A DNA stretch of 64,000 nucleotides from Candidatus Poribacteria bacterium. GTDB taxonomy: Bacteria > Poribacteria > WGA-4E > WGA-3G. Shown here in pieces: positions 1 to 64,000 of this stretch (positions are counted from its first letter, which is position 1; each line of letters starts with the position of its first letter). The DNA lies in NCBI GenBank assembly GCA_965242965.1, contig OZ251518.1, positions 4,544,001 to 4,608,000 of the forward strand. The letters are read 5' to 3'. The notes under the pieces are model-generated. The model ran no database searches and had not been told where the DNA came from. It worked only from the letters and a program-made list of their open reading frames with translations. The translations under genes were made by a program, and so were the position numbers.

Positions 1-6
1 TATGAT

Positions 7-792
7 ATGATTATTCAGGGGATGGGCGGCATCATGAGCATCACGGGTGAGCCGCCCTCTCCGGACGAAAAGCGCGCGCCGGTGCGCGTCGGCACGTCTA
101 TCAGTGACATCACCGCCGCGCTCTTCACGACAATCGGAATTCTGTCCGCGTTGCATCACCGGCATCAAACGGGGAAAGGACAGTTCGTGGATGTCGCGAT
201 GCTGGATAGCCTCGTCGCCGTTTTAGAGAACGCTGTTGTCCGCTACTTCGCCACGGGTGAGGTGCCGCAGCCGCTTGGAAGTCGGCACCCCGCGATTACG
301 CCGTTTGAAGCGTTTGCCTCTGCAGATGGACATGTGATTATCGCCATCGGCAACGATACGCTTTGGGAGAAGTTTTGTGAGCATGTCGATAGAAAGGAGC
401 TCATCTCAGATGCGCGGTTCCGCACTAACGCCGACAGGACATCAAACCACAGCGAACTCTTCCCAATCCTCACAGAGATCTTGCGTCAACGGACAACGGA
501 TGCATGGATAGACGCTCTTGAGAAAATCGGTGTGCCTTGCGGGCCAATTAATGCGATGGACAAAGTCGTCACTCATCCGCAGGTGCAAGCGCGGGAGATG
601 ATTACACAGGTGGTGCATCAGATTACGGGGACAGTTGCGGTGCCGGGTGTGCCGATAAAACTCTCGGAAACCCCCGGTAGTGTGGACGCGCCTGCGCCGA
701 GCCTTGGGGAACATACCACCGCAGTCTTGACAGAATTGTTAGGCATGCGCCTTGACGAAGTGGAAAGGTTAAGGCAGGAAGGAGTTGTTTAA
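7..792 (+). CDS. CaiB/BaiF family (class III) CoA-transferase, 5'-truncated by window edge
   Basis: Family-typical motifs GGIMSITGEP, D..AALF...GIL.AL..R..TGKGQ.VDVAMLD and C-terminal APSLGEHT; ORF is open at the window start. Confidence 0.9.
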   Translation: MIIQGMGGIMSITGEPPSPDEKRAPVRVGTSISDITAALFTTIGILSALHHRHQTGKGQFVDVAMLDSLVAVLENAVVRYFATGEVPQPLGSRHPAITPFEAFASADGHVIIAIGNDTLWEKFCEHVDRKELISDARFRTNADRTSNHSELFPILTEILRQRTTDAWIDALEKIGVPCGPINAMDKVVTHPQVQAREMITQVVHQITGTVAVPGVPIKLSETPGSVDAPAPSLGEHTTAVLTELLGMRLDEVERLRQEGVV

Positions 793-3018
793 ATGAACAC
801 ATTACCCGGAACGGCTCCCTTAACGATGGAGGGAGACTTAGCCGCGCAGATGGTGGAGGCACTCAACGTCTACGTGACACAAGCGAACGCGGCTGCCCCT
901 GAAAAGCGCGAAACCTTGTGGCATCGAGATGAAAGTTCCCACGGCGCGTATGCCGAATCCGTTGAACCAAATCGGCAACGGTTCAGAAAACAGATTGGCT
1001 GTGTTGACGCGCGACTGCCGATTGACGCACTCACCTACATTGCGACGACGAAGAACGCCGTGCCTCTCCTAAAAACGGAGACTTACGTCGTTTCTCGCGT
1101 CCGCTGGCCCGTTTTTGACGGAGTTGAAGGCGAAGGGCTCCTCTTGGAACCTGTCGGCGAACCTGTCGCGCAAGTCATCGCCTTGCCGGATGCAGACTGG
1201 ACACCGGAAATGATAGCCGGCATTACCGACGAACTCCCGCCGCAAGCGCAATTCGCGCGGCGTTTGGCGGAATCCGGGTGCCGCGTTGTCGTGCCGGTAT
1301 TGATTAACCGCGACGATACCTATTCCGGCAATCCTGCAATCGACGCGATGACAAACCAACCGCATCGGGAATTTATCTATCGGATGGCGTTTGAACTCGG
1401 CAGACATATCATCGGATATGAGGTGCAGAAGGTGCTGGCGTTGGTAGACTGGATGTCGGCTGAGGAAGCACCCATCGGCGTTATCGGCTACGGCGAAGGT
1501 GGGCTCATCGCGTTTTATAGCGCGGCGGTGGATACGCGCATTCAGTCCACGGTTGTCAGCGGCTATTTCCAATCGCGGCAGGAAGTCTGGCGCGAACCGA
1601 TTTATCGGAACGTCTGGGGCCTCCTGCACGAATTCGGCGATGCTGAAATTGCGAGTCTCATTGCACCGCGCAAGTTTATCGTTGAGGCGAGCCGAGGGCC
1701 TGAAATCGCCGGTCCGCCGCCAGCACGCTCGGGCCGGAGTGGCGCAGCACCGGGACGATTAGTGTCGCCACCACAAGATTCGGTAGAATCGGAATTTCAG
1801 CGCGCGCATCCGTTTTATCAACGTCTTGGTTGTGAAGATGCGCTGCGTCTCATCATTCCTGAAGATGGATTACCGGGTGCCGATGAGACGTTAAGCGTGT
1901 TCCTCAATGGTTTCGGTGCGCGCTTAGAAAGTGCGCCTACCGTGCTGGAGAAAAGCGCGTCTACCGAACCCTTTGATGATGCGGCGCGCCAGCATCGGCA
2001 ATTTATGCAGCTCGTCAATGTGACGCAACGCTTCTTGCGGGAGGCGGCATCGCGGCGGAAAGCGTTCTTCTGGGATAAAACCGATACCTCTTCGCTTGCC
2101 AAGTGGGGGGAAAGTTGCGCCGATGCCAAGACGTATTTATGGGACGAGGTTATCGGACGGTGCCCGGAACCCGATGTCCCTATCAATCCGAGGACGCGCC
2201 TTCTCTACGACGAACCGCGTTGGCGCGGCTATGAAGTGGTGCTTGATGTGTGGGAGAACGTTTTCGCTTACGGCATCTTGCTCCTCCCGAAGGGGATTCC
2301 TGAAGGCACGCAGCGTCCCGTTGTCGTCTGCCAACACGGATTAGAGGGGAGGCCGCAGGATACCGCCGACCCGAGGGTAGACTCTGTCTATCACTCTTAC
2401 GCGGCGCAGTTGGCGGACAGAGGGTTTGTTGTCTACGCGCCACAGAATCCGTATATCGGGCAGGATGCGTTCCGCGTCATCCAACGCAAGGCGAACCCGC
2501 TAAAACTGTCGCTGTTTTCATTCATTGTTCGGCAACATGAACGGACGCTGGAGTGGCTGACAGCGCAACCGTTCGTCAGGACTCATCGCGTTGGATTTTA
2601 TGGGCTCTCCTACGGCGGTAAAACGGCGATGCGCGTGCCGGCGTTGCTCAAGGGTTACACCTGTTCGATCTGCTCCGCGGATTTCAACGAGTGGATTGTC
2701 AAAAACGCCACTTACGACTCGCGCTATAGTTACATGTTCACCGGCGAATACGAGATGCCAGAGTTCGACCTGGGTAATACGTTCAACTATGGCGAGATGG
2801 CTGCGCTCATCTCGCCGCGGCCGTTCATGGTAGAACGCGGCCACGACGATGGTGTTGCTCCCGATGAATGGGTGGCGCACGAATACGCAGTCGTGCGGCG
2901 GCTTTACGTTCAACTCGGCATCGGTGATTGGACAGAAATTGAGTTTTTTGACGGTGGGCATCAGATTAACGGCGAAGGCACGTTCCAATTCCTGCATCGG
3001 GCCCTGAATTGGCCGTAG
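793..3018 (+). CDS. Double alpha/beta-hydrolase (dienelactone hydrolase/acetylxylan esterase-like) protein
   Basis: Two hydrolase-like halves: GYGEGG (degenerate nucleophile elbow) and GLSYGG, with a C-terminal GGH. Confidence 0.7.
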   Translation: MNTLPGTAPLTMEGDLAAQMVEALNVYVTQANAAAPEKRETLWHRDESSHGAYAESVEPNRQRFRKQIGCVDARLPIDALTYIATTKNAVPLLKTETYVVSRVRWPVFDGVEGEGLLLEPVGEPVAQVIALPDADWTPEMIAGITDELPPQAQFARRLAESGCRVVVPVLINRDDTYSGNPAIDAMTNQPHREFIYRMAFELGRHIIGYEVQKVLALVDWMSAEEAPIGVIGYGEGGLIAFYSAAVDTRIQSTVVSGYFQSRQEVWREPIYRNVWGLLHEFGDAEIASLIAPRKFIVEASRGPEIAGPPPARSGRSGAAPGRLVSPPQDSVESEFQRAHPFYQRLGCEDALRLIIPEDGLPGADETLSVFLNGFGARLESAPTVLEKSASTEPFDDAARQHRQFMQLVNVTQRFLREAASRRKAFFWDKTDTSSLAKWGESCADAKTYLWDEVIGRCPEPDVPINPRTRLLYDEPRWRGYEVVLDVWENVFAYGILLLPKGIPEGTQRPVVVCQHGLEGRPQDTADPRVDSVYHSYAAQLADRGFVVYAPQNPYIGQDAFRVIQRKANPLKLSLFSFIVRQHERTLEWLTAQPFVRTHRVGFYGLSYGGKTAMRVPALLKGYTCSICSADFNEWIVKNATYDSRYSYMFTGEYEMPEFDLGNTFNYGEMAALISPRPFMVERGHDDGVAPDEWVAHEYAVVRRLYVQLGIGDWTEIEFFDGGHQINGEGTFQFLHRALNWP

Positions 3019-3025
3019 GAGAAAA

Positions 3026-4090
3026 ATGCTTTACTCCATCATTGTCCCCGCGGGGCTCGAAAATATCGCGCGCGAAGAACTCGCGGAACGTTTCGGCAAC
3101 AAGGGTAACCTAAAAATGCTCGCGCCGAAACCGCAGCGCGTCCTATTCCACTATGCCGGTAACCCGCGCGAACTCCTCTCATTGCGGACAGCGGAGCATC
3201 TGTTCCTCGTCGTTAAGAAACTGCCGAAGATGAGCCGCTCGCGCGGCTCTTTGGCGGCACTGAGCGGCTCACTAGCACGCTTTAATTTCAGCGAAACGTT
3301 CAACTGCTGCCGACAGATGGGGCTCAAACTTCGCAAGCGCGTGACATTCCGGGTAACGAGTCGCCTGTCAGGGCACCGCAACTTCCGTAGACTCGATCTT
3401 CAGCGAGTCGTCGAAAGGGCGTTGCAGACGCACGGATGGCACTTGACAGCACCGAACCCCGCACTGGATGTCTGGGCAGAAGTGCACGGCGACGATGGGT
3501 ATATCAGCGTCCGACTCTCACCGATTGAAATGGCGCAGCGCGCCTATAAACGGGTGCATATTCCCGCCTCCCTCAAACCGCCGCTCGCCTACAGTATGGT
3601 GCGGCTTTCACAACCGCGTCCGAACGACGTGTTTCTGGACGCGATGTGCGGTGCAGGCACAATTTTGCTGGAACGCGCATTTGCCGGCCGCTACCGCTAT
3701 CTCATCGGCGGCGATATCTCCACAGAAGCGTTGGATGCCACCGTGACAAACTTCGGCAGGCAGCATCAACCGCGCCAATTTTTCCATTGGGATGCCAGCG
3801 CGCTGCCGCTCCAACCGAAAACCGTTGATAAAATCGTCTCTAACCTGCCGTTCGGTGAGACACACGGAGAAGCATCACGCCTGACGAAGTTGTATCGGGA
3901 ATGCCTCCGCCAGTTTGAGACAGTGCTGAAACCGCGAGGCCGAATGGTGTTGCTCACCTCGCAACGGAGACTTCTAGACGAACTCCTCAAACAGCGGCGG
4001 AAACTCAAGGTTACGCAACGGTTGTCGGTGGACGTGCGCGGCATGCGCGCGTGGATTTATGTTATCGTATTGATTAAGGGGGTTTCATGA
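3026..4090 (+). CDS. THUMP-domain class I SAM-dependent RNA methyltransferase (UPF0020-like)
   Basis: LDAMCGAGTI SAM-binding motif, SNLPFG motif IV, N-terminal THUMP-like region. Confidence 0.85.
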   Translation: MLYSIIVPAGLENIAREELAERFGNKGNLKMLAPKPQRVLFHYAGNPRELLSLRTAEHLFLVVKKLPKMSRSRGSLAALSGSLARFNFSETFNCCRQMGLKLRKRVTFRVTSRLSGHRNFRRLDLQRVVERALQTHGWHLTAPNPALDVWAEVHGDDGYISVRLSPIEMAQRAYKRVHIPASLKPPLAYSMVRLSQPRPNDVFLDAMCGAGTILLERAFAGRYRYLIGGDISTEALDATVTNFGRQHQPRQFFHWDASALPLQPKTVDKIVSNLPFGETHGEASRLTKLYRECLRQFETVLKPRGRMVLLTSQRRLLDELLKQRRKLKVTQRLSVDVRGMRAWIYVIVLIKGVS

Positions 4091-4156
4091 CTCGTTGAGG
4101 TGAGTTGCCATTCGCGCTTAGAACCCGTTTTAACGCTGCAACGGCATGAATCTGCC

Positions 4157-4702
4157 CGTAGGAGAGACCTCCCGGTCTCGATGTGGCGCGTATCGGGACA
4201 AGGATGTCCCTCCTACCGGAAGGCATCGGGCCCACATCTGTAGTTCGGGAGCACCTGCTCCCGAACGGGTCAGGATCAGGCGATCCTGACCTACAGAGGT
4301 GATGCGGTCTGCCAGCCAAACGCATGGCGAGGGACAGGCCCTCGCGCTACGGTTACGGACGGTTTTTCGACACGTATGAAATTCGCGAGGGACAGGCCCC
4401 CGCGCTACGGTGTCCGAGGGGTTCGCGAGGGACAGGCCCTCGCGCTACGGTTGCGGCCGTTTTTGATACGTATAAAGTTCGCGAGGGACAGGCCCTCGCG
4501 CTACGGTTACAGCCGGTTTTTCGACACGTATGGAATTCGCGGGGGACAGGCCCCCGCGCTACGGTGCCCGAGGGGTTCGCGGGGGACAGGCCCCCGTGCT
4601 ACGGTACCCGAGGGGTTCGCGAGGGACAGGCCCTCGCGCTACGGTTACGGCCGGTTTTCGACCTGCATGAAAGTTCGCGGGGGACAGGCCCCCGCGCTAC
4701 GG
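4157..4702. repeat. Cluster and tandem array of GTAG-type REP-like palindromes (BIME-like)
   Basis: About 8 copies of GCG(A/G)GGGACAGGCCC(T/C)CGCGCTAC separated by two recurring linker types, plus other GTAG palindromes; lies between convergent genes. Confidence 0.9.
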
Positions 4703-4716
4703 ACGAAAAAGGCGTA

Positions 4717-5802
4717 TTATATCTCCGGCACGCGCACTGCTACCTCTTTCCCGGCTTCGTGCGAACGGAAAATGCCATCCATAATCACGTTCGTGAGCAG
4801 CACTCCCTCCGGCGGAATTGGCGAGGACCCGTCCATCTTGACTGCCTCACGGAAGGCAGACATCTGTGCTTCCCACACATCTACCTCTGGGAAACCGGAG
4901 AAACGGATAGTCGTCATGCCTTCCGGTGGGTTCGGTTCCGCCGTGAGTCCTTCCGCCTCAGCCAACTTCTTGAGCTCATCGGTATACGCATCGGCATAGA
5001 CAACGGGGCCATCCAACGAAATTCCCGCTTCCTTGCCGAGGCAGAAGTTGCCGCCAAGCGAGTCGTTGTGAATCGCCCACGAGATCTTGAATACCATCAC
5101 GCCGCCGTTTTCAAACCGCACCCACGCCGCTCCGAATTCCTCAACATCCATCACGCCGCGCCACCTCGGGTCTTGCTGCGAAATGTGGTTTTCCGTGATG
5201 GCGGAGACGCGCACCGGCTTCGGATACCCCATCGCATACAGCGAGTTGTGCATGTTGTAAACGCCGATGTCCACCGTCGCGCCCGCGCCCGCTGTCTTCT
5301 TATAGATGAAGGTGTGTCCCGGATTGCCGCGCCGCCTGCATCCCGCAGATTCAGAATAGTAGATATCGCCGAGTAACCCGGCATCGACTACCTTCTTCGC
5401 GAATTGGAGGCGCGGGCTAAACGTGCTGTGAATGCCGATCTGCAAGATTTTGCCGGAGGCTTTCGCTGCGCGCACCATTGCAGTGGCATCCGCCAACTTC
5501 GCCGCCATCGGTTTCTCGCAGAACACATGCTTGCCCGCGTTCAACGCCGCCACCGTCGGCCGGCGATGTCCCTGATTATACGTGCAAACGCTCACCGTAT
5601 CAATGCCGTCCATCTCCAGCATCTTGTTGTAGCTGGTGAAGACGTGCTTTTTTGGAACGCCCCATTCCTCGGCGGCTTGCTGCGCCTTACTCTTGACAAT
5701 ATCACACACTGCGACGATTTCAAAACCGCCGGCTTTTTCGTAGGCTCTCTGGTGCGCACGTGAAATGCCACCCGTGCCAACGATACCTACTCGGATAGTC
5801 AT
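4717..5802 (-). CDS. Gfo/Idh/MocA family oxidoreductase
   Basis: VGIVGTGGIS Rossmann motif, HVFCEKP, DIGVY. Start reassigned to MTIRVG (5802) behind an AAAGGAG RBS; the longer ORF runs through repeats. Confidence 0.9.
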   Translation of the reverse strand: MTIRVGIVGTGGISRAHQRAYEKAGGFEIVAVCDIVKSKAQQAAEEWGVPKKHVFTSYNKMLEMDGIDTVSVCTYNQGHRRPTVAALNAGKHVFCEKPMAAKLADATAMVRAAKASGKILQIGIHSTFSPRLQFAKKVVDAGLLGDIYYSESAGCRRRGNPGHTFIYKKTAGAGATVDIGVYNMHNSLYAMGYPKPVRVSAITENHISQQDPRWRGVMDVEEFGAAWVRFENGGVMVFKISWAIHNDSLGGNFCLGKEAGISLDGPVVYADAYTDELKKLAEAEGLTAEPNPPEGMTTIRFSGFPEVDVWEAQMSAFREAVKMDGSSPIPPEGVLLTNVIMDGIFRSHEAGKEVAVRVPEI

Positions 5803-5844
5803 GGTGTCATCTCCTTTTTTCATTGATGCAAAATCTTCTTGTCT

Positions 5845-6130
5845 TCCCGTAGGAGGGACATCCTTGTCCCGATTTCCCGTAGGAGGGACATCCTTGTCCC
5901 GATGATGAATTCCCGTAGGAGGATTTTCCTTTGTTCGAGACCAGGAGGTCTCTCCTACGGTTGTTGCCTTGATACACCGTAGCGCGGGGGCCTGTCCCCC
6001 GCGATCGCTCGACCCGCGCGAAAAACGCACGCAGACTAAGGCCGTTTTCCGTTCCGAGCGGGTTTCCCCCGCGATCACCGAAGGGCTCTCCTACTGAGGA
6101 TAATCGAGACCAGGAGGTCTCTCCTACTGC
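5845..6130. repeat. REP-like palindrome cluster
   Basis: Two tandem GTAGGAGGGACATCCTTGTCCCG, two CGAGACCAGGAGGTCTCTCCTAC, one GTAGCGCGGGGGCCTGTCCCCCGC. Confidence 0.85.
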
Positions 6131-6235
6131 AGATAACTGAATACACATTTTAAACGCGATTCGGTTTGCAATGCAAGCGAAAAATGTGATATACTGATTA
6201 TAGAAACGCAGTCCAAAAGTAAATAGGAGGAAAAC

Positions 6236-6880
6236 ATGGATACGCAAACCGGTTTCACGCGCGGGATTAACACCCGGTGGGTTAGTAATCCAGAAGGCTT
6301 CGTCTTCGGCGAACGTTATCGCGAGTTGCAAAAGGCGTGTGAAAAATGTTGTGGGTGGCATCTGTTATTGCCGCTCGGCACTGCTGAGAAATACTACCTG
6401 CGCGGCATCAGCATTCCGAATGCGGATGCATCGTGCGATGCGGCGCAGACGGTGATAAACCTCGCGAAGTTACTCGTCGATTCGTTAAATGACGATGCCC
6501 TGAAACGGTTAATTCCGCGCCAAAAGCGCGAGGAACTCAACGGGCTTTGGGGCATTGCGCTGCTTGAATTTGCCCTGTCTTTCAATGCGATTCAGGGGGC
6601 AGATGTTCATATCGCGTTTCTGCGGAAACTTCAGTGCCTCCGCGCCGATGGGAACGTGTGCAAATATCCGCTGGTAGAAATTATTGACGGTGCCACGGAT
6701 GTTCTGGATTACTTCATCGCGCTTTTAGAGAATGGCCGCATTGAGGCGATTGTCAAGCGAAATGCTAGAGATACCGTGAACGCGCTCTTTGCGGAAATTC
6801 GGGCAGGCTATACCGCGGGTAAACCCGATGCTTCTGTCAATCATGACGAAGTGATTTATGAGTTGAAGGCGAAACCATGA
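6236..6880 (+). CDS. Hypothetical protein, probable antitoxin partner of the downstream PIN toxin (HEPN-like region plus VapB-like tail)
   Basis: AGGAGG RBS, ATGA overlap with the PIN gene; C-terminal G.PD.S.NHD..IY resembles VapB-type tails. Confidence 0.5.
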   Translation: MDTQTGFTRGINTRWVSNPEGFVFGERYRELQKACEKCCGWHLLLPLGTAEKYYLRGISIPNADASCDAAQTVINLAKLLVDSLNDDALKRLIPRQKREELNGLWGIALLEFALSFNAIQGADVHIAFLRKLQCLRADGNVCKYPLVEIIDGATDVLDYFIALLENGRIEAIVKRNARDTVNALFAEIRAGYTAGKPDASVNHDEVIYELKAKP

Positions 6881-7293
6881 TTTTTGTTGATTCTGGGGCA
6901 TGGATTGCGGTGCTGAATCCGAAAGACCGGCACCATGAAGAGGCGAACGCAACTTTCGCCGGCTTGCATCGGAACATTACACTCGTAACGACCGATTATG
7001 TGATTGACGAAACCGCGACTCGTCTCCGATATGACACCAACCACGCGCTTGCTGTCAAGTTCTTGGATGCTATTGAAGAGTTTGAGATGTCCGGGGATTT
7101 AACGGTTATAGCAATCACTGCCGAAGTGTTTCAGGAAGCAAAAGCCCTTTTCCGGCAACGCAATTCTCCGCGGCTCCGGCTCTCATTTACGGATTGCACC
7201 AGTTTTGTGGTGTGCTGGTCGGATGTCCGCATCACGAAGGCTTTTGCTTTTGACGAGGACTTCCCGAAGATGGGGATTCCTTTGCAGCGGTGA
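6877..7293 (+). CDS. PIN-domain (VapC-family) ribonuclease toxin
   Basis: MIFVDSGAWIA, TTDYVIDET, SFTDCTSF and AFAFDEDF carry the PIN acidic residues. Confidence 0.9.
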   Translation: MIFVDSGAWIAVLNPKDRHHEEANATFAGLHRNITLVTTDYVIDETATRLRYDTNHALAVKFLDAIEEFEMSGDLTVIAITAEVFQEAKALFRQRNSPRLRLSFTDCTSFVVCWSDVRITKAFAFDEDFPKMGIPLQR

Positions 7294-7367
7294 GGAGAGT
7301 GCAAATAGGATTTCTGCATCTCTGCACTGTAAAGAGGGGAGGCTCTTCACATCCCCGATCGTTCGTG

Positions 7368-8558
7368 TTAAATTTCTCGGCCGTCGTCTGGGACAATCAC
7401 GCTTTTTTCTAGTTTCTCAACATACTCTTGGTTAATGATACCTTCGCCGGCCTGGAGAAACAGATTATCGTGAAAAGCAGCATTGAGCACGTTGCCGCAT
7501 TGTTTGTGGATGTTGCCAGTGGTGCGTAACTCTAAACCCTCCAGAAGCACGCGCAGTGCCTCTTCCTCGAAGGGATAAGTTTGCGGAAGTGTCTCCAATC
7601 GCGGCGTTTGGAGACGGTACTTGCGATGGTTGAGGCGTTCTGTAACATAGTGAATCGCTTCATCAACCGTCAACCCTTGGAAATAGACGACATCGGTAAT
7701 ACGCTCTGGCAAGCCGCGCCCTAAAACGAGCGTAATAACGTTGCGGTACACTCTAGAGCAGACGAGATCTGTCCGCAGAAACACCGTGAAGAAATGCGGA
7801 AGCCGATCGATTAGGTCCCGGATTCCTTGTGTTAGTTCGCGAAACGGTACCCGATCTACACAGAGCAGATTCTCCAGTTCGTCAATCCAGAGGCAAACAC
7901 GCGCGTGCCGGTGAATGTCAAGGCTCGGGTCTAAACCGATAAGGCACTGTATCACCCCCGCCAGCACTCGGAACCGATCTTGCCTTTTGATGTTCCGGGC
8001 GATGCCGAGTTCCCGCAATTCGGTGCGGGAACTACCCTCTAGGAAATAGTTACGCAATAAAGTTGGCTTCGCGTCTGATTCCTCTGTCCCCAGTAACCAA
8101 AAAGCACGCGCGAGTTCTTCACCGCCAAGCACTTTGTGAAGAGTTGCCCACGCTTCTGCCTTGGGTAACTCACCGATGGCATCGCGGACAATTTCCCGAA
8201 CGCGCGTCATGCCGAGCGTATCAAGGAAATCCGTGTAAAAATCATTGACAGCGTCCTCAATCTGCATCGGAACGCGCAGATGGATGGCACGAAACCGTTC
8301 GCCCTCGCTAAAAAATGGCGGTAAGGCACCTTGATACTTAAAGCGGGACGAGGCATAAGCCTGCCCCTCAGCACGGGGCGCACGGAAAAGAACAACCTGC
8401 GGATGAGAGGACAAGGTTGCTTCCCGCAAGATTTTGGAAAACTGCCGATCCAATTTCTCCATGCCTTCACAGGTGACGTGTTTGGCACCCGGTAGCACGG
8501 TAAAGTCAAAGGGGTTCGCTTTTAGAAAAGCCAAACTCCAGTCCCATTTCTGAAACAT
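7368..8558 (-). CDS. AAA+/P-loop NTPase-like protein with degenerate Walker A
   Basis: N-terminal NPF, Walker B-like VCLWIDELE, C-terminal YPFEEEA; the Walker A position reads RAPRAEGQA. Start at MFQKW with an AGGAG RBS. Confidence 0.55.
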   Translation of the reverse strand: MFQKWDWSLAFLKANPFDFTVLPGAKHVTCEGMEKLDRQFSKILREATLSSHPQVVLFRAPRAEGQAYASSRFKYQGALPPFFSEGERFRAIHLRVPMQIEDAVNDFYTDFLDTLGMTRVREIVRDAIGELPKAEAWATLHKVLGGEELARAFWLLGTEESDAKPTLLRNYFLEGSSRTELRELGIARNIKRQDRFRVLAGVIQCLIGLDPSLDIHRHARVCLWIDELENLLCVDRVPFRELTQGIRDLIDRLPHFFTVFLRTDLVCSRVYRNVITLVLGRGLPERITDVVYFQGLTVDEAIHYVTERLNHRKYRLQTPRLETLPQTYPFEEEALRVLLEGLELRTTGNIHKQCGNVLNAAFHDNLFLQAGEGIINQEYVEKLEKSVIVPDDGREI

Positions 8559-8640
8559 TGTCAATCTCCTTTTTTGCTTGCAATGAGTGCGGCAATGAGG
8601 AGCATGTCTCCGCAACTGCCGCCGATTTATCGTTTTCAAC

Positions 8641-8730
8641 TTTATATATATTAACACATCTGATTAGCGGATGTCAACTGAATTCCGAAAATTTTAAAAT
8701 TTGGCATTTTTCGCGAAATATGCTATTATA
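8641..8730. promoter_or_regulatory. Divergent sigma70-like promoters for dndC (+) and the ATPase-like gene (-)
   Basis: TTGGCA-17bp-TATTAT at 8701-8729 (+); TTGACA at about 8672-8677 (-) followed by an AT-rich -10 region. Confidence 0.5.
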
Positions 8731-8828
8731 TACTTAGAATCCGAAATCACAGTCTTTTGAAACAAATTTTCTGCTCAAGTCGTTATATCTAATTTAGGGG
8801 ACTTTCCTTAGAAAGGGACATTTAACTC

Positions 8829-10235
8829 ATGGGAACCGAGACATCCTACAGCATCTTCAATACGCGCACGCTTGCCCAGGTCTATCGCGAAATTCAAGAG
8901 GTCTATCTTGAAAACGCGCGCCCCTGGGTCATCGGGTACAGCGGTGGAAAAGACTCAACGACAGCACTCCAACTCGTTTGGTATGCTCTCGCGGAACTGC
9001 CGGCCGAAGAACGGAAGTATCCGGTTTACGTGATTTCATCCGACACCCTCGTTGAAACGCCGGTGATCGTTAGTTATATCACCGGCACGCTGGCGCGAAT
9101 CGAAGCGCATGCGAGCGAACAACAGATGCCCTTTCACACCGAACTCGTTCGGCCGAAGACGGAGGATACCTTCTGGGTTAACCTCATCGGGAAGGGCTAC
9201 CCGGCACCCTACTCACGCTTCCGATGGTGCACCGACCGGCTCAAAATACAGCCGGCGAATCGGTTCATCATAGAAAAAGCCTCGGAATACGGCGAGGTTA
9301 TCCTCGTGCTCGGTTCACGGAAAGGGGAGAGTGCCACCCGCGATCAGGTGTTGAGTCTGCATCGTCTCAAAGATTCGTTGCTGTCACGGCATACCACACT
9401 GCCGAACGCTTACGTCTATACGCCCATCGTCGATTTCGGGTTGAACGATGTTTGGATGTATCTGCTCAGCAATCCGCCGCCGTGGGGAGGGGATAACAAG
9501 CAGCTCGTCACGCTTTATCGAAACGCCAACGCGCAAGGCGAATGCCCACTCGTCGTTGACGAGACTACGCCTTCCTGCGGAAATAGCCGATTCGGATGTT
9601 GGACCTGCACGGTTGTCTCCAAAGACCGGTCCATGGAAGGCCTCATTGACAACGGCGAAGAGTGGATGTTGCCGCTGCTAGAATTTCGAGACTTCCTCGC
9701 CGAAACACAAGACCCCGAGCGGAAGGCGGATATTCGGGAACATAGACGGCGGAATGGGAAAATCACGTTCGTGGGAGAGAAACTGATTCGCGGCCCCTAT
9801 ACGCTGGAATTCTGCAAGAAGTTGTTGAGGCGACTCCTTAAAACCCAGCAGCAGGTCCGCGAAGAGGGGCCAGACCAGAACCTCCAACTCATCACGGATG
9901 CTGAATTGGAAGAGATTCGCAACATCTGGCGAACCGAACGTTCGGATTGGGAAGATGCGGTGCCGCAGATTTACAAAGAAGTTGTCGGTGAGCGCGAGTG
10001 GATTGTTGACGATACAACATCCTTCACCGCGGCGGATAAGCAACTCCTGGCCGCAGTCTGCGATGAAACCGGCGTTCCCGTTGAACTCGTCGCGAAATTA
10101 TTGGATACCGAGCAGCAGATGGATGGCATGCTGCGGCGTGCGGGGATTCATTCCCGCATTGATGCAATTTTTCATGAAGACTGGCACTCGGAAGCTGAGG
10201 CACGCGCCGAATTAGACGCGCGTGATGGACAATGA
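8829..10235 (+). CDS. dndC: DNA phosphorothioation sulfurtransferase DndC
   Basis: PWVIGYSGGKDS PP-loop, SDTLVE, FRWCTDRLKI, GECP, SCGNSRFGCWTC. Confidence 0.95.
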   Translation: MGTETSYSIFNTRTLAQVYREIQEVYLENARPWVIGYSGGKDSTTALQLVWYALAELPAEERKYPVYVISSDTLVETPVIVSYITGTLARIEAHASEQQMPFHTELVRPKTEDTFWVNLIGKGYPAPYSRFRWCTDRLKIQPANRFIIEKASEYGEVILVLGSRKGESATRDQVLSLHRLKDSLLSRHTTLPNAYVYTPIVDFGLNDVWMYLLSNPPPWGGDNKQLVTLYRNANAQGECPLVVDETTPSCGNSRFGCWTCTVVSKDRSMEGLIDNGEEWMLPLLEFRDFLAETQDPERKADIREHRRRNGKITFVGEKLIRGPYTLEFCKKLLRRLLKTQQQVREEGPDQNLQLITDAELEEIRNIWRTERSDWEDAVPQIYKEVVGEREWIVDDTTSFTAADKQLLAAVCDETGVPVELVAKLLDTEQQMDGMLRRAGIHSRIDAIFHEDWHSEAEARAELDARDGQ

Positions 10236-12244
10236 TTATCCATAAACTTTCCCTCAACAACTTCGGCTTGTTTCGCGGGCGGCAGACCCTTCCGTTGACA
10301 CCAAACGGCACCGGGCCTGTTATCCTCATCGGTGGCATGAATGGTGCTGGTAAAACGACGCTGTTAGAAGCAGTGCGCCTCTGTTTATATGGGCGGCGGG
10401 CCCTCGGGAACCGGGTAGGGCAAAGTGAATATCACGACTACCTCTTCAACATGATTCATCGGAACCCACATTCGGTGGTGCCGTTGAACCACGCCGCTGT
10501 GTCGCTTGAATTTGAGTATACCCGCGGTGGCGAGAAAAAACGATATCGGGTTGAACGCTCTTGGGAGCATCACGGTGGAAAACACCCTACGGTTCGGGAA
10601 GGCTTGACTTTCCATGAAAATGACTGGCCAAGTCCCGAAATTGACGAAGGACATTGGCAGGATTACATCAACGAACTCATCCCAATCGGCGTGTCTCAAT
10701 TCTTCTTTTTCGATGGAGAGGACATCCAGAAATTAGCGGATGATTCCACCCACAATGGCTCTCTCGCCGAGTCCATTAAAGCGTTGCTCGGGCTCAATCT
10801 CGTTGAGCGGCTGCAATCGGATCTGCGTATCTACTCAAATCGCCTCGTTAAACAAGCGAGTCCCGAACCGGTGCAGGAAGAAATCGATGCAGCGGAATCA
10901 GAGGTTGCTGTCCTTACCGCAGAGCTCGCGAAGGCAAACGCGAAAAAAGATTCTCTCCAGGTCCGCATTGGAAAGTTATCTGGGGAAATAGCGCAACAAG
11001 AAGCACGGATTGCCGCTGAAGGCGGCGGCTATGCCAAAAAACGCGACATACTGAAACTTCAGCAGCAGCAGTGCCAGACAGAGGTTGAGAAGGCAGAGGA
11101 CGATATTCGCGAGATGTGCAACGGTCTGTTTCCTTTCAGCCTCGCACCGAAACTTCTTAGGGACTTCAAGGAACAGCTCCTTAAAGAAATCGAATTAGAT
11201 GAGTGGGAAGCGAAAAATCGCGCGCTAACTGAACAGAACACCGCGGTGCTTGAAACCCTTGAATCTGGTGATTTTTGGGAGGATGTCTCTCTATCGGGGG
11301 AACAAATCACGGATATTCGCGCCAAACTTGCGCCGCTGCTCCAGACACAATTTGAGCGTCCTGAATCGTTGCGCGGTTTCACAAAACTCCGGGACCGGTC
11401 TCCATCGGAACGCCAGAAATTGTTAAAATGGATTGATGCTTGTCTCAATGAAATTCCTCAACAAGCGAGGAAATTGTTCAAAGCACTGAGAACGGCAAAA
11501 TCGGAACTAGAAAAAGTAGAACAGGCTCTTCAGAGAGTGCCATCCGACGAACTCCTGAAACCGCTGATTGAGAAACTCTCGGCGTTAAATCAGACACTCG
11601 GCCAGTTGCAAAAACAGGAACAAGATGCGGACAAATCCGTCCGGTCTTTAATGCATCGACTTGCAGAGGCAGAACGAAAATTGGAAAAGTTGTATCACGC
11701 TGAACAACGCGGGCGCGAACACCTCCAACGTCAACATCGCGTGAGCAACGTGCAATCGGTGCTTTCCACCTACACAACGCGACTCACCGAGACGAAGATT
11801 TTGGCATTAGGAAATGCGATAGTCAAGGGATTCAACCAGCTCTCTCACAAGCCGGATAGAATCAAACGGGTTGAGATACACCCGCGAACGTTTGCGGTAA
11901 CGCTCTACGATACCCGCAGTCAGCCCATCACCAAGGACGAATTATCGGCGGGTGAAAAGCAGATTTACACTACCGCGCTGTTATGGGGGTTGGCGAAAAC
12001 CTCCGGCAAGGCACTGCCGATGATTCTTGACACGCCTTTGGGCCGTTTGGATAGTGATCATCGCCACCTGCTAATTGAGCAGTATTTTCCTTATGTCAGT
12101 CACCAAGTGGTGTTGCTCTCAACTGATACGGAAGTTGATGAGCACTTCTGCACGCTGTTGAAACCGCACACCTCGCATACGTTTCATCTGGCGTATCAGC
12201 ATGCGGAAGCTTGCACCACAGTTGAAAACGGCTATTTTGGGTAA
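10232..12244 (+). CDS. dndD: DNA sulfur modification SMC-like ATPase DndD
   Basis: GGMNGAGKTT Walker A, FFFFDGE, coiled coil, LSAGEKQ signature, ILDTPLGRLD, VVLLSTDTE; ATGA overlap with dndC. Confidence 0.95.
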   Translation: MIIHKLSLNNFGLFRGRQTLPLTPNGTGPVILIGGMNGAGKTTLLEAVRLCLYGRRALGNRVGQSEYHDYLFNMIHRNPHSVVPLNHAAVSLEFEYTRGGEKKRYRVERSWEHHGGKHPTVREGLTFHENDWPSPEIDEGHWQDYINELIPIGVSQFFFFDGEDIQKLADDSTHNGSLAESIKALLGLNLVERLQSDLRIYSNRLVKQASPEPVQEEIDAAESEVAVLTAELAKANAKKDSLQVRIGKLSGEIAQQEARIAAEGGGYAKKRDILKLQQQQCQTEVEKAEDDIREMCNGLFPFSLAPKLLRDFKEQLLKEIELDEWEAKNRALTEQNTAVLETLESGDFWEDVSLSGEQITDIRAKLAPLLQTQFERPESLRGFTKLRDRSPSERQKLLKWIDACLNEIPQQARKLFKALRTAKSELEKVEQALQRVPSDELLKPLIEKLSALNQTLGQLQKQEQDADKSVRSLMHRLAEAERKLEKLYHAEQRGREHLQRQHRVSNVQSVLSTYTTRLTETKILALGNAIVKGFNQLSHKPDRIKRVEIHPRTFAVTLYDTRSQPITKDELSAGEKQIYTTALLWGLAKTSGKALPMILDTPLGRLDSDHRHLLIEQYFPYVSHQVVLLSTDTEVDEHFCTLLKPHTSHTFHLAYQHAEACTTVENGYFG

Positions 12245-12250
12245 GGCACA

Positions 12251-12616
12251 ATGCAATTAAACCGAATTCACATTTCCGAAGATTCACGTCATAAGTTGAG
12301 CGTTTTGAAGGCGCGCACTGGGTTGTTACCCAACGTCCTCTGCCGGCTTGGGTTAACGCTTTCCCTTGAGGAATCCAACGAGCCAACCCTTGATGCTGAT
12401 GCGACGGATGGCTCAGAGTTTAACCGCTTTACCTTGATGGGGGAGTGGGATCCGTTGATTGTGGGACTCGTGGAGAGACGCTGTGCTTCCAACGGAAACG
12501 GCACAGACAACGGCGCGCTTGTTAAATACTTCCGCGCGCATCTGAACCGGGGGGTAGTTTTGCTTTACGGCCGCGTGAGAGGATTAGAAGACTTGACGAA
12601 CCTTCTTCCAGAATAG
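12251..12616 (+). CDS. dndE: DNA sulfur modification protein DndE
   Basis: LKARTGLLPNVLCR, EFNRFTL.GE, FRAHLNRG; directly follows dndD. Confidence 0.9.
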   Translation: MQLNRIHISEDSRHKLSVLKARTGLLPNVLCRLGLTLSLEESNEPTLDADATDGSEFNRFTLMGEWDPLIVGLVERRCASNGNGTDNGALVKYFRAHLNRGVVLLYGRVRGLEDLTNLLPE

Positions 12617-12696
12617 TATTACTTTTTGCGAATTTCCATAACTACTCAGAAAAAGAATCAGATGTACGATAAATTCACTTGCCACACAGGGCATTG

Positions 12697-13179
12697 TTAC
12701 CAAACATCCGAGATTAAACTTTTGTATGGATCCCAATTCAAAAGTAAATCCACCAAGTTTGTGATTCTGTCGCCAGGCATATCTTCAACCTGATTCTGAA
12801 CCTCTATAATTCCACCGTTGGCGTATTCTTCCGCGATAGTTAGGATCTCCTCTTGATCTGTCAATATGTCAATGTCGCCAGTCACAGTGAGTGCTAATGC
12901 CCGAAGTAGTGGAACATCCGTATCGTGTGAAAATTGAGCCCAAGCGAAAATCATTTCTTTATCTTTTCCGAGCGGTACCCGCTTTTTCTCGTGGTAACCT
13001 ATGAAGGCAGCGAGCATGAAAATATTTTTCATGGACTCAAACGGGGGTAAATCTTCCTGACCTGCGTTTTCTCTCGATTTCGTCAGGGCGACGTAGATTG
13101 AATGATGGGACTTGTCAATCCGGATGCGATCTCGAGCTCTGGATTGTGGATTTCTACGTTCCTCAGTGTTATCTAGCAT
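12697..13179 (-). CDS. pbeD: Dnd-associated protein 4 / PbeD-like protein
   Basis: RIRIDK...PF....IFMLAAFIG...R.PL and EEYANGG pattern; last gene of the helicase/small protein/ATPase operon. Confidence 0.65.
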   Translation of the reverse strand: MLDNTEERRNPQSRARDRIRIDKSHHSIYVALTKSRENAGQEDLPPFESMKNIFMLAAFIGYHEKKRVPLGKDKEMIFAWAQFSHDTDVPLLRALALTVTGDIDILTDQEEILTIAEEYANGGIIEVQNQVEDMPGDRITNLVDLLLNWDPYKSLISDVW

Positions 13180-13196
13180 CGTATTATCCTCTCCTC

Positions 13197-15161
13197 CTAA
13201 ATTTCTTCAATGGTGGTTGTCTTCGTCTGCGGATTGAATTTCAATTCATATTCTGCACCGATTCGAGGCTTAAGGTTTGCCTTTGCTTCTGGACGCAATT
13301 CCTCATCAGTCACGAATAGGACTAGCTGCTTGGCAATATCAGGAAGGATTACCGTTATGTTTTTCCTATGTTCGCTGGAAAGCCTGCCGAAAGGCGTATC
13401 CATTACAATCGGAAATGGTTCCTCCTTCAGTTGAGGGATCGTTTTCTGAACAGCTACCTTTGCCATTGCGGCGATGAAAGCGAGGCTGAGGACCTGACGT
13501 TGCCCCGCAGAAAGTTCAGGCAGTACGTCCGCGCCATTTTCGTCGATCACCTGAAGTTGGTAATTTTCGCTCAGACGAACATGGGCAAAATGATCGCCGT
13601 TCCACACCAAACGTTTGAAAATTTGCCCAACTTCCACTTGGACTTGCTCACGTATCTCTTTTGAGAATATAGCGTAAATCGTCTTCATCGCGGTCGACGC
13701 ATCGCTGGCAAGTTTCCAAAATCTTTTTAGTTCTTCGGCTTTGGCGTTTGAATCCGTTTCAGTGCTGATTTGCTGCTCTTGCTTAGCTATGCCTTGGTTG
13801 ATTTCCAGGATTCTCCCCTTAGTTTCGTTTATCACTTCTTCTAATTTGGGGATTTTCGCTTCATATTCCTTGCGCCGTTCTTCTAAGGCACGGGCTTCAT
13901 CATGATCTAGATTTTCCAATTCGCGTCTAATGTTTTTTAAACGCGTTTCCTTCGCCTTTATATCTCGATCTAATTGTTCCGCCTTCCCCAAAACCAATTT
14001 TAAATTAGTTGGAAGGTTCCCTACTCGATCTTGCACTAAAAGGTTCAGATCATAAGTTTCCCGCGCGACATGTCCCAAGTCTGATGAAACAGATTGATTA
14101 AGAAGGTTACGGATAGTTTGAAACTCTGGGCTTCGATTGTCGATAGGTCTGCCACAGAGGCAACGCATCTCATTAAGAAGATCGCTAAGAAGTCCTGCAG
14201 GAATTCCTCTCTGGACTTCCGCCAAAATTTCCAATGCCTCATCAATAGCAGGTTTTGCTAACGCGATAAAGCCTTGATTAGCCAAACTCCGAATTTTTTC
14301 TTGGATTTCCGCTTTTTGGTGCTGAAACTGCTCTAGTTCTGCCTCAATTGCTTTACGTTTGTTGACAAGCATGCGTAATCCCTTGATGTCTTCCAGACGT
14401 TCGTCAATCTCCCGCTTTTGCTGCTTGGCAAGTGTCAATTCTTCCTGAGAACTCGCTATAACATCTGACAATTTGTCACGGGATGCTTCTTTCGCTGCTT
14501 TTTCATTGAGCAAAGCCTTTAGTTTGCCTGAGGCATGCTTCCTCGCTTCCCGCTGGTACTCACCGGTAATGTCTTCTAAATGTTTCATGCCGCGGGCAAC
14601 CTCTTCAATTTTTAAGACATTGCGCACAGCACTCTCAACTTCCTTTTTGCGTTCTGGCCTCGTGAAGTTGTTAATCTTCTCGCCATCAAAAAAGAAGTGA
14701 ACACTCACATCCTCAGGCATTATTGAACTAATCCAGGCTGATGCTTCGTCATCACTGAATTCGCGAAACTTGATTATTTCTAAGGAAAAGGGTGTTTCAA
14801 TCCGCGGATACAGTGTTTCTCCTACCGATAAATGCCTATGAATTTTCCGTTTGGCACAGAATTCGACTTCCTGGTCAGGAAACATTCCTTGATAAGTAAA
14901 ACGAAGTTCTACCGAGGTTACCACGTTTTCTCCCTCTGCAAGAGCACGCCTATTCACCAATTCGCCAATCTGTCCGATGTTTTTCTCAACAAATTTGTCG
15001 CCGTATAAACACCAGTTGATAGCAGTAAAGAGGGAGGTTTTCCCCGCGCCATTAACACCGTGAATAACCGTAACATGACGGTCGTCACTGGTAGCGAAAT
15101 TAATGGTGTGTTCCCCATAGTACTGCCGAAAATTTTTCAATGTTATGCTGCTAAGCTTCAT
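13197..15161 (-). CDS. pbeC: Rad50/SMC-like ATPase with CxC hook, PbeC-like
   Basis: GVNGAGKTS Walker A, FFFDGE, central CLCG, LSAGQRQ signature, VMDTPFGRL; start at MKLSS (15161). Confidence 0.75.
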   Translation of the reverse strand: MKLSSITLKNFRQYYGEHTINFATSDDRHVTVIHGVNGAGKTSLFTAINWCLYGDKFVEKNIGQIGELVNRRALAEGENVVTSVELRFTYQGMFPDQEVEFCAKRKIHRHLSVGETLYPRIETPFSLEIIKFREFSDDEASAWISSIMPEDVSVHFFFDGEKINNFTRPERKKEVESAVRNVLKIEEVARGMKHLEDITGEYQREARKHASGKLKALLNEKAAKEASRDKLSDVIASSQEELTLAKQQKREIDERLEDIKGLRMLVNKRKAIEAELEQFQHQKAEIQEKIRSLANQGFIALAKPAIDEALEILAEVQRGIPAGLLSDLLNEMRCLCGRPIDNRSPEFQTIRNLLNQSVSSDLGHVARETYDLNLLVQDRVGNLPTNLKLVLGKAEQLDRDIKAKETRLKNIRRELENLDHDEARALEERRKEYEAKIPKLEEVINETKGRILEINQGIAKQEQQISTETDSNAKAEELKRFWKLASDASTAMKTIYAIFSKEIREQVQVEVGQIFKRLVWNGDHFAHVRLSENYQLQVIDENGADVLPELSAGQRQVLSLAFIAAMAKVAVQKTIPQLKEEPFPIVMDTPFGRLSSEHRKNITVILPDIAKQLVLFVTDEELRPEAKANLKPRIGAEYELKFNPQTKTTTIEEI

Positions 15162-15321
15162 GTGCTTTGACCTCTTCTTGAATAATTCGGCGGATTTCAA
15201 GTTTGATTCCTTGAGGCTTCCTCATGTCCAATTTTTGGAGCTCTGCCTCAAGAACCTTCTCAATTACATTCCTTACTTGGGGTGGTAGAGTCTGTTTGAA
15301 CTCTTCTATTCCGTTTTTCAT
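15151..15321 (-). CDS. pbeB: 56-aa small protein, PbeB-like (missing from the ORF track)
   Basis: Hand translation gives MKNGIEEFKQTLPPQVRNVIEKVLEAELQKLDMRKPQGIKLEIRRIIQEEVKAHEA*. Its ATG overlaps the helicase TGA (ATGA) and its end overlaps the ATPase start. The name rests on gene position. Confidence 0.65.
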   Translation of the reverse strand: MKNGIEEFKQTLPPQVRNVIEKVLEAELQKLDMRKPQGIKLEIRRIIQEEVKAHEA

Positions 15322-17384
15322 TCAGAGCCTCCCAGTACACCCAACAGATTGTACCCTTTAGCGACTTCCCAAATCCTACTACGGGCATGAAACGGATTCA
15401 GGGCCATTCCGGCGAATTCGTTAAACCTCTTCAGTTCCCGTGCAACAATTTTACGCTCAGCGGCAAACGTTGCACTGGGATACTGCCGGTACGCCTGAGG
15501 CGGAACCGCGACGAGGTCATGTATCTCAGCGTGTTCTTTACCGGGGGCTTTCCGGAGAATTCGCCCGCGTCGTTGGATAAACTCCCTCGGATTGCTGCTG
15601 CTCGCGAGGATATAGGCGGTTTGCGTGCTCGGCACGTCAACCCCTTCATCTAGACACTTCATCGCTACTAGTGCCTGGAGGTGTCCCGATGCGAACATCT
15701 CCAACAATTCTCGCCGTTCAGTTGTGGATTCCTCTGCGGTAAATTTGGCAATGCGCAAGCCCAAATCGGTGAGCATCGGAAGTACTGAGTCAATTTGCCC
15801 AGGGGCACAGTAAAATAGCGCGTGATGAAGAGGCTCGTTTCTGTCCTCTAGCAGCTGCTCTAACACCTGCAACTTGTTTTCTGCTTTATTCAGCAGTGTT
15901 GCCCGTTTTATCAGTAACCTTTCAAGAGCCTCATTAGGCTCGTCGGTATTTGCGTGACGATACAGTCGCGCGATTCTATCGGTGAGGTTTTTGTACTCGT
16001 CAAGTTCCTCATCTGTCAATTCGACGAGATGGGGATAATAACAGTAGGGACAAAGACAACCTTCTTCGATCGCTTTGCGAAGAGAAAATTCGTAAACGGT
16101 TTCCCTAAAATATCTCTTGAGAGCAGCAGTCCCTTCATTGTCAAACCACCGGTTGGGCGTTGCCGACAAACCGAGCCGGTAATCGAAAACTTCCGGAAGT
16201 TTCTGTCGACTCTGAGTTGCTCCAAGATGATGAACTTCGTCGGCGACGAAAACGGCGGCACGTTTCAACTTGGAAAGCAGTTTCTGCATAGTGTCAGCGA
16301 TGAAGGTGCTATGCGTCGTAATGGTACACACAACGTCGCAAACCTGCCAATTGTATCGCATCAAGGCAGTATTGAATTGAGGCACCCACCGCACAGAACT
16401 TTCATAAGCCACTATCGGTTCAAATCCGAATTGTTCGGCTTCCTTGCGCCACTGGTTAACAAGATGCTTGTACGGACAAGCGATGAGAACAAACAGCGTA
16501 GCCTTTTCCTCCTTGAGTTTGGCAAGGGCAGCCAAAGCTGTGATTGTCTTTCCTGTCCCTGTCGCCATTTCCCACAAGCCACGGCAACCGTTTGCAAACC
16601 ATGCATCAATTGCTTCCTGTTGGTATGCTCTCAGGACCAGACCTCTCGGCAAATAAGCCTCTTCGGGCTCAACTACTACCGGTGAATCTGGGGATGGCAT
16701 TGTGTCGTAAACTAGTTGAGGACTTAAAAGCTCCTCTGCCAACGCTGTTGGAAAATCTACAACAGCCAACGTATCCGTTGCATTATTCCATAAACGCCTA
16801 AAATTGTCAACCTTTTGTTGAACGCGTTGCTGCGTATCCTCCGACGAGAGATAAACATCAATGGATTCAAAATTGCTCAGCAACCCACCGACAGTTTCAT
16901 TTAGCGACCCGGCGAATGCCACAGCGTTGTCGGTATCGTCTAAAAATATACCGAGCTTTTCGTGGTAAATCGCCCGTGGGTTTATTTCGCTTGCATCCGC
17001 TGTGCAAGCAATTTTGATATCCAAATGCCTATGCGCGATGAGCCACGTTAGCAATGCCAACCGATCTCGCGCAATTGTCTGAAACTCGCTTTCAGAGAAC
17101 CCTGCCAAAAATTGTGCATTTCTGGCCTCATAGCCGCGTTGGATTGCCTCAATATCATCCCTCGCTAAGCAGGGACCGGTTACCAGCCGCATTTTTCCGC
17201 TGCGCCGAATGAAGGTTGCTAGTCCTTTGGCATAGAGTGCGAGCCCACCACTGGTGAAATACCCAACAGCGCGCCAGTACCGCGTGGCATGACGCAGGCA
17301 CGGCGTGTAAAAATCCGCGACGAGGTCTGCACCATCCGAACGATATTCAGACCTGAGTGTAAGTTCTCTGAGTGACATAGACAT
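15318..17384 (-). CDS. pbeA: PLD-nuclease domain plus SF2 helicase (DNA phosphorothioation restriction enzyme, PbeA-like)
   Basis: VGYFTS, HEKLGIF...GSLN (PLD HxK), MATGTGKT, DEVHH, GLSATP, DEGVDVP, QRRGRILR. Confidence 0.8.
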   Translation of the reverse strand: MSMSLRELTLRSEYRSDGADLVADFYTPCLRHATRYWRAVGYFTSGGLALYAKGLATFIRRSGKMRLVTGPCLARDDIEAIQRGYEARNAQFLAGFSESEFQTIARDRLALLTWLIAHRHLDIKIACTADASEINPRAIYHEKLGIFLDDTDNAVAFAGSLNETVGGLLSNFESIDVYLSSEDTQQRVQQKVDNFRRLWNNATDTLAVVDFPTALAEELLSPQLVYDTMPSPDSPVVVEPEEAYLPRGLVLRAYQQEAIDAWFANGCRGLWEMATGTGKTITALAALAKLKEEKATLFVLIACPYKHLVNQWRKEAEQFGFEPIVAYESSVRWVPQFNTALMRYNWQVCDVVCTITTHSTFIADTMQKLLSKLKRAAVFVADEVHHLGATQSRQKLPEVFDYRLGLSATPNRWFDNEGTAALKRYFRETVYEFSLRKAIEEGCLCPYCYYPHLVELTDEELDEYKNLTDRIARLYRHANTDEPNEALERLLIKRATLLNKAENKLQVLEQLLEDRNEPLHHALFYCAPGQIDSVLPMLTDLGLRIAKFTAEESTTERRELLEMFASGHLQALVAMKCLDEGVDVPSTQTAYILASSSNPREFIQRRGRILRKAPGKEHAEIHDLVAVPPQAYRQYPSATFAAERKIVARELKRFNEFAGMALNPFHARSRIWEVAKGYNLLGVLGGSE

Positions 17385-17434
17385 TTTCCAAGCCGAAATT
17401 CTACCTCTGTTTTACCAAGTGCTTGAAAAGACTT

Positions 17435-17642
17435 CACCGAATAAATAAACCCTTATCGGAGTTGCAGTGCGGATTCGCGAGTCTCCAGCCCCACAAGTTG
17501 ACTGCCTCCGCCTTTGAGTTTTCGGTATGGACGCGATAGGAAACGCCGCGTCCTTGAAAAACCGAGCACGACACGCACCCGGTTCTGCGCAGTCCGAGAG
17601 CCGCCTTTTCCGTGCGACCGGCACGAACCCGCGCAATTCGTT
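17435..17642 (-). ncRNA. Putative structured RNA or leader of about 210 nt (copy 1)
   Basis: Begins just after a TTGCAA-17-TATCCT promoter; four hand-folded stem domains; differences between copies mostly avoid stems. Confidence 0.55.
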
Positions 17643-17648
17643 TTAAAT

Positions 17649-17869
17649 AGGATACCACAAAACGCGAAAATTTGCAAACAAAAAATGTGCGCGAATTTTC
17701 TGTGGATACGGTATCAACGTTCGCATTCTACAAAAAACGCCGATTTATGTCAACCACTTTTTTGTGCAAGCGATGCCTCAAAATCGGTTTTCCCATCAGT
17801 TTTTGAGGGTTTCAGCACAAATTAGCCAGACGTTCCTTTAATTTTACCACATTTTCACAAAAAAGTCAA
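17649..17869 (-). promoter_or_regulatory. Three tandem sigma70-like promoters
   Basis: TTGACT-17-TAAAAT (17869-17841), TTGACA-17-TAGAAT (17753-17725), TTGCAA-17-TATCCT (17677-17649). Confidence 0.7.
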
Positions 17870-17912
17870 ATTTTTCTTCATACGTTTTTGAACGCTTAGG
17901 CGAAATCACCGG

Positions 17913-19025
17913 TTATGATTTCCTCTGTCGATCTCGCCATTCAACAATCTGCCTCAAATCTTCGGCTAATTCCTGCTGAATATCAGGCTTGTCTATCGCT
18001 TCCTCAACCCATTTCACCCCATTCTTGACCAGTTGGGTGACCGTCCGAATATATTGAGCCGAGCTCGGCGCGTCCAAGCGTTGCCCAAAGTTGGTGATTC
18101 GTTCGTAAACCGCAACCGTGTGCATGATTTGATACCGCTTGTCTTCCTCCCACTTGTCGTCCCGATTATACAGATACGTTGGACCGCAGGTGACGTGCCA
18201 TCCCAGATCGAAGAGAGCCTGGTGAATGACGAATTTGGGAAGCGCGACGCAGAAAAATTCCGCGAAATTCTCACGGACGAGTTTCTTGACGTTATCGTGG
18301 CAATACCGGTTGACGAAAGCATCCCGAAAATCCTGACTTGCGCTGATATTCTCATTGACCCGATTCTCAAGTTGCTCAATCGCGGCTTGATTTATATGAT
18401 CTGAATCAATGTGAGAGGTGAGAAACAGCGTGAATTGGTTGCAAGGCCTCTGGTTAATCGGAAATGTTGCCTCCGTTTGCCACGCTAAAATTTGAAGTAT
18501 TGATTCCAGCAGTGGTGCTATTATCCCTTTTTTGGCGGGAAACATGACACCGAACACGTCAAGATTGACAATGTCAAACGGAAACGCTTCCTTCAAGCGA
18601 AGGTGGGTATCCTTGACTTGCAATTTTTCGCGAATTTCTGGTGAGTGGGGATTTTCACCTTCTTCCAGCCATGTCTTGCCAGATGTCTCTGCATCCTCCT
18701 TAAACAAGACAATTTCTTCAAATTCGCCCCGAAACCCCTGTTCAGGAGAACCGATGAAATCAGCGATTTTTCCGAAGTGCTCGCTGTTTTTCTCGCAGAA
18801 GTAAACACCTTCAAGGTATCCCGTGCCCGCGGCTCTCTCAAGAATTCCTGCGCGTTCTAACATAAAAACGTCAATTGCTTCGGCCGCACAGAAAGTAAAA
18901 TAGCGCAACGGAATCCTTTTTGAGCGCCTTCTGATTGCACGTTTTTGCTGCTGTGCTGCTGCCAGCCATCCGTCTGTTCTGACGTAATGTTTGAGAAGAT
19001 CGTCTTCATAATTGATGTGACTCAT
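17913..19025 (-). CDS. Hypothetical protein with a possible divergent SAM-methyltransferase (Rossmann) fold
   Basis: LRYFTFCAAEAIDV, VYFCE and FDIVNLD fall in the order of MTase motifs I, II and IV; co-oriented 22 bp behind the GHKL gene. Confidence 0.45.
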   Translation of the reverse strand: MSHINYEDDLLKHYVRTDGWLAAAQQQKRAIRRRSKRIPLRYFTFCAAEAIDVFMLERAGILERAAGTGYLEGVYFCEKNSEHFGKIADFIGSPEQGFRGEFEEIVLFKEDAETSGKTWLEEGENPHSPEIREKLQVKDTHLRLKEAFPFDIVNLDVFGVMFPAKKGIIAPLLESILQILAWQTEATFPINQRPCNQFTLFLTSHIDSDHINQAAIEQLENRVNENISASQDFRDAFVNRYCHDNVKKLVRENFAEFFCVALPKFVIHQALFDLGWHVTCGPTYLYNRDDKWEEDKRYQIMHTVAVYERITNFGQRLDAPSSAQYIRTVTQLVKNGVKWVEEAIDKPDIQQELAEDLRQIVEWRDRQRKS

Positions 19026-19047
19026 CTGAATAGAATCCTCTGGCGGT

Positions 19048-20655
19048 TTATAACAAACCGGACTTTACGAACTCTGATAAGAGACCGTAGAATTTTTCCC
19101 TACGTTTTTCTTCAGGGGCTTGCATGGAAATTTCAAACGCGTATGCGATAAGTTGCATAAGTTCCCGTTTGCTCTTCGGAGTTGGTAGGAATTTGCTTTG
19201 ATTGTTCTCAAGCACCTTCTCTCCAGACGGATCAACCATTAAAGGAAGTGACGATTCGTCAGTCGAAATCAAGACATAATCGTCTCCCAATTCTCGGTGG
19301 ATGAAGGCATTGAGCAGTGCCTGCTTTTCGGTTGCGCGCCCTTTACGTTTTGCCAGTGACCGTTCTCTTCCCCGGTGCCCTGCTTCGGGAAAAACTTCCG
19401 TTTCCAGCAAATTGTGGATAACCTCTTTGAGTTTTACAAAGTGCGGATGTATCTCATTGAAACTAGCCCGGTCAATATTGAGCGCGAATTCTAGCCCTCC
19501 TTCAACATCAACTTCGCCAGATATCCAATTGAAACGTGGATTGGGAATTCTCGGATAACTAAAGAGCGTGGCATCGTAAGTGCCGATAGCGACATTTCGG
19601 ATTCTTACTAGCAGCCCGCGGAGATCCATTGGTTCTATGGCACGCCCATCCTGCAAGTAAACATAGCCAGATATTCTGAAATTCTGACCATATACCTTCA
19701 CATTTTTATCAACAGCAAACAACCTCCCTGTTAGTTTGCCGCTTTCTGACGGTTGAGAGGCAAGTGGGTATCGGTGCGGGCGGCGTAACGACAACCCATC
19801 AACAACTACCTCAAATTGGTGTGTCTTTAAGGCTTGTTGCTGGTGGATGAGCCGTTCCTTGAGTTCCTGTGTTGCTACAATTTTGTCCCAATCAAAGGGA
19901 CCTGTCTCTACGTATGGCAAGGGGCATGCCACGGCGAGATCCCAAACCATCTGCCAGTATGGACTGACGGTTTTCGCCGATCGATTGGTGTGAATCTTCT
20001 TCAAGAATGCTGAGAAGATTGATGGCAGTCGATCTTTGCCTGAAGTTTCTCGAAACTTCCTTACAAAGGCGGAACGCATATCTGCAGCAATCACATAAGT
20101 TCCCGCTTTGTCAGGCTCATAGGCAACAGGCTCAATGCTAAATAGCCCTACATCAATCGGTTTCTCATCCGATGAATTTCCGGTTGAGGTTGCTGGTACA
20201 GGTTCTGGAGACACCTCGCTCACTTTTTCTCGCAGAAAATCAACTAAGCGTATCGTTGCGCGAAAAGCCGTTTGCGACGCTTTATGATGCGAGATAACCT
20301 GGAACTCGTGACAGATTTGGGCGATGCCTAGCATGCCGATGCCCAACCACCCAACGATAGGCCTGCCGAGAGTCGTGACATGACTCACCTTCCCCTCAGT
20401 AGTGGCGCGTTTGGTGCTATCACCGATGCCCTGACGCATAATCCTTTCAAACGTCTCTCGCGTCATGCCGCTGCCGTTGTCCCGGCATGTGATGATGTCG
20501 AAACTTGGCCAATTTGTGGTAATGGCGACACGAGTCGCGTCGGCATCAAACGCATTGCTGACGAGTTCTTTCAACGCGCCAGCCGGGCTGCGATAGATAC
20601 CCGCGCTGATGTGTCCCACTATTTTTGAACTGACTTCAATATTTTGCCAATCCAT
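19048..20655 (-). CDS. GHKL (MORC/Hsp90-like) ATPase
   Basis: IY.SP..ALKELVSNAFDA, DNGSGM, GDSTK, GWLGIG Bergerat motifs; S5-like region ending in LNIDRASF. Confidence 0.85.
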   Translation of the reverse strand: MDWQNIEVSSKIVGHISAGIYRSPAGALKELVSNAFDADATRVAITTNWPSFDIITCRDNGSGMTRETFERIMRQGIGDSTKRATTEGKVSHVTTLGRPIVGWLGIGMLGIAQICHEFQVISHHKASQTAFRATIRLVDFLREKVSEVSPEPVPATSTGNSSDEKPIDVGLFSIEPVAYEPDKAGTYVIAADMRSAFVRKFRETSGKDRLPSIFSAFLKKIHTNRSAKTVSPYWQMVWDLAVACPLPYVETGPFDWDKIVATQELKERLIHQQQALKTHQFEVVVDGLSLRRPHRYPLASQPSESGKLTGRLFAVDKNVKVYGQNFRISGYVYLQDGRAIEPMDLRGLLVRIRNVAIGTYDATLFSYPRIPNPRFNWISGEVDVEGGLEFALNIDRASFNEIHPHFVKLKEVIHNLLETEVFPEAGHRGRERSLAKRKGRATEKQALLNAFIHRELGDDYVLISTDESSLPLMVDPSGEKVLENNQSKFLPTPKSKRELMQLIAYAFEISMQAPEEKRREKFYGLLSEFVKSGLL

Positions 20656-20671
20656 AGCGCACCTCAGGAGT

Positions 20672-21161
20672 CAGGTTTTGTAACATGAGTGCATCAAGAA
20701 AGCCACCGAATAAATAAACTCTTATCGGAGTTGCAGTGCGGATTCGCGAGTCTCCAGCCCCACAAGTTGACTGCCTCCGCCTTTGAGTTAACGGTATGGA
20801 CGCGATAGGAAACGACGCGTCCTCGAAAAACCGAGCACGACACGCACCCGGTTCTGCGCAGTCCGAGAGCCGCCTTTTCCGTGCGACCGGCACGAACCCG
20901 CGCAATGCGTTTTAAATAGGATACCACAACATACGAAAATTTGCAAACAAAAAATGTGCGCGAATTTTCTGTGGATACGGCATCAACGTTCGCATTCTAC
21001 AAAAAACGCCGATTTATGTCAACCACTTTTTTGTGCAAGCGATGCCTCAAAATCGGTTTTCCTATCAATTTTTGAGGATTGCAGCACAAATTAGCCAAAC
21101 GTTCCTTTAATTTTACCACATTTTCACAAAAAAGTCAAATTTTTCTTCATCCGTTTTTGAA
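20672..21161 (-). repeat. Copy 2 of the promoter/structured-RNA element (upstream of the GHKL ATPase)
   Basis: Full-length match to copy 1, including all three promoters. Confidence 0.95.
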
Positions 21162-21190
21162 TACTTACAGGAGTTCCCTCGGCGACTGAG

Positions 21191-21489
21191 CAGGTTTTGT
21201 AACATGAGTGCATCAAGAAAGCCACCGAATAAATAAACCCTTATCGGAGTTGCAGTGCGGATTCGCGAGTCTCCAGCCCCACAAGTTGACTGCCTCCGCC
21301 TTTGAGTTAACGGTATGGACGCGATGGGAAACGCCGCGTCCTTGAAAAACCGAGCACGGCACGCACCCGGTTCTGCGCAGTCCGAGAGCCGCCTTTTCCG
21401 ACGCGACCGGCACGAACCCGCGCAATTCGTTTTAAATAGTATATCACAGAACGCGAAAATTTGCAAACAAAAAATGTGCGCGAATTTTC
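21191..21489 (-). repeat. Copy 3 (short; one promoter plus RNA, no gene downstream)
   Basis: Matches 20672-20969; promoter TTGCAA-17-TATACT; only 29 bp separate it from copy 2. Confidence 0.95.
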
Positions 21490-21520
21490 CTAAAGAAACA
21501 CGCCAATCCACCGAGTTTGA

Positions 21521-21567
21521 TAATCCTGCGAAATCCCGTAAATCTTGGAAATCCTGATTCAGACAAC
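21521..21567. repeat. Short tandem AATC(C/T)TG-type repeat ending in TCAGAC
   Basis: Related 9-bp tandem units also occur at about 34072-34115 and, on the opposite strand, 62282-62368. Confidence 0.7.
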
Positions 21568-21714
21568 TGATTTATCACATTTTCACAAAAATATCACATT
21601 TTTCTTGACAAATTTATCAGAAAATAATAGAATACCTATATTGACACTCTGTTCACGCTAAATGCGCGCAACAGAAATTACTAATGTCTCTAACCAACAG
21701 GAGGAATCTTGTTT

Positions 21715-22545
21715 ATGAGAATGTTTACTACCGTCGCTTATGTGCTGTGTGCCGCAGTCATCATGCTGGCAACAACAGCCGATGCAGCGAAGAAAATCGA
21801 TGTCTTCGTTTACACGGAGACCGTGCAGTGGATCGGCCAAGCACAAGCACAGGAAGAAGCCGACATACTGATCGAGGAAATTGAAGGCAAGCAAGGAATC
21901 GGTGAGGTTGTCAACGACCCGGCCAAGGCGGTTGAAGCCTGGACGAAGGACCATACCGTCGACAAGGGGAATCACATTATCGTCATGTTCGGGGATTTCC
22001 CTCAGGAAATTTATCCGAACGGTAAAGGCGACATCAAGAAGGGCTCCGTCGCTGAAGAATTCCTCGATGCCGGCAATACCTTCTCGAACAGTGCCGACTA
22101 CTTTTTCTGGGGACAAGGGGGCCGGAATGAAGCGCAAGGACTCCAAAACATGATGGATATCCCCGGAATCGTTCAGTGGGATGATGACACCCCGATGAAG
22201 GTGACGAAGGAAGGAAAGGACCTGACTCCGTCGTTGGACGATTACAACACGGACCGCCCGTTCCACCTCAATGAGCTCGATAACGATTGGGAATTGGAAA
22301 TCGCATTTGCAACCGAAACCGGCAAGGGGAGTAACGCGCAACGCTGCGATCCCTGTATCGTCCGGAACACGAAGACAGATGCACGCCTTATCCAAGTCTA
22401 CCAAACCAACAATCAGGATGATCCGAAAGGGGAAGTCATCGCGGAGATTATCCTGAACTACTATCTTGAAGTCGCGGGGGCCCTCGAGGTCGACCCGCAG
22501 GATAAACTGCCTACACGTTGGGCAGACATTAAAACTCGGAGGTAA
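21715..22545 (+). CDS. Secreted acidic hypothetical protein with Poribacteria-type C-terminal tail
   Basis: Signal peptide (..ADA), tail VDPQDKLPTRWADIK, paralog of the next gene; AGGAGG RBS and TTGACA-17-TAGAAT promoter at about 21605. Confidence 0.75.
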   Translation: MRMFTTVAYVLCAAVIMLATTADAAKKIDVFVYTETVQWIGQAQAQEEADILIEEIEGKQGIGEVVNDPAKAVEAWTKDHTVDKGNHIIVMFGDFPQEIYPNGKGDIKKGSVAEEFLDAGNTFSNSADYFFWGQGGRNEAQGLQNMMDIPGIVQWDDDTPMKVTKEGKDLTPSLDDYNTDRPFHLNELDNDWELEIAFATETGKGSNAQRCDPCIVRNTKTDARLIQVYQTNNQDDPKGEVIAEIILNYYLEVAGALEVDPQDKLPTRWADIKTRR

Positions 22546-22551
22546 TAATTG

Positions 22552-23355
22552 ATGCGAAACGTTTTTATACTTTTAACTGCCATGGCTCTCATGGCTCTCC
22601 CCTTGGCACCGCTGTTCGCAGCGGGCGAAGTGGCAATCTATACCGGCACCACGCAGTGGATCGGCAAGGAACCCGCTGACGAACAGGCGCAAATCTGCGT
22701 TGACATGCTCAACGATGCCGGAATCACGAACACGTGGTTTGATAGCGATGGCGACATGGATGCCCTCGCCGAGTGGATGGAAAGTGTCACCGGCGACCAG
22801 GGTGTGGATGTCTGTGTGCTTTACGGCGATCTGCCGCCGAGTGTCTATCCCGAAGGCAACTCACAGACAGATGGCTCCATCGGCGAAACCTTCATTGAGA
22901 CTACCGATGGCGATACGTTCATCAACCACGCCGATTATATGTTCTGGGGACTCGGCGGTCGAAATGAGACAGGCGGTTTGCAGAACATGATGGACATTGC
23001 AGAAATCACGATGTGGGACGATGATACCGCGATGACCGTCACGGCCGATGGCAAGGCCATCTCGCCGAGTCTGACCGATTTTGCGTCAGACCGCCCGTTC
23101 CACGTCGATGAACTCGATGGCGATTGGGAAGTTGAGGTATCTCTGGCACAGAGCGATGATGGCACGCGTGCGGATCCGATTATCGTTCGCGATGGCAACC
23201 TCGGCAGACTGATTCCGGTCATTCAGACGAACGGCGGCGATGAGCCGAAAGGCGCGGTCGCGGCGGAAATCATCACCTGGCTGATGTCCACCACGCCTGT
23301 TGAACCGGCTGGAAAGTTATCCACAACGTGGGGAGACTTGAAAGCAGTCCGATGA
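22552..23355 (+). CDS. Secreted acidic hypothetical protein, paralog of the previous gene
   Basis: Shared motifs QWIG, ADY.FWG.GGRNE..GLQNMMDI, DRPFH; tail VEPAGKLSTTWGDLK. Confidence 0.75.
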   Translation: MRNVFILLTAMALMALPLAPLFAAGEVAIYTGTTQWIGKEPADEQAQICVDMLNDAGITNTWFDSDGDMDALAEWMESVTGDQGVDVCVLYGDLPPSVYPEGNSQTDGSIGETFIETTDGDTFINHADYMFWGLGGRNETGGLQNMMDIAEITMWDDDTAMTVTADGKAISPSLTDFASDRPFHVDELDGDWEVEVSLAQSDDGTRADPIIVRDGNLGRLIPVIQTNGGDEPKGAVAAEIITWLMSTTPVEPAGKLSTTWGDLKAVR

Positions 23356-24272
23356 GTGTTTTTGTTAGGGCGGCGAGGGCTATCCGAAGCCATCGCCGCC
23401 TCTCTCCAATGATATGTCCAGTGATATGCCCATTACTGTGTATTGTCCTCTCGTTGCTAGCGTTCGTTTCCTGCAATGAGCGGGTGGATTCTCCCATCGT
23501 TGGCACCTTGCCCATCGCAACGCTCACCACAGACAAAGATGCAGCCACCATGGTCTACGTTCCTGCAGGCGAGTTTTTGATGGGCACCAGCGATGCAGAC
23601 ATGGAGCAGTATAAAGTGCTGTTCCCTCTCCGCAAAATCTCCCGTTTTGACAACGAACGTCCGCAGCGCAAAGTGTTTGTTGATGCGTTCTACATTGACA
23701 GAACGGAGGTTACGAATCGGCAATACAAGCGGTTTCTCACCGAAACCGGCTACGAACCGAAGCACTATTTGGATTATTTGCCCTACAACGCGCCCGATTT
23801 GCCAGCCACGGTGCTGGAGTGGGAGGATGCTGTTGCTTATACCGAGTGGGCAGGCAAACGGCTGCCTACCGAGGCGGAATGGGAGAAGGCGGCGCGAGGC
23901 ACAGATGGACGTTTCTGGCCCTGGGGCAATGAATGGGATGCCACGAAACTGAGCGGTAATGACGGCACCGGGCTCAAAGACGGTTACAAGGAAACCGCGC
24001 CGGTTGCGCAATTTCCGCAAGGCGCGAGCCCTTACGGCGCGCTGGATATGGCAGGGAATCTGTGGGAGTGGGTATCCGATTGGTATGATGCCGACTACTA
24101 CCGCAAAAACCCGAGCAATGTGAATCCACAAGGACCGGAGACTGGGGATGGACACGTTTTGAAAGGCGGCGGCTGGGCAGAAAATTTAGACTTCACCCGA
24201 TGTGCCAATCGGCTGGGAGGAAATCCGGGCTCACTTTTGCGCGGTTTCCGTTGCGCCATGGACGCGCCATGA
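23352..24272 (+). CDS. Formylglycine-generating enzyme (FGE/SUMF1) family protein, possible lipoprotein
   Basis: GEFLMG, FYIDRTEVTN, RLPTEAEWEKAARG, DMAGNLWEW, GFRC. Confidence 0.9.
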   Translation: MSVFVRAARAIRSHRRLSPMICPVICPLLCIVLSLLAFVSCNERVDSPIVGTLPIATLTTDKDAATMVYVPAGEFLMGTSDADMEQYKVLFPLRKISRFDNERPQRKVFVDAFYIDRTEVTNRQYKRFLTETGYEPKHYLDYLPYNAPDLPATVLEWEDAVAYTEWAGKRLPTEAEWEKAARGTDGRFWPWGNEWDATKLSGNDGTGLKDGYKETAPVAQFPQGASPYGALDMAGNLWEWVSDWYDADYYRKNPSNVNPQGPETGDGHVLKGGGWAENLDFTRCANRLGGNPGSLLRGFRCAMDAP

Positions 24273-24299
24273 AACAGAATTGAAACAGAATGAGACAGA

Positions 24300-24797
24300 A
24301 TGAAACAGATTGGCACGCATGCAAACCCAGATCTGGATGCCATCGTCAGCGCATGGCTCGCACAAGATTTCCTCTTTCGCGGGCAACCGACAGAGGTGGT
24401 GTTCGTCAGCCGAAAAGTCCCTGAAAAGGTCATGCAGACAGCTGCTTGTCTCGTTGATGTCGGCAACACTTACTGTCCCGAACGTTATCGGTTTGACCAC
24501 AAGCCGCCGGCATTTGCGAACCGAAACAGCACGTGTGCGACGCGATTAATTTGGGAACATTTGCGGGAGATAGGTGTGAAAGTAGAACACCTTGCACCGC
24601 TCGTTCAGGTGACTTATGAAGGGGATACGCATCGGAATTCGGCGGCTCTCAAACAGAGTCGCATCGACGGGGCGCACGCGGAATTAGCGAAATTGAAGAG
24701 GAAATATCGGAAGACGATGGACATCTATCAACGGATGGTTGTCTGGTTGCGAGAACATGCGCGACAATTAAGGGAGGTAGAAACCAATGGCGTTTAG
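24300..24797 (+). CDS. Small DHH/MYG1-like phosphoesterase-fold protein
   Basis: THANPDLDA, LVDVG and RFDHK resemble DHH/MYG1 motifs. Confidence 0.5.
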   Translation: MKQIGTHANPDLDAIVSAWLAQDFLFRGQPTEVVFVSRKVPEKVMQTAACLVDVGNTYCPERYRFDHKPPAFANRNSTCATRLIWEHLREIGVKVEHLAPLVQVTYEGDTHRNSAALKQSRIDGAHAELAKLKRKYRKTMDIYQRMVVWLREHARQLREVETNGV

Positions 24798-25425
24798 TGA
24801 TTTTAAATCCATCCCTGAAGTCTTAAAAATATTCAGAATAGCACACGCCCAAGATGATTTTGTCAGGGGCGAGGAGACCTTAGCACCCTCAAAGCAATTT
24901 GTCCAAGAATTGAAGTTCGCCCAACGGCATATTAACATTTTCAGATCTGAGGGCGCGCGGTGTGAGACGGTCATCTATCCGGTCTTACGCGAAGTCTACA
25001 AGGCCTATGCTGAGAACTACGTGCTCTGGATTAAGGAGCCTCTTACCTACGATGCAATCTTGAGCGGCACGCCGGATTACTTCATCGCCACAAAATCTAA
25101 ATTCGGCAAACCCGTTATTGGGACACCTCTGGTGATCCTCGTCGAGGCGAAGAAAAACGATTTTGAGGTAGGGTGGGGGCAATGTCTCGCCGAGTTAATC
25201 GCCGCACAGAAAATCAATGCCCAGAACATCAAGGAACACGCGACGTTTCCGGTGTATGGCATCGTGACAGATGGCATCGGGTGGCAGTTTGGGAAACTTG
25301 TCGGCGACACTTTTACCGAGAACCTCACGCTGTTTGGCCTGGCAGATTTGCCGCGGTTGTTTGGCGCAATCGATGCTGTCTTCAAAGAGGTTCAAAAAGG
25401 CAGCATCGCGACTACGGAACAATAA
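24787..25425 (+). CDS. PD-(D/E)xK nuclease-fold protein (HsdR_N-like), paralog 1
   Basis: SE..R.E, GTPDY, VEAKK, GQC.AE, YGIVTDG..WQF. Confidence 0.7.
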   Translation: MAFSDFKSIPEVLKIFRIAHAQDDFVRGEETLAPSKQFVQELKFAQRHINIFRSEGARCETVIYPVLREVYKAYAENYVLWIKEPLTYDAILSGTPDYFIATKSKFGKPVIGTPLVILVEAKKNDFEVGWGQCLAELIAAQKINAQNIKEHATFPVYGIVTDGIGWQFGKLVGDTFTENLTLFGLADLPRLFGAIDAVFKEVQKGSIATTEQ

Positions 25426-25565
25426 CCCCGCGGCGGTTTTCGCAGTCGGCGTTTCTGGGACAGGCACGGTGTTGCCTTACCAGAAGAGGAGTGGAACCGT
25501 AGGAGAGACCTCCCGGTCTCGATGCACCCTCGGTGTGTTGCTTTACCAGAAGAGGAGTGGAACCG

Positions 25566-26204
25566 ATGGCGTTTAGTGATTTTAAGACGCTCACTGAAGT
25601 GCAAGAAAGATTCGGCATTAGGGACTCGGAAATTGACTTTGTCAAGGTTGACAAACTCTTAAACCCTCCGGAGCATTTCCTGCAAGAATTAGCGTTTACT
25701 CGGCAGCACCTTAATGTTTTCCGGTCTGAATCGGCACGGTGCGAGGCGATTATCTATCCGATTTTATTGCAAAACTATAAAGCGTATGCCGACAGTTATA
25801 TGCTCTGGATTCGCGAACCGCTCGTCTACGATGCAATCTTGAGCGGCACGCCGGACTACTTTATCGCTACCCGCTCGGCATTGGGAAAAAACGTTGTCGG
25901 CACACCTTTGGTGATAGTCGTCGAGGCGAAGAAAAACGATTTTGAGGTAGGTTGGGGGCAATGTCTCGCCGAGTTAATCGCCGCGCAGAAAATCAATGCC
26001 CAGAACATCGAGGAACACGCGGCGTTTCCGGTGTATGGCATCGTAACTGACGGGACGACATGGCAGTTTGGCAGGCTTGTTGATGACAGTTTCACGCGAA
26101 ACATCACGCCATTTGGTCTCGGCGATTTGCCGCGGTTGTTTGGCGCAATTGATGCAGTCTTCAAAGCCGTCCAAAACGGAGACACCGCACACGCAGAATT
26201 GTAA
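25566..26204 (+). CDS. PD-(D/E)xK nuclease-fold protein, paralog 2
   Basis: Same motifs; start at MAFSDF behind an AGGAG RBS. Confidence 0.7.
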   Translation: MAFSDFKTLTEVQERFGIRDSEIDFVKVDKLLNPPEHFLQELAFTRQHLNVFRSESARCEAIIYPILLQNYKAYADSYMLWIREPLVYDAILSGTPDYFIATRSALGKNVVGTPLVIVVEAKKNDFEVGWGQCLAELIAAQKINAQNIEEHAAFPVYGIVTDGTTWQFGRLVDDSFTRNITPFGLGDLPRLFGAIDAVFKAVQNGDTAHAEL

Positions 26205-26279
26205 TCCACCGGGGCTTTGTCCCAATCGGCATTTTCGGGACAGGCACGGTGTTGCTTTACCAGAACAGGAGGCGAACCG

Positions 26280-26924
26280 ATGGCATTGAGTGATTTCAAA
26301 TCGATTGCTGAAGTGCAAGCAAAATTCAGCATCAAGGCTTCAAAAGAGACGCTTATCGGGGTTGAGGAACCCTTAACGCCTTCGGAGTGGTTTCAGCAAG
26401 AATTCGCTTTCAACATGCAACAGTTCAACTTTGCCGACTCTGAGATGGCACGGTGTCAGGCACTTATCTTCCCAGTTTTACGGGAGGTCTACAAGGCTTA
26501 TGCCGAGGACTACGTGCTCTGGATTGACGCATCTCTGGCTTACGATGAAACTTTAAGCGGCACGCCGGACTACTTCATCGCCACGAAATCTGAACTCGGT
26601 GGGCGTATTCTCGGAACGCCGCTGATAATCGTTGTTGAGGCGAAGAAAAACGATTTTGAGATAGGTTGGGGACAATGTCTGGCAGAGTTAATCGCCGCAC
26701 AGAAAATCAATGCCCAGAACATTAAGGAACACGCGATGTTTCCGGTGTATGGTATCGTCACCGACGGTATAAGTTGGCAATTCGGGAAACTTGTCGGCGA
26801 CACTTTTACAGAGAACCTCACGCCGTTTAGTCTCGGCGATTTGCCGCGTCTGTTTGGCGCAATCGATGCTGTCTTCAAAGCCGTTCAGAACGGAAGCACC
26901 GCCTCACCGGAAAGAGAATCATGA
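26280..26924 (+). CDS. PD-(D/E)xK nuclease-fold protein, paralog 3
   Basis: Same motifs; start at MALSDF behind an AGGAGG RBS. Confidence 0.7.
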   Translation: MALSDFKSIAEVQAKFSIKASKETLIGVEEPLTPSEWFQQEFAFNMQQFNFADSEMARCQALIFPVLREVYKAYAEDYVLWIDASLAYDETLSGTPDYFIATKSELGGRILGTPLIIVVEAKKNDFEIGWGQCLAELIAAQKINAQNIKEHAMFPVYGIVTDGISWQFGKLVGDTFTENLTPFSLGDLPRLFGAIDAVFKAVQNGSTASPERES

Positions 26925-28255
26925 AACATTTTGCAACGCTATTCACGACGCTGTTTGCGGTATCGTTCCTATTTATCACGCCCGAGGGGACGCGCCTATT
27001 CGCCGATGAGTGGCCGCAGTGGCGCGGCACACACCGCGACGGTATCTGGAACGAAACGGGAATAATTGACGCTTTTGAGGACGCGGATATTCCTATCCGC
27101 TGGCGCGTGCCAATCGGCAGCGGTTACAGCGGCCCAAGCGTCGCCGATGGACGCGTCTACGTCACCGACCGGCTCACGAAGCCGACGCAAGTTGAACGCG
27201 TCCACTGCTTTGACTGGGAGACAGGCGAGCAACTCTGGACTTTCACATACGAGTGCGCTTATCGGATTGACTACACCGCCGGGCCGCGCGCCACCGTCAC
27301 CGTCCACGATGGACTCGCCTACGCCTTAGGCGCGATGGGACATTTGCACTGCTTTAATGCCGCCACCGGCGAAATTGTGTGGAAAAATGACTTGGGTGTA
27401 ACGTATAATATCAATATGCCAACCTGGGGCATCGCGAGCGCGCCGATTGTCGTGGGAGAACACCTCATCGTGCAAATCGGCGGCACACCCGGCGCGTGCA
27501 TCGTCGCATTGGACAGAAAAACCGGCGAGGAAAGGTGGAAGGCACTAGACGATAAGGCATCCTATTCCGCACCGATGCTCATCACGCAAGCCGGACAGCG
27601 CGTCTTAATCTGCTGGACAGGCGGACACGTCGCCGCTCTGAATCCACAGACAGGCGAAGTGTTGTGGCTCTATCCGTTTAAACCGACGCGCATGGAGATA
27701 GGCATCGCTACACCGGTTTTCCATGAGAATGAACTCTTTATCACCGATTTCTTTGAGGGTTCCCTACTGCTGAAACTGGCACCGGATAAATTGGCTGTGG
27801 AACTCGGCTGGCACCGCAAAGGCAAAGACGAGCAAAATACGGACGCGCTCCATTCCACGATGGCTACGCCGATTCGGGAGGGCGATTACATCTACGGCGT
27901 GGATAGTTACGGCGAACTCCGCTGTCTGGATGCGCGCAACGGCGACAGGGTGTGGGAAGATCTCTCCGCTGTGCCGAGGGCGCGCTGGAGCAACATCCAT
28001 TTTATTAAAAACGGTGCCAAGGTTTGGATGTTCAACGAGCGCGGCGAACTCCTCATTACCGAACTTTCGCCTGAGGGGTTGAACGTCATCAGCCGCGCGA
28101 AGTTAATCGAACCTACGCGAGACCAGCTGAACCGGCGAGGCGGCGTAACTTGGGCGCACCCCGCGTTCGCCTATCAACATGTTTTCGCGCGGAATGATAA
28201 CGAACTAGTCTGCGCAAGCCTCGCGAAAAACGAAAAACCACACAAAGGAGAATAA
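26921..28255 (+). CDS. PQQ-binding-like (BamB-like) beta-propeller protein
   Basis: Signal peptide, WPQWRG, repeated D..TG...W Trp-docking motifs. Confidence 0.85.
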   Translation: MKHFATLFTTLFAVSFLFITPEGTRLFADEWPQWRGTHRDGIWNETGIIDAFEDADIPIRWRVPIGSGYSGPSVADGRVYVTDRLTKPTQVERVHCFDWETGEQLWTFTYECAYRIDYTAGPRATVTVHDGLAYALGAMGHLHCFNAATGEIVWKNDLGVTYNINMPTWGIASAPIVVGEHLIVQIGGTPGACIVALDRKTGEERWKALDDKASYSAPMLITQAGQRVLICWTGGHVAALNPQTGEVLWLYPFKPTRMEIGIATPVFHENELFITDFFEGSLLLKLAPDKLAVELGWHRKGKDEQNTDALHSTMATPIREGDYIYGVDSYGELRCLDARNGDRVWEDLSAVPRARWSNIHFIKNGAKVWMFNERGELLITELSPEGLNVISRAKLIEPTRDQLNRRGGVTWAHPAFAYQHVFARNDNELVCASLAKNEKPHKGE

Positions 28256-28259
28256 GATA

Positions 28260-31259
28260 TTGGAAACGACTCAAACGCCAACCGTTGATTTGCGTCCCGG
28301 CCAACAGCTGCACGGGTTCAACGTGAAAGCCGTCACCCCGATTGATGAACTTCGCGCCGTGAAGATCGAACTGGCGCACCCGCATAGCGGCGCACGGCTG
28401 CTGCATCTCTATACACACGACACGGAGAACCTCTTTTCCATCAATTTTCCGACACCGCCGCCCGACGATACCGGGCTGCCGCACATTCTTGAACACGCGG
28501 TGCTTGCCGGTTCACAGAGATATCCGGTAAAGGAACCGTTCTTTGAGATGATTAAGATGAGCATGGCGACGTTCATCAACGCCATGACGAGCGCAGACCA
28601 CACTTACTATCCGGTCGCGAGCAACGTCAAGAAGGACCTCTTCAATCTCGCCGAGGTCTACTTTGACGCGGTGTTTCACCCGCTCCTCACCGAGGATACC
28701 TTCCGGCGCGAGGGACATCACCTGGCACCCGCGAACCCGGAAGAGCCGACCGGGGATTTGAAAATCACCGGCATCGTCTATAACGAAATGAAGGGGGTCT
28801 TCTCAGACCCCGAGTCGCGGTTGTATCGTGCAATGACGAGCCGACTGATGCCGGATACAGTCTACGCGCGGGAATCTGGCGGCGACCCGGGCGCGATTCC
28901 TGAATTAACTTACGCGCAACTCAAGGCGTTTCATCAAACCTATTATCATCCGAGCAACAGCTACTTCGTTCTCTACGGCGACATTCCGACAAGTGACTAT
29001 CTCGCCTTCCTCGCCGATAAGTTGGATAACATTCCGCAAAATGGGGGAGGTTCGGCACTCCGGCCACTCCGGCCCGAAGTCACGCACCAACCGAAATGGA
29101 CATCACCACGGACGGTGATAGATACCTACCCTGTCGGCGCGGACGAGCCGCTCACCGAAAAGACGTATCTGATGCTGAGTTGGCTCATGGGAGATGCGAC
29201 AGACCCGGGGGATGTTGTCTTGTGCCGCATTTTAAGCCTGATTCTGCTCGGCAATGAAGGCGCGCCGCTCCGAAAGGCGATTATCGACTCCAAACTCGGC
29301 GCAGATCTGATTTATTCGGGTGCCAGCTCCATCGGCCCCGCCAGCACCTTTTACGTTGGGCTCAAAGGCAGCGAGGTGGCACGCACCGAGGCGTTTACGG
29401 AATTGGTGATGAAAACGCTTACCGAGATTGCCAATACCGAAATTGACAGCGCGAGGGTGGAATCGGCGTTTCAGCAAGCGACGTATCACTATCAGGAAGT
29501 CGCGTCAATGTTTCCGCTTCGGATGCTCTACCGCGTCATTGAAGCGTGGATTTATGAAAAAGACTCGGCTACCTTCCTGAAGATGGGAGAAAGTCTCGCC
29601 GATGTCCAGCAGCAATGGCAGAAGAATCCGGCGATTTTCAATGAACTGATTCGCGAGCGACTGATTGACAATCCTCACCGTTTGCTGAGTGTGCTATCAC
29701 CTGATGCCGAGATGCAGGCGAAGATGGACGCTGAGTCGGCGGAACGGACGAAGGGTATCCGTTCGCAATTGACAGACGCACAGGTTACCCAGATTGCCGC
29801 CGATGCCGCCGAATTGGAACGCCTCAATGGACAGCCCAACTCACCGGATGCACTGGCAAAACTGCCGCAGTTGCAAGTCAGCGATTTACCTGAAAAGCCG
29901 CGGCATATCCCGACACTCGTAGAGGAAGTTCACGGGCGCGTCCTGCTCCGAAACGATGTCTTTGCCAACGGCGTGAATTACCTCGTCCTCAACTTTGATT
30001 TAGCAGGATTCCCATCGCATCTCTGGCAATATCTGCCTCGGTATGTCGAGGCGATTGGCAAACTCGGTGCCGCCGATATGAACTACGAGCAGATGGCTCA
30101 GCGAAGAGCGGCAGTTACCGGTGGGATTGGTTGCGCGCCCGGCTTCGGCACGCACGCGCTAGATAAGAGTCGTTCGTTGCAGAATCTGCGCTTTCAGTTG
30201 AAGGCTCTTGATAGTAAGATGGATGCCGCGCTGGATGTGCTGCACGCTCTGGTTTTTTCGGTGAACCCGCGCGATACCGAAAGGCTTCGCGATGTGCTCA
30301 CGCAATCCGTGGCGGAATATCGCACCGAGATGATTCACGACGGCTCAAACACCGCTATTCATCACGCCGCGCGCGGGCTCTCACCGGAAGCGCATCTCGC
30401 GGAAATCGTCTGCGGACTGCCGCAGCTGCGCGGGAGTGAGAAACTGCTCAGCGATTTTGATGAACTTAACGCCGAACTGATGCGTCATATTGAACAGATT
30501 CGCGATTTCTTGTTAGTGCCGGGACGGGTGACTGCCAGTTTCACCGGTTCCGATGCGGCTTTCAATGCGACACGGACGCGTCTCGGCGAGTGGCTCAACG
30601 CGATGAAAGATGAAACGATCCCTACCGAGGCTGTTGCATTTCAGCCGTTTGCCACGCCGCCGCGCGAAGGACTCGCCGGTCCGATTCAAATTGCGCATTG
30701 TGCACATGTGATCCCGGCACCGCACTATTCGCACCCAGATTCAACGCTGCTCAGCATCGGTGCGCACCTCATTCGGTTGGACTATATCATGAGTGAAATC
30801 CGCTTTAAGGGCAACGCGTATGGCGCGTGGTTTACCTACAGTCCGCTTGAAGCGCATCTGTATCAGGCTTCCTACCGCGACCCGCACGTGGCACGCACCC
30901 TCAACGTTTTTGCGGAAACTGTTGACTACGTCAAACAAGTAGAGTGGACGCAGACAGATATTGACAGGGCAATCATCGCCACGGCGAAGAACGGCGAGAA
31001 ACCGATTCGTCCGAGTAGTGCGGCGAGCCGCGCGCTCAGTCAACATCTCACCGGGCAGACGCGCGAGATGCGGGAGGCACGTTACGCTGAACTCCGCCGC
31101 GCAACCCCAGCGGCAGTGAAACGCGCCCTCTTGCAAGTGTTAGAAGAAAACCGCGATAACGCAGCGGTGTGCGTTGTGTCAAGCCGTGAGAAACTTGAGG
31201 CGGCGAATCAAGAATTGGCGGCACCTCTCGCTATTGAGGATATCCTTGCATCAGCGTAA
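28260..31259 (+). CDS. M16C (presequence protease/insulinase family) metallopeptidase
   Basis: HILEH inverted zinc motif, KEPFF, FINAMT, GIVYNEMKG, IR.KG.AYG; TTG start. Confidence 0.92.
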   Translation: METTQTPTVDLRPGQQLHGFNVKAVTPIDELRAVKIELAHPHSGARLLHLYTHDTENLFSINFPTPPPDDTGLPHILEHAVLAGSQRYPVKEPFFEMIKMSMATFINAMTSADHTYYPVASNVKKDLFNLAEVYFDAVFHPLLTEDTFRREGHHLAPANPEEPTGDLKITGIVYNEMKGVFSDPESRLYRAMTSRLMPDTVYARESGGDPGAIPELTYAQLKAFHQTYYHPSNSYFVLYGDIPTSDYLAFLADKLDNIPQNGGGSALRPLRPEVTHQPKWTSPRTVIDTYPVGADEPLTEKTYLMLSWLMGDATDPGDVVLCRILSLILLGNEGAPLRKAIIDSKLGADLIYSGASSIGPASTFYVGLKGSEVARTEAFTELVMKTLTEIANTEIDSARVESAFQQATYHYQEVASMFPLRMLYRVIEAWIYEKDSATFLKMGESLADVQQQWQKNPAIFNELIRERLIDNPHRLLSVLSPDAEMQAKMDAESAERTKGIRSQLTDAQVTQIAADAAELERLNGQPNSPDALAKLPQLQVSDLPEKPRHIPTLVEEVHGRVLLRNDVFANGVNYLVLNFDLAGFPSHLWQYLPRYVEAIGKLGAADMNYEQMAQRRAAVTGGIGCAPGFGTHALDKSRSLQNLRFQLKALDSKMDAALDVLHALVFSVNPRDTERLRDVLTQSVAEYRTEMIHDGSNTAIHHAARGLSPEAHLAEIVCGLPQLRGSEKLLSDFDELNAELMRHIEQIRDFLLVPGRVTASFTGSDAAFNATRTRLGEWLNAMKDETIPTEAVAFQPFATPPREGLAGPIQIAHCAHVIPAPHYSHPDSTLLSIGAHLIRLDYIMSEIRFKGNAYGAWFTYSPLEAHLYQASYRDPHVARTLNVFAETVDYVKQVEWTQTDIDRAIIATAKNGEKPIRPSSAASRALSQHLTGQTREMREARYAELRRATPAAVKRALLQVLEENRDNAAVCVVSSREKLEAANQELAAPLAIEDILASA

Positions 31260-31410
31260 TTAGAATGGTGGATTTCTATACCTGTCTTTCAAACGAACGA
31301 TTAGGCAAACGAACGATTAGGACGAACGCAGCACGAATCCTATAGGCGCGCTTTGAAAGCGCGCCTTCCGGTGGAGAGTTATGGTATCTGCGTCCGTCCA
31401 TAATATAAAA

Positions 31411-31680
31411 TGAGGGTGTTTCATAAATCGTTTTCCCCGGTAGGAGAGACCTCCCGGTCTCGATGCATCGCGCATGCGAGAAACCGTAGTTCGGGAGCAC
31501 CTGCTCCCGAACAGGTCAAGATCAGGCGATCTTGACCTACAGAGGAAGGCGGCTCGGTCACCGTAGGGCGAGGGCCTGTCCCTCGCCATCGTTCGCACAC
31601 CCCAACGATCGCGGGGGACAGGCCCCCGCGCTACTGTGAAAAAAACGGCCCTTTGTTGAGAGATTTATGAGACACCCTCA
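31411..31680. mobile_element. MITE-like element copy A (TGAGGGTGTTTCATAA ends) carrying REP palindromes
   Basis: Inverted ends; flanking direct repeat ATATAAAA. Confidence 0.8.
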
Positions 31681-31702
31681 ATATAAAATGGGAGAGATAA
31701 TC

Positions 31703-33049
31703 ATGAGAAACATTGCGTTTTTAACCCTCTGTGTTTGCGCTTTGACGGTGATGGCAGCGAGCGCGTCACAGCCGGTAGATTATGAAAAGAATTGGCATCA
31801 GTGGCGCGGGCCACATGCAACCGGTGCCGCCGCCAGCGACGCGAATCCGCCACTGACTTGGAGTGAAACCGAGAACGTCCGTTGGAAAATCGCCATCCCC
31901 GGCATGGGGCACGCCACGCCGATTGTATGGGAAGAGAAAATCTTCGTCCAAACCGCTATCCAGGGCGATGAGCAGAAAGTGGAAGAACCGGATGACGACA
32001 ATCCGTTCAGCGGCTTTTTCCGGCAAAGAGACAGCGGTCCTACGAATACGTATCAGTTCGCGCTCCTCGCTATTAACCGAAGCGATGGTAGCATCTTATG
32101 GCAGAAAACGTTGCGCGAGGAAGTCCCGCATGAAGGCACGCACCAAGATGCCAGTTTCGCCTCCAACTCGCCGGTTACCGACGGTGAGTATGTCTACGCC
32201 TATTTCGGCTCGCGCGGGCTTTACTGCGTGGATATGGATGGCAACGTCAAGTGGGAGAAGGACATCGGTGAGATGCGGAAATCCAACGCCTTCGGCGAAG
32301 GCAGCTGCCCTGTCCTCTATGGGAATACCCTCATTATTGTCCAAGACCACGAGGGCCCCACGCCTTCCTTCATCATCGCGCTGGATAAGCGGAACGGCGA
32401 CGTGCTGTGGAAAACCGAACGCGATGAACGCACCACGTGGACAACGCCGGTCGTTGTTGAACAGGATGGGAAACCGCAGGTAATCGTTCCCGCAACGAAC
32501 CGCACGCGGAGTTATGATTTGGCAACCGGCAAACTTTTGTGGGAATGTGGTGGGTTAACCCGCAACGTTATTCCCACGCCTGTTGCCGATGACGGGTTCG
32601 TCTATGTCACTAGTGGCTTCCGCGGGAATTCGCTGCAGGCGATACGCCTTGATGTCGCCAAAGACGATATTACCGATTCTGAGGCTATTGTGTGGCAGCA
32701 CAACCGGAATACCCCTTATGTGCCATCGCCGCTCCTGTATCAGGACGCGCTCTATTTCTTAAAAAGCAACGATGGCATCCTCTCCGCCTTCAATATTAAA
32801 ACAGGAGAGGCCAACTATGGTCCTGAGCGATTACAAGGCATTAGCAATGTCTATTCGTCTATCGTCGGTGCGGCGGGGCGCGTCTATATCGCCAGCCGAA
32901 ACGGCACCGTGTTAGTTGTCAAACATTCGCCAACCTTCCAGATCTTGGCGACGAACAAACTAGACGATAGTTTTAATGCTTCGCCGGTGATTGTCGGTTC
33001 GGAGTTATACTTGCGCGGGCAGGCGTATCTCTACTGCATCGCGGAATAA
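31703..33049 (+). CDS. PQQ-binding-like beta-propeller protein
   Basis: Signal peptide, WHQWRGP, SPVTDG, PYVPSP, ASPV. Confidence 0.85.
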   Translation: MRNIAFLTLCVCALTVMAASASQPVDYEKNWHQWRGPHATGAAASDANPPLTWSETENVRWKIAIPGMGHATPIVWEEKIFVQTAIQGDEQKVEEPDDDNPFSGFFRQRDSGPTNTYQFALLAINRSDGSILWQKTLREEVPHEGTHQDASFASNSPVTDGEYVYAYFGSRGLYCVDMDGNVKWEKDIGEMRKSNAFGEGSCPVLYGNTLIIVQDHEGPTPSFIIALDKRNGDVLWKTERDERTTWTTPVVVEQDGKPQVIVPATNRTRSYDLATGKLLWECGGLTRNVIPTPVADDGFVYVTSGFRGNSLQAIRLDVAKDDITDSEAIVWQHNRNTPYVPSPLLYQDALYFLKSNDGILSAFNIKTGEANYGPERLQGISNVYSSIVGAAGRVYIASRNGTVLVVKHSPTFQILATNKLDDSFNASPVIVGSELYLRGQAYLYCIAE

Positions 33050-33264
33050 TCTCGCGGCCTGTAGGGCGAGGGCCTATCCCTCGCCTTATTCGTTAGGACG
33101 AATGTCCGTTTTTCTTCCTATGAAAAAATGTTGGGAGATTGGGCGAATTAATTTGATTTTTAACGCTATGTTATGGTAAAATTAACATGTCATGACTGGA
33201 AACGATAGTTTTGTTTCCGCATGCAAATGCATTAAACTAACTATTTCCTAGAGAGGATAAACAA

Positions 33265-33462
33265 ATGGAACTGAAACAAGATAAGGAACGCCTTGAAGAG
33301 ATTCAGGAGTTCTATCGCACGATGGAGGAGGAGGCTGAACCGTACCGCGAGTATTTCGCGGCTCTGGCAACTTTGCCGCCAGAACCGCCTCCGCCTGTAA
33401 CTTTCATCGAGATTGGGAACACGTCGGTTCCCCGTGGAGAATCTACGAATGCCAGACTCTAG
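33265..33462 (+). CDS. Small hypothetical protein
   Basis: GAGG RBS and AT-rich promoter-like upstream region; no recognised domain. Confidence 0.45.
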   Translation: MELKQDKERLEEIQEFYRTMEEEAEPYREYFAALATLPPEPPPPVTFIEIGNTSVPRGESTNARL

Positions 33463-33467
33463 TTAAC

Positions 33468-34442
33468 CGAAGGTGTTTCATAAATCGTCCAACGTCGCGG
33501 TGACAGCCCCGCGCTACGGTAACAACTAAGAAATCGCCGCATGGCACGTAGGGCGAGGGCCTGTCCCTCGCCGTGCCCCGGTCTGAGCAGCAAACAGCCG
33601 GGGTCTCCGGGCTGCGGGCGTTTTCCGCACAGGGTGAGAGATCGCGGGGGACAGGCCCCCGCGCTACGGTAATACCTAAGAAATCGGCCCCGTTCACCGT
33701 AGGGCGAGGGCCCTCGGATGCCATACGCGCATCCGAGCGGGTTTCCCGCGCCATACCTAAGGTCTGTAAGACCTTAATGTCTATAGCATCCTGCACCACA
33801 GAGCACCCTAAGGTCTGTAGGACCTTAATGTGCCACTGCTCCCCTCGCTGCCGCTGGATGAAGGACCTAGCGGACCTTGAAAACAGTGGCATGTCTGTTT
33901 TTCTATAGACATGTAGGTCCTAAAGGACCTAAAGAGGCCTCCTTGGCCTCACGAAGGCTTTCGGTATGGAAGCCGCCCTCATCTTGTGAATCCTGTTTCA
34001 GACAGTTAACATCGCGGGGGACAGGCCCCCGCGCTACGGTAAGAAAGCTGATTTGCCTCGCCAAGAGGTCCTAATCTTGGAAATCTTGGAAATCTTGGAA
34101 ATCCTGCTTCAGACGATTAAGATCGCGAGGGACAGATAATTTATCTCGTCTCTGTAGTTCATGATCGCCTGAACTACAGAGCCTGGCGAGCGAGCGATGG
34201 CGAGGGACAGGCCCTCGCCCTACGGTGAGGGGGGGCTTTTCTCCGTCCGTAGCGCGGGTGCCTGTCCCCCGCGATTGTTGGAGTGCGCGTGCACGCACGA
34301 TGGCGAGGGACAGGTTTTCCCACCGCCCTACGATGAAATCGAGACCAGGAGGTCTCTCCTACCGGGACATCGCTTGCATCGAGACCGGGAGGTCTCTCCT
34401 ACCCAGAGGCCATCGAGACCGGAAGGTCTCTCCTACCGGGGG
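33468..34442. repeat. About 1 kb mosaic repeat cluster (one MITE-like end, GTAG REPs, AGGTCC/GGACCT palindromes, 9-bp tandem)
   Basis: Each module recurs elsewhere in the window (51213-51598, 59179-59635, 62280-62800). Confidence 0.85.
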
Positions 34443-34454
34443 AATTTGCTATGC

Positions 34455-35201
34455 TTAATACGTCGCCCTACCGCCACTCACATCGTAACACTGCCCCGTA
34501 ACAAAACTCGCCTCATCGGAAGCAAGGAAATTGACGACAGCAGCGACTTCCTCCGGTTTCCCAACGCGTCCCAACGGAATTTTGCTCACCATATAGTCGA
34601 CGGTTGACTGCGCCATGCCCGCCAAAATCGGTGTCTCAATCACCGCTGGCGATACGGCGTTGACGCGGATATTATAGTCTGTCACCTCCTTCGCCAATGC
34701 CTTCGTCAGACAGATGACACCGGCTTTGGAGACAGAATACGGGATGAGCGTCGGATTGCCTTCCTTGCCGGCAATTGAGGCGATATTCACGATGCGGCCG
34801 TAGTCCTGCGCAATCATCGTATCAATAACCGCCTTGCAGCAGAGAAAAACGCCGGTGAGATTGACTCCCATCACCGCGTCCCAATCTGTTTCCTCGAGTT
34901 CGGTTAACGGCAGCGTTCGCCCGGCAATCCCCGCGTTATTCACGAGAATGTCAACGCGCCCGAAGGTTGAAAGCACCTGCGCGACAGCGGCGTTCACCGC
35001 TGCAGCTTGCGAGACATCCGCTTGAAGAGGGAGTGCTTTGCGTCCAACGCCTTCAATCTCTCTCGCCGCTGCCTCGGCAGCCGATAGGTTGATGTCCATG
35101 ATGGCGACATCGGCACCGGCGTTAGCTAGCCTAAGCGCGATGGCTTTGCCGATGCCCTGTCCCGCGCCGGTTACAATGGCTATTCTATCGTTCAATTTCA
35201 T
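34455..35201 (-). CDS. SDR family oxidoreductase (FabG-like)
   Basis: TGAGQGIG, NNAG, YSVSK; start at MKLNDR behind an AAAGGAGG RBS. Confidence 0.92.
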   Translation of the reverse strand: MKLNDRIAIVTGAGQGIGKAIALRLANAGADVAIMDINLSAAEAAAREIEGVGRKALPLQADVSQAAAVNAAVAQVLSTFGRVDILVNNAGIAGRTLPLTELEETDWDAVMGVNLTGVFLCCKAVIDTMIAQDYGRIVNIASIAGKEGNPTLIPYSVSKAGVICLTKALAKEVTDYNIRVNAVSPAVIETPILAGMAQSTVDYMVSKIPLGRVGKPEEVAAVVNFLASDEASFVTGQCYDVSGGRATY

Positions 35202-35214
35202 CAGAATGCCTCCT

Positions 35215-36444
35215 TTACTCGCCGATGACGACACCGTATTCCCCGACGACCGCGCCTTTGTGGCCGCTCTGGTAGTGCATGTGTCTCTCGCCGATAATCG
35301 GTTGTGTGCTTTGCACCTCCACCGTGCCTCGCACATTGCCCATCGCGCCTTCGTCTATATCCTCGCAGCAGAGCGGCTTAATTTGGCGATGCAGCTGTCG
35401 CTGGATGTCGCCCTGTTTATTTCGGAGGATAATGTTCACAAACGCGTCCGCCTCGCCGACATTGAGGAAGCGGAACCAATCTCGTGCGCCTGCCGCAACT
35501 TCGGGGAAAAAGAGTCGTAGCCCAATGTGCCCGCCTTCCTTCGATGCTCCCGGCAAATCGACAATAGCCGTTCCGCTGTGCATGTGGCGTTCTGCCACAA
35601 TCGGCTGATCGCTGTTCACTTCTACGGAGCACTTCACCTTAATATCCTCCAGATCCGGATTCCACCACTTGAAAGGTTCTAACGGGGAGTGTGACTTGCT
35701 CCAGAACGACTGCGCGTTGTCGTCCTTACGTGCGATCATCTCCACGCGCGCCGGTTCATTGCCGACGTTGACGATGACCACCCAGTCGTCCCAAGCTGGG
35801 CCGACTTCGGGGAAAAAGAGGGTGCGCGGGGCATCCGCGATTACCTGTCCAAACTGTCCAACGCTGGTTTTTCCACCCTGATAGTGCAGATGCCGTTCGC
35901 CGACGATGGGCTGTGAACTTTGCATCTCAACGGTGCCGGTGACATTCCCCATCACACCTTCGTTGAGACTCCAGCAGCAGTGAGGACGGACGACATGGTG
36001 GCGTTGCCTCAGCACGTTCCCGTCTCTGTTTCGGACGATGATATTGACGTGTGCGTCCGCCTCGCCGACGTTCAAGACCCGGAACCAATCGTGCGCGCCG
36101 GATACCAATTCGGGAAAGAAGAGCCGCTGTCCGACCGTCTCATATTCCTCCGCCGCGCCGATGCAGTCAATGATGTTCGTTCCTTTGTGCATGTGGCGTT
36201 CCGCTACAATCGGCTGGTCCGCGCTAATTTGCATCGACGAATTGACTTTAATTTCCTCCACATTGGGTGTCCAGCACTCAAAAGAACCGATGGTTTTTTC
36301 GGCGGACCAGGTTGGGTTCCCGTTGCCCGCGTGCCGGGCTATCGCCGTGACGCGCGTCTCTTCTTGCCCGACGTTGACGACTTGGACCCAATCCTGCCAC
36401 TGCGGTCCCACTTCTGGAAAATAGAGGGTTGTTGCTCCTGCCAT
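35215..36444 (-). CDS. Hypothetical protein made of four ~100-aa beta-rich repeats
   Basis: Four units L(Y/F)FPE...DW....NVG...QPI(V/I)(A/G)ERH(M/L)H arranged ABAB. Confidence 0.75.
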   Translation of the reverse strand: MAGATTLYFPEVGPQWQDWVQVVNVGQEETRVTAIARHAGNGNPTWSAEKTIGSFECWTPNVEEIKVNSSMQISADQPIVAERHMHKGTNIIDCIGAAEEYETVGQRLFFPELVSGAHDWFRVLNVGEADAHVNIIVRNRDGNVLRQRHHVVRPHCCWSLNEGVMGNVTGTVEMQSSQPIVGERHLHYQGGKTSVGQFGQVIADAPRTLFFPEVGPAWDDWVVIVNVGNEPARVEMIARKDDNAQSFWSKSHSPLEPFKWWNPDLEDIKVKCSVEVNSDQPIVAERHMHSGTAIVDLPGASKEGGHIGLRLFFPEVAAGARDWFRFLNVGEADAFVNIILRNKQGDIQRQLHRQIKPLCCEDIDEGAMGNVRGTVEVQSTQPIIGERHMHYQSGHKGAVVGEYGVVIGE

Positions 36445-36583
36445 AATTTTCTCCTATAGACATGAAAGACTTTCATGTCTATTTTAACTTGATTTTATAT
36501 CGAATTTCCACTACAATCTCACCATAATCCACAGGGGAAACCCACAGGGGGAAACCCACAGCGAGGAACCCACAGGAGGAAAC

Positions 36584-36874
36584 ATGGTGGCAGTCAAAAA
36601 ACTTGCAGATGCTGAGATTCAGCAGAGACTGGAACAGGTGAACGGCTGGACGGTGCAAGATGGGAAATTGCACAAAGAATTCCAGTTTGACACCTTCGTC
36701 ACGGCGTTCGGTTTCATGACGCAGCTCGCCTTAATTGCCGAGTCGATGAACCATCATCCCGAATGGTTCAACGTCTACAATCGCGTTACCATCGATTTGA
36801 TGACGCACGACGCGGGCGGCATCAGCGAATTGGATTTTGAGTGGGCATCGCGCGCCGATGCATTGAGTAACTGA
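36584..36874 (+). CDS. phhB: Pterin-4-alpha-carbinolamine dehydratase
   Basis: [17 protein letters not shown] and THDAGG motifs. Confidence 0.93.
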
Positions 36875-36953
36875 ACAATTTTTCGGTAGGCGCGCTTTGA
36901 AAGCGCGCCGCTGCTCTATAACTATAGAGCGCAACGATAGGGAGACGAATCTC

Positions 36954-38027
36954 ATGAGCGAAAAAACGTATCGTGCCGCGGCGATCGGACATACCGGTGC
37001 AGGCAACTTCGGGCACGGATTACACACCGTCTACAACAACTTGGACAACGTTGAATGTGTCGCTATCGCTGATCCGGATACGGCGGGCCGCGAAAAGGCG
37101 ATGGCGGATACCCGTGCCGCGCGCGGCTACGCCGATTATCGCGACATGTTGCAGAAAGAAGAACTTGACATCGTCAGCGTCTGTCCGCGCTGGGTGCCGG
37201 AGCATCTCGCGATGGTAACCGCCTGCTTGGAAGCGGGATGCAACGTCTACTGCGAAAAGCCGATGACGATGTCCCTCGCCGATGGCGACAAAATTGTGGA
37301 GACCGCGGCGGCTCGCGGACTCAAAGTCGCCGTGGCGCATCAAGCGGTTTACCTCCCAGCCACGCACGCTATCAAGCAGATGCTTGACGATGGCAAAATC
37401 GGCACCGTGCAAGCCATCTACGCCTCCGGCAAACAGGACCATCGTGGTGGCGGCGAGGATATGATTACCCTCGGAACGCACACGTTCAACATGATGCGTT
37501 TCTTTGTCGGCGATGTCGCATGGATGCAAGCCCACGTGACAATCAACGGCAAGGAAGTCGCGCACGGCGACGCACATAAACCTACCGAACCTGTCGGACC
37601 GGTTGCAGGCGATTGTGTCAACAGTTATTTCGCCTTCAAAAACGGTGTTTCCGGCTTCTTCTCTTCCAGACGTGACCAGGCGGGCACCGGACGTTACGGC
37701 ATGGAAATCGTCGGTAGCGAGGGCATCTTCTCCCTCCGTGGTGATGTCGCCAACCGCCTCATGGTTTATCCGTACCCGGTTTTGTTGCCATCAAATCCAG
37801 CGCAAGAGTGGCAGGCAATCGATCTGGACGACACCCCGTTCTCTCAAGGCAACGAATTCGCTGTTCGCGACTTGATTGATGCAATAGAGAACGACCGGAA
37901 GCCTATCTCTGCCGCCGAAGATGCTGTCGCCGCACTAGAGATGATTTTGGGGACATATCAATCCCAACTCACAGGCCGGCGCGTCTCCTTCCCTATGGCA
38001 ACCCGCGAACATCCGTTAAGCCGATAA
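36954..38027 (+). CDS. Gfo/Idh/MocA family oxidoreductase
   Basis: IGHTGAGNFGH, YCEKP, GTH; start at MSEK. Confidence 0.88.
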   Translation: MSEKTYRAAAIGHTGAGNFGHGLHTVYNNLDNVECVAIADPDTAGREKAMADTRAARGYADYRDMLQKEELDIVSVCPRWVPEHLAMVTACLEAGCNVYCEKPMTMSLADGDKIVETAAARGLKVAVAHQAVYLPATHAIKQMLDDGKIGTVQAIYASGKQDHRGGGEDMITLGTHTFNMMRFFVGDVAWMQAHVTINGKEVAHGDAHKPTEPVGPVAGDCVNSYFAFKNGVSGFFSSRRDQAGTGRYGMEIVGSEGIFSLRGDVANRLMVYPYPVLLPSNPAQEWQAIDLDDTPFSQGNEFAVRDLIDAIENDRKPISAAEDAVAALEMILGTYQSQLTGRRVSFPMATREHPLSR

Positions 38028-38738
38028 GATACGCGTTTTCCGAACGCCGTTTTCATAACGGATTTCGTAAGGACCGGCTGGCACATCCATCGCCCGGATA
38101 GCCAGCTCGCCGAACGTGATGAGCGGCTCCGAAAGCAGGAGCAGCTCATCCAGCGATTCCTGCGGAGTCTTATCTGTCGTGTCCAAAACGATCTTGCGGC
38201 CCTTTTGCGCAAACAGCGACTTGTCAATCTCCTCATCAAACAAGCGGTTGAGTTCTGGAATATCCGCCGCCTTGATGATCTGATACTCGTGCGGAGCTGC
38301 TGTCATCCGTTCCTGAATCGCCGCATCGCTGGCGGTGACGTGAATCAGCACCACATCTGGCAACCGCGCTTCAATGACTTGGGTTTCATAGCCGCGCTGC
38401 GCATTGTAGTGGTAGTTCCCGTAATAGGGACTCTCCGCATCATCGCCGTAGAGGGTGGTGTAGACAGCCTCCTCGATGTGCCACCCTGCGATGAGCGTGT
38501 TCGGATAGTTCTTAATCACCTCAACGTGATATTGGAGTTGCATCCGTTGCATCCGCTCCTTCACGTCGTCTGGGAAGTTCACATAAGCCGCCCTGGATTC
38601 TGGGCTGAGCGTTGCATCGGGGATAGTAAAATGGTCATCGACGTGCACCGCCAGTTTCCGGTGGCGATAATAGGCTGTCAACAAGTCGATCAGCGTCGAT
38701 TTTCCTGCGTATTCTATGCCGACAAAAATGCATCTCAT
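38016..38738 (-). CDS. P-loop nucleotide kinase-like protein
   Basis: N-terminal GIEYAGKST and C-terminal LDTT, resembling NMP/thymidylate kinase folds. Confidence 0.6.
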   Translation of the reverse strand: MRCIFVGIEYAGKSTLIDLLTAYYRHRKLAVHVDDHFTIPDATLSPESRAAYVNFPDDVKERMQRMQLQYHVEVIKNYPNTLIAGWHIEEAVYTTLYGDDAESPYYGNYHYNAQRGYETQVIEARLPDVVLIHVTASDAAIQERMTAAPHEYQIIKAADIPELNRLFDEEIDKSLFAQKGRKIVLDTTDKTPQESLDELLLLSEPLITFGELAIRAMDVPAGPYEIRYENGVRKTRILSA

Positions 38739-38818
38739 GAGAAGTTACCTCGTTTGATGGATGTGTTGTTACACTATTTAGCATGGATTGGGGAAAATGT
38801 CAAGCATTTGTTTTGGAC

Positions 38819-38847
38819 TTGACAATTGCATTATTATCGGGTATAAT
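38819..38847 (+). promoter_or_regulatory. Consensus sigma70 promoter of the antitoxin gene
   Basis: TTGACA-17bp-TATAAT; identical copy at 59132-59160 (-). Confidence 0.85.
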
Positions 38848-38875
38848 AATTTTAGTCCAATACAAGGAGTTACAC

Positions 38876-39229
38876 ATGACACAGATTCAAACCGCGGCGA
38901 TTTACGATGCGGAAGATGAACTCACCTATACCGCCTGCATCCAACGCAATGGTACCGGATGGACCGGGTGGATTCAAGAACATCCGAAAGTGAAGGGCGA
39001 GGGAGAAACGAAGGCGGCACTGCTGGAAACCCTCGAAAAAACGCTTTATGACACCTTGGAGGCAGACTGGGAGGCATGGGATAAACAAATTGCGGAAGAC
39101 GAGAAAGCCGGGAGGCTAGACTGGCTCATCGAAAAAACGAGTGCGGATTTTCGGGCGGGCCGGTGCATGGACTTGGACGAATTTCTCGAACTGGTAAAGC
39201 AACAGTCTCACGTGCTTGAGACCCCTTAA
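38876..39229 (+). CDS. Antitoxin-like protein (HicB-like N-terminus plus WD.QI..D..AGRLD tail)
   Basis: Near-identical to 58203-58532 and 58801-59103; AAGGAG RBS. Confidence 0.7.
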   Translation: MTQIQTAAIYDAEDELTYTACIQRNGTGWTGWIQEHPKVKGEGETKAALLETLEKTLYDTLEADWEAWDKQIAEDEKAGRLDWLIEKTSADFRAGRCMDLDEFLELVKQQSHVLETP

Positions 39230-39244
39230 AGACTCTCCAGGCAT

Positions 39245-39420
39245 TCCGTCATTACAAGTTTTTCTTCCTCAACCGCTTAACCGGTGCGCAACTTGAAGAA
39301 TTGCACACCACGCGAGGTAAGGCAGAGCGTCCTTCAGGGCCGAAGACTCCGCCCGAGCCGATTGCTCTGCCCAAAAAGTTACGGGTGGAGATTTTGCTTT
39401 CGTCGATGTATGCGCAGTAG
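39245..39420 (+). pseudogene. Possible DDE transposase fragment (IS1380-like)
   Basis: One frame reads RHYKFFFLNRLTGAQLEELHTTRGKAE, resembling the Y..RG..E catalytic region; weak. Confidence 0.2.
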
Positions 39421-40117
39421 GAGAATCAATAGAAAATTTGTGCAGATATGTGCAGGGAGGGTGGAAAGAGCATCAGCATCGTTTCGTGGGAACTAGGAGG
39501 ACTTGCAAGGGCGTGTGCATGAGTTCATAGCGCAATTTTCGGATTGTTCTCCGGAGTTGTGGGATGTAGGGCTTTCGCCGCTAGTAGTTGTGGCTGCCCG
39601 CGTTGGTGGAAAACCGCTTAATTTCTGAAATTCCATTGTCAGATCTACTTTATGAATGCATCTAATGTTGTTAACCATGTCCTCAATTATCATGTCTAAA
39701 AGCAAACTCCCCGTTCAACATCTTATTCGCTAGAATTCCCTAAGACTAACCCAACATTCCTAAAAGTTCACGGTAACGTAACCCTATACGACTGATATAC
39801 CCAATTTTGACTCGTTATCTTTTTTCTCAAAAACATCAATAGTATCCCAGTTTCTGTTCTGACTAGCAGACAAGGCTGTTACTTTTCAGGTTTTACCACG
39901 GCTAAATTCTGCCAAGTCAGGACGTTTTCCTCTTGTGAATCCTAAAGAGGAGACAAGAAACTGATATCAATGTTGTTTTTTGATGTTAATATTTCGATAA
40001 TGAATGCGAAAAAGATAAATTTGGTGTATTGCTGCATACGTTGTTAGTTGATGGAGGAGGAAATTCCCTATATTTTCGTGTTTTTCTAAGTTAATAGAGG
40101 AAAATTCGATTTTAAAC

Positions 40118-40271
40118 TTGACATCCGAGTAAATTTGTGGTATAATTAAGTCAGAATTGAAAAATAGTTCCGTAGAGCACGATTTGGCGCGGGCATCGAT
40201 TACCATACACGGTTAAAAATCTGAAATTTTTAGGAGAATTTCCTTGACATTTTCAGAAATATCGTGTATAA
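40118..40271 (+). promoter_or_regulatory. Two tandem consensus sigma70 promoters
   Basis: TTGACA-17-TATAAT at 40118-40146 and again at 40243-40271. Confidence 0.75.
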
Positions 40272-40608
40272 TTGATATACAGTGGATTTCGCGGTCGTTC
40301 CGAGACGGTTACGTTAGGATCGGCGATTGAAATTTTAGTATATTGGTTGCAGAGTGTTGGTGTTGATAGAGATGGATGAGATTGCACCGAAACGTACAGG
40401 ACGCTTTGTTAATTGGATGCAAGGATTTGCTGGTGCTGATAATAATGTGCAGCCCGATAATTGGCTAACTTTCGCGGAATTCTGATTTCATTTGAGATAC
40501 GTGGAACTAACCCCATAGGCACGCGTTGGGACAACTTAACTCCAAAAACGCGTCTAAGGGCAAATTTGGGTTCCGCATGGGTGCTATTTAGCATAAGGAG
40601 AAAAAGAA

Positions 40609-41034
40609 GTGAAAGGAACAAGAGAGAGGCTAGTTGAGTGGTTGGAAGAGAACCCTGACGGTTGGCTTACGGAGTCCTTCCAATCCATTGCCCGGCAAAC
40701 GGAGATGTCACCTGCTTCGGTGGATAGACATCTACCCGAGCTCGTCGCAGATCGCGAGGGTATCCTGCCATCTGAAGTTGTAAAACGGCGGCAAGAGGAA
40801 GGAAGTGGTGCTTCGCGGCGGCCTAAAGCGGATCGGGAGAAGATTCGTCAGATTATCGCGGAGAACCCAGGGGCTCCTGTGCGTGATCTGGCCTACCTGG
40901 CCAAATGCCATTGGAAGGTTATTGAGCAAGAGCTCAAGGCAAGCCAAACCAATGGGAATGCCAAAGAAATCCGCGAAATCAAGGCCCAGATTGCGCGGCT
41001 CGAGAAACGCCTGGCTGAATTATCATCGGCCTAG
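40609..41034 (+). CDS. Putative DNA-binding protein (two HTH-like segments plus coiled coil)
   Basis: SFQSIARQTEMSPASVDRHL and PVRDLAYLAKCHWKVI; TAAGGAG RBS, GTG start; hairpin GAGAACTG...CAGTTCTC downstream. Confidence 0.55.
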   Translation: MKGTRERLVEWLEENPDGWLTESFQSIARQTEMSPASVDRHLPELVADREGILPSEVVKRRQEEGSGASRRPKADREKIRQIIAENPGAPVRDLAYLAKCHWKVIEQELKASQTNGNAKEIREIKAQIARLEKRLAELSSA

Positions 41035-41222
41035 GCGCGCGTGGGAGAACTGTCCCTATTCAACAGGGTCAGTTCTCCTCTATCAACCTACATTGTTTCC
41101 ATTACGCGAGTGTTTGTCTGTCAGTTCAACGATTTGGACAGGGGCACTACAGCACGCTACTGATTAAATATAGGCGAAAAAATAAAACGTTTGTCACGGA
41201 CAATAAGGAGAAAAATAAGCAA

Positions 41223-41489
41223 ATGCAAAACTGCATTGGACACAGCCTGACAGAAAATTTTCGGGGTTTTTGCGATAAACTTCCGCGAGATGTTCAGAAA
41301 CGCGTCCTGCGGAAATTTAATCTGCTGCAGCAGAATCCAGGACACCCTTCTCTCCACTTGAAGAAGGTTGGGGTTTTCTGGTCAATGCGAATCAGCCAAA
41401 AATGTCGGGCCTTAGCGGTTGAAAACCAGGGAATTCTCGTCTGGCAGTGGATTGGAGGACACGACGAATACAAACGTCGAATCCGGTAA
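41223..41489 (+). CDS. RelE/ParE-superfamily toxin-like protein
   Basis: LP..VQ.....F.LL..NP.HPSL..KKVG..WS.RI...RALA...W.WIG.HDEY. Confidence 0.75.
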   Translation: MQNCIGHSLTENFRGFCDKLPRDVQKRVLRKFNLLQQNPGHPSLHLKKVGVFWSMRISQKCRALAVENQGILVWQWIGGHDEYKRRIR

Positions 41490-41677
41490 TCCAAATTCCC
41501 CGGACTGTTACGGACTATTTCCGTACTTATAACGAGAAGAGGGATGTGGGTTTTCCCTTAGAATGTAAGGGCGGATTTCTATATCTGCACGTTTCCCATG
41601 CAGGCGACAGGCGGATATGGCAATCCGCTCTTACGTTTGGGCGATGGAAAATTAAAACGGACTAGCATTGGTTTAAC

Positions 41678-42249
41678 TGAGGGTGTTTCATAAATTGCTC
41701 AACGTCGCGGTGACATGCCCCCACGAGAGGGTACAAAGAAGGGAAGTGTCGGTAGACACTCCCCAGTCTCAATAATACATCCCGGTAGGAGAGACCTCCC
41801 GGTCTCGATGCTTCAGGCACTCGCAAACGAGAGCGATGAGTCTATCCTACCGGTGGGGTGCGCCCGAGCCCTGTCGTTTCGGGTGCGCCCCACTTGTAGT
41901 TCATGCGCACCTGCACCTGAACTATTTGCAATCAGGCGATTGCAAACGACAGCGGGAGTCTTGATGTTTTCCCGATAGGCGGGACATCCCTGTCCCGATA
42001 CGCACCAAATCGAGACCAGGAGGTCTCTCCTACCAAGACATCGCTCGCATTGAGACTGGGAGGGCGCGCCGGAAAAAGAAAACAGCGCGCGTTGCCATCG
42101 GCCGAGGTCCCGGCACTCGCGACGCGCCGAGGGGTGCCCTCGGCAGGGATTCGTAGAGAAGTTGGGCTGCACTCCGTTCGCTTTTCTATCGGTATTCGCC
42201 TGCCCCCAATGGGCGATAAATACCGAAACGGATTTATGAAACACCCTCA
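41678..42249. mobile_element. MITE-like element copy B
   Basis: Perfect inverted ends; flanking direct repeat TTTAAC. Confidence 0.85.
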
Positions 42250-42426
42250 TTTAACTAGGCGTTTTCATATTCTGCAGGATCGGACGCGGAATTTCTCGGT
42301 AACTACAGTCACTTCCTTGGTTGATTTGATATTATCCTTACCACTCAAAAAAACTACATTTTTTCTTGCAAAATAATCCAAAATGATATATACTATTAAC
42401 TACAAAACGCTTAAGGACAAATCTAC

Positions 42427-42837
42427 ATGCTATTTAACTTCGCAAATGTGCTAATTTTCCTCGGGGTCGGCTGTCTCTTTGTCGTCCTCAACCTGACTAT
42501 CTCTCGCTTGCTACACACGAAGTTGTACTCGGGCGAGAAATATATCCCGTATGAATGCGGCGAAGACCCGGTAGGTGACACGCGCATCAAGTTCAATACG
42601 CGCTTTTACGTCATCGCGCTCATCTTCCTCATCTTTGATGTGGAAACCGTGTTCCTTTTCCCATGGGCAGTAGTTTTCCGAAAAATGGGAATGTTCGCCT
42701 TTTTGGAAATGCTGGTATTCATCGCTATCCTCTTAGTCGGACTCGCCTACGTCTGGGCGAAGGGCGATCTGGAGTGGATCCGCTCAACACAACTAGAGGT
42801 GCAATCCGTTCGGAGGGAAGAAACTCATGGTAATTGA
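42427..42837 (+). CDS. nuoA: NADH-quinone oxidoreductase subunit A
   Basis: YECG, FLIFDVE..FL.PWA, KG.LEW. Confidence 0.95.
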
Positions 42838-43387
42838 TGAAAAACTTGACAAAAACGTCATCGTCACATCCGTTGATGCCGTCGCCAACTGGGCGCGTTC
42901 ATCCGCGCTCTGGCCGATGACGTTCGGACTCGCCTGCTGCGCAATTGAGTTCATGGCGGCGGCGGCTTCTAATTATGACTTGGACCGGTTCGGTGCCGGT
43001 GTGCCGCGCGCGACACCGCGCCAATCCGATCTGATGGTTATCTCAGGCACCGTAACGCTCAAAATGGCGACGCGGATCAAACGCCTCTATGAACAGATGC
43101 CCGAACCGAAATACGTCATCTCAATGGGCAGCTGCGCGACAAGCGGCGGTCCTTATTGGCAACACGGGTATCACGTCCTCAAAGGGGTCGACCGGATTAT
43201 ACCCGTTGACGTTTACGTGCCGGGCTGTCCGCCGCGTCCGGAGGCACTCATCGAAGGGTTGCTCAAGTTGCAGGAGAAGATTCGGACGCAGACCGTGGCG
43301 AAGCGCGCCCACGTGCCGTTCCTGAGAAGACTCTTTACTAAAACCGAGTGGTATCAGCATGAAGGCACAGAAGCGGCCGCGGAGTAA
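42827..43387 (+). CDS. nuoB: NADH-quinone oxidoreductase subunit B
   Basis: [28 protein letters not shown]. Confidence 0.96.
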
Positions 43388-43562
43388 TACCAAATGGCGG
43401 ATATCCTCTCGCATCTGTAGGGGGCACTCGCCCGATTGTGCCTTGTTTGAAATCAGGCGATTGCAAACTACAGAACCGAGGAACCCCTGTTTGAAATCAG
43501 GCGATTTCAAACTGCAGTGCCGAGGAACCCATATCCGTTCAGTTATGGAGAGAAGAAAACAC

Positions 43563-44048
43563 GTGAAACCCGAAGAAATTCATGAAATGCTATCCGAGCA
43601 GTTCGGCGAGGCAGTGCTCGGTTTTGACGCGGAACTCGCCGGCGACCCGAGTATTCGCATCGCCGCCGCTTCCATCGCCGATGTATGCGCCTATCTCGCC
43701 GAAACCGAGACGCTGGCGTTTGACTCTTTGATGTCGCTCAGCGGCGTAGATATCAACGCGCGCGATGAGGAATTCACCGTAGTCTATCACCTCTACTCGA
43801 TGCAACATCGGCAGAAGGTAGTCATCAAAGCGGTGGTGCCGAAAGAGGAACCGCACTTGCCAACCGTTGAGCATCTCTGGAAAACAGCGAATTGGCACGA
43901 GCGCGAGATTTATGACCTTTACGGTATCCACTTTGAGGGGCACAGCGATCTCCGTCGCATCTTACTCCCCGATGATTGGGAGGGGTATCCGTTGCGGAAG
44001 GATTACAAGGAGCCGGAATTCTATCGCGGGATGCGCGTGCCGTATTAA
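43563..44048 (+). CDS. nuoC: NADH-quinone oxidoreductase subunit C
   Basis: ANWHERE..D..G..F.GH.DLRRILLP..W.GYPLRKD; GTG start at 43563. Confidence 0.92.
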   Translation: MKPEEIHEMLSEQFGEAVLGFDAELAGDPSIRIAAASIADVCAYLAETETLAFDSLMSLSGVDINARDEEFTVVYHLYSMQHRQKVVIKAVVPKEEPHLPTVEHLWKTANWHEREIYDLYGIHFEGHSDLRRILLPDDWEGYPLRKDYKEPEFYRGMRVPY

Positions 44049-44099
44049 CTTCGTGATTTTGGCGCGCTTTTACAGCGCGCCTGCCGGTTTTTTGATAAC

Positions 44100-44966
44100 A
44101 TGCGCCGCAATTACCGCCTCCTCATCTTGCTATTCCCTGTCATCTTTTGGCTCATCTGCTTCTTTCTCATCCCGCTCCTGTCCGTATTCGCCTATAGTTT
44201 TATAGAACGCGGGACTTACGGCGGCGTGCAGTGGAACTTCACACTGGAGAACTATCAGCGGCTGTTTGACGGGCTCTACCTCGGCATCTTGTGGCGTTCA
44301 GTCTCCACGGCGATAGTGGCGACAGTTCTCTGTCTGATACTCGGCTATCCGTTCGCGTATTATCTGGCGCGGTATCAACCGAAACGGCGAAACGTGCTGT
44401 TATTGCTTGTCGTTGTCCCGTTTTGGACCAATTTTCTCATCCGCACCTACGCATGGATACTGATTTTACGGACAGAAGGCATTTTAAACAGCCTGCTGGC
44501 ATTTCTCGTCCCGAACTTCCAACCGTTGGAACTGCTCAACACGCCGATAGCCGTGCAGCTCGGGCTCGTCTACGGTTACCTGCCGTTTATGATTTTGCCG
44601 CTCTACGCCTCTCTGGAGCAGTTGGACCTGGGGTTAATGGAGGCGGCTCAAGATTTAGGTGCCTCACCGCGCCGCACCTTCTGGCATGTTACCGTACCGC
44701 TCAGCCTCCCCGGTATCCTCGCTGGCTCCATGTTGGTTTTCATCCCTACCGTCGGCGCGTTTATCACCCCAGATTTACTCGGCGGCGGGAAGGTGAGTTA
44801 CATCGGGAACGTCGTCGAACGGCAATTCAAATCGGCGCGAGATTGGCCGTTCGGTTCCGCGCTATCATTCATGCTGATGTGCATCGTGCTGGTGGGGACG
44901 GTGCTCTATTTCCGGGCACTTGGAAACCGAGATGAGGCGGTTGCGCCTACCGGAGAGGGACGATGA
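44100..44966 (+). CDS. potB: Spermidine/putrescine ABC transporter permease PotB-like
   Basis: PFWTNFLIRTYAW, EAAQDLGA loop, RDWPFGSA. Confidence 0.85.
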   Translation: MRRNYRLLILLFPVIFWLICFFLIPLLSVFAYSFIERGTYGGVQWNFTLENYQRLFDGLYLGILWRSVSTAIVATVLCLILGYPFAYYLARYQPKRRNVLLLLVVVPFWTNFLIRTYAWILILRTEGILNSLLAFLVPNFQPLELLNTPIAVQLGLVYGYLPFMILPLYASLEQLDLGLMEAAQDLGASPRRTFWHVTVPLSLPGILAGSMLVFIPTVGAFITPDLLGGGKVSYIGNVVERQFKSARDWPFGSALSFMLMCIVLVGTVLYFRALGNRDEAVAPTGEGR

Positions 44967-45736
44967 AACGCCTCCTTGAAATCAACATCTTCCTCGTTTT
45001 CCTCTTCCTCTACGTTCCGATTTTGGCAGTCGTCGCGTTTTCGTTTAACAGCGGTGAACAGACAGCGGTATGGCAAGGGTTCACATTTGAGTGGTATGCG
45101 GCGTTGTTTGAAGACGCGGACTTATGGCGCGCCTGCAGAAATAGTTTGATGGTAGCGGGTGCCGCGACGCTCATCGCCACCGTTATTGGGACGGCCACCG
45201 CGCTCGCTATTGAACGTTACCGATTTCGGTTTCGCGCAGCGTTAGTGCGATGTCTCTACCTCCCGATTATCATCCCCGACATCGTGCTGGCGATTGCATT
45301 GCTGTCCTTTTACGTGCAGACGCGCATTCCGCTCGGATTAACGTCCCTTATCATCGCGCACGGCGTTTTCAATATCGCCTACGTTACCATCGTCGTCAGG
45401 GCACGCTTGCAAGGTTACGATAACAGCGTTGAGGACGCGGCGTTGGACTTGGGTGCCACCGAATGGCAGACGTTTTGGCGGATTACACTGCCGCTCATCG
45501 CGCCGGGGATTATCGGCGGCGCATTGCTAGCGTTCACGCTTTCGATTGACGACTTCGTCATCACCTTCTTTACGGCAGGTGTCGGGTGGACAACGCTTTC
45601 GGTGCATATCTATTCGCTGCTCAAATTCGGCATCACGCCAAAAATCAACGCTATTTCAACGATGCTCCTCGTCAACTCGATCGTTTTTATCCTATTATTC
45701 TTGCGATTCAGAGAGAAAGACGCGCGAAACGGGTAG
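44963..45736 (+). CDS. potC: Spermidine/putrescine ABC transporter permease PotC-like
   Basis: FLYVPI, DAALDLGA, FTLSIDDFVITFF, P.INA.ST. Confidence 0.85.
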   Translation: MKRLLEINIFLVFLFLYVPILAVVAFSFNSGEQTAVWQGFTFEWYAALFEDADLWRACRNSLMVAGAATLIATVIGTATALAIERYRFRFRAALVRCLYLPIIIPDIVLAIALLSFYVQTRIPLGLTSLIIAHGVFNIAYVTIVVRARLQGYDNSVEDAALDLGATEWQTFWRITLPLIAPGIIGGALLAFTLSIDDFVITFFTAGVGWTTLSVHIYSLLKFGITPKINAISTMLLVNSIVFILLFLRFREKDARNG

Positions 45737-45920
45737 AAAAAACACCGTAGCGCGGGGGGCCTCGGATGCCACACGCGCATCCGAGAGGGTTTCCCCCGCA
45801 ATCGCGAAAGACGCGCGAAACGGTTAGGCAAAAAACTCACCGTAGCGCGGGGGCCCTCGGATGCCACACGCGCATCCGAGAGGGTTTCCCCCGCGAGCGC
45901 GAAAGACGCGCGAAACGGTT
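45716..45920. repeat. Two direct copies of an extended-loop REP unit
   Basis: CCGTAGCGCGGGGGCCCTCGGATGCCACACGCGCATCCGAGAGGGTTTCCCCCGC twice, each flanked by AAAGACGCGCGAAACGG. Confidence 0.85.
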
Positions 45921-45954
45921 ACGAAAAAAACGCTATCTGTGGTATCATATATCC

Positions 45955-47055
45955 ATGACGACATTTTCCCGGACGTGGATAGAAATAGACTTGCAGGCAA
46001 TTGTGGCGAACGCAACTGCAATCAAATCGCACACCGGCACTCGCCTCATCGCCGTTATCAAGGCGGATGCTTACGGACACGGCGCGGTCCGCGTCGCACA
46101 GGCACTGCACGAAATCGCCGATATGTTCGCCATTGCCACGGTGGCAGAAGGAATTGAGCTGCGCAATGCCGGCATTCGCAAGCCGATTTTCGTCTTGTTC
46201 AGTCCTCTCCCAGAATTGGCGGCGGAGATTGTCGCACATCAATTGATTCCGGCGATTGACAATTGGCAGTTGGCGCAGCGGTTAAACGAAATTGAACCGG
46301 TAGGCGCGCTTTCAAATCACGCTGTGCATGTTGACATTAACACCGGCATGCACCGAAGTGGTGTCCATTGGACAGAGGCGAAAGCGTTTTTGGACAGATT
46401 GAAGACGCTAAACCAACTTGAAATTAAAGGCATTTTTACACATTTCGCAACGGCTGACGAGGCGGACAAAAGTTACGCCTACCTGCAATTGGAGCGGTTC
46501 TCCACAGTGTATTGTAGGCGCGCGCGCCCAGGCGCGATAATGGTTCACGCGGCGAACAGTGCAGCAACGTTAACAATACCAGAAGCGCGTTTTGATGCCG
46601 TTCGTCCCGGCTTAAGTCTTTACGGTATCTATCCATCAACAGAAAAACCGATTCCGTTGCAGCCGGCCCTCACGTGGAAAGCGCGCGTCGGATGGGTAGG
46701 CTGGATTGAGGCAGGCGAAGGCGTGAGTTATGGGTTGACGTATCGCGCCGCTAACCGCACGCGCATCGCGACATTGCAAGTAGGCTACGGGGACGGATAT
46801 CCGCGCGCGCTGTCTAACCGCGCCCACGTCTTAATCAACGGCAAACGCCGTCCGATTATCGGACGCATTTGCATGGACGTGACGCTCATCCAACTCAAAC
46901 CTTCAGATGACGTTTCCATCGGTGACGAAGCCGTGCTAATCGGAAAACAGGGAGACGCTGAAATCGGCATTGATGAGGTTGCCGCCCGCGCAGATACGAT
47001 TTCATATCACATTCTCACACAGATAAGCAGACGCGTTGCACGAAACTACGTGTAA
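45955..47055 (+). CDS. alr: Alanine racemase
   Basis: AVIKADAYGHG PLP-lysine motif, TGMHR.G, GYGDG, GRICMD; start at MTTFS. Confidence 0.95.
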   Translation: MTTFSRTWIEIDLQAIVANATAIKSHTGTRLIAVIKADAYGHGAVRVAQALHEIADMFAIATVAEGIELRNAGIRKPIFVLFSPLPELAAEIVAHQLIPAIDNWQLAQRLNEIEPVGALSNHAVHVDINTGMHRSGVHWTEAKAFLDRLKTLNQLEIKGIFTHFATADEADKSYAYLQLERFSTVYCRRARPGAIMVHAANSAATLTIPEARFDAVRPGLSLYGIYPSTEKPIPLQPALTWKARVGWVGWIEAGEGVSYGLTYRAANRTRIATLQVGYGDGYPRALSNRAHVLINGKRRPIIGRICMDVTLIQLKPSDDVSIGDEAVLIGKQGDAEIGIDEVAARADTISYHILTQISRRVARNYV

Positions 47056-47105
47056 GGGAGAATGGCTATAGCCTCCCTTCAATACGTCCTTACCTATCAC
47101 AAAAA

Positions 47106-48032
47106 ATGGTAATCACACTCAATAATCTATCTGTCTCTTATGGCACTCGCCCGGCGTTGGACTCACTCTCCCTGGAAGTAAAGGGAGGTGCCATCGGCCT
47201 CCTCGGTCCGAACGGTGCCGGCAAAAGCACGCTGCTGAAGACGCTGCTCGGCTTTGTTTCTCCAACCGAGGGAAGCGCGTCTATCTTCGGCATGGATGTC
47301 CAAACGCACACTTTGGACATCCGCCAGCAAATCGGCTATATGCCCGAAGACGAATGCTTAATTCCGGGGATGAGTGCCGTGCAATTGGTGGCTTACGCTG
47401 GAGAATTATGCGGTATGCCATCACGAGATGCCATGCAACGCGCCCACGAAGTCCTCTATTACGTCGGCGTTGATGAAGAACGCTACCGTCCAGTCGGCGA
47501 ATACTCAACAGGGATGAAACAGCGGGTGAAACTTGCGCAGGCACTCGTGCATGATGCCAAGTTGCTGTTCCTCGATGAACCCACCAACGGCATGGATACG
47601 AGTGGGCGCGAGGAGATGATCGCGCTTGTGAAAGACATTTCCGCCGACAAAGGTATTAATACCATTTTGTCATCGCACTTATTGCCAGATGTGGAAACGG
47701 CGTGTGAGGAGGTTATCGCGCTGCACGATGGACGCGTCGTCGTCCACGGCAATATTGAGGCACTGAAGAAACAACACTACCGCGCGTTCGATCTGAAGAT
47801 TGTCGGTAATAGCGAAACTTACGTGCGCGCGTTGGAACGCAATCAATACCTAGCTGAACTCAAACCGGGGGGCAGACTCCGAGTCACCACCCGTGAAGAC
47901 GCACGGACAGATGAACCAGACCCGAGATGCTTTTTCAGATTGGCATTAGAGCACGGTGTCCAACTACGTCAACTCCGCGAGGTGAAGCATTCGCTTGAGG
48001 ATATCTTCGCCGAGGCGATGGGTGTAGAGTGA
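47106..48032 (+). CDS. ABC transporter ATP-binding protein
   Basis: GPNGAGKST, YSTGMKQR, LFLDEP, SSH. Confidence 0.93.
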   Translation: MVITLNNLSVSYGTRPALDSLSLEVKGGAIGLLGPNGAGKSTLLKTLLGFVSPTEGSASIFGMDVQTHTLDIRQQIGYMPEDECLIPGMSAVQLVAYAGELCGMPSRDAMQRAHEVLYYVGVDEERYRPVGEYSTGMKQRVKLAQALVHDAKLLFLDEPTNGMDTSGREEMIALVKDISADKGINTILSSHLLPDVETACEEVIALHDGRVVVHGNIEALKKQHYRAFDLKIVGNSETYVRALERNQYLAELKPGGRLRVTTREDARTDEPDPRCFFRLALEHGVQLRQLREVKHSLEDIFAEAMGVE

Positions 48033-49171
48033 TTTTGAAAGTCTTGCTCATTGTTCTCATCGCTCTTTACCTATGCGCCGCTGGTTTTCCCAGGCGCGCC
48101 GCCGCTGACGAGAAACTCCGCATCGTTGGCATGGGCGGCACCCGCATCGCGACGCGCGCAGCGGACGCGGGTATCTTTGGCAACCCGGCATCGTTAGTTC
48201 ACGTCCAAAACCATCATCTCGCCTTCGGCATTGCCACCGAAAATCTGCGCTGGGGAGAACTCCCCAAACAGAAACGCGAACAACTCGTCGCCGAAGCGGG
48301 CATCGACGTTTACCCGACAACCTACTACTCGCACGCTTTTGGGAAGTGGGGGATTAGCATCGGCTACGCGGCGACGTTCACCAATTTTGCGAATTTCACG
48401 TTTGATGCGACTCAAGCCGAATATGATAGGAACAACCGCCGGTTTTCTGCACAGACAGATTTAAACACAGAATACGCTTTGTTCCGTGAAGGACGGTGGG
48501 TGCTATGCCTCGGACGCGAGATTGGAAAAACGCTGGCAGGGGCACGGCTCAAGTGGATAACGCAAAATGTGCGGCGCGGCACGCTGGTGTCTACCCTAGA
48601 TTTAGCGGCGCGCCACGGGCCAGACGTAGACACTCGCGCGCCGGAACAATTCATTCCGGCAATCGTTGAGGCGTTGCAATTCGGGGACAGGGTTCGCGAT
48701 ATTCTCCACGAAAACCAGCCCGAAATGGATAGCACAGCCGGCAGGTTGGAATTTGATGTCGGGTTTCAGCGCGATGTCCAAGTCCCACGTCTCAAACCGA
48801 TACAGGTAGGCGTGCTTTTTGAAAATCTCCTGCGGGCAGATTTAGTTGAACCGCTGCCGTTCAGGCTCGGCATTGGAATCGCATATCAACCTTTGGAATC
48901 GATAACTCTCGCCGCTGATGTCTCGCGCACGACAGGAGAAAGCGGGGTGGACTGGGCAATCGGCGCGGAATGCCACACCGGAGAATGGAAAACCAATTTC
49001 GCGGCGGCTCTCCGCATTGGCGCGGGCAGGGTTGCAGTAGCGAACCATTTTTCTATCGGCATCGCTTTGCGGCTTGGCACGCTTTGGACAGAATATACTT
49101 TGCGCAGTCCGTTCACAAGTATTCCGATTACAGAGGCGCATCACTTGTTCGCATTTACGTTGCATTGGTAG
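48029..49171 (+). CDS. Putative outer-membrane beta-barrel protein (PorV/FadL/TraF-like)
   Basis: Signal peptide, GMGG....A.....GNPA, amphipathic strands, terminal Trp. Confidence 0.6.
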   Translation: MILKVLLIVLIALYLCAAGFPRRAAADEKLRIVGMGGTRIATRAADAGIFGNPASLVHVQNHHLAFGIATENLRWGELPKQKREQLVAEAGIDVYPTTYYSHAFGKWGISIGYAATFTNFANFTFDATQAEYDRNNRRFSAQTDLNTEYALFREGRWVLCLGREIGKTLAGARLKWITQNVRRGTLVSTLDLAARHGPDVDTRAPEQFIPAIVEALQFGDRVRDILHENQPEMDSTAGRLEFDVGFQRDVQVPRLKPIQVGVLFENLLRADLVEPLPFRLGIGIAYQPLESITLAADVSRTTGESGVDWAIGAECHTGEWKTNFAAALRIGAGRVAVANHFSIGIALRLGTLWTEYTLRSPFTSIPITEAHHLFAFTLHW

Positions 49172-49187
49172 ATATTTTCCGTTGGCT

Positions 49188-49558
49188 GTAGGGCGAGGGC
49201 CTGTCCCTCGCCAGGCTGAAACCGCACCCAATACCGTAGGGCGAGGGCCTGTCCCTCGCCATGCTGCGATCGCGGGGGAAACCGCTCGGATGCGCGTTTG
49301 GCATCCGAGGGCCCCCGCGCTACGGTAACTTGACGCACTCGCCATGCATGAGTAACCATTCTCCGGTGTCCGTAGGGCGAGGGCCTGTCCCTCGCCGTGC
49401 CACGATCGCGGGGGACAGGCCCCCGCGCTACGGTAACCGAGACGAACGCGGGGGACAGGCCCCCGCGCTACGGTAACTTGACAATCGCAGGGACAGGCCC
49501 CCGCGCTACGGTAACCGAGACGCTCGCGGGGGACAGGCCCCCGCGCTACGGTAACTTG
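49188..49558. repeat. REP cluster ending in four tandem ~36-37 bp units
   Basis: CGC(G/A)GGGACAGGCCCCCGCGCTACGGTAAC four times plus inverted GTAGGGCGAGGGCCTGTCCCTCGCC copies. Confidence 0.9.
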
Positions 49559-49573
49559 ATGGAGGAAACAGAC

Positions 49574-50887
49574 ATGAAACACAACATGCTCGCAGTAGGC
49601 ACTGCCCAAGTAGACATCACGCCGGATTATCCGATCCGACTCAGCGGCTACGGAAGCCGACGCACTGAATCCGAAGGTATCATTCAACGGATTTGGGCGA
49701 AAGCACTCGCCATCGGCAGTGAAACAGAAGAACCTGTCGTCGTGGTAACCGTGGAAAACTGCGGTTTGCCGGATGAACTTACCGAGGCAATCGCGCACCG
49801 TGTCAAACAGAAAACGGGGCTCTCCCGCGCGCATTTTGTCGTCTGTTTTACACATACGCACAGCGCGCCGTGCCTTACCAACGCAGCACCTTTCATTTTT
49901 AGTTCAGATATTCCGCCGGAACAGCAGGAGAAGATCGAACGGTATACTGGACAACTCGGTGAGTGGCTGGAGACGGTGGCACTGGAAGCACTCGCTAATC
50001 GCGAACCTTGTCACGTCGCATGGAATGTCGGTGAATTGGACTTCGCCAAAAATCGGCGAACAGAGGGCGGCCCGGTCGACCACGGTTTACCTATGTTACA
50101 CGTCACCGATGCAGACGGTGCCTTGCGCGCCGTGTGGGCAAGTTACGCATGCCACTGCACGACATTAGCAGGTTCGGATAACCACATTTGCGGTGATTGG
50201 GCAGGCTATGCGCAGGAGGCGATTCAGAAGGCAAACCCCGGTGCAACGGCATTAATCTCTATCGGTTGCGGCGCGGACGCGAACCCTGCATCGCGGATGA
50301 TGCCGATGCCAGAAGGACAACAGGAGGTTTTTCAGACGCGTCTGGCCTATGCGAAAAAGCACGGAGAAGCACTCGCGCAGGAAGTCCAACGCCTCCTCGC
50401 CGCCGATGCCAAACCGCTATCCAACACGCCGACAGGTTCGTTTGAACGGATAAACCTGCCGTTTGATACACTGCCGACGCTTGAGGAGTGGAAGGCACGC
50501 GTTGCTGAGGGAGGTGCCGTTGGCTATCATGCGCAAAAGCATCTCGAACGGTTACAGCGAGGGGAACCGTTGCAAACGGAGCTCTCTTACCCTGTCCAGA
50601 CGTGGCATTTCGGTGACGAACTCGCCATCGTCTTCCTTGCCAGCGAGGTGGTGGTTGACTATTCGCTTCGGTTGAAACGTGAATTCGACGCGGCGCGGCT
50701 GTGGGTAGGCGCGTATGCCAACGCCTTTCCCGGCTATATTCCATCGGAGCGCGTCCTCGCCGAGGGTGGCTATGAAGGCGGCGACGCGATGCTCTACTTC
50801 GGTCCGCCGACTCGCTTCGCACCGGGCGTTGAGCAGTTAGTGATTGATGCAGTGCATCGGCTGCTGCCTCCGGCATTTTTGCAGTAG
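49574..50887 (+). CDS. Neutral/alkaline ceramidase-like hydrolase
   Basis: DITP...L.GYG.R, THTHSAP, YACH.T, GYIP...GGYE; GGAGG RBS. Confidence 0.75.
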   Translation: MKHNMLAVGTAQVDITPDYPIRLSGYGSRRTESEGIIQRIWAKALAIGSETEEPVVVVTVENCGLPDELTEAIAHRVKQKTGLSRAHFVVCFTHTHSAPCLTNAAPFIFSSDIPPEQQEKIERYTGQLGEWLETVALEALANREPCHVAWNVGELDFAKNRRTEGGPVDHGLPMLHVTDADGALRAVWASYACHCTTLAGSDNHICGDWAGYAQEAIQKANPGATALISIGCGADANPASRMMPMPEGQQEVFQTRLAYAKKHGEALAQEVQRLLAADAKPLSNTPTGSFERINLPFDTLPTLEEWKARVAEGGAVGYHAQKHLERLQRGEPLQTELSYPVQTWHFGDELAIVFLASEVVVDYSLRLKREFDAARLWVGAYANAFPGYIPSERVLAEGGYEGGDAMLYFGPPTRFAPGVEQLVIDAVHRLLPPAFLQ

Positions 50888-50916
50888 AGAGGCGTAGAAT
50901 CTCAAGGAGTTATATC

Positions 50917-51207
50917 ATGACCGTGGATGACATTCAAAAAACTATCGCCGAAGCGAAGGACAACATCCGCCGTGATTACAAGGCAGAGGTGAAAGCCATT
51001 TTCGGTTCGTATGCCCGCGGTGACAACCACGCCGACAGTGATTTGGATCTCCTCGTAGATTTCTATCAGGGTGCCAGTCTGTTTGAGGTTGTCAGGTTGG
51101 AACGCTTTTTAGAGGACAAGTTCGGTTGCAAAGTGGACGTAGTCTCGCGCCGTGCTCTCCGCAAAGAACTTCGTGACGCTGTCTTCAAGGAGATGATCCC
51201 GCTATGA
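50917..51207 (+). CDS. Minimal nucleotidyltransferase (MNT) antitoxin
   Basis: FGSYARGD....SDLDLLV, KVDVV. Confidence 0.88.
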   Translation: MTVDDIQKTIAEAKDNIRRDYKAEVKAIFGSYARGDNHADSDLDLLVDFYQGASLFEVVRLERFLEDKFGCKVDVVSRRALRKELRDAVFKEMIPL

Positions 51208-51212
51208 GAAAT

Positions 51213-51598
51213 TGAGGGTGTTTCATAATTCGCTCAACGTGGCGGGGGACAGGCCCCCGCGCTACGGGAAAAAAAACGCCGCCCCTTCACGTAGGGCGAG
51301 GGCCTGTCCCTCGCCATGCCTCGCGCCGGAAAAAACGTCTCTTAGGTCCGTAGGACCTTAATGTCTATAGCCCTCGGCGACCGAAGAGATTTAAGGACCT
51401 AAAGGCCCTTGAAAACAGGACGACATGTTTTTCTATAGACATGTAGGTCCTAAAGGACCTAAGACAGCATCGTGACGATGGAGATCGCGGGGGACAGGCC
51501 CCCGCGCTACGGGAATGCATCGAGACCAGGAGGTCTCTCCTACCGGGAGGTATGGAGACCGGGTGGTTTCTCCTAGGGCGATTTATGAAACACCCTCA
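51213..51598. mobile_element. MITE-like element copy C (no flanking duplication)
   Basis: Both inverted ends present; flanks AGAAAT and CTTTCC differ. Confidence 0.8.
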
Positions 51599-54500
51599 CT
51601 TTCCAGAACACCCGGCAGCGGAATCCCGCGAACGGAAAGCGCGCGCTGCTCGCGTGCCAAGGCCTCCTTCTCTGCCACTTCACTCCCTGGCAACTGATGC
51701 TTTTCACGCTCGGCGGCGAGGTCTGCAGGATTTTGCTTTGTCCCCGTGATGCTCGGTTCGGCGCACAGCATCTCCCGCAGCCGCTGCATCCCCCGATGCA
51801 CCTCGGCATCGGTGATGCCTAACACCTCCGCTAAAAACCGTGCATCCAACACATGTCTCCACGCGTCGGTGGCGCACTCGTTATAGGGCTTCATCCGATA
51901 CGCCTTCAAGTCGGCGAACACGCGTTCGGCAGCTGCCAACTGTTCCTCCGAGAGTTGATAGACATCTAGTGTGAGGAGGGGCCCTAGGTTCGTCAGAACC
52001 ATTTTCCCCCGCCCGGGTTGCTGTTTACCACACTGCATCCAGTGGCAAAGCAATCCCAAAGTCGAGTTAGTCCAAAGCGTCCATGCCGCCTCGTAGCGTG
52101 AATCGCTGAATACGATATTTGTTAAGGAAGAGACACCTATTGAGGGCTCCTCTGTCCATGATGCGATTACCGAATTCGCTGTAAAACCGAGCAGTGTATG
52201 GTAATGCGTGCGGCTGTTCCGGTTAAGAATCCGCCGAGCCTTTTCAGCATTGTGAGTTTTGATTTTGGCTTTGTAATCGGGCTCAGTCACCATCGCCCGC
52301 TGCAAAGGTGCATTTACCACCCACAATGCATCGTAGCCGTCTTGCGTTCCGGATGAGCGTTCGCGCAGTTCAAACGCGCCACGTTTGCCTTTGTCTTTGA
52401 TATCGCGATGACTATAGCCGACTTGAGCAACTTCGCGTAACTGGCACACCGGAACATCGTTTCCATCCATCATCTGTGGCAGGTGTAACTTACCTTGACG
52501 GAGATGATATGCTGTCTGCACCAGTGACATTGAGGCTACGCGAGAAATGCTCCACTCGTTTTCGTCAATGGGACACTCCAACATTTGTCCCATGCAGACA
52601 TCTCCAACCATCAGTTCATCGCTTCCATGCGGTGCATCTTCCAACCGCCGTATGACAGGTTGACGACGGATATTCTCTGCCAGTGTCTGCGCTGACAGCA
52701 GACTCTCCGGACGCTTGGAGAGACAAACGAATTTCGCTCGTCCCGTGTTCTCCGCTACGCCTTTCGTCGCTACGACGATACACTCTGCCATGCTCGTATC
52801 GGCAGAGAACGCGCTATCATATCCACTCGCCCCGGCGATTGTTAACACCAGCACGTCGTGATATTCCTCCGCAAGCATACGACGCACTTTGTTCATTGCT
52901 GCTCCTGTTAAAATCGTTGATAGGAGGATGAAACCCATCACACCGCCATTTTTCAATTTCCGGTCTGCCATATCGACGAAATATGAACCGAGTCCGTTAA
53001 TGCCGTTTGCTACGCGAATATCCTTTTGTGCCAGAGCCTCTTGCATCGCTCCTTTTACAGCATCGGAATACTCATGGCTCTGGAAATGGGTTTTACTTGA
53101 CTCGGTAGCATTGTCTGCACCAGGGCGTGCAAACGGCGGATTGATAATCACGATATCCATTTCTCCATCGGGGAATTCACGTTTCAGTTCCGCCGTAGCA
53201 CTGTTCTCGCCGCCAACCTGTTCACCTTCCGTTTCCATCGGATCGAACAGCAATTGGCTATCTAATAATTCTAACGCACCGGTTTTGTAGGTGTTGTCTG
53301 CTTGGAGCCCGTAAGGTGCGGTTATCACCCGCGTCGCGCCGAGTGTCACTTCGGGATGCGCGCTCGCCATCGCCGCGAAGGTGAGATGCGTGCAATGCGA
53401 GTAAATGTCTGTCCCCGCGAGGTTATTCTCTAGCATGTGACGGTGGATAGTCACGCTGCTCTTGCCGGTTTTCTGCTCATAGAGGCGTTGGATGCGTTTA
53501 TAGACACCGTTCAGCAACGCGCCTGTCCCACAAGCGTAATCTGCCACTTTTGGGAGCGCGCCATCGTCGGGTAGGTTTGGACAGACGAGTGCAGAAAGGA
53601 GGGCGGCACTTGTCGGCAGCGTGTAGTTGGCTTTCACATATTTCCTGTCGATGACAAGTTTCTGGAAGACTTCCCCGGCGAGTTCGTGGAGTTGCGGCAG
53701 GTGGGAGGCTACGAGTGTATCGGCGGCTTCCCAGAGTTTTTCCAGCACCTTGTCCGCCATCGCTTCATCGTAGAGGAACGCCTCGCGCACCATCCGTTCT
53801 GCATCCTTGAAGATAGGCTGGTAGTTGACAGCGAGGATGGCTTCCCAGTCGGCGACAACCTCTGTCCACTGCATCGGGTGGACTTTGTAGTAGGACAAAG
53901 GTCGGACGGTTTCCATTCCGGCTTTCCCGGCGAGGGCATTTTGGAAGACGAAGGCATCAGTGAGTATCAGGCATGCCATGCGAGAGGTTTGTTCGCCCGG
54001 TGCCTGCTCAAGGATGTCGTGCAGTTTTTGCCCGATGGCCGGGATATTTGCGATGGATGCATCGAGCCACTTGGCGGCGACGTGGATGTCGTATTCCATC
54101 TGTGCGGCGGCCGCGTCAAGTCGCTGACTTGGCACCGCGCCGACTTGCAGTGCAGTAGCGATATCGGCGAGGGTGCCGCGGGCGTAACCCTCAGGTGGAA
54201 ATTGATACGGTTCACCCGCGGTTTCGCCGATGAGGAGATACTCCAAGTCAGCGGCTTGTTTCAGCAACGCTTGGATAGCTGCCCCTCGTTTGTTGCGAAA
54301 ACGCGAGGGATACCGAATCACCATAGCGGCGCGTAAGGTGTCGCTCACCCCGACGAAGTCGGGAGATAACTTTCTGCCCAGATACCGTGAGCATACTTGC
54401 TTCACGCCATCGGCGGCCGCGTCTGCCCATTTTGCTTCGATAGCCACGGTTTGGTGTCCGGGACGTGTCACCATCACATCGGGTTGGCGTTGACTCCCTT

Positions 54501-54600
54501 CGAGGGGCTGTTGTTGTTCTTCAAACTCCCAGCCGGGGCTCATATAGCGGAGTAAGCGCACCAGTTGACTGGTGACAGGATTTTCTTGTTGCCTGGGCAT
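51583..54600 (-). CDS. Type IIG-like fused restriction endonuclease/N6-adenine methyltransferase
   Basis: N-terminal QPDV...IEAK, DYACGTGALL motif I, INPPF motif IV, C-terminal TRD-like region; the stop codon lies inside the MITE end. Confidence 0.8.
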   Translation of the reverse strand: MPRQQENPVTSQLVRLLRYMSPGWEFEEQQQPLEGSQRQPDVMVTRPGHQTVAIEAKWADAAADGVKQVCSRYLGRKLSPDFVGVSDTLRAAMVIRYPSRFRNKRGAAIQALLKQAADLEYLLIGETAGEPYQFPPEGYARGTLADIATALQVGAVPSQRLDAAAAQMEYDIHVAAKWLDASIANIPAIGQKLHDILEQAPGEQTSRMACLILTDAFVFQNALAGKAGMETVRPLSYYKVHPMQWTEVVADWEAILAVNYQPIFKDAERMVREAFLYDEAMADKVLEKLWEAADTLVASHLPQLHELAGEVFQKLVIDRKYVKANYTLPTSAALLSALVCPNLPDDGALPKVADYACGTGALLNGVYKRIQRLYEQKTGKSSVTIHRHMLENNLAGTDIYSHCTHLTFAAMASAHPEVTLGATRVITAPYGLQADNTYKTGALELLDSQLLFDPMETEGEQVGGENSATAELKREFPDGEMDIVIINPPFARPGADNATESSKTHFQSHEYSDAVKGAMQEALAQKDIRVANGINGLGSYFVDMADRKLKNGGVMGFILLSTILTGAAMNKVRRMLAEEYHDVLVLTIAGASGYDSAFSADTSMAECIVVATKGVAENTGRAKFVCLSKRPESLLSAQTLAENIRRQPVIRRLEDAPHGSDELMVGDVCMGQMLECPIDENEWSISRVASMSLVQTAYHLRQGKLHLPQMMDGNDVPVCQLREVAQVGYSHRDIKDKGKRGAFELRERSSGTQDGYDALWVVNAPLQRAMVTEPDYKAKIKTHNAEKARRILNRNSRTHYHTLLGFTANSVIASWTEEPSIGVSSLTNIVFSDSRYEAAWTLWTNSTLGLLCHWMQCGKQQPGRGKMVLTNLGPLLTLDVYQLSEEQLAAAERVFADLKAYRMKPYNECATDAWRHVLDARFLAEVLGITDAEVHRGMQRLREMLCAEPSITGTKQNPADLAAEREKHQLPGSEVAEKEALAREQRALSVRGIPLPGVLESEGVS

Positions 54601-54601
54601 C

Positions 54602-55489
54602 CTATTCTCCGTCCGCAATCAACCCCGTTTCTCGAAGTGCCTTTTGCAGGATAGGGATATTCTCTATCTCCATCGGTGCGAGAGGCAGACGCACCTTCCC
54701 GTTCAGCTTGCCCATCAGTTGCAACGCCGTTTTCGCAGGAATCGGGTTCGTCTCGATGAACAAGTTCACTGCGAGGGACAGCGTCTTATAGTGCAGCTTA
54801 CGCGCGAGTTCCCAATTGCCGGCGTGGAACGCATTACACATCTCCGCTACATCTGCCGGCGCGATGTTCGCGACAACCGAGATAACCCCCTTGCCCCCGA
54901 CAGCGAGGATAGGCAGCGTGTTGACATCATCGCCAGAGAGGACAACGAAGTCATCTGGACAGAGGCTGACGACTTCACTGGCGCGTTTCAGTTCGCCTGT
55001 CGCCTCCTTGAGCCCGACGATGTTCGGATGCGCCGCGAGACGCGCAATCGTCGGCGAGAGGATGTCCGTGCCGCAGCGGCCTGGGACATTGTAGATAATA
55101 ATCGGGATGTCCACCGTGTCGGCGATTTTCATGTAGTGCGCATAAAGCCCGTCCTGCGTCGGTTTATTGTAATAGGGTGTGACTATCAGCGCGGCATCCG
55201 CGCCCGCGGCTCTCGCATGCTGTGTCGCGCGCAAGGTGCGCGTCGTTGAGTTAGAGCCGGTGCCGGCGATAACCGGCACCTGTCCGTTTACCGTTTCTAC
55301 AGTGAGTTCGATGACTCTGTCGTGCTCCGCTTCAGTGAGCGCGGGCGATTCGCCGGTAGTCCCGCACGGCACGATGCCGTGTGTGCCGCCATCCAACTGA
55401 AATTGGATGAGTTCCGTCAGTTTCGCTTCGTCAAGCGATTCATCGTCCTGAAACGGCGTAACGAGTGCAACATAAGAACCTTGAAACAT
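54602..55489 (-). CDS. dapA: 4-hydroxy-tetrahydrodipicolinate synthase
   Basis: GTTGES, TPYYNKP, YNVPGR, GLKEA, SGDD, ETNPIP.K. Confidence 0.96.
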   Translation of the reverse strand: MFQGSYVALVTPFQDDESLDEAKLTELIQFQLDGGTHGIVPCGTTGESPALTEAEHDRVIELTVETVNGQVPVIAGTGSNSTTRTLRATQHARAAGADAALIVTPYYNKPTQDGLYAHYMKIADTVDIPIIIYNVPGRCGTDILSPTIARLAAHPNIVGLKEATGELKRASEVVSLCPDDFVVLSGDDVNTLPILAVGGKGVISVVANIAPADVAEMCNAFHAGNWELARKLHYKTLSLAVNLFIETNPIPAKTALQLMGKLNGKVRLPLAPMEIENIPILQKALRETGLIADGE

Positions 55490-55513
55490 AACATCCTCCT
55501 CGCGCGCTTCTCA

Positions 55514-56425
55514 TTAATAATTCCACGCGTCTTGTGTCAATTCACCCGCGTAGATAACGCGAGCATCACCCTCCAAATAGACGTTTTTCGGTTCGCCATC
55601 TGACATATCAAAATGGATTTTCAGCACAACGCCGCTCGCTGTCTTAACAGAGACAGGCGACGTAACTTTCCCTAATGCGGCAGAAACAATCGCCGAGGCA
55701 ATTGAGCCGGTGCCGCAGGCGAGCGTCTCATCTTCAACGCCGCGTTCGTATGTCCGAATCTCCAGTCGTTCCGACGACTGAATGCGGATGAAGTTGGCAT
55801 TGGTGCCGGCAGGTTTGAAATCGGCGTGATAGCGCGCCTGTTGGCCCATGTCAAAGACATCTGTGCCATCCAAGTCGTCAACAAAGAAGACGACATGCGG
55901 CACGCCGCTGTTCGCGAAACCGACGGTATACACCCCGTCTTTCAATTGAAGTGGGACGTTGAGTCGGATGTCCGTCGGTTGGCTCATGCGAACCTTTACA
56001 TTATCGCCGACTACCTCGGATTCGTAAACGCCAGCGTTCGTCAAAAAGCGCATCTTTTCAGAAACGATACCGTTCAGATAAGCGAATCTAGAGATGCACC
56101 GCGCGCCGTTGCCGCATGTCTCCACCTCGCCGCCATCGGCATTGAAGTAGCGCATCCGAAAATCGACATCCGCCGTCTCTTCCGGTAGGGGGGACATCCC
56201 TGTCCCGATACCATCCGCCGTCTCTTCCGGTAGGGGGGACATCCCTGTCCCGATGCCATCAGCCTTTTCAACGAGCAACACGCCATCTGCCCCAACCGAC
56301 ATCCGGCGCTCACATACTTTTTTTACGAAGTTTGTATCGGTGCTATCAACGATGTTTTCCAGATTGTTGATAATCACAAAATCGTTGCCCGCACCGCTGA
56401 GTTTCATAAAGGGGATTTTGTTCAT
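55514..56425 (-). CDS. dapF: Diaminopimelate epimerase with an in-frame 2x15-aa repeat insertion
   Basis: GAGNDF, GADG, NADG...CGNG.RC, G.PH, ERGV..ETLACGTG. Confidence 0.95.
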   Translation of the reverse strand: MNKIPFMKLSGAGNDFVIINNLENIVDSTDTNFVKKVCERRMSVGADGVLLVEKADGIGTGMSPLPEETADGIGTGMSPLPEETADVDFRMRYFNADGGEVETCGNGARCISRFAYLNGIVSEKMRFLTNAGVYESEVVGDNVKVRMSQPTDIRLNVPLQLKDGVYTVGFANSGVPHVVFFVDDLDGTDVFDMGQQARYHADFKPAGTNANFIRIQSSERLEIRTYERGVEDETLACGTGSIASAIVSAALGKVTSPVSVKTASGVVLKIHFDMSDGEPKNVYLEGDARVIYAGELTQDAWNY

Positions 56426-56542
56426 TATAGGAGTTATCTCCCGAATATTGTTTTTTATTATGATAAAGGCATTCGGATTTTTCGTCAAGTCGTTTTTTTT
56501 GCTTTGTAAGGGAGGATTTCTATATCCTGTCTGCCCTTTACA

Positions 56543-56907
56543 TGAGGGTGTTTCATAAATGGCTCAACGTCGCGGTGACATACCCCGCGCTACGGTGAAA
56601 AAAACGCCTCCCTTTCACGTAGGGCGAGGGTCTGTCCCTCGCCATGCGTTTGGCTGTCGGATCGCATCACCTCTGTAGGTCAGGATCGCCTGATCCTGAC
56701 CTGTTTGTGATCAGGCGATCACAAACTACAGAGGGAAACACACATCGTGACGATGAACTCGCGGGAGAAACCCGCTCGGATGCGCGTGTGGCATCCGAGG
56801 GCCCCCGCGCTACGGGATAATCGAGACCAGAGGTCTCTCCTACTGAAGAAGACATCAAGACCGGGAGGTCTCTCCTACCGAACGCATCGAAATATGAAAC
56901 ACCCTCA
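56543..56907. mobile_element. MITE-like element copy D
   Basis: Inverted ends; flanking direct repeat TTTACA. Confidence 0.85.
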
Positions 56908-56908
56908 T

Positions 56909-57895
56909 TTACATACACAAATTTGCGTGCGTGCGGAGTTCCTCCACGATTGCCAAAACGTCATCATAACTATCCGCTTGAACCAAACGGTTGCGAAACG
57001 GCTTTACGTGCGGGATACCCTTGAAATAGTTGCTATAGTGGCGGCGCATCTCAACGAGCCCCACTTTTAACCCCTTCCATTCAACCGAAAAATCGAGGTG
57101 CTTCCGAAAAACCGCGATACGTTCGTCTATGGAGGGCGGCGGGAGCAGTTCGCCCGTGGCGAAATAGTGTTTGATCTCGTTGAAAATCCACGGGTATCCA
57201 ATCGCAGCGCGCCCGAGCATGATGCCGTCAACGCCGTATTTTTGGCGCATCGCCGCCGCTTTCTGCGGACTATCCACATCACCGTTCCCAAAAACGGGGA
57301 TGGTGATGCGCGGATTATCCTTAATCTTGCCGATGAGCGTCCAATCCGCCGTGCCTTTATACATCTGTTTCCGCGTCCGGCCATGAATAGCGATGGCGCG
57401 GATGCCCACATCCTGCAGCCGTTCCGCCACTTCAACGATATATTTGGTGTTTTCGTCCCAACCGAGGCGCGTTTTGACAGTAACCGGCAAATCGGTAGCC
57501 TTCACGATTTCGGCAGTCATTTTCACCATCTTGGGGATGTCCTGCAAAATGCCTGCACCTGCACCCTTACACGTTACTTTCTTGACAGGACAGCCGTAGT
57601 TAATGTCAATGATGTCGGGTTGGACGCGTTCGGTGATTTCCACGGATGCGCGCATAGCGGCGATGTCGTGCCCGAAGATTTGGATGCCGATGGGTTTTTC
57701 TGCCTCAAAGATGTCAAGTTTCGCCATACTCCGCGATGCTGCGCGGATGAGTGCCTCGGAGGAGATGAATTCGGTATACATCAAATCAGCACCGTTTTCC
57801 TTGCAAACGGCGCGAAACGGCGGATCGCTGACATCTTCCATCGGTGCCAGCAACAGCGGAAAATTGGGGATGTGAAGGGTGTCAATAGTTAGCAT
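56909..57895 (-). CDS. dusB: tRNA-dihydrouridine synthase DusB
   Basis: LAPM, DINYGCP, VTVKTRLG, HGRT, GNGDV, GRAA.GYPW. Confidence 0.92.
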   Translation of the reverse strand: MLTIDTLHIPNFPLLLAPMEDVSDPPFRAVCKENGADLMYTEFISSEALIRAASRSMAKLDIFEAEKPIGIQIFGHDIAAMRASVEITERVQPDIIDINYGCPVKKVTCKGAGAGILQDIPKMVKMTAEIVKATDLPVTVKTRLGWDENTKYIVEVAERLQDVGIRAIAIHGRTRKQMYKGTADWTLIGKIKDNPRITIPVFGNGDVDSPQKAAAMRQKYGVDGIMLGRAAIGYPWIFNEIKHYFATGELLPPPSIDERIAVFRKHLDFSVEWKGLKVGLVEMRRHYSNYFKGIPHVKPFRNRLVQADSYDDVLAIVEELRTHANLCM

Positions 57896-57943
57896 GATAG
57901 TGAGTTTCGGGATGATGGAACAGGAACAACTGCTAGATTTCGG

Positions 57944-58201
57944 TTATCGGATGCGCCGCATGTATTCGTCATGTTTGCCAACCCAATTCCAGACGAAAGC
58001 ATCTTCCCTTTCAAACGCAATAGCTCGATATCCCTTGGTAATGCGAATAGCCCAAAGCCTTTCCCCAACTTTCTTGAAATTAAGGGAAGGATGTTTCGGA
58101 TTTTTCCGCAGCAGTTCAAATTTCTGAGGGATACGTTTTTGGATATCCCGGGGAAGCTCCTCAGCAAATCCCCAGAAATCTTCATCAGGAATATGCTCCA
58201 T
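57944..58201 (-). CDS. RelE/ParE-superfamily toxin-like protein
   Basis: NPKHPSL.FKKVG...W.WVGKHDEY; starts 1 bp after the antitoxin stop. Confidence 0.78.
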   Translation of the reverse strand: MEHIPDEDFWGFAEELPRDIQKRIPQKFELLRKNPKHPSLNFKKVGERLWAIRITKGYRAIAFEREDAFVWNWVGKHDEYMRRIR

Positions 58202-58202
58202 A

Positions 58203-58532
58203 TCACTTTTCCAAAAATTTCTGAAGAGCGTCTAGGCTTGTGTACCGGCCCGCTTGGAAATTCGACTGCGCTTTTTCGATGAGCCAATCCAGTCTACCGG
58301 CTTTCTCGTCTTCCGCAATTTGCTTATCCCATGCCTCCCAGTCTGCCTCGAGGGTATCATAAAGCGTTTTTTCGAGGGTTTCCAGCAATGCCGCCTTCGT
58401 TTCGCCCTCGCCTGTCACTTTCGGATGTTCCTGAATCCATCCGTGCCATCCGTCGCCATTGCGTTGGATGCAAGCGGTATAGGTGAGTTCATCTTCCGCG
58501 TCGTATATCGCCGCGGTTTGAATCTGTGTCAT
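58203..58532 (-). CDS. Antitoxin-like protein (HicB-like N-terminus)
   Basis: Near-identical to the other two copies; AGGAGG RBS. Confidence 0.72.
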   Translation of the reverse strand: MTQIQTAAIYDAEDELTYTACIQRNGDGWHGWIQEHPKVTGEGETKAALLETLEKTLYDTLEADWEAWDKQIAEDEKAGRLDWLIEKAQSNFQAGRYTSLDALQKFLEK

Positions 58533-58547
58533 CTGTGCCTCCTGATG

Positions 58548-58808
58548 TTAAAGGATTCTTCGGATGCGTTGCACATATTCGTCGTGCCTGCCAATCCAAG
58601 TCCAAACGAAAGTTCCCTCATCTTCGCGTGCCAAAGCCCGATAGCCCAAGTTAACTCGGACCGACCAGCCTGCGCCGATCCTCTTCAGACATAGAGAGGG
58701 ATGTTTCGGGTTTTGCTTCAGCAGTTCAAATTTCCGATCAGCGACTTGTTGGATTTCCGGTGGGAGGTTTCGGTAACAAGCCCAAAACTCGCGACTTGCC
58801 TTATAAAT
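58548..58808 (-). CDS. RelE/ParE-superfamily toxin-like protein, start codon unclear
   Basis: FWACY..LP.EIQ..A...FELLKQNPKHPSL...WIG.HDEY; no ATG/GTG at the expected position. Confidence 0.65.
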   Translation of the reverse strand: MYKASREFWACYRNLPPEIQQVADRKFELLKQNPKHPSLCLKRIGAGWSVRVNLGYRALAREDEGTFVWTWIGRHDEYVQRIRRIL

Positions 58809-59103
58809 CTGTGCACCTCCCTGCGCGCAAATCCTCCAGAGCCTTATCAAAAAGAGAATCCAGCCTGCCAGCTTTCACGTCTGCCTCAATCTCTTTGTCC
58901 CATGCTTCCCAGTCTGCCTCCAGGGTATCATAAAGCGTTTTTTCGAGGGTTTCCAGCAGTGCCGCCTTCGTTTCGCCCTCGCCTGTCACTTTCGGATGTT
59001 CCTGAATCCATCCATGCCATCCATCGCCATTGCGTTGGATGCAGGCGGTATAGGTGAGTTCATCTTCCGCGTCGTAAATCGCCGCTGTCTGAATCTGTGT
59101 CAT
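58801..59103 (-). CDS. Antitoxin-like protein (HicB-like N-terminus)
   Basis: Start at MTQIQ behind AAGGAGG and a consensus promoter at 59132-59160. Confidence 0.72.
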   Translation of the reverse strand: MTQIQTAAIYDAEDELTYTACIQRNGDGWHGWIQEHPKVTGEGETKAALLETLEKTLYDTLEADWEAWDKEIEADVKAGRLDSLFDKALEDLRAGRCTDL

Positions 59104-59178
59104 CTCTGCCTCCTTGTATTGGATTGAAATTATTATACCCGATAATAATGCAATTGTCAAGAGAATCTGAAAGTTAAA

Positions 59179-59635
59179 CGAGGGTGTTTCATAACTCGAT
59201 GGAACCTCCCGGTAGGAGAGACATCCCGGTCTCGATGCAATAGGACGGCGCGCCCCCCGGGGGCGCGCCGGCAGAAAGCCCCCTTCATCGTAGGGCGAGG
59301 GCCTGTCCCTCGCCATCGTCCGCGCAATCCAACGCGCGCAGGGGACAGGCCCCCGCACTACGAAAAAAACGTCTCTTAGGTCCTTTAGGACCTTAATGTC
59401 TATAGCACGCGCGCCTGCGAAGAATACTAAGGTCCTTTAGGTCCTTAATAGTCTTTGCCAGGGCCGCGCGTTTTTTATGAAGGACCTAAAGGCCCTTGAA
59501 AACGGAACGACGCGTTTTTCTATAGAAAGGACCTAAAACGCCACCTTTTGACGATGGCCAATGCGGGGGACAGGCCCCCGCGCTACAGATTGTGCAGCGA
59601 AACCTCGCGAGGGACAGGCCCTCGCGCTACGGAAC
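59179..59635. repeat. Mosaic repeat cluster with one MITE-like end
   Basis: GAGGGTGTTTCATAA at 59180, GTAG REPs and AGGTCC/GGACCT palindromes. Confidence 0.85.
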
Positions 59636-59650
59636 GCGGGTGCTTTTTTG

Positions 59651-60376
59651 TTATTCCACCGTCAACGTGATGACATTGGACATCAGCGATGCCTTCCCAC
59701 GACGCGATTGAACCGGCAGATACAACGCCTTCTCCTCATCTTTGTGCTTCGATTTGATAAACTCGATCTGGTCACGGATCTCGTTAATCGCGTCGCGCTT
59801 TACCGCAGCAGTAAGCGCGGCATCCGTGTTGGACTGGAGCCGATTAATCTCCTTCTGCAATTCCACTACCTGAGGATGCAGCTCTATCAGCGACTCGCGG
59901 TAGACTGCCAATTCAACCTCTACTACCAACGTGTAGGTGCCTGCCGGCAGCCGATAGAACTGCTGCACATCTTCCAGTGAGACAACCTGCTGCGTGCCTG
60001 CCTTCAGTTCAAATCCTTGAATACACCGAACCGATTTGCCCTGATGGACTACATATTTTTGCGGGTTCTCCATCGTGATCGGACGTTTACGTTTGACATC
60101 TTCGCTGTTGACATCCTTAACCTGCAGGTTAGTGAAAGCCGCCTTAGTCGCGACGGTAACAAACGGCACGAAAAGGTCGAATTTCCCGTTCTGGATGCTG
60201 ATTTCAAGCGGAATGGCTTCCTTCGCGGCGTAATTGGTTTGCGGAGTCGAGAGGTGAATTTCCGCGAGTACCTGCGGTGCATCGGTTACCTCGGTCGGTT
60301 GCGTTGTCGTCTGCTGACTCCCGAGACAACCGAGCATAACGATCGAAATAAGGCAAAGAGGGATAAAACGTTTCAT
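59651..60376 (-). CDS. Hypothetical lipoprotein
   Basis: Lipobox MLGC after a short signal peptide. Confidence 0.7.
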   Translation of the reverse strand: MKRFIPLCLISIVMLGCLGSQQTTTQPTEVTDAPQVLAEIHLSTPQTNYAAKEAIPLEISIQNGKFDLFVPFVTVATKAAFTNLQVKDVNSEDVKRKRPITMENPQKYVVHQGKSVRCIQGFELKAGTQQVVSLEDVQQFYRLPAGTYTLVVEVELAVYRESLIELHPQVVELQKEINRLQSNTDAALTAAVKRDAINEIRDQIEFIKSKHKDEEKALYLPVQSRRGKASLMSNVITLTVE

Positions 60377-60386
60377 AAGTCTCTTC

Positions 60387-61475
60387 CTATCCTAATTCAA
60401 GTTGCGCGCCCAGACCGGGACGGTGAGGCACGTCAATAAACCCGTTGACAATTGTTTCGGGTGGGGAGATGAGGGAGGCGCGCCACTCCACTTCACCCCA
60501 CGCGTATTCGAGAATGGCAAAGTTCGGCACACTCGCCATGCACTGCACGCTAGCGGCGGTTGCGACGGGACCGCTCGGATTATGCGGCGTTACCATCACG
60601 TTTCGTCCCTCGGCGAGGGCGGCTATCTTTTTCAAACCTAACAATCCACCGACGTGTTTGACATCGGGCAAAATATAGTCGACGCGTCCTTGTTGAAGCA
60701 GCCGGTCGAAAGCGGAAAGCGTCCGTAAACGTTCTCCGGTTGCGATAGGCATCGAGGTGGATTGACTCACGTGTGCGAAGGCATCCAGATTCTCCAATGA
60801 CACCGGGTCTTCAAGCCAGAATAGCCCCAGGTCATCGAGTTCTTTCGCGACTTGGACGATGATGCCGGGGTTAAAGCGGCTGTGGCAATCTACCATCAGT
60901 TCTACGTCAGCACCGATGGCGGCGCGGATAGCGCGGATTCGCTCGATGCCGAGACAGATTGCAGGCGTGAGGCTCCCGTGCGAGATATTCGCTACCGATA
61001 CATCGTCAAACGGCGCGCATTTTATCGCCGTGAAGCCTTCGGAAACCGCCTTCTCCGCGTTGCGCGCAAAGCCTGCGGGGCTCCTGTCTATCGTGGCGCG
61101 GTTGATATTCGCGTAAAGGCGAATCTTGTCACGACAACTGCCGCCCAACAGTTGATGACTTGGCAGGTTTAACGCCTTACCAGCCAAATCCCAAGTCGCG
61201 TGCTCAATCCCGCTGATTGCGGTATGATAAGCGTGTCCTTCGGCATCGCGATAAAACCGGCGGCGGAATGCCTCGAATTGGAAGACATTCCACCCGATGA
61301 GTGCCGGTGTCACCGTTTCAATGAGATGCGCGACGCGTGCATCGTCTCCGCCGTGCGATGCCTCACCGATGCCGATAGTGCCATCGTCGGCATGCACTTT
61401 GACGAAGAGCCAATCGCCGCGGTGATTGACGTGAACGCGTTCGGTTTCTAGGGCGTTGATTTTGAGTGTGCGCAT
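60387..61475 (-). CDS. Mandelate racemase/enolase-superfamily dehydratase (DgoD-like)
   Basis: WDL.GK, LLGG, YANIN, MVDCH, WLEDP, ATGE, PHNPSGP, PGLG. Confidence 0.88.
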   Translation of the reverse strand: MRTLKINALETERVHVNHRGDWLFVKVHADDGTIGIGEASHGGDDARVAHLIETVTPALIGWNVFQFEAFRRRFYRDAEGHAYHTAISGIEHATWDLAGKALNLPSHQLLGGSCRDKIRLYANINRATIDRSPAGFARNAEKAVSEGFTAIKCAPFDDVSVANISHGSLTPAICLGIERIRAIRAAIGADVELMVDCHSRFNPGIIVQVAKELDDLGLFWLEDPVSLENLDAFAHVSQSTSMPIATGERLRTLSAFDRLLQQGRVDYILPDVKHVGGLLGLKKIAALAEGRNVMVTPHNPSGPVATAASVQCMASVPNFAILEYAWGEVEWRASLISPPETIVNGFIDVPHRPGLGAQLELG

Positions 61476-61528
61476 GTGATATGAAACTCCGAACGGGCGG
61501 AGAGTTAACGTCATCCGCCCGGACAGGA

Positions 61529-62176
61529 CTATGCATTAGCCGCCCACTTGGCGGCTTGCGTGACGAACTGCTGCATCCCTGCGCGTTCAAAGGTGCCGGG
61601 CCCGTGGCCTAAAGTGGTATAGAAGACGCGCCCGGAACCGTAGGGTTTCACCCACGCCATCGGGTGTGCCTTGCCGAACCATTCGGCGGAAGCCAGCACG
61701 TGAAGGTTCGGTTCGTGCGCGGAGATGTAGATTTCATCTTCCACATCGAAATCCGCCACGCCTTGCGTCGTCGGGTGCGCGGTATCCTCAATGTGGACGG
61801 TGAAAGTGGAGCCCGGCGGGTGCCAATTTGCGTGGCCGCCGATCAAATCTACGGCGCGTCCGCCGATCCACCAGGCTGTGCCGTGAATGCCGACGAGCCC
61901 TTTGCCGCCGCTCACAAAATTGAACAAACCTGTCTCTTCTTCGGGAGTTAGATCAGGCACGCGCGCCACGGTCCCATCGTCTTGCCGTTCGGTCCGGATG
62001 AAGCCGGTGCCGAAGACGCATGCATCGTAATCGTTCAATTCGTGGGAAGCCAAAACCGCTTTATCGTCGGTGAGGGTGGCTGAAATATCAGCGTCCGCGT
62101 CAAGAAAATCGTGAATGACGGGCGCGCTCGCATTAAAGCGATGGTTTTCACCGGATAGCACGAGAATTTTTGACAT
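61529..62176 (-). CDS. ThuA-like domain protein
   Basis: GKGLVGIH, HPP, DEIY, YGSGRVFYTTLGH. Confidence 0.85.
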   Translation of the reverse strand: MSKILVLSGENHRFNASAPVIHDFLDADADISATLTDDKAVLASHELNDYDACVFGTGFIRTERQDDGTVARVPDLTPEEETGLFNFVSGGKGLVGIHGTAWWIGGRAVDLIGGHANWHPPGSTFTVHIEDTAHPTTQGVADFDVEDEIYISAHEPNLHVLASAEWFGKAHPMAWVKPYGSGRVFYTTLGHGPGTFERAGMQQFVTQAAKWAANA

Positions 62177-62279
62177 GATTGTCTCCTTTGATGTTGCTTA
62201 CCGTGAGAAATCAGAACTAAACTGGATGAATTGTAAATGAAAACCAGAATTGTGTCAAGTTGTTTATTTTTTTATGTGA

Positions 62280-62802
62280 GGAGGATTTGCAAGATATGAG
62301 CAGGATTTGCAGGATTTCCAAGATTAGCAAGAGAGGAGCAGGATTTCCAAGATTTCCAAGATTATAGGAGTTGGAGACTGTAGTTCGGGATCGCCTGATC
62401 CCGAACGGATGCATGGCGAGGCGAACCCCTTTTCTGGCCCGTAGCGCGGGGGCCTGTCCCCCGCGATCACCCGACCTGCGCGAAAACCGCACGCCAACCC
62501 AAGCCGTTTTCCGTTCTGATAGCATGGGCGAGGGACAGGCCCTCGCCCTACGGTAATCGGCACGCTTTTTTTTCACCGTAGCGCGGGGGCCTGTCCCCCG
62601 CGAGCACACCCGCGAAAAACATCTCTTCAGGTCCGTAGAACCTAGGGGAGAGATAGGAGCCGCTCATCTTGGACATGCTAGGAGGCGGCCCCGCTCTGTA
62701 GGACAAGAGTGCCTGCTCTTGATCCGTTCGGGAGCAGGTGCTCCCGAACTACAGATGTCGGCAGGTCGGCACTCGCGAGGGACAGGCCCCCGCGCTACGG
62801 TA
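62280..62802. repeat. Mosaic repeat cluster (9-bp tandem plus GTAG REPs)
   Basis: GGATTT(G/C)CA tandem units followed by several REP classes. Confidence 0.85.
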
Positions 62803-62805
62803 ATT

Positions 62806-62910
62806 TTAGGCACTCGGATTGAGGAGCTGGCAGAGGCGCGGCGTTTCCAAGAGTTCTTGCAACTTCTCGGGCTGTTCGTTTAGATTTTCGTGCAGTTCTA
62901 GATTGTCCAT
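62806..62910 (-). CDS. 34-aa ORF, possibly a gene remnant (not in the ORF track)
   Basis: AAAGGAG RBS right after the upstream stop; MDNLELHENLNEQPEKLQELLETPRLCQLLNPSA*, ending at a REP. Confidence 0.3.
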   Translation of the reverse strand: MDNLELHENLNEQPEKLQELLETPRLCQLLNPSA

Positions 62911-62923
62911 TGGCTGCTCCTTT

Positions 62924-64000
62924 TTAACGGCGTAGGATGCGTCCGTTTTCGGCTTTGTAGCCGCGCGTCTCGACCGCAAAATGCAGTGAAAACTTTGGAA
63001 AGATTTCTTCGAGGACCCCGATGAGGTTCGGGCATATTTCGTGTTTAAGTTCTAACAGGTTATAGTTCGGATTCCTAAGTCTCGTCGGGTTAAACATGAC
63101 ATCCCACCAGAAGACATCGGTAAACCTTGCCAAGAATTCGGAGGCGTTGTCGTGTGAATTGCCGTTTGCGACGCAATAAGCCGGTCTGTCCCATTCGGGC
63201 AGGTCTTTTGTATACCCCGGATACGGCTCTCCGTCGATTTCGGTTCGGATACGGATTTTCTCCTTTTCCCGTTCCCATGCTGTGTCGAGGCGTTGGCCGA
63301 AGTTTGGCACGAGGTTTCGCACGGCGATGGCGTATTCTATTGCGTGCACCATCTCATGCATGATAATCTGGTGTCCCCAAAAGTTTCCGTCATCTCCCAA
63401 GATTTCGACATTGGCGCGGGCGAAATATCCTGAAAATGAGCCTACCCAGAATTCTATCTGGCCGAGTTGTGTATTAAGATTCTCGGGCAGGTTGATAACG
63501 TCTTGTGCTTCCGGGTTTGTAAGGACGAGCCGAAAGGGCACATCGTCGCCGCCAACGCCGCCGGGCTGATCGATGGAGAGTGCTTCGCGAACGCCTGGCA
63601 CTTTCGATGTCATGACGAGGACGATGTGTCTCGCCATCTGAAAGAAGGCGTTATCGACATTTTCGCTTCCGACAATGGCGATGCCGTCTGCGTCGATGAA
63701 CTTTTTGTAGAATTTGCGCGGTGCGAGTGAGCCTGCTTTTGTCCAGTTCCCCCAGAGTTGTTCGTAGAGTTCGTCGGGGATGGGGGAGTGCACTTGTCCT
63801 TCAGATGCCATGATTGCGTCCATTTCTGCGGCGAGGCTCAGGTCTGGCATCTCTGGCAGTTCGGGTTCGACGGGTGGCGGCGGTTCTGTCTCTTCCTCCG
63901 TTTCTATCGTCACCGGTGGTTCGTCAGCGGGTGGTTGTTCTTCCGCTGCTGTCCCTTCCTCGACAGGTGTCGTTTTAACGTCTGCCATGGTGACGGCGGG
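62924..64000 (-). CDS. Acidic Pro/Glu-rich protein with zincin HExxH motif, probably 5'-truncated by window edge
   Basis: HEMVH with downstream N.SE.LA; frame is open to the window end. Confidence 0.55.
   Translation of the reverse strand, partial: PAVTMADVKTTPVEEGTAAEEQPPADEPPVTIETEEETEPPPPVEPELPEMPDLSLAAEMDAIMASEGQVHSPIPDELYEQLWGNWTKAGSLAPRKFYKKFIDADGIAIVGSENVDNAFFQMARHIVLVMTSKVPGVREALSIDQPGGVGGDDVPFRLVLTNPEAQDVINLPENLNTQLGQIEFWVGSFSGYFARANVEILGDDGNFWGHQIIMHEMVHAIEYAIAVRNLVPNFGQRLDTAWEREKEKIRIRTEIDGEPYPGYTKDLPEWDRPAYCVANGNSHDNASEFLARFTDVFWWDVMFNPTRLRNPNYNLLELKHEICPNLIGVLEEIFPKFSLHFAVETRGYKAENGRILRR

Follow-up and report, generated by a model that had tools for sequence, protein, structure and literature searches.

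Bacteria carry many costly and potentially toxic defence systems, whose known coordinators are protein regulators: repressors of the WYL/BrxR type, H-NS silencing, quorum sensing and, in Myxococcus, an ECF sigma factor. At the RNA level, T-box leaders and riboswitches are structured cis-regulatory 5' UTRs present in multiple copies before functionally related operons, and processive antitermination leaders comprise the put RNA, EAR and the LoaP- and UpxY-dependent leaders. Type III antitoxin RNAs, ToxI among them, each have a single cognate protein family, which they bind directly and thereby neutralise, and integron arrays (Pc/attI/attC) include chromosomal arrays rich in defence genes. A further RNA linked to an anti-phage protein is the RCd22 ncRNA of Clostridioides difficile, which contains two abiF motifs and neutralises AbiF via direct binding (PMC12373285).

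The window analysed here is a stretch of 64,000 nt (64 kb) from a Candidatus Poribacteria genome (G000, 94.7% complete), compared in particular with two other species of the same genus (G001 and G002) and with a sister genus (G004). It contains a repeated non-coding element that may well be a lineage-specific cis-acting leader RNA, common to a set of immune genes and occasionally copied to new cargo, that is, to the genes located behind it.

Repeat copies and their neighbours in the window

A preliminary description of this DNA had recognised three copies of the element, all on the minus strand, and three are present. The limits proposed for copy 1 (17435-17892) are retained, while copies 2 and 3 are located at 20704-21161 and 21223-21522 instead of 20672-21161 and 21191-21489. 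Copies 1 and 2 share 97% identity over 458 nt and are part of a duplicated unit with limits at about 17418-17898 and 20688-21167; copy 3 consists of the promoter-3 and RNA part only (97% identity over query positions 193-458). The features are the following:

12697-13179, minus strand: dnd_assoc_4-like gene, 160 aa (65 bits, under the 74-bit cut-off; PADLOC match absent)
13197-15200, minus strand: pbeC (PADLOC PbeC, 3.1e-130)
15151-15321, minus strand: candidate pbeB, 56-aa ORF, by its position between pbeA and pbeC
15318-17384, minus strand: pbeA (PLD + helicase; PADLOC PbeA, 4.6e-246), first gene after copy 1
17437-17638, minus strand: leader RNA of copy 1 (covariance model R1, 160.6 bits), directly 5' of pbeA
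17649-17677, minus strand: promoter P3 of copy 1 (TTGCAA-17-TATCCT, TG-extended), read by eye
17702-17718, no strand assigned: imperfect palindrome GTTGAT-N5-ATCAAC between P2 and P3, candidate operator
17725-17753, minus strand: promoter P2 of copy 1 (TTGACA-17-TAGAAT; scan, 11/12)
17761-17821, minus strand: inverted repeat (hairpin) between P1 and P2
17841-17869, minus strand: promoter P1 of copy 1 (TTGACT-17-TAAAAT; scan, 10/12)
17913-20655, minus strand: whole cargo operon of copy 2 (GHKL ATPase + 370-aa protein)
17913-19025, minus strand: gene of the 370-aa protein
19048-20655, minus strand: gene of the GHKL ATPase
20706-20907, minus strand: leader RNA of copy 2 (model R1), 5' of the GHKL operon
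20994-21022, minus strand: promoter P2 of copy 2 (TTGACA-17-TAGAAT; scan, 11/12)
21110-21138, minus strand: promoter P1 of copy 2 (TTGACT-17-TAAAAT; scan, 10/12)
21225-21427, minus strand: leader RNA of copy 3 (model R1), in tandem, with zero genes between copies 3 and 2
21438-21466, minus strand: promoter P3 of copy 3 (TTGCAA-17-TATACT; scan, 9/12)
21571-21615, minus strand: diverged P1-like promoter of copy 3 (promoter scan)
21650-27650, plus strand: right flank of the variable island, with conserved synteny to G001, G002 and G004 and, from position 21650 on, 91% identity to G002

The promoter scan scored -35/-10 matches out of 12 and recovered in part the three sigma70-like promoters attributed to the element: P1 and P2 were found, while P3 was detected in copy 3 only, since in copies 1 and 2, where it reads TTGCAA-17-TATCCT preceded by TG, it lies below the scan threshold, with a score of 8/12 assigned by reading. 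A P3-type promoter is conserved 5' of most copies of the family, as judged from upstream sequence listings, and the presence of a promoter in the element itself fits the earlier notion of an expression unit. The inverted repeat reported between P1 and P2 holds, its fold being better than that of 200/200 shuffles (z -2.76). The imperfect palindrome is found at most 200 nt upstream of the RNA in 5/20 copies against 0.16 expected by chance, and these five may share ancestry.

Copy 1 precedes genes previously named pbeABCD, among which PbeA and PbeC are identified by PADLOC. Behind copy 2, the GHKL assignment is borne out by a domain match, and the N-terminus of the ATPase resembles, below threshold, restriction enzymes of the BbrUII/HgiDII type; the label "MTase-like" given to the 370-aa protein is abandoned, as both Pfam and PADLOC are without a match and only a sub-threshold similarity to PP_RS20740 is obtained.

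Fold and conservation of the predicted RNA

Each copy of the family combines a sigma70-type promoter with a predicted RNA of ~150-215 nt. In copy 1 the RNA is organised in a 5' domain (P0-P1-P2), middle hairpins and a 3' domain with the invariant GGAGGCAGUCAACUUG...CUGCAACUCC. None of the 4227 families of Rfam 15 matches the window at gathering thresholds, and at E<=1 the single match in the region 15000-24000 is to gyrA, within the GHKL gene and at chance level.

The structured segment of ~210 nt proposed earlier is not significant when a single sequence is folded (z -1.61, 14/200 shuffles as good), but is strongly supported by covariation among 34 copies. In the alignment of these copies, fitted to a consensus structure drawn by hand, 91.9% of cells are paired versus 33-43% in slid-partner controls, compensatory changes on both sides occur in 15/34 pairs, and none of five covariation measures is reached by shuffles (0/500); the result is similar on a MAFFT alignment. 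The numerous G-U pairs make the fold strand-specific, and the strand corresponds to the sense strand of the downstream gene. The helices include P1 and CGGAG/CUCCG, and a CUGC can pair with either of two GCAG copies, two mutually exclusive arrangements that both fit the alignment data.

Conservation concerns the sequence as well, beyond structure alone. The invariant unpaired stretches are GGUUCGUGAAC/CACUCGG in the 5' domain and GGAGGCAGUCAACUUG/CUGCAACUCC in the 3' domain. A conserved peptide was not found: the frame following an internal GGAGG-N8-UUG splits 13/10/8 across the three phases, and the corresponding ORFs are 1 to 86 aa long.

Distribution, cargo and inheritance of the leader family

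Model R1 has 20 matches in G000, 11 in G001 and 14 in G002, with two weak and partial ones in G004, whereas 108 further genomes of the bacterial family gave no match; a model of the 5' domain (R2) gives the same distribution. A scan of all species genomes with a pattern of the 3' domain returned 16 stretches, none of them from Kiritimatiellia, with seven in one MAG titled Candidatus Poribacteria and the remaining ones scattered singles, those rescored giving at most 20-26 bits. Among the genomes searched, the leader family is confined to one genus, with fragments in another, and the host lineage is one group of sponge-associated Poribacteria; such confinement is unusual for a metabolite riboswitch and counts against the explanation favoured here. 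In G000 the copies are dispersed over about 17 separate sites, and 17 of the 20 matches lie outside the defence island of the window, to which the element had been considered restricted. Four tandem pairs of leaders are known in the family, in two of which the second RNA is promoterless, so that the pair would be co-transcribed in series, like tandem riboswitches.

Downstream of every strong copy, a co-oriented ORF starts within tens of bases or a tandem copy follows. The distance between RNA and start codon is variable, about 25-150 nt, and in the 3' flanks no conserved expression platform was found, that is, no shared terminator/antiterminator or Shine-Dalgarno-sequestering element; both are points against the favoured explanation. 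Terminator-like hairpins follow some copies only (e.g., HKD-Snf2 of G000 and the PDC-S15 copies) and differ even between orthologues.

The first downstream genes encode PbeA, SspD, Dsr1, TmtA (two types), GmrSD, MTase_I (two), HKD+Snf2, PDC-S15, an NsnB-like ATPase, a DrmMII-like MTase + GHKL, HerA and Csx1; the defence types include Pbe, Ssp and two Tiamat types, and the cargo as a whole spans more than 12 unrelated protein families. At a PADLOC cut-off of <=1e-16, matches were obtained for 12/20 first downstream genes of G000 versus 22/94 control ORFs of at least 300 aa from 12 arbitrary 20-kb regions (Fisher p=0.002), and for 27/45 in the three genomes pooled, counts and a test that overstate independence, given the common ancestry of the copies in each genome. 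The proposal that the element heads defence modules extends, in this way, to the whole genome and to three species, and stands also with regard to housekeeping neighbours, whose predominance had been named as an argument against it: the copies mostly precede defence genes. A few cargos are not obviously related to defence (an LRR-dockerin protein, an SNase-like protein and ParA-like ATPases), and many defence genes of G000, which is rich in them, have no leader; the leader does not mark defence in general. For this lineage it offers an inexpensive genomic pointer to candidate new defence genes; behind it lie those encoding a STAND NTPase, a tubulin-like/HSDR_N protein, the GHKL + 370-aa pair, a ParB_N operon and a 549-aa orphan.

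In a tree of the leaders, those before orthologous cargos of different species mostly fall together, a pattern that points to stable co-inheritance of leader-cargo pairs. One clade, however, heads three different cargos (PbeA, GHKL and ParB_N operons) at a single syntenic hotspot, the ParB_N-type operon being located at the syntenic site of a sister species. Together with the 97%-identical unit before two unrelated operons in the window and with a pbeA remnant of G004 that has no leader, this supports the portability attributed to the element, as an occasional event; the best reading is that the leader is mostly inherited with its cargo and now and then copied before a new one, as in the window.

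These observations are also at the basis of a different explanation, possible but rather improbable in our view, in which the element is a portable and signal-blind expression adaptor that combines a strong native promoter with a 5' structure of protective or insulating effect. The adaptor would spread through duplication or insertion and have no sensing role. The structure could shield the transcript against RNases, Rho or silencing, so that acquired low-GC defence genes are expressed; in fact, the cargo has a GC content of 43-53% versus a genome mean of 54.2% (5th percentile 50.4%), while the leaders are at the native level (47-61%). The duplicated unit and the clade with differing cargo point in the same direction, as does the pbeA remnant of G004, in which a promoter homologous to P1 lies 38 nt from the ATG and the leader is absent, as if about 420 nt had been inserted in G000, with the 8-nt direct repeat TGGTAAAA at both junctions of copy 1. 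This lone repeat could be due to chance, however, and a loss of the leader in G004 is equally possible; terminal inverted repeats were not seen at copy 1, the one copy examined, nor was a transposase. In addition, most leader-cargo pairs are older than the divergence of the species, with nothing to suggest recent movement, and the long invariant single-stranded stretches and covarying multi-helix fold exceed the needs of a stabilising hairpin.

Proposed function and comparison with known systems

The analysis establishes the leader family with its fold, position, cargo and distribution. We further infer that the leader is transcribed, acts in cis and regulates the operon behind it. The mRNA of that operon would begin with the two-domain structured RNA of ~150-215 nt, transcribed from the sigma70-type promoter in front of it. 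The genus maintains 11-20 diverged copies per genome, and nearly all of them precede the first gene of a low-GC, compositionally foreign defence operon, the operons being of unrelated types. One common partner most likely binds the invariant unpaired stretches of the two domains; candidates are a protein, a small ligand and the machinery of transcription or translation. Via this partner, the immune genes would share one post-initiation control, for example of read-through, mRNA stability or translation. A more ambitious form of this proposal, put forward tentatively, is a sensor RNA for immunity evolved in the lineage, in which one leader before a dozen or more unrelated systems responds to a shared cue of infection or stress, or to one trans-acting factor, and the whole immune regulon is switched via RNA; new cassettes at island hotspots may then be enrolled by the acquisition of a leader copy. 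A covarying leader RNA common to unrelated defence operons would represent a route of coordination at the RNA level, and the leader, with its length of about 200 nt and its defined invariant loops, lends itself to direct testing.

An RNA-only leader for processive antitermination or antagonism of Rho, of the put type of phage HK022 or the EAR type, which would drive the polymerase through a long foreign operon, appears unlikely. The leaders stand at the head of long multi-gene operons of low GC content, their structure is conserved with invariant loops, and such a mechanism needs no fixed distance from the start codon; on the other hand, several cargos are single genes and similarity to Rfam antitermination RNAs is absent. 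In particular, each of 17 genomes, leader-bearing or not, has one PF02357 match and a specialised NusG paralogue is absent, so that a mechanism of the LoaP/RfaH/UpxY type is not supported.

Even less probable is a separate small RNA that acts in trans or serves the adjacent protein as an antitoxin-like partner, in the manner of type III toxin-antitoxin systems and of RCd22/AbiF, for which RCd22 offers a precedent (PMC12373285). The element has its own promoter, tandem copies occur and terminator-like hairpins lie behind some of them; yet terminators between RNA and gene are not conserved even among orthologues, the unrelated cargo families do not amount to one cognate toxin family, and one leader clade serves PbeA, GHKL and ParB_N operons alike. 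Furthermore, an antisense target of an invariant 13-mer was not found elsewhere in G000, where 0/17 additional near-matches have the 3' partner motif.

The idea of a recombination unit that gains, loses and shuffles defence cassettes in the manner of an integron is largely refuted and retains very little probability: the order element-cargo-element-cargo with an orphan copy, the variable cargo at a conserved hotspot and a read depth lower over the island than over the right flank in 4/4 runs speak for it, but the TIGR02249 integron-integrase model has no match in G000 at E<=1e-5, the elements are dispersed instead of arrayed, carry promoters and are placed in front of genes instead of at the 3' ends of cassettes, are conserved in sequence as well as in structure and are stably co-inherited with their cargo, and recombination between direct repeats would leave a single copy and not a tandem pair.

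The comparison with the described systems follows the same lines. As in integron arrays, a repeated structured element bounds variable defence cargo at a hotspot, whereas the Poribacteria elements are promoter-bearing, dispersed, sequence-conserved, co-inherited and 5' of their cargo, and an IntI-type integrase was not found in G000. The antitermination leaders, too, are conserved and head long operons of horizontal origin; those dependent on LoaP or UpxY differ by the NusG paralogue, absent here as is homology to antitermination RNAs. The abiF motif/RCd22 and ToxI share with the leader a structured RNA with a promoter right before an anti-phage gene and repeated RNA modules; in contrast to these RNAs, the Poribacteria family stands before genes for more than 12 unrelated kinds of protein, and it has no Rfam match to RF03085 (abiF motif) or to other families. 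With respect to T-box leaders and riboswitches, no terminator/antiterminator or Shine-Dalgarno-sequestering platform was recognised, only one of the genera searched has the family, the cargo concerns anti-phage defence instead of metabolism, and the promoter is conserved together with the RNA; as in those leaders, a structured RNA of ~200 nt with covarying helices and invariant loops is present in many diverged copies per genome, at times in tandem within one leader, and co-oriented before functionally related operons.

Copies of the element within and beyond the window

The threefold element of the preliminary description is real: a repeat search and BLAST recovered three minus-strand copies, of which copy 1 precedes pbeA, copy 2 precedes the GHKL gene and copy 3 is a tandem orphan.

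Elements in the window (minus strand)
17435-17892: copy 1, from the repeat search and BLAST
20704-21161: copy 2, 97% identity over 458 nt
21223-21522: copy 3, restricted to the final ~266 nt of the unit, 97% identity
~17898 to 17418: duplicated unit around copy 1, ending 34 nt from the pbeA start codon
21167 to 20688: duplicated unit around copy 2, ending 33 nt from the GHKL gene

Three promoters had been assigned to each full copy; a promoter scan detected P1 and P2 in both full copies and P3 only in copy 3, the P3 sites of copies 1 and 2 being slightly under the threshold. The region contains 12 promoter-like sites vs 5.2 +/- 2.3 in shuffles, and the inverted repeat reported between promoters P1 and P2 has a more stable fold than 200/200 shuffles. 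The P1-type promoter, TTGAC-N-TGTGGTAAAAT with its flanks (window 21571-21615, 17843-17887 and 21112-21156), also occurs at several unrelated sites of the genome (G000, the window's own: contig C1 4029688, 3493048 and 2895905; C2 2999). As for the cargo, pbeA, pbeC and the GHKL ATPase have the identities proposed for them, and the 370-aa partner described as MTase-like shows no methylase-like feature. The dndC, dndD and dndE genes (8829-12616, plus strand) are convergent with the pbe genes (12697-17384, minus strand), the order expected for a phosphorothioation module and its Pbe partner; a search of the genome with R1, a covariance model of the whole RNA, found no leader ahead of dndC.

The contigs of four sequencing runs break at the repeat borders and so carry no verdict on the triplication or on alleles without 17893-20671; one 4140-nt contig of run X5 spans 16558-20701, comprising pbeA, copy 1 and the GHKL cassette. 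Loose contig ends at 21522-21570 were rejected as alternative alleles, since they coincide with a promoter repeated in the genome. Contig depth, a weak measure, is lower over 15000-21500 than over the right flank (21537-23500) in 4/4 runs (in X5, 179 for the island vs ~3900), which suggests that the island is strain-variable and present in some strains only.

The element had been considered confined to the defence island; in fact, iterated nhmmer on the G000 genome yielded ~20 diverged copies of the promoter-3 and RNA part, and R1 finds most of its matches outside the window. The original observation is thus correct in substance and too narrow in scope, the repeat belonging to a genome-wide family.

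Matches to R1 and to R2, a model of the 5' domain alone
G000, the window's own genome: R1 20 (three are the window copies); R2 18
G001, another species of the genus: R1 11; R2 12
G002, a further species of the genus: R1 14; R2 13
G004, sister genus: R1 2, weak; R2 2
108 other genomes of the family: R1 0; R2 0

The weak R1 matches contain the 5' domain only. An exact pattern scan for the 3' domain, with one genome per species, returned 16 stretches, seven in one MAG titled Candidatus Poribacteria and the remaining nine as single scattered matches; a pattern scan of metagenomes gave 7 stretches. Rescoring with R1 left every one of these outsiders at 26 bits or less; only two of the metagenome stretches scored at all (22.6 and 25.7 bits, partial) and they are taken as chance. 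The element is a new RNA family, and no Rfam family matches it. A full-text literature search, covering journals outside subscription, retrieved neither a structured leader common to many defence systems nor an RNA motif in Poribacteria.

Promoter and architecture of the proposed leader RNA

Most copies share, at their start, the near-identical promoter sequence TTTTTTGTTTGCAAATTTT-N-TTTTGTGGTATCCTAT, in which a TTGCAA -35 box and a TG-extended -10 box are 17 nt apart; a TTGACA-17-TATAAT promoter is present in a minority, and in two tandem pairs the second member is without any promoter. An imperfect palindrome, GTTGAT-N5-ATCAAC (window 17702-17718), has a second upstream promoter of the TTGACA-17-TAGAAT type on one side and the family promoter on the other, and occurs in 5/20 copies vs 0.16 expected by chance (other sites: G000:C1 154934, 3578471, 4395744 and 4564971). 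A dimeric regulator could use it as an operator, and common descent may explain its presence in the five copies.

Parts of the leader RNA (~200 nt; helices P0, P1 and P2 are distinct from the promoters)
5' domain, ~60 nt: closing helix P0, helix P1 (GGUUCG with CGGACC and a G-C pair past a bulged U), internal loop, helix P2
Inter-domain stretch: variable hairpin region and a GACGCG...CGCGUC hairpin
3' domain, ~75 nt: outer helix AACUC/GAGUU; helix CGGAG/CUCCG; conserved bulge GCAGUCAAC; helix UUGCAG/CUGCAA closing a variable hairpin; conserved tail UAUUCGU

The structured segment of the preliminary description is backed by covariation over 34 copies. The single-sequence fold is not significant, and RNAalifold on a raw MAFFT alignment gave one helix only; the remaining helices were placed manually on an alignment of 24 copies from three genomes and then tested, R1 being built after this test. 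In the alignment of the 34 strongest copies, which is fitted to the model and whose related sequences also served to derive the structure, 91.9% of 1093 cells are standard pairs (33-43% after shifting the 3' partners by 1-3 columns), 15/34 pairs show changes on both sides and 0/500 column shuffles match the observed value on any of five measures. An unfitted MAFFT alignment under the same test gave 90.9% paired cells and 12 pairs changed on both sides. The fold is specific to the sense strand of the downstream gene because many pairs are G-U, and the promoters together with this strand-specific covariation indicate that the leader is probably transcribed.

CUGC has two alternative GCAG partners and the data fit either pairing, which leaves room for a possible conformational switch. 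In the leader ahead of the second Tiamat (TmtA) gene, a pair of consecutive 5' domains precedes a single 3' domain (G000:C1 4395388-4395664; G001:C175 720-998).

Cargo and inheritance

Every strong copy is followed, tens of bases downstream, by a long same-strand ORF or by a further copy. The G000 set includes one truncated copy and the tandem orphan.

First genes behind the leaders
G000: PbeA; GHKL ATPase; HKD+Snf2; GmrSD; NsnB/AriA-like ATPase; Dsr1; two different TmtA (Tiamat); SspD; two type I/IIG methylases; two FRG-TPR (PDC-S15); STAND NTPase; tubulin-like/HSDR_N; Sel1-trypsin; LRR-dockerin; SNase-like proteins
G001 and G002: PDC-S15 x5 (once as second gene only); HerA; TmtA x3; MTase_I x2; NsnB-like ATPase; Csx1 (CARF-HEPN); HKD+Snf2; ParA-like ATPases; orphans; a ParB_N/HTH_ParB/MBL-exonuclease-like operon; a DrmMII-like C5 methylase, then a GHKL protein, behind a tandem pair in both genomes

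This tabulation with PADLOC in the three genomes upholds the proposal that the element heads defence modules, and no leader-linked gene looks housekeeping. At an E-value of 1e-16 or better, a PADLOC match is found behind 12/20 copies in G000, 8/14 in G002 and 7/11 in G001. As a control, 12 arbitrary 20-kb regions of G000 were considered, in which 22 of 94 non-overlapping ORFs of at least 300 aa have a match; this marks G000 as unusually rich in defence genes, many of which are without a leader, R1 finding none at any of the 22. The odds of a match are still about five times higher for the G000 leader cargo than for the control (one-sided Fisher test, p=0.002; because the copies are not independent, the significance is at most this). 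Among the control matches are several methylases, a tandem array of three PDC-S11 genes and a second HKD+Snf2, the last adjoining a type IIG enzyme. FRG-TPR (PDC-S15) genes form a cluster in which each has its own leader copy, with 3-4 leaders in ~7 kb, kept in two species (G000:C1 4767-4775 kb; G002:C1 2043-2050 kb).

The cargo is compositionally foreign, with a GC content of 43-53% in a genome whose mean is 54.2% and whose 5th percentile is 50.4% (2-kb windows); the leaders have 47-61%. A leader acting as a signal-blind adaptor, which would merely enable the expression of foreign genes, is a serious rival to shared regulation, with a rather low probability in our estimate.

In a maximum-likelihood tree of 34 leaders the grouping follows the cargo orthologue across three species, as for HKD-Snf2, TmtA1, TmtA2, MTase_I, HSDR_N proteins, NsnB, PDC-S15 and even, separately, both members (A and B) of the DrmMII tandem pair; most leader-cargo pairs therefore predate the species and were co-inherited. 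Two clades break the rule, one joining LRR with TmtA1 and the other the three window copies with a tandem pair of G002 (100/100), the latter located at one syntenic hotspot.

Hotspot landmarks
Left flank: window 1500-6206 = G002 3045332-3049507
Right flank: window from 21650 = G002 3057180 onwards
G002 tandem leaders: 3056478-3056910, same place, adjoining the right flank

The cargo of the hotspot differs, being the ParB_N operon in G002 vs the GHKL pair and the pbe genes in G000; with the queries used, these had no orthologue in G001 or G002. In G004 the syntenic hotspot retains a pbeA remnant (C1 4948945-4949124; 60 residues, 83% identity to residues 2-61) with a P1-homologous promoter 38 nt from the ATG, and a search with filters off found no leader ahead of it (best 3.1 bits). 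About 420 nt comprising the hairpin, P2, P3 and the RNA were either inserted in the G000 lineage or lost by G004. The segment is flanked in G000 by the 8-nt direct repeat TGGTAAAA (window 17833-17840 and 17413-17420, minus strand), which may reflect a target-site duplication or have arisen by chance; the junction was read by eye because a global alignment of the pbeA upstream regions from G000 and G004 put the 3' junction in the wrong place. Of the portable expression or recombination unit once proposed, the defence linkage, the promoters and an occasional portability hold, and the recombination system does not; integron-type recombination is not supported, given the lack of an integron-integrase match in G000, the dispersed copies and the stable leader-cargo pairs.

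Regulatory reading and known systems

The reading that we prefer, with roughly even confidence, is a cis-acting leader: the sigma70-type promoter would start an RNA at the head of a defence operon, the long invariant unpaired stretches of this RNA would bind one common partner, and the binding would put a set of immune operons under shared post-initiation control. It is based on the conserved promoter, the covarying strand-specific fold and the long invariant unpaired stretches, together with the fixed place heading defence operons, the tandem copies in single leaders and the foreign-looking cargo.

Antitermination by the RNA only is also a serious rival, less probable than the signal-blind adaptor and on the whole improbable. 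The 3' flanks of the copies were compared, and neither a conserved terminator nor a conserved structure trapping the ribosome-binding site was found in them. The cargo is so diverse that a cognate antitoxin RNA is unlikely. Neither an antisense partner of the invariant 13-mer nor a copy consisting of the 3' domain only was found in the genome, where 0/17 extra near-matches have the partner motif and several lie inside LRR-repeat coding sequence. A dedicated NusG paralogue was excluded, none being found, and so was a leader peptide: an internal GGAGG-N8-UUG is start-like but encodes no conserved peptide, its frame relative to the conserved 3' strand having phases 13/10/8 and its ORFs ranging from 1 to 86 codons.

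In the preferred reading the element is a variant of the cis-regulatory leader common to a regulon, its transcription and regulatory action being predicted from sequence. Multi-copy leader RNAs that serve a functional regulon are known in the T-box type, which is one of the two closest working analogies; the element is not a member, as it has no Rfam match and serves many unrelated proteins. For the same reasons it does not belong to the abiF motif/RCd22, the other of the two, which is an RNA ahead of a single defence protein family (PMC12373285).
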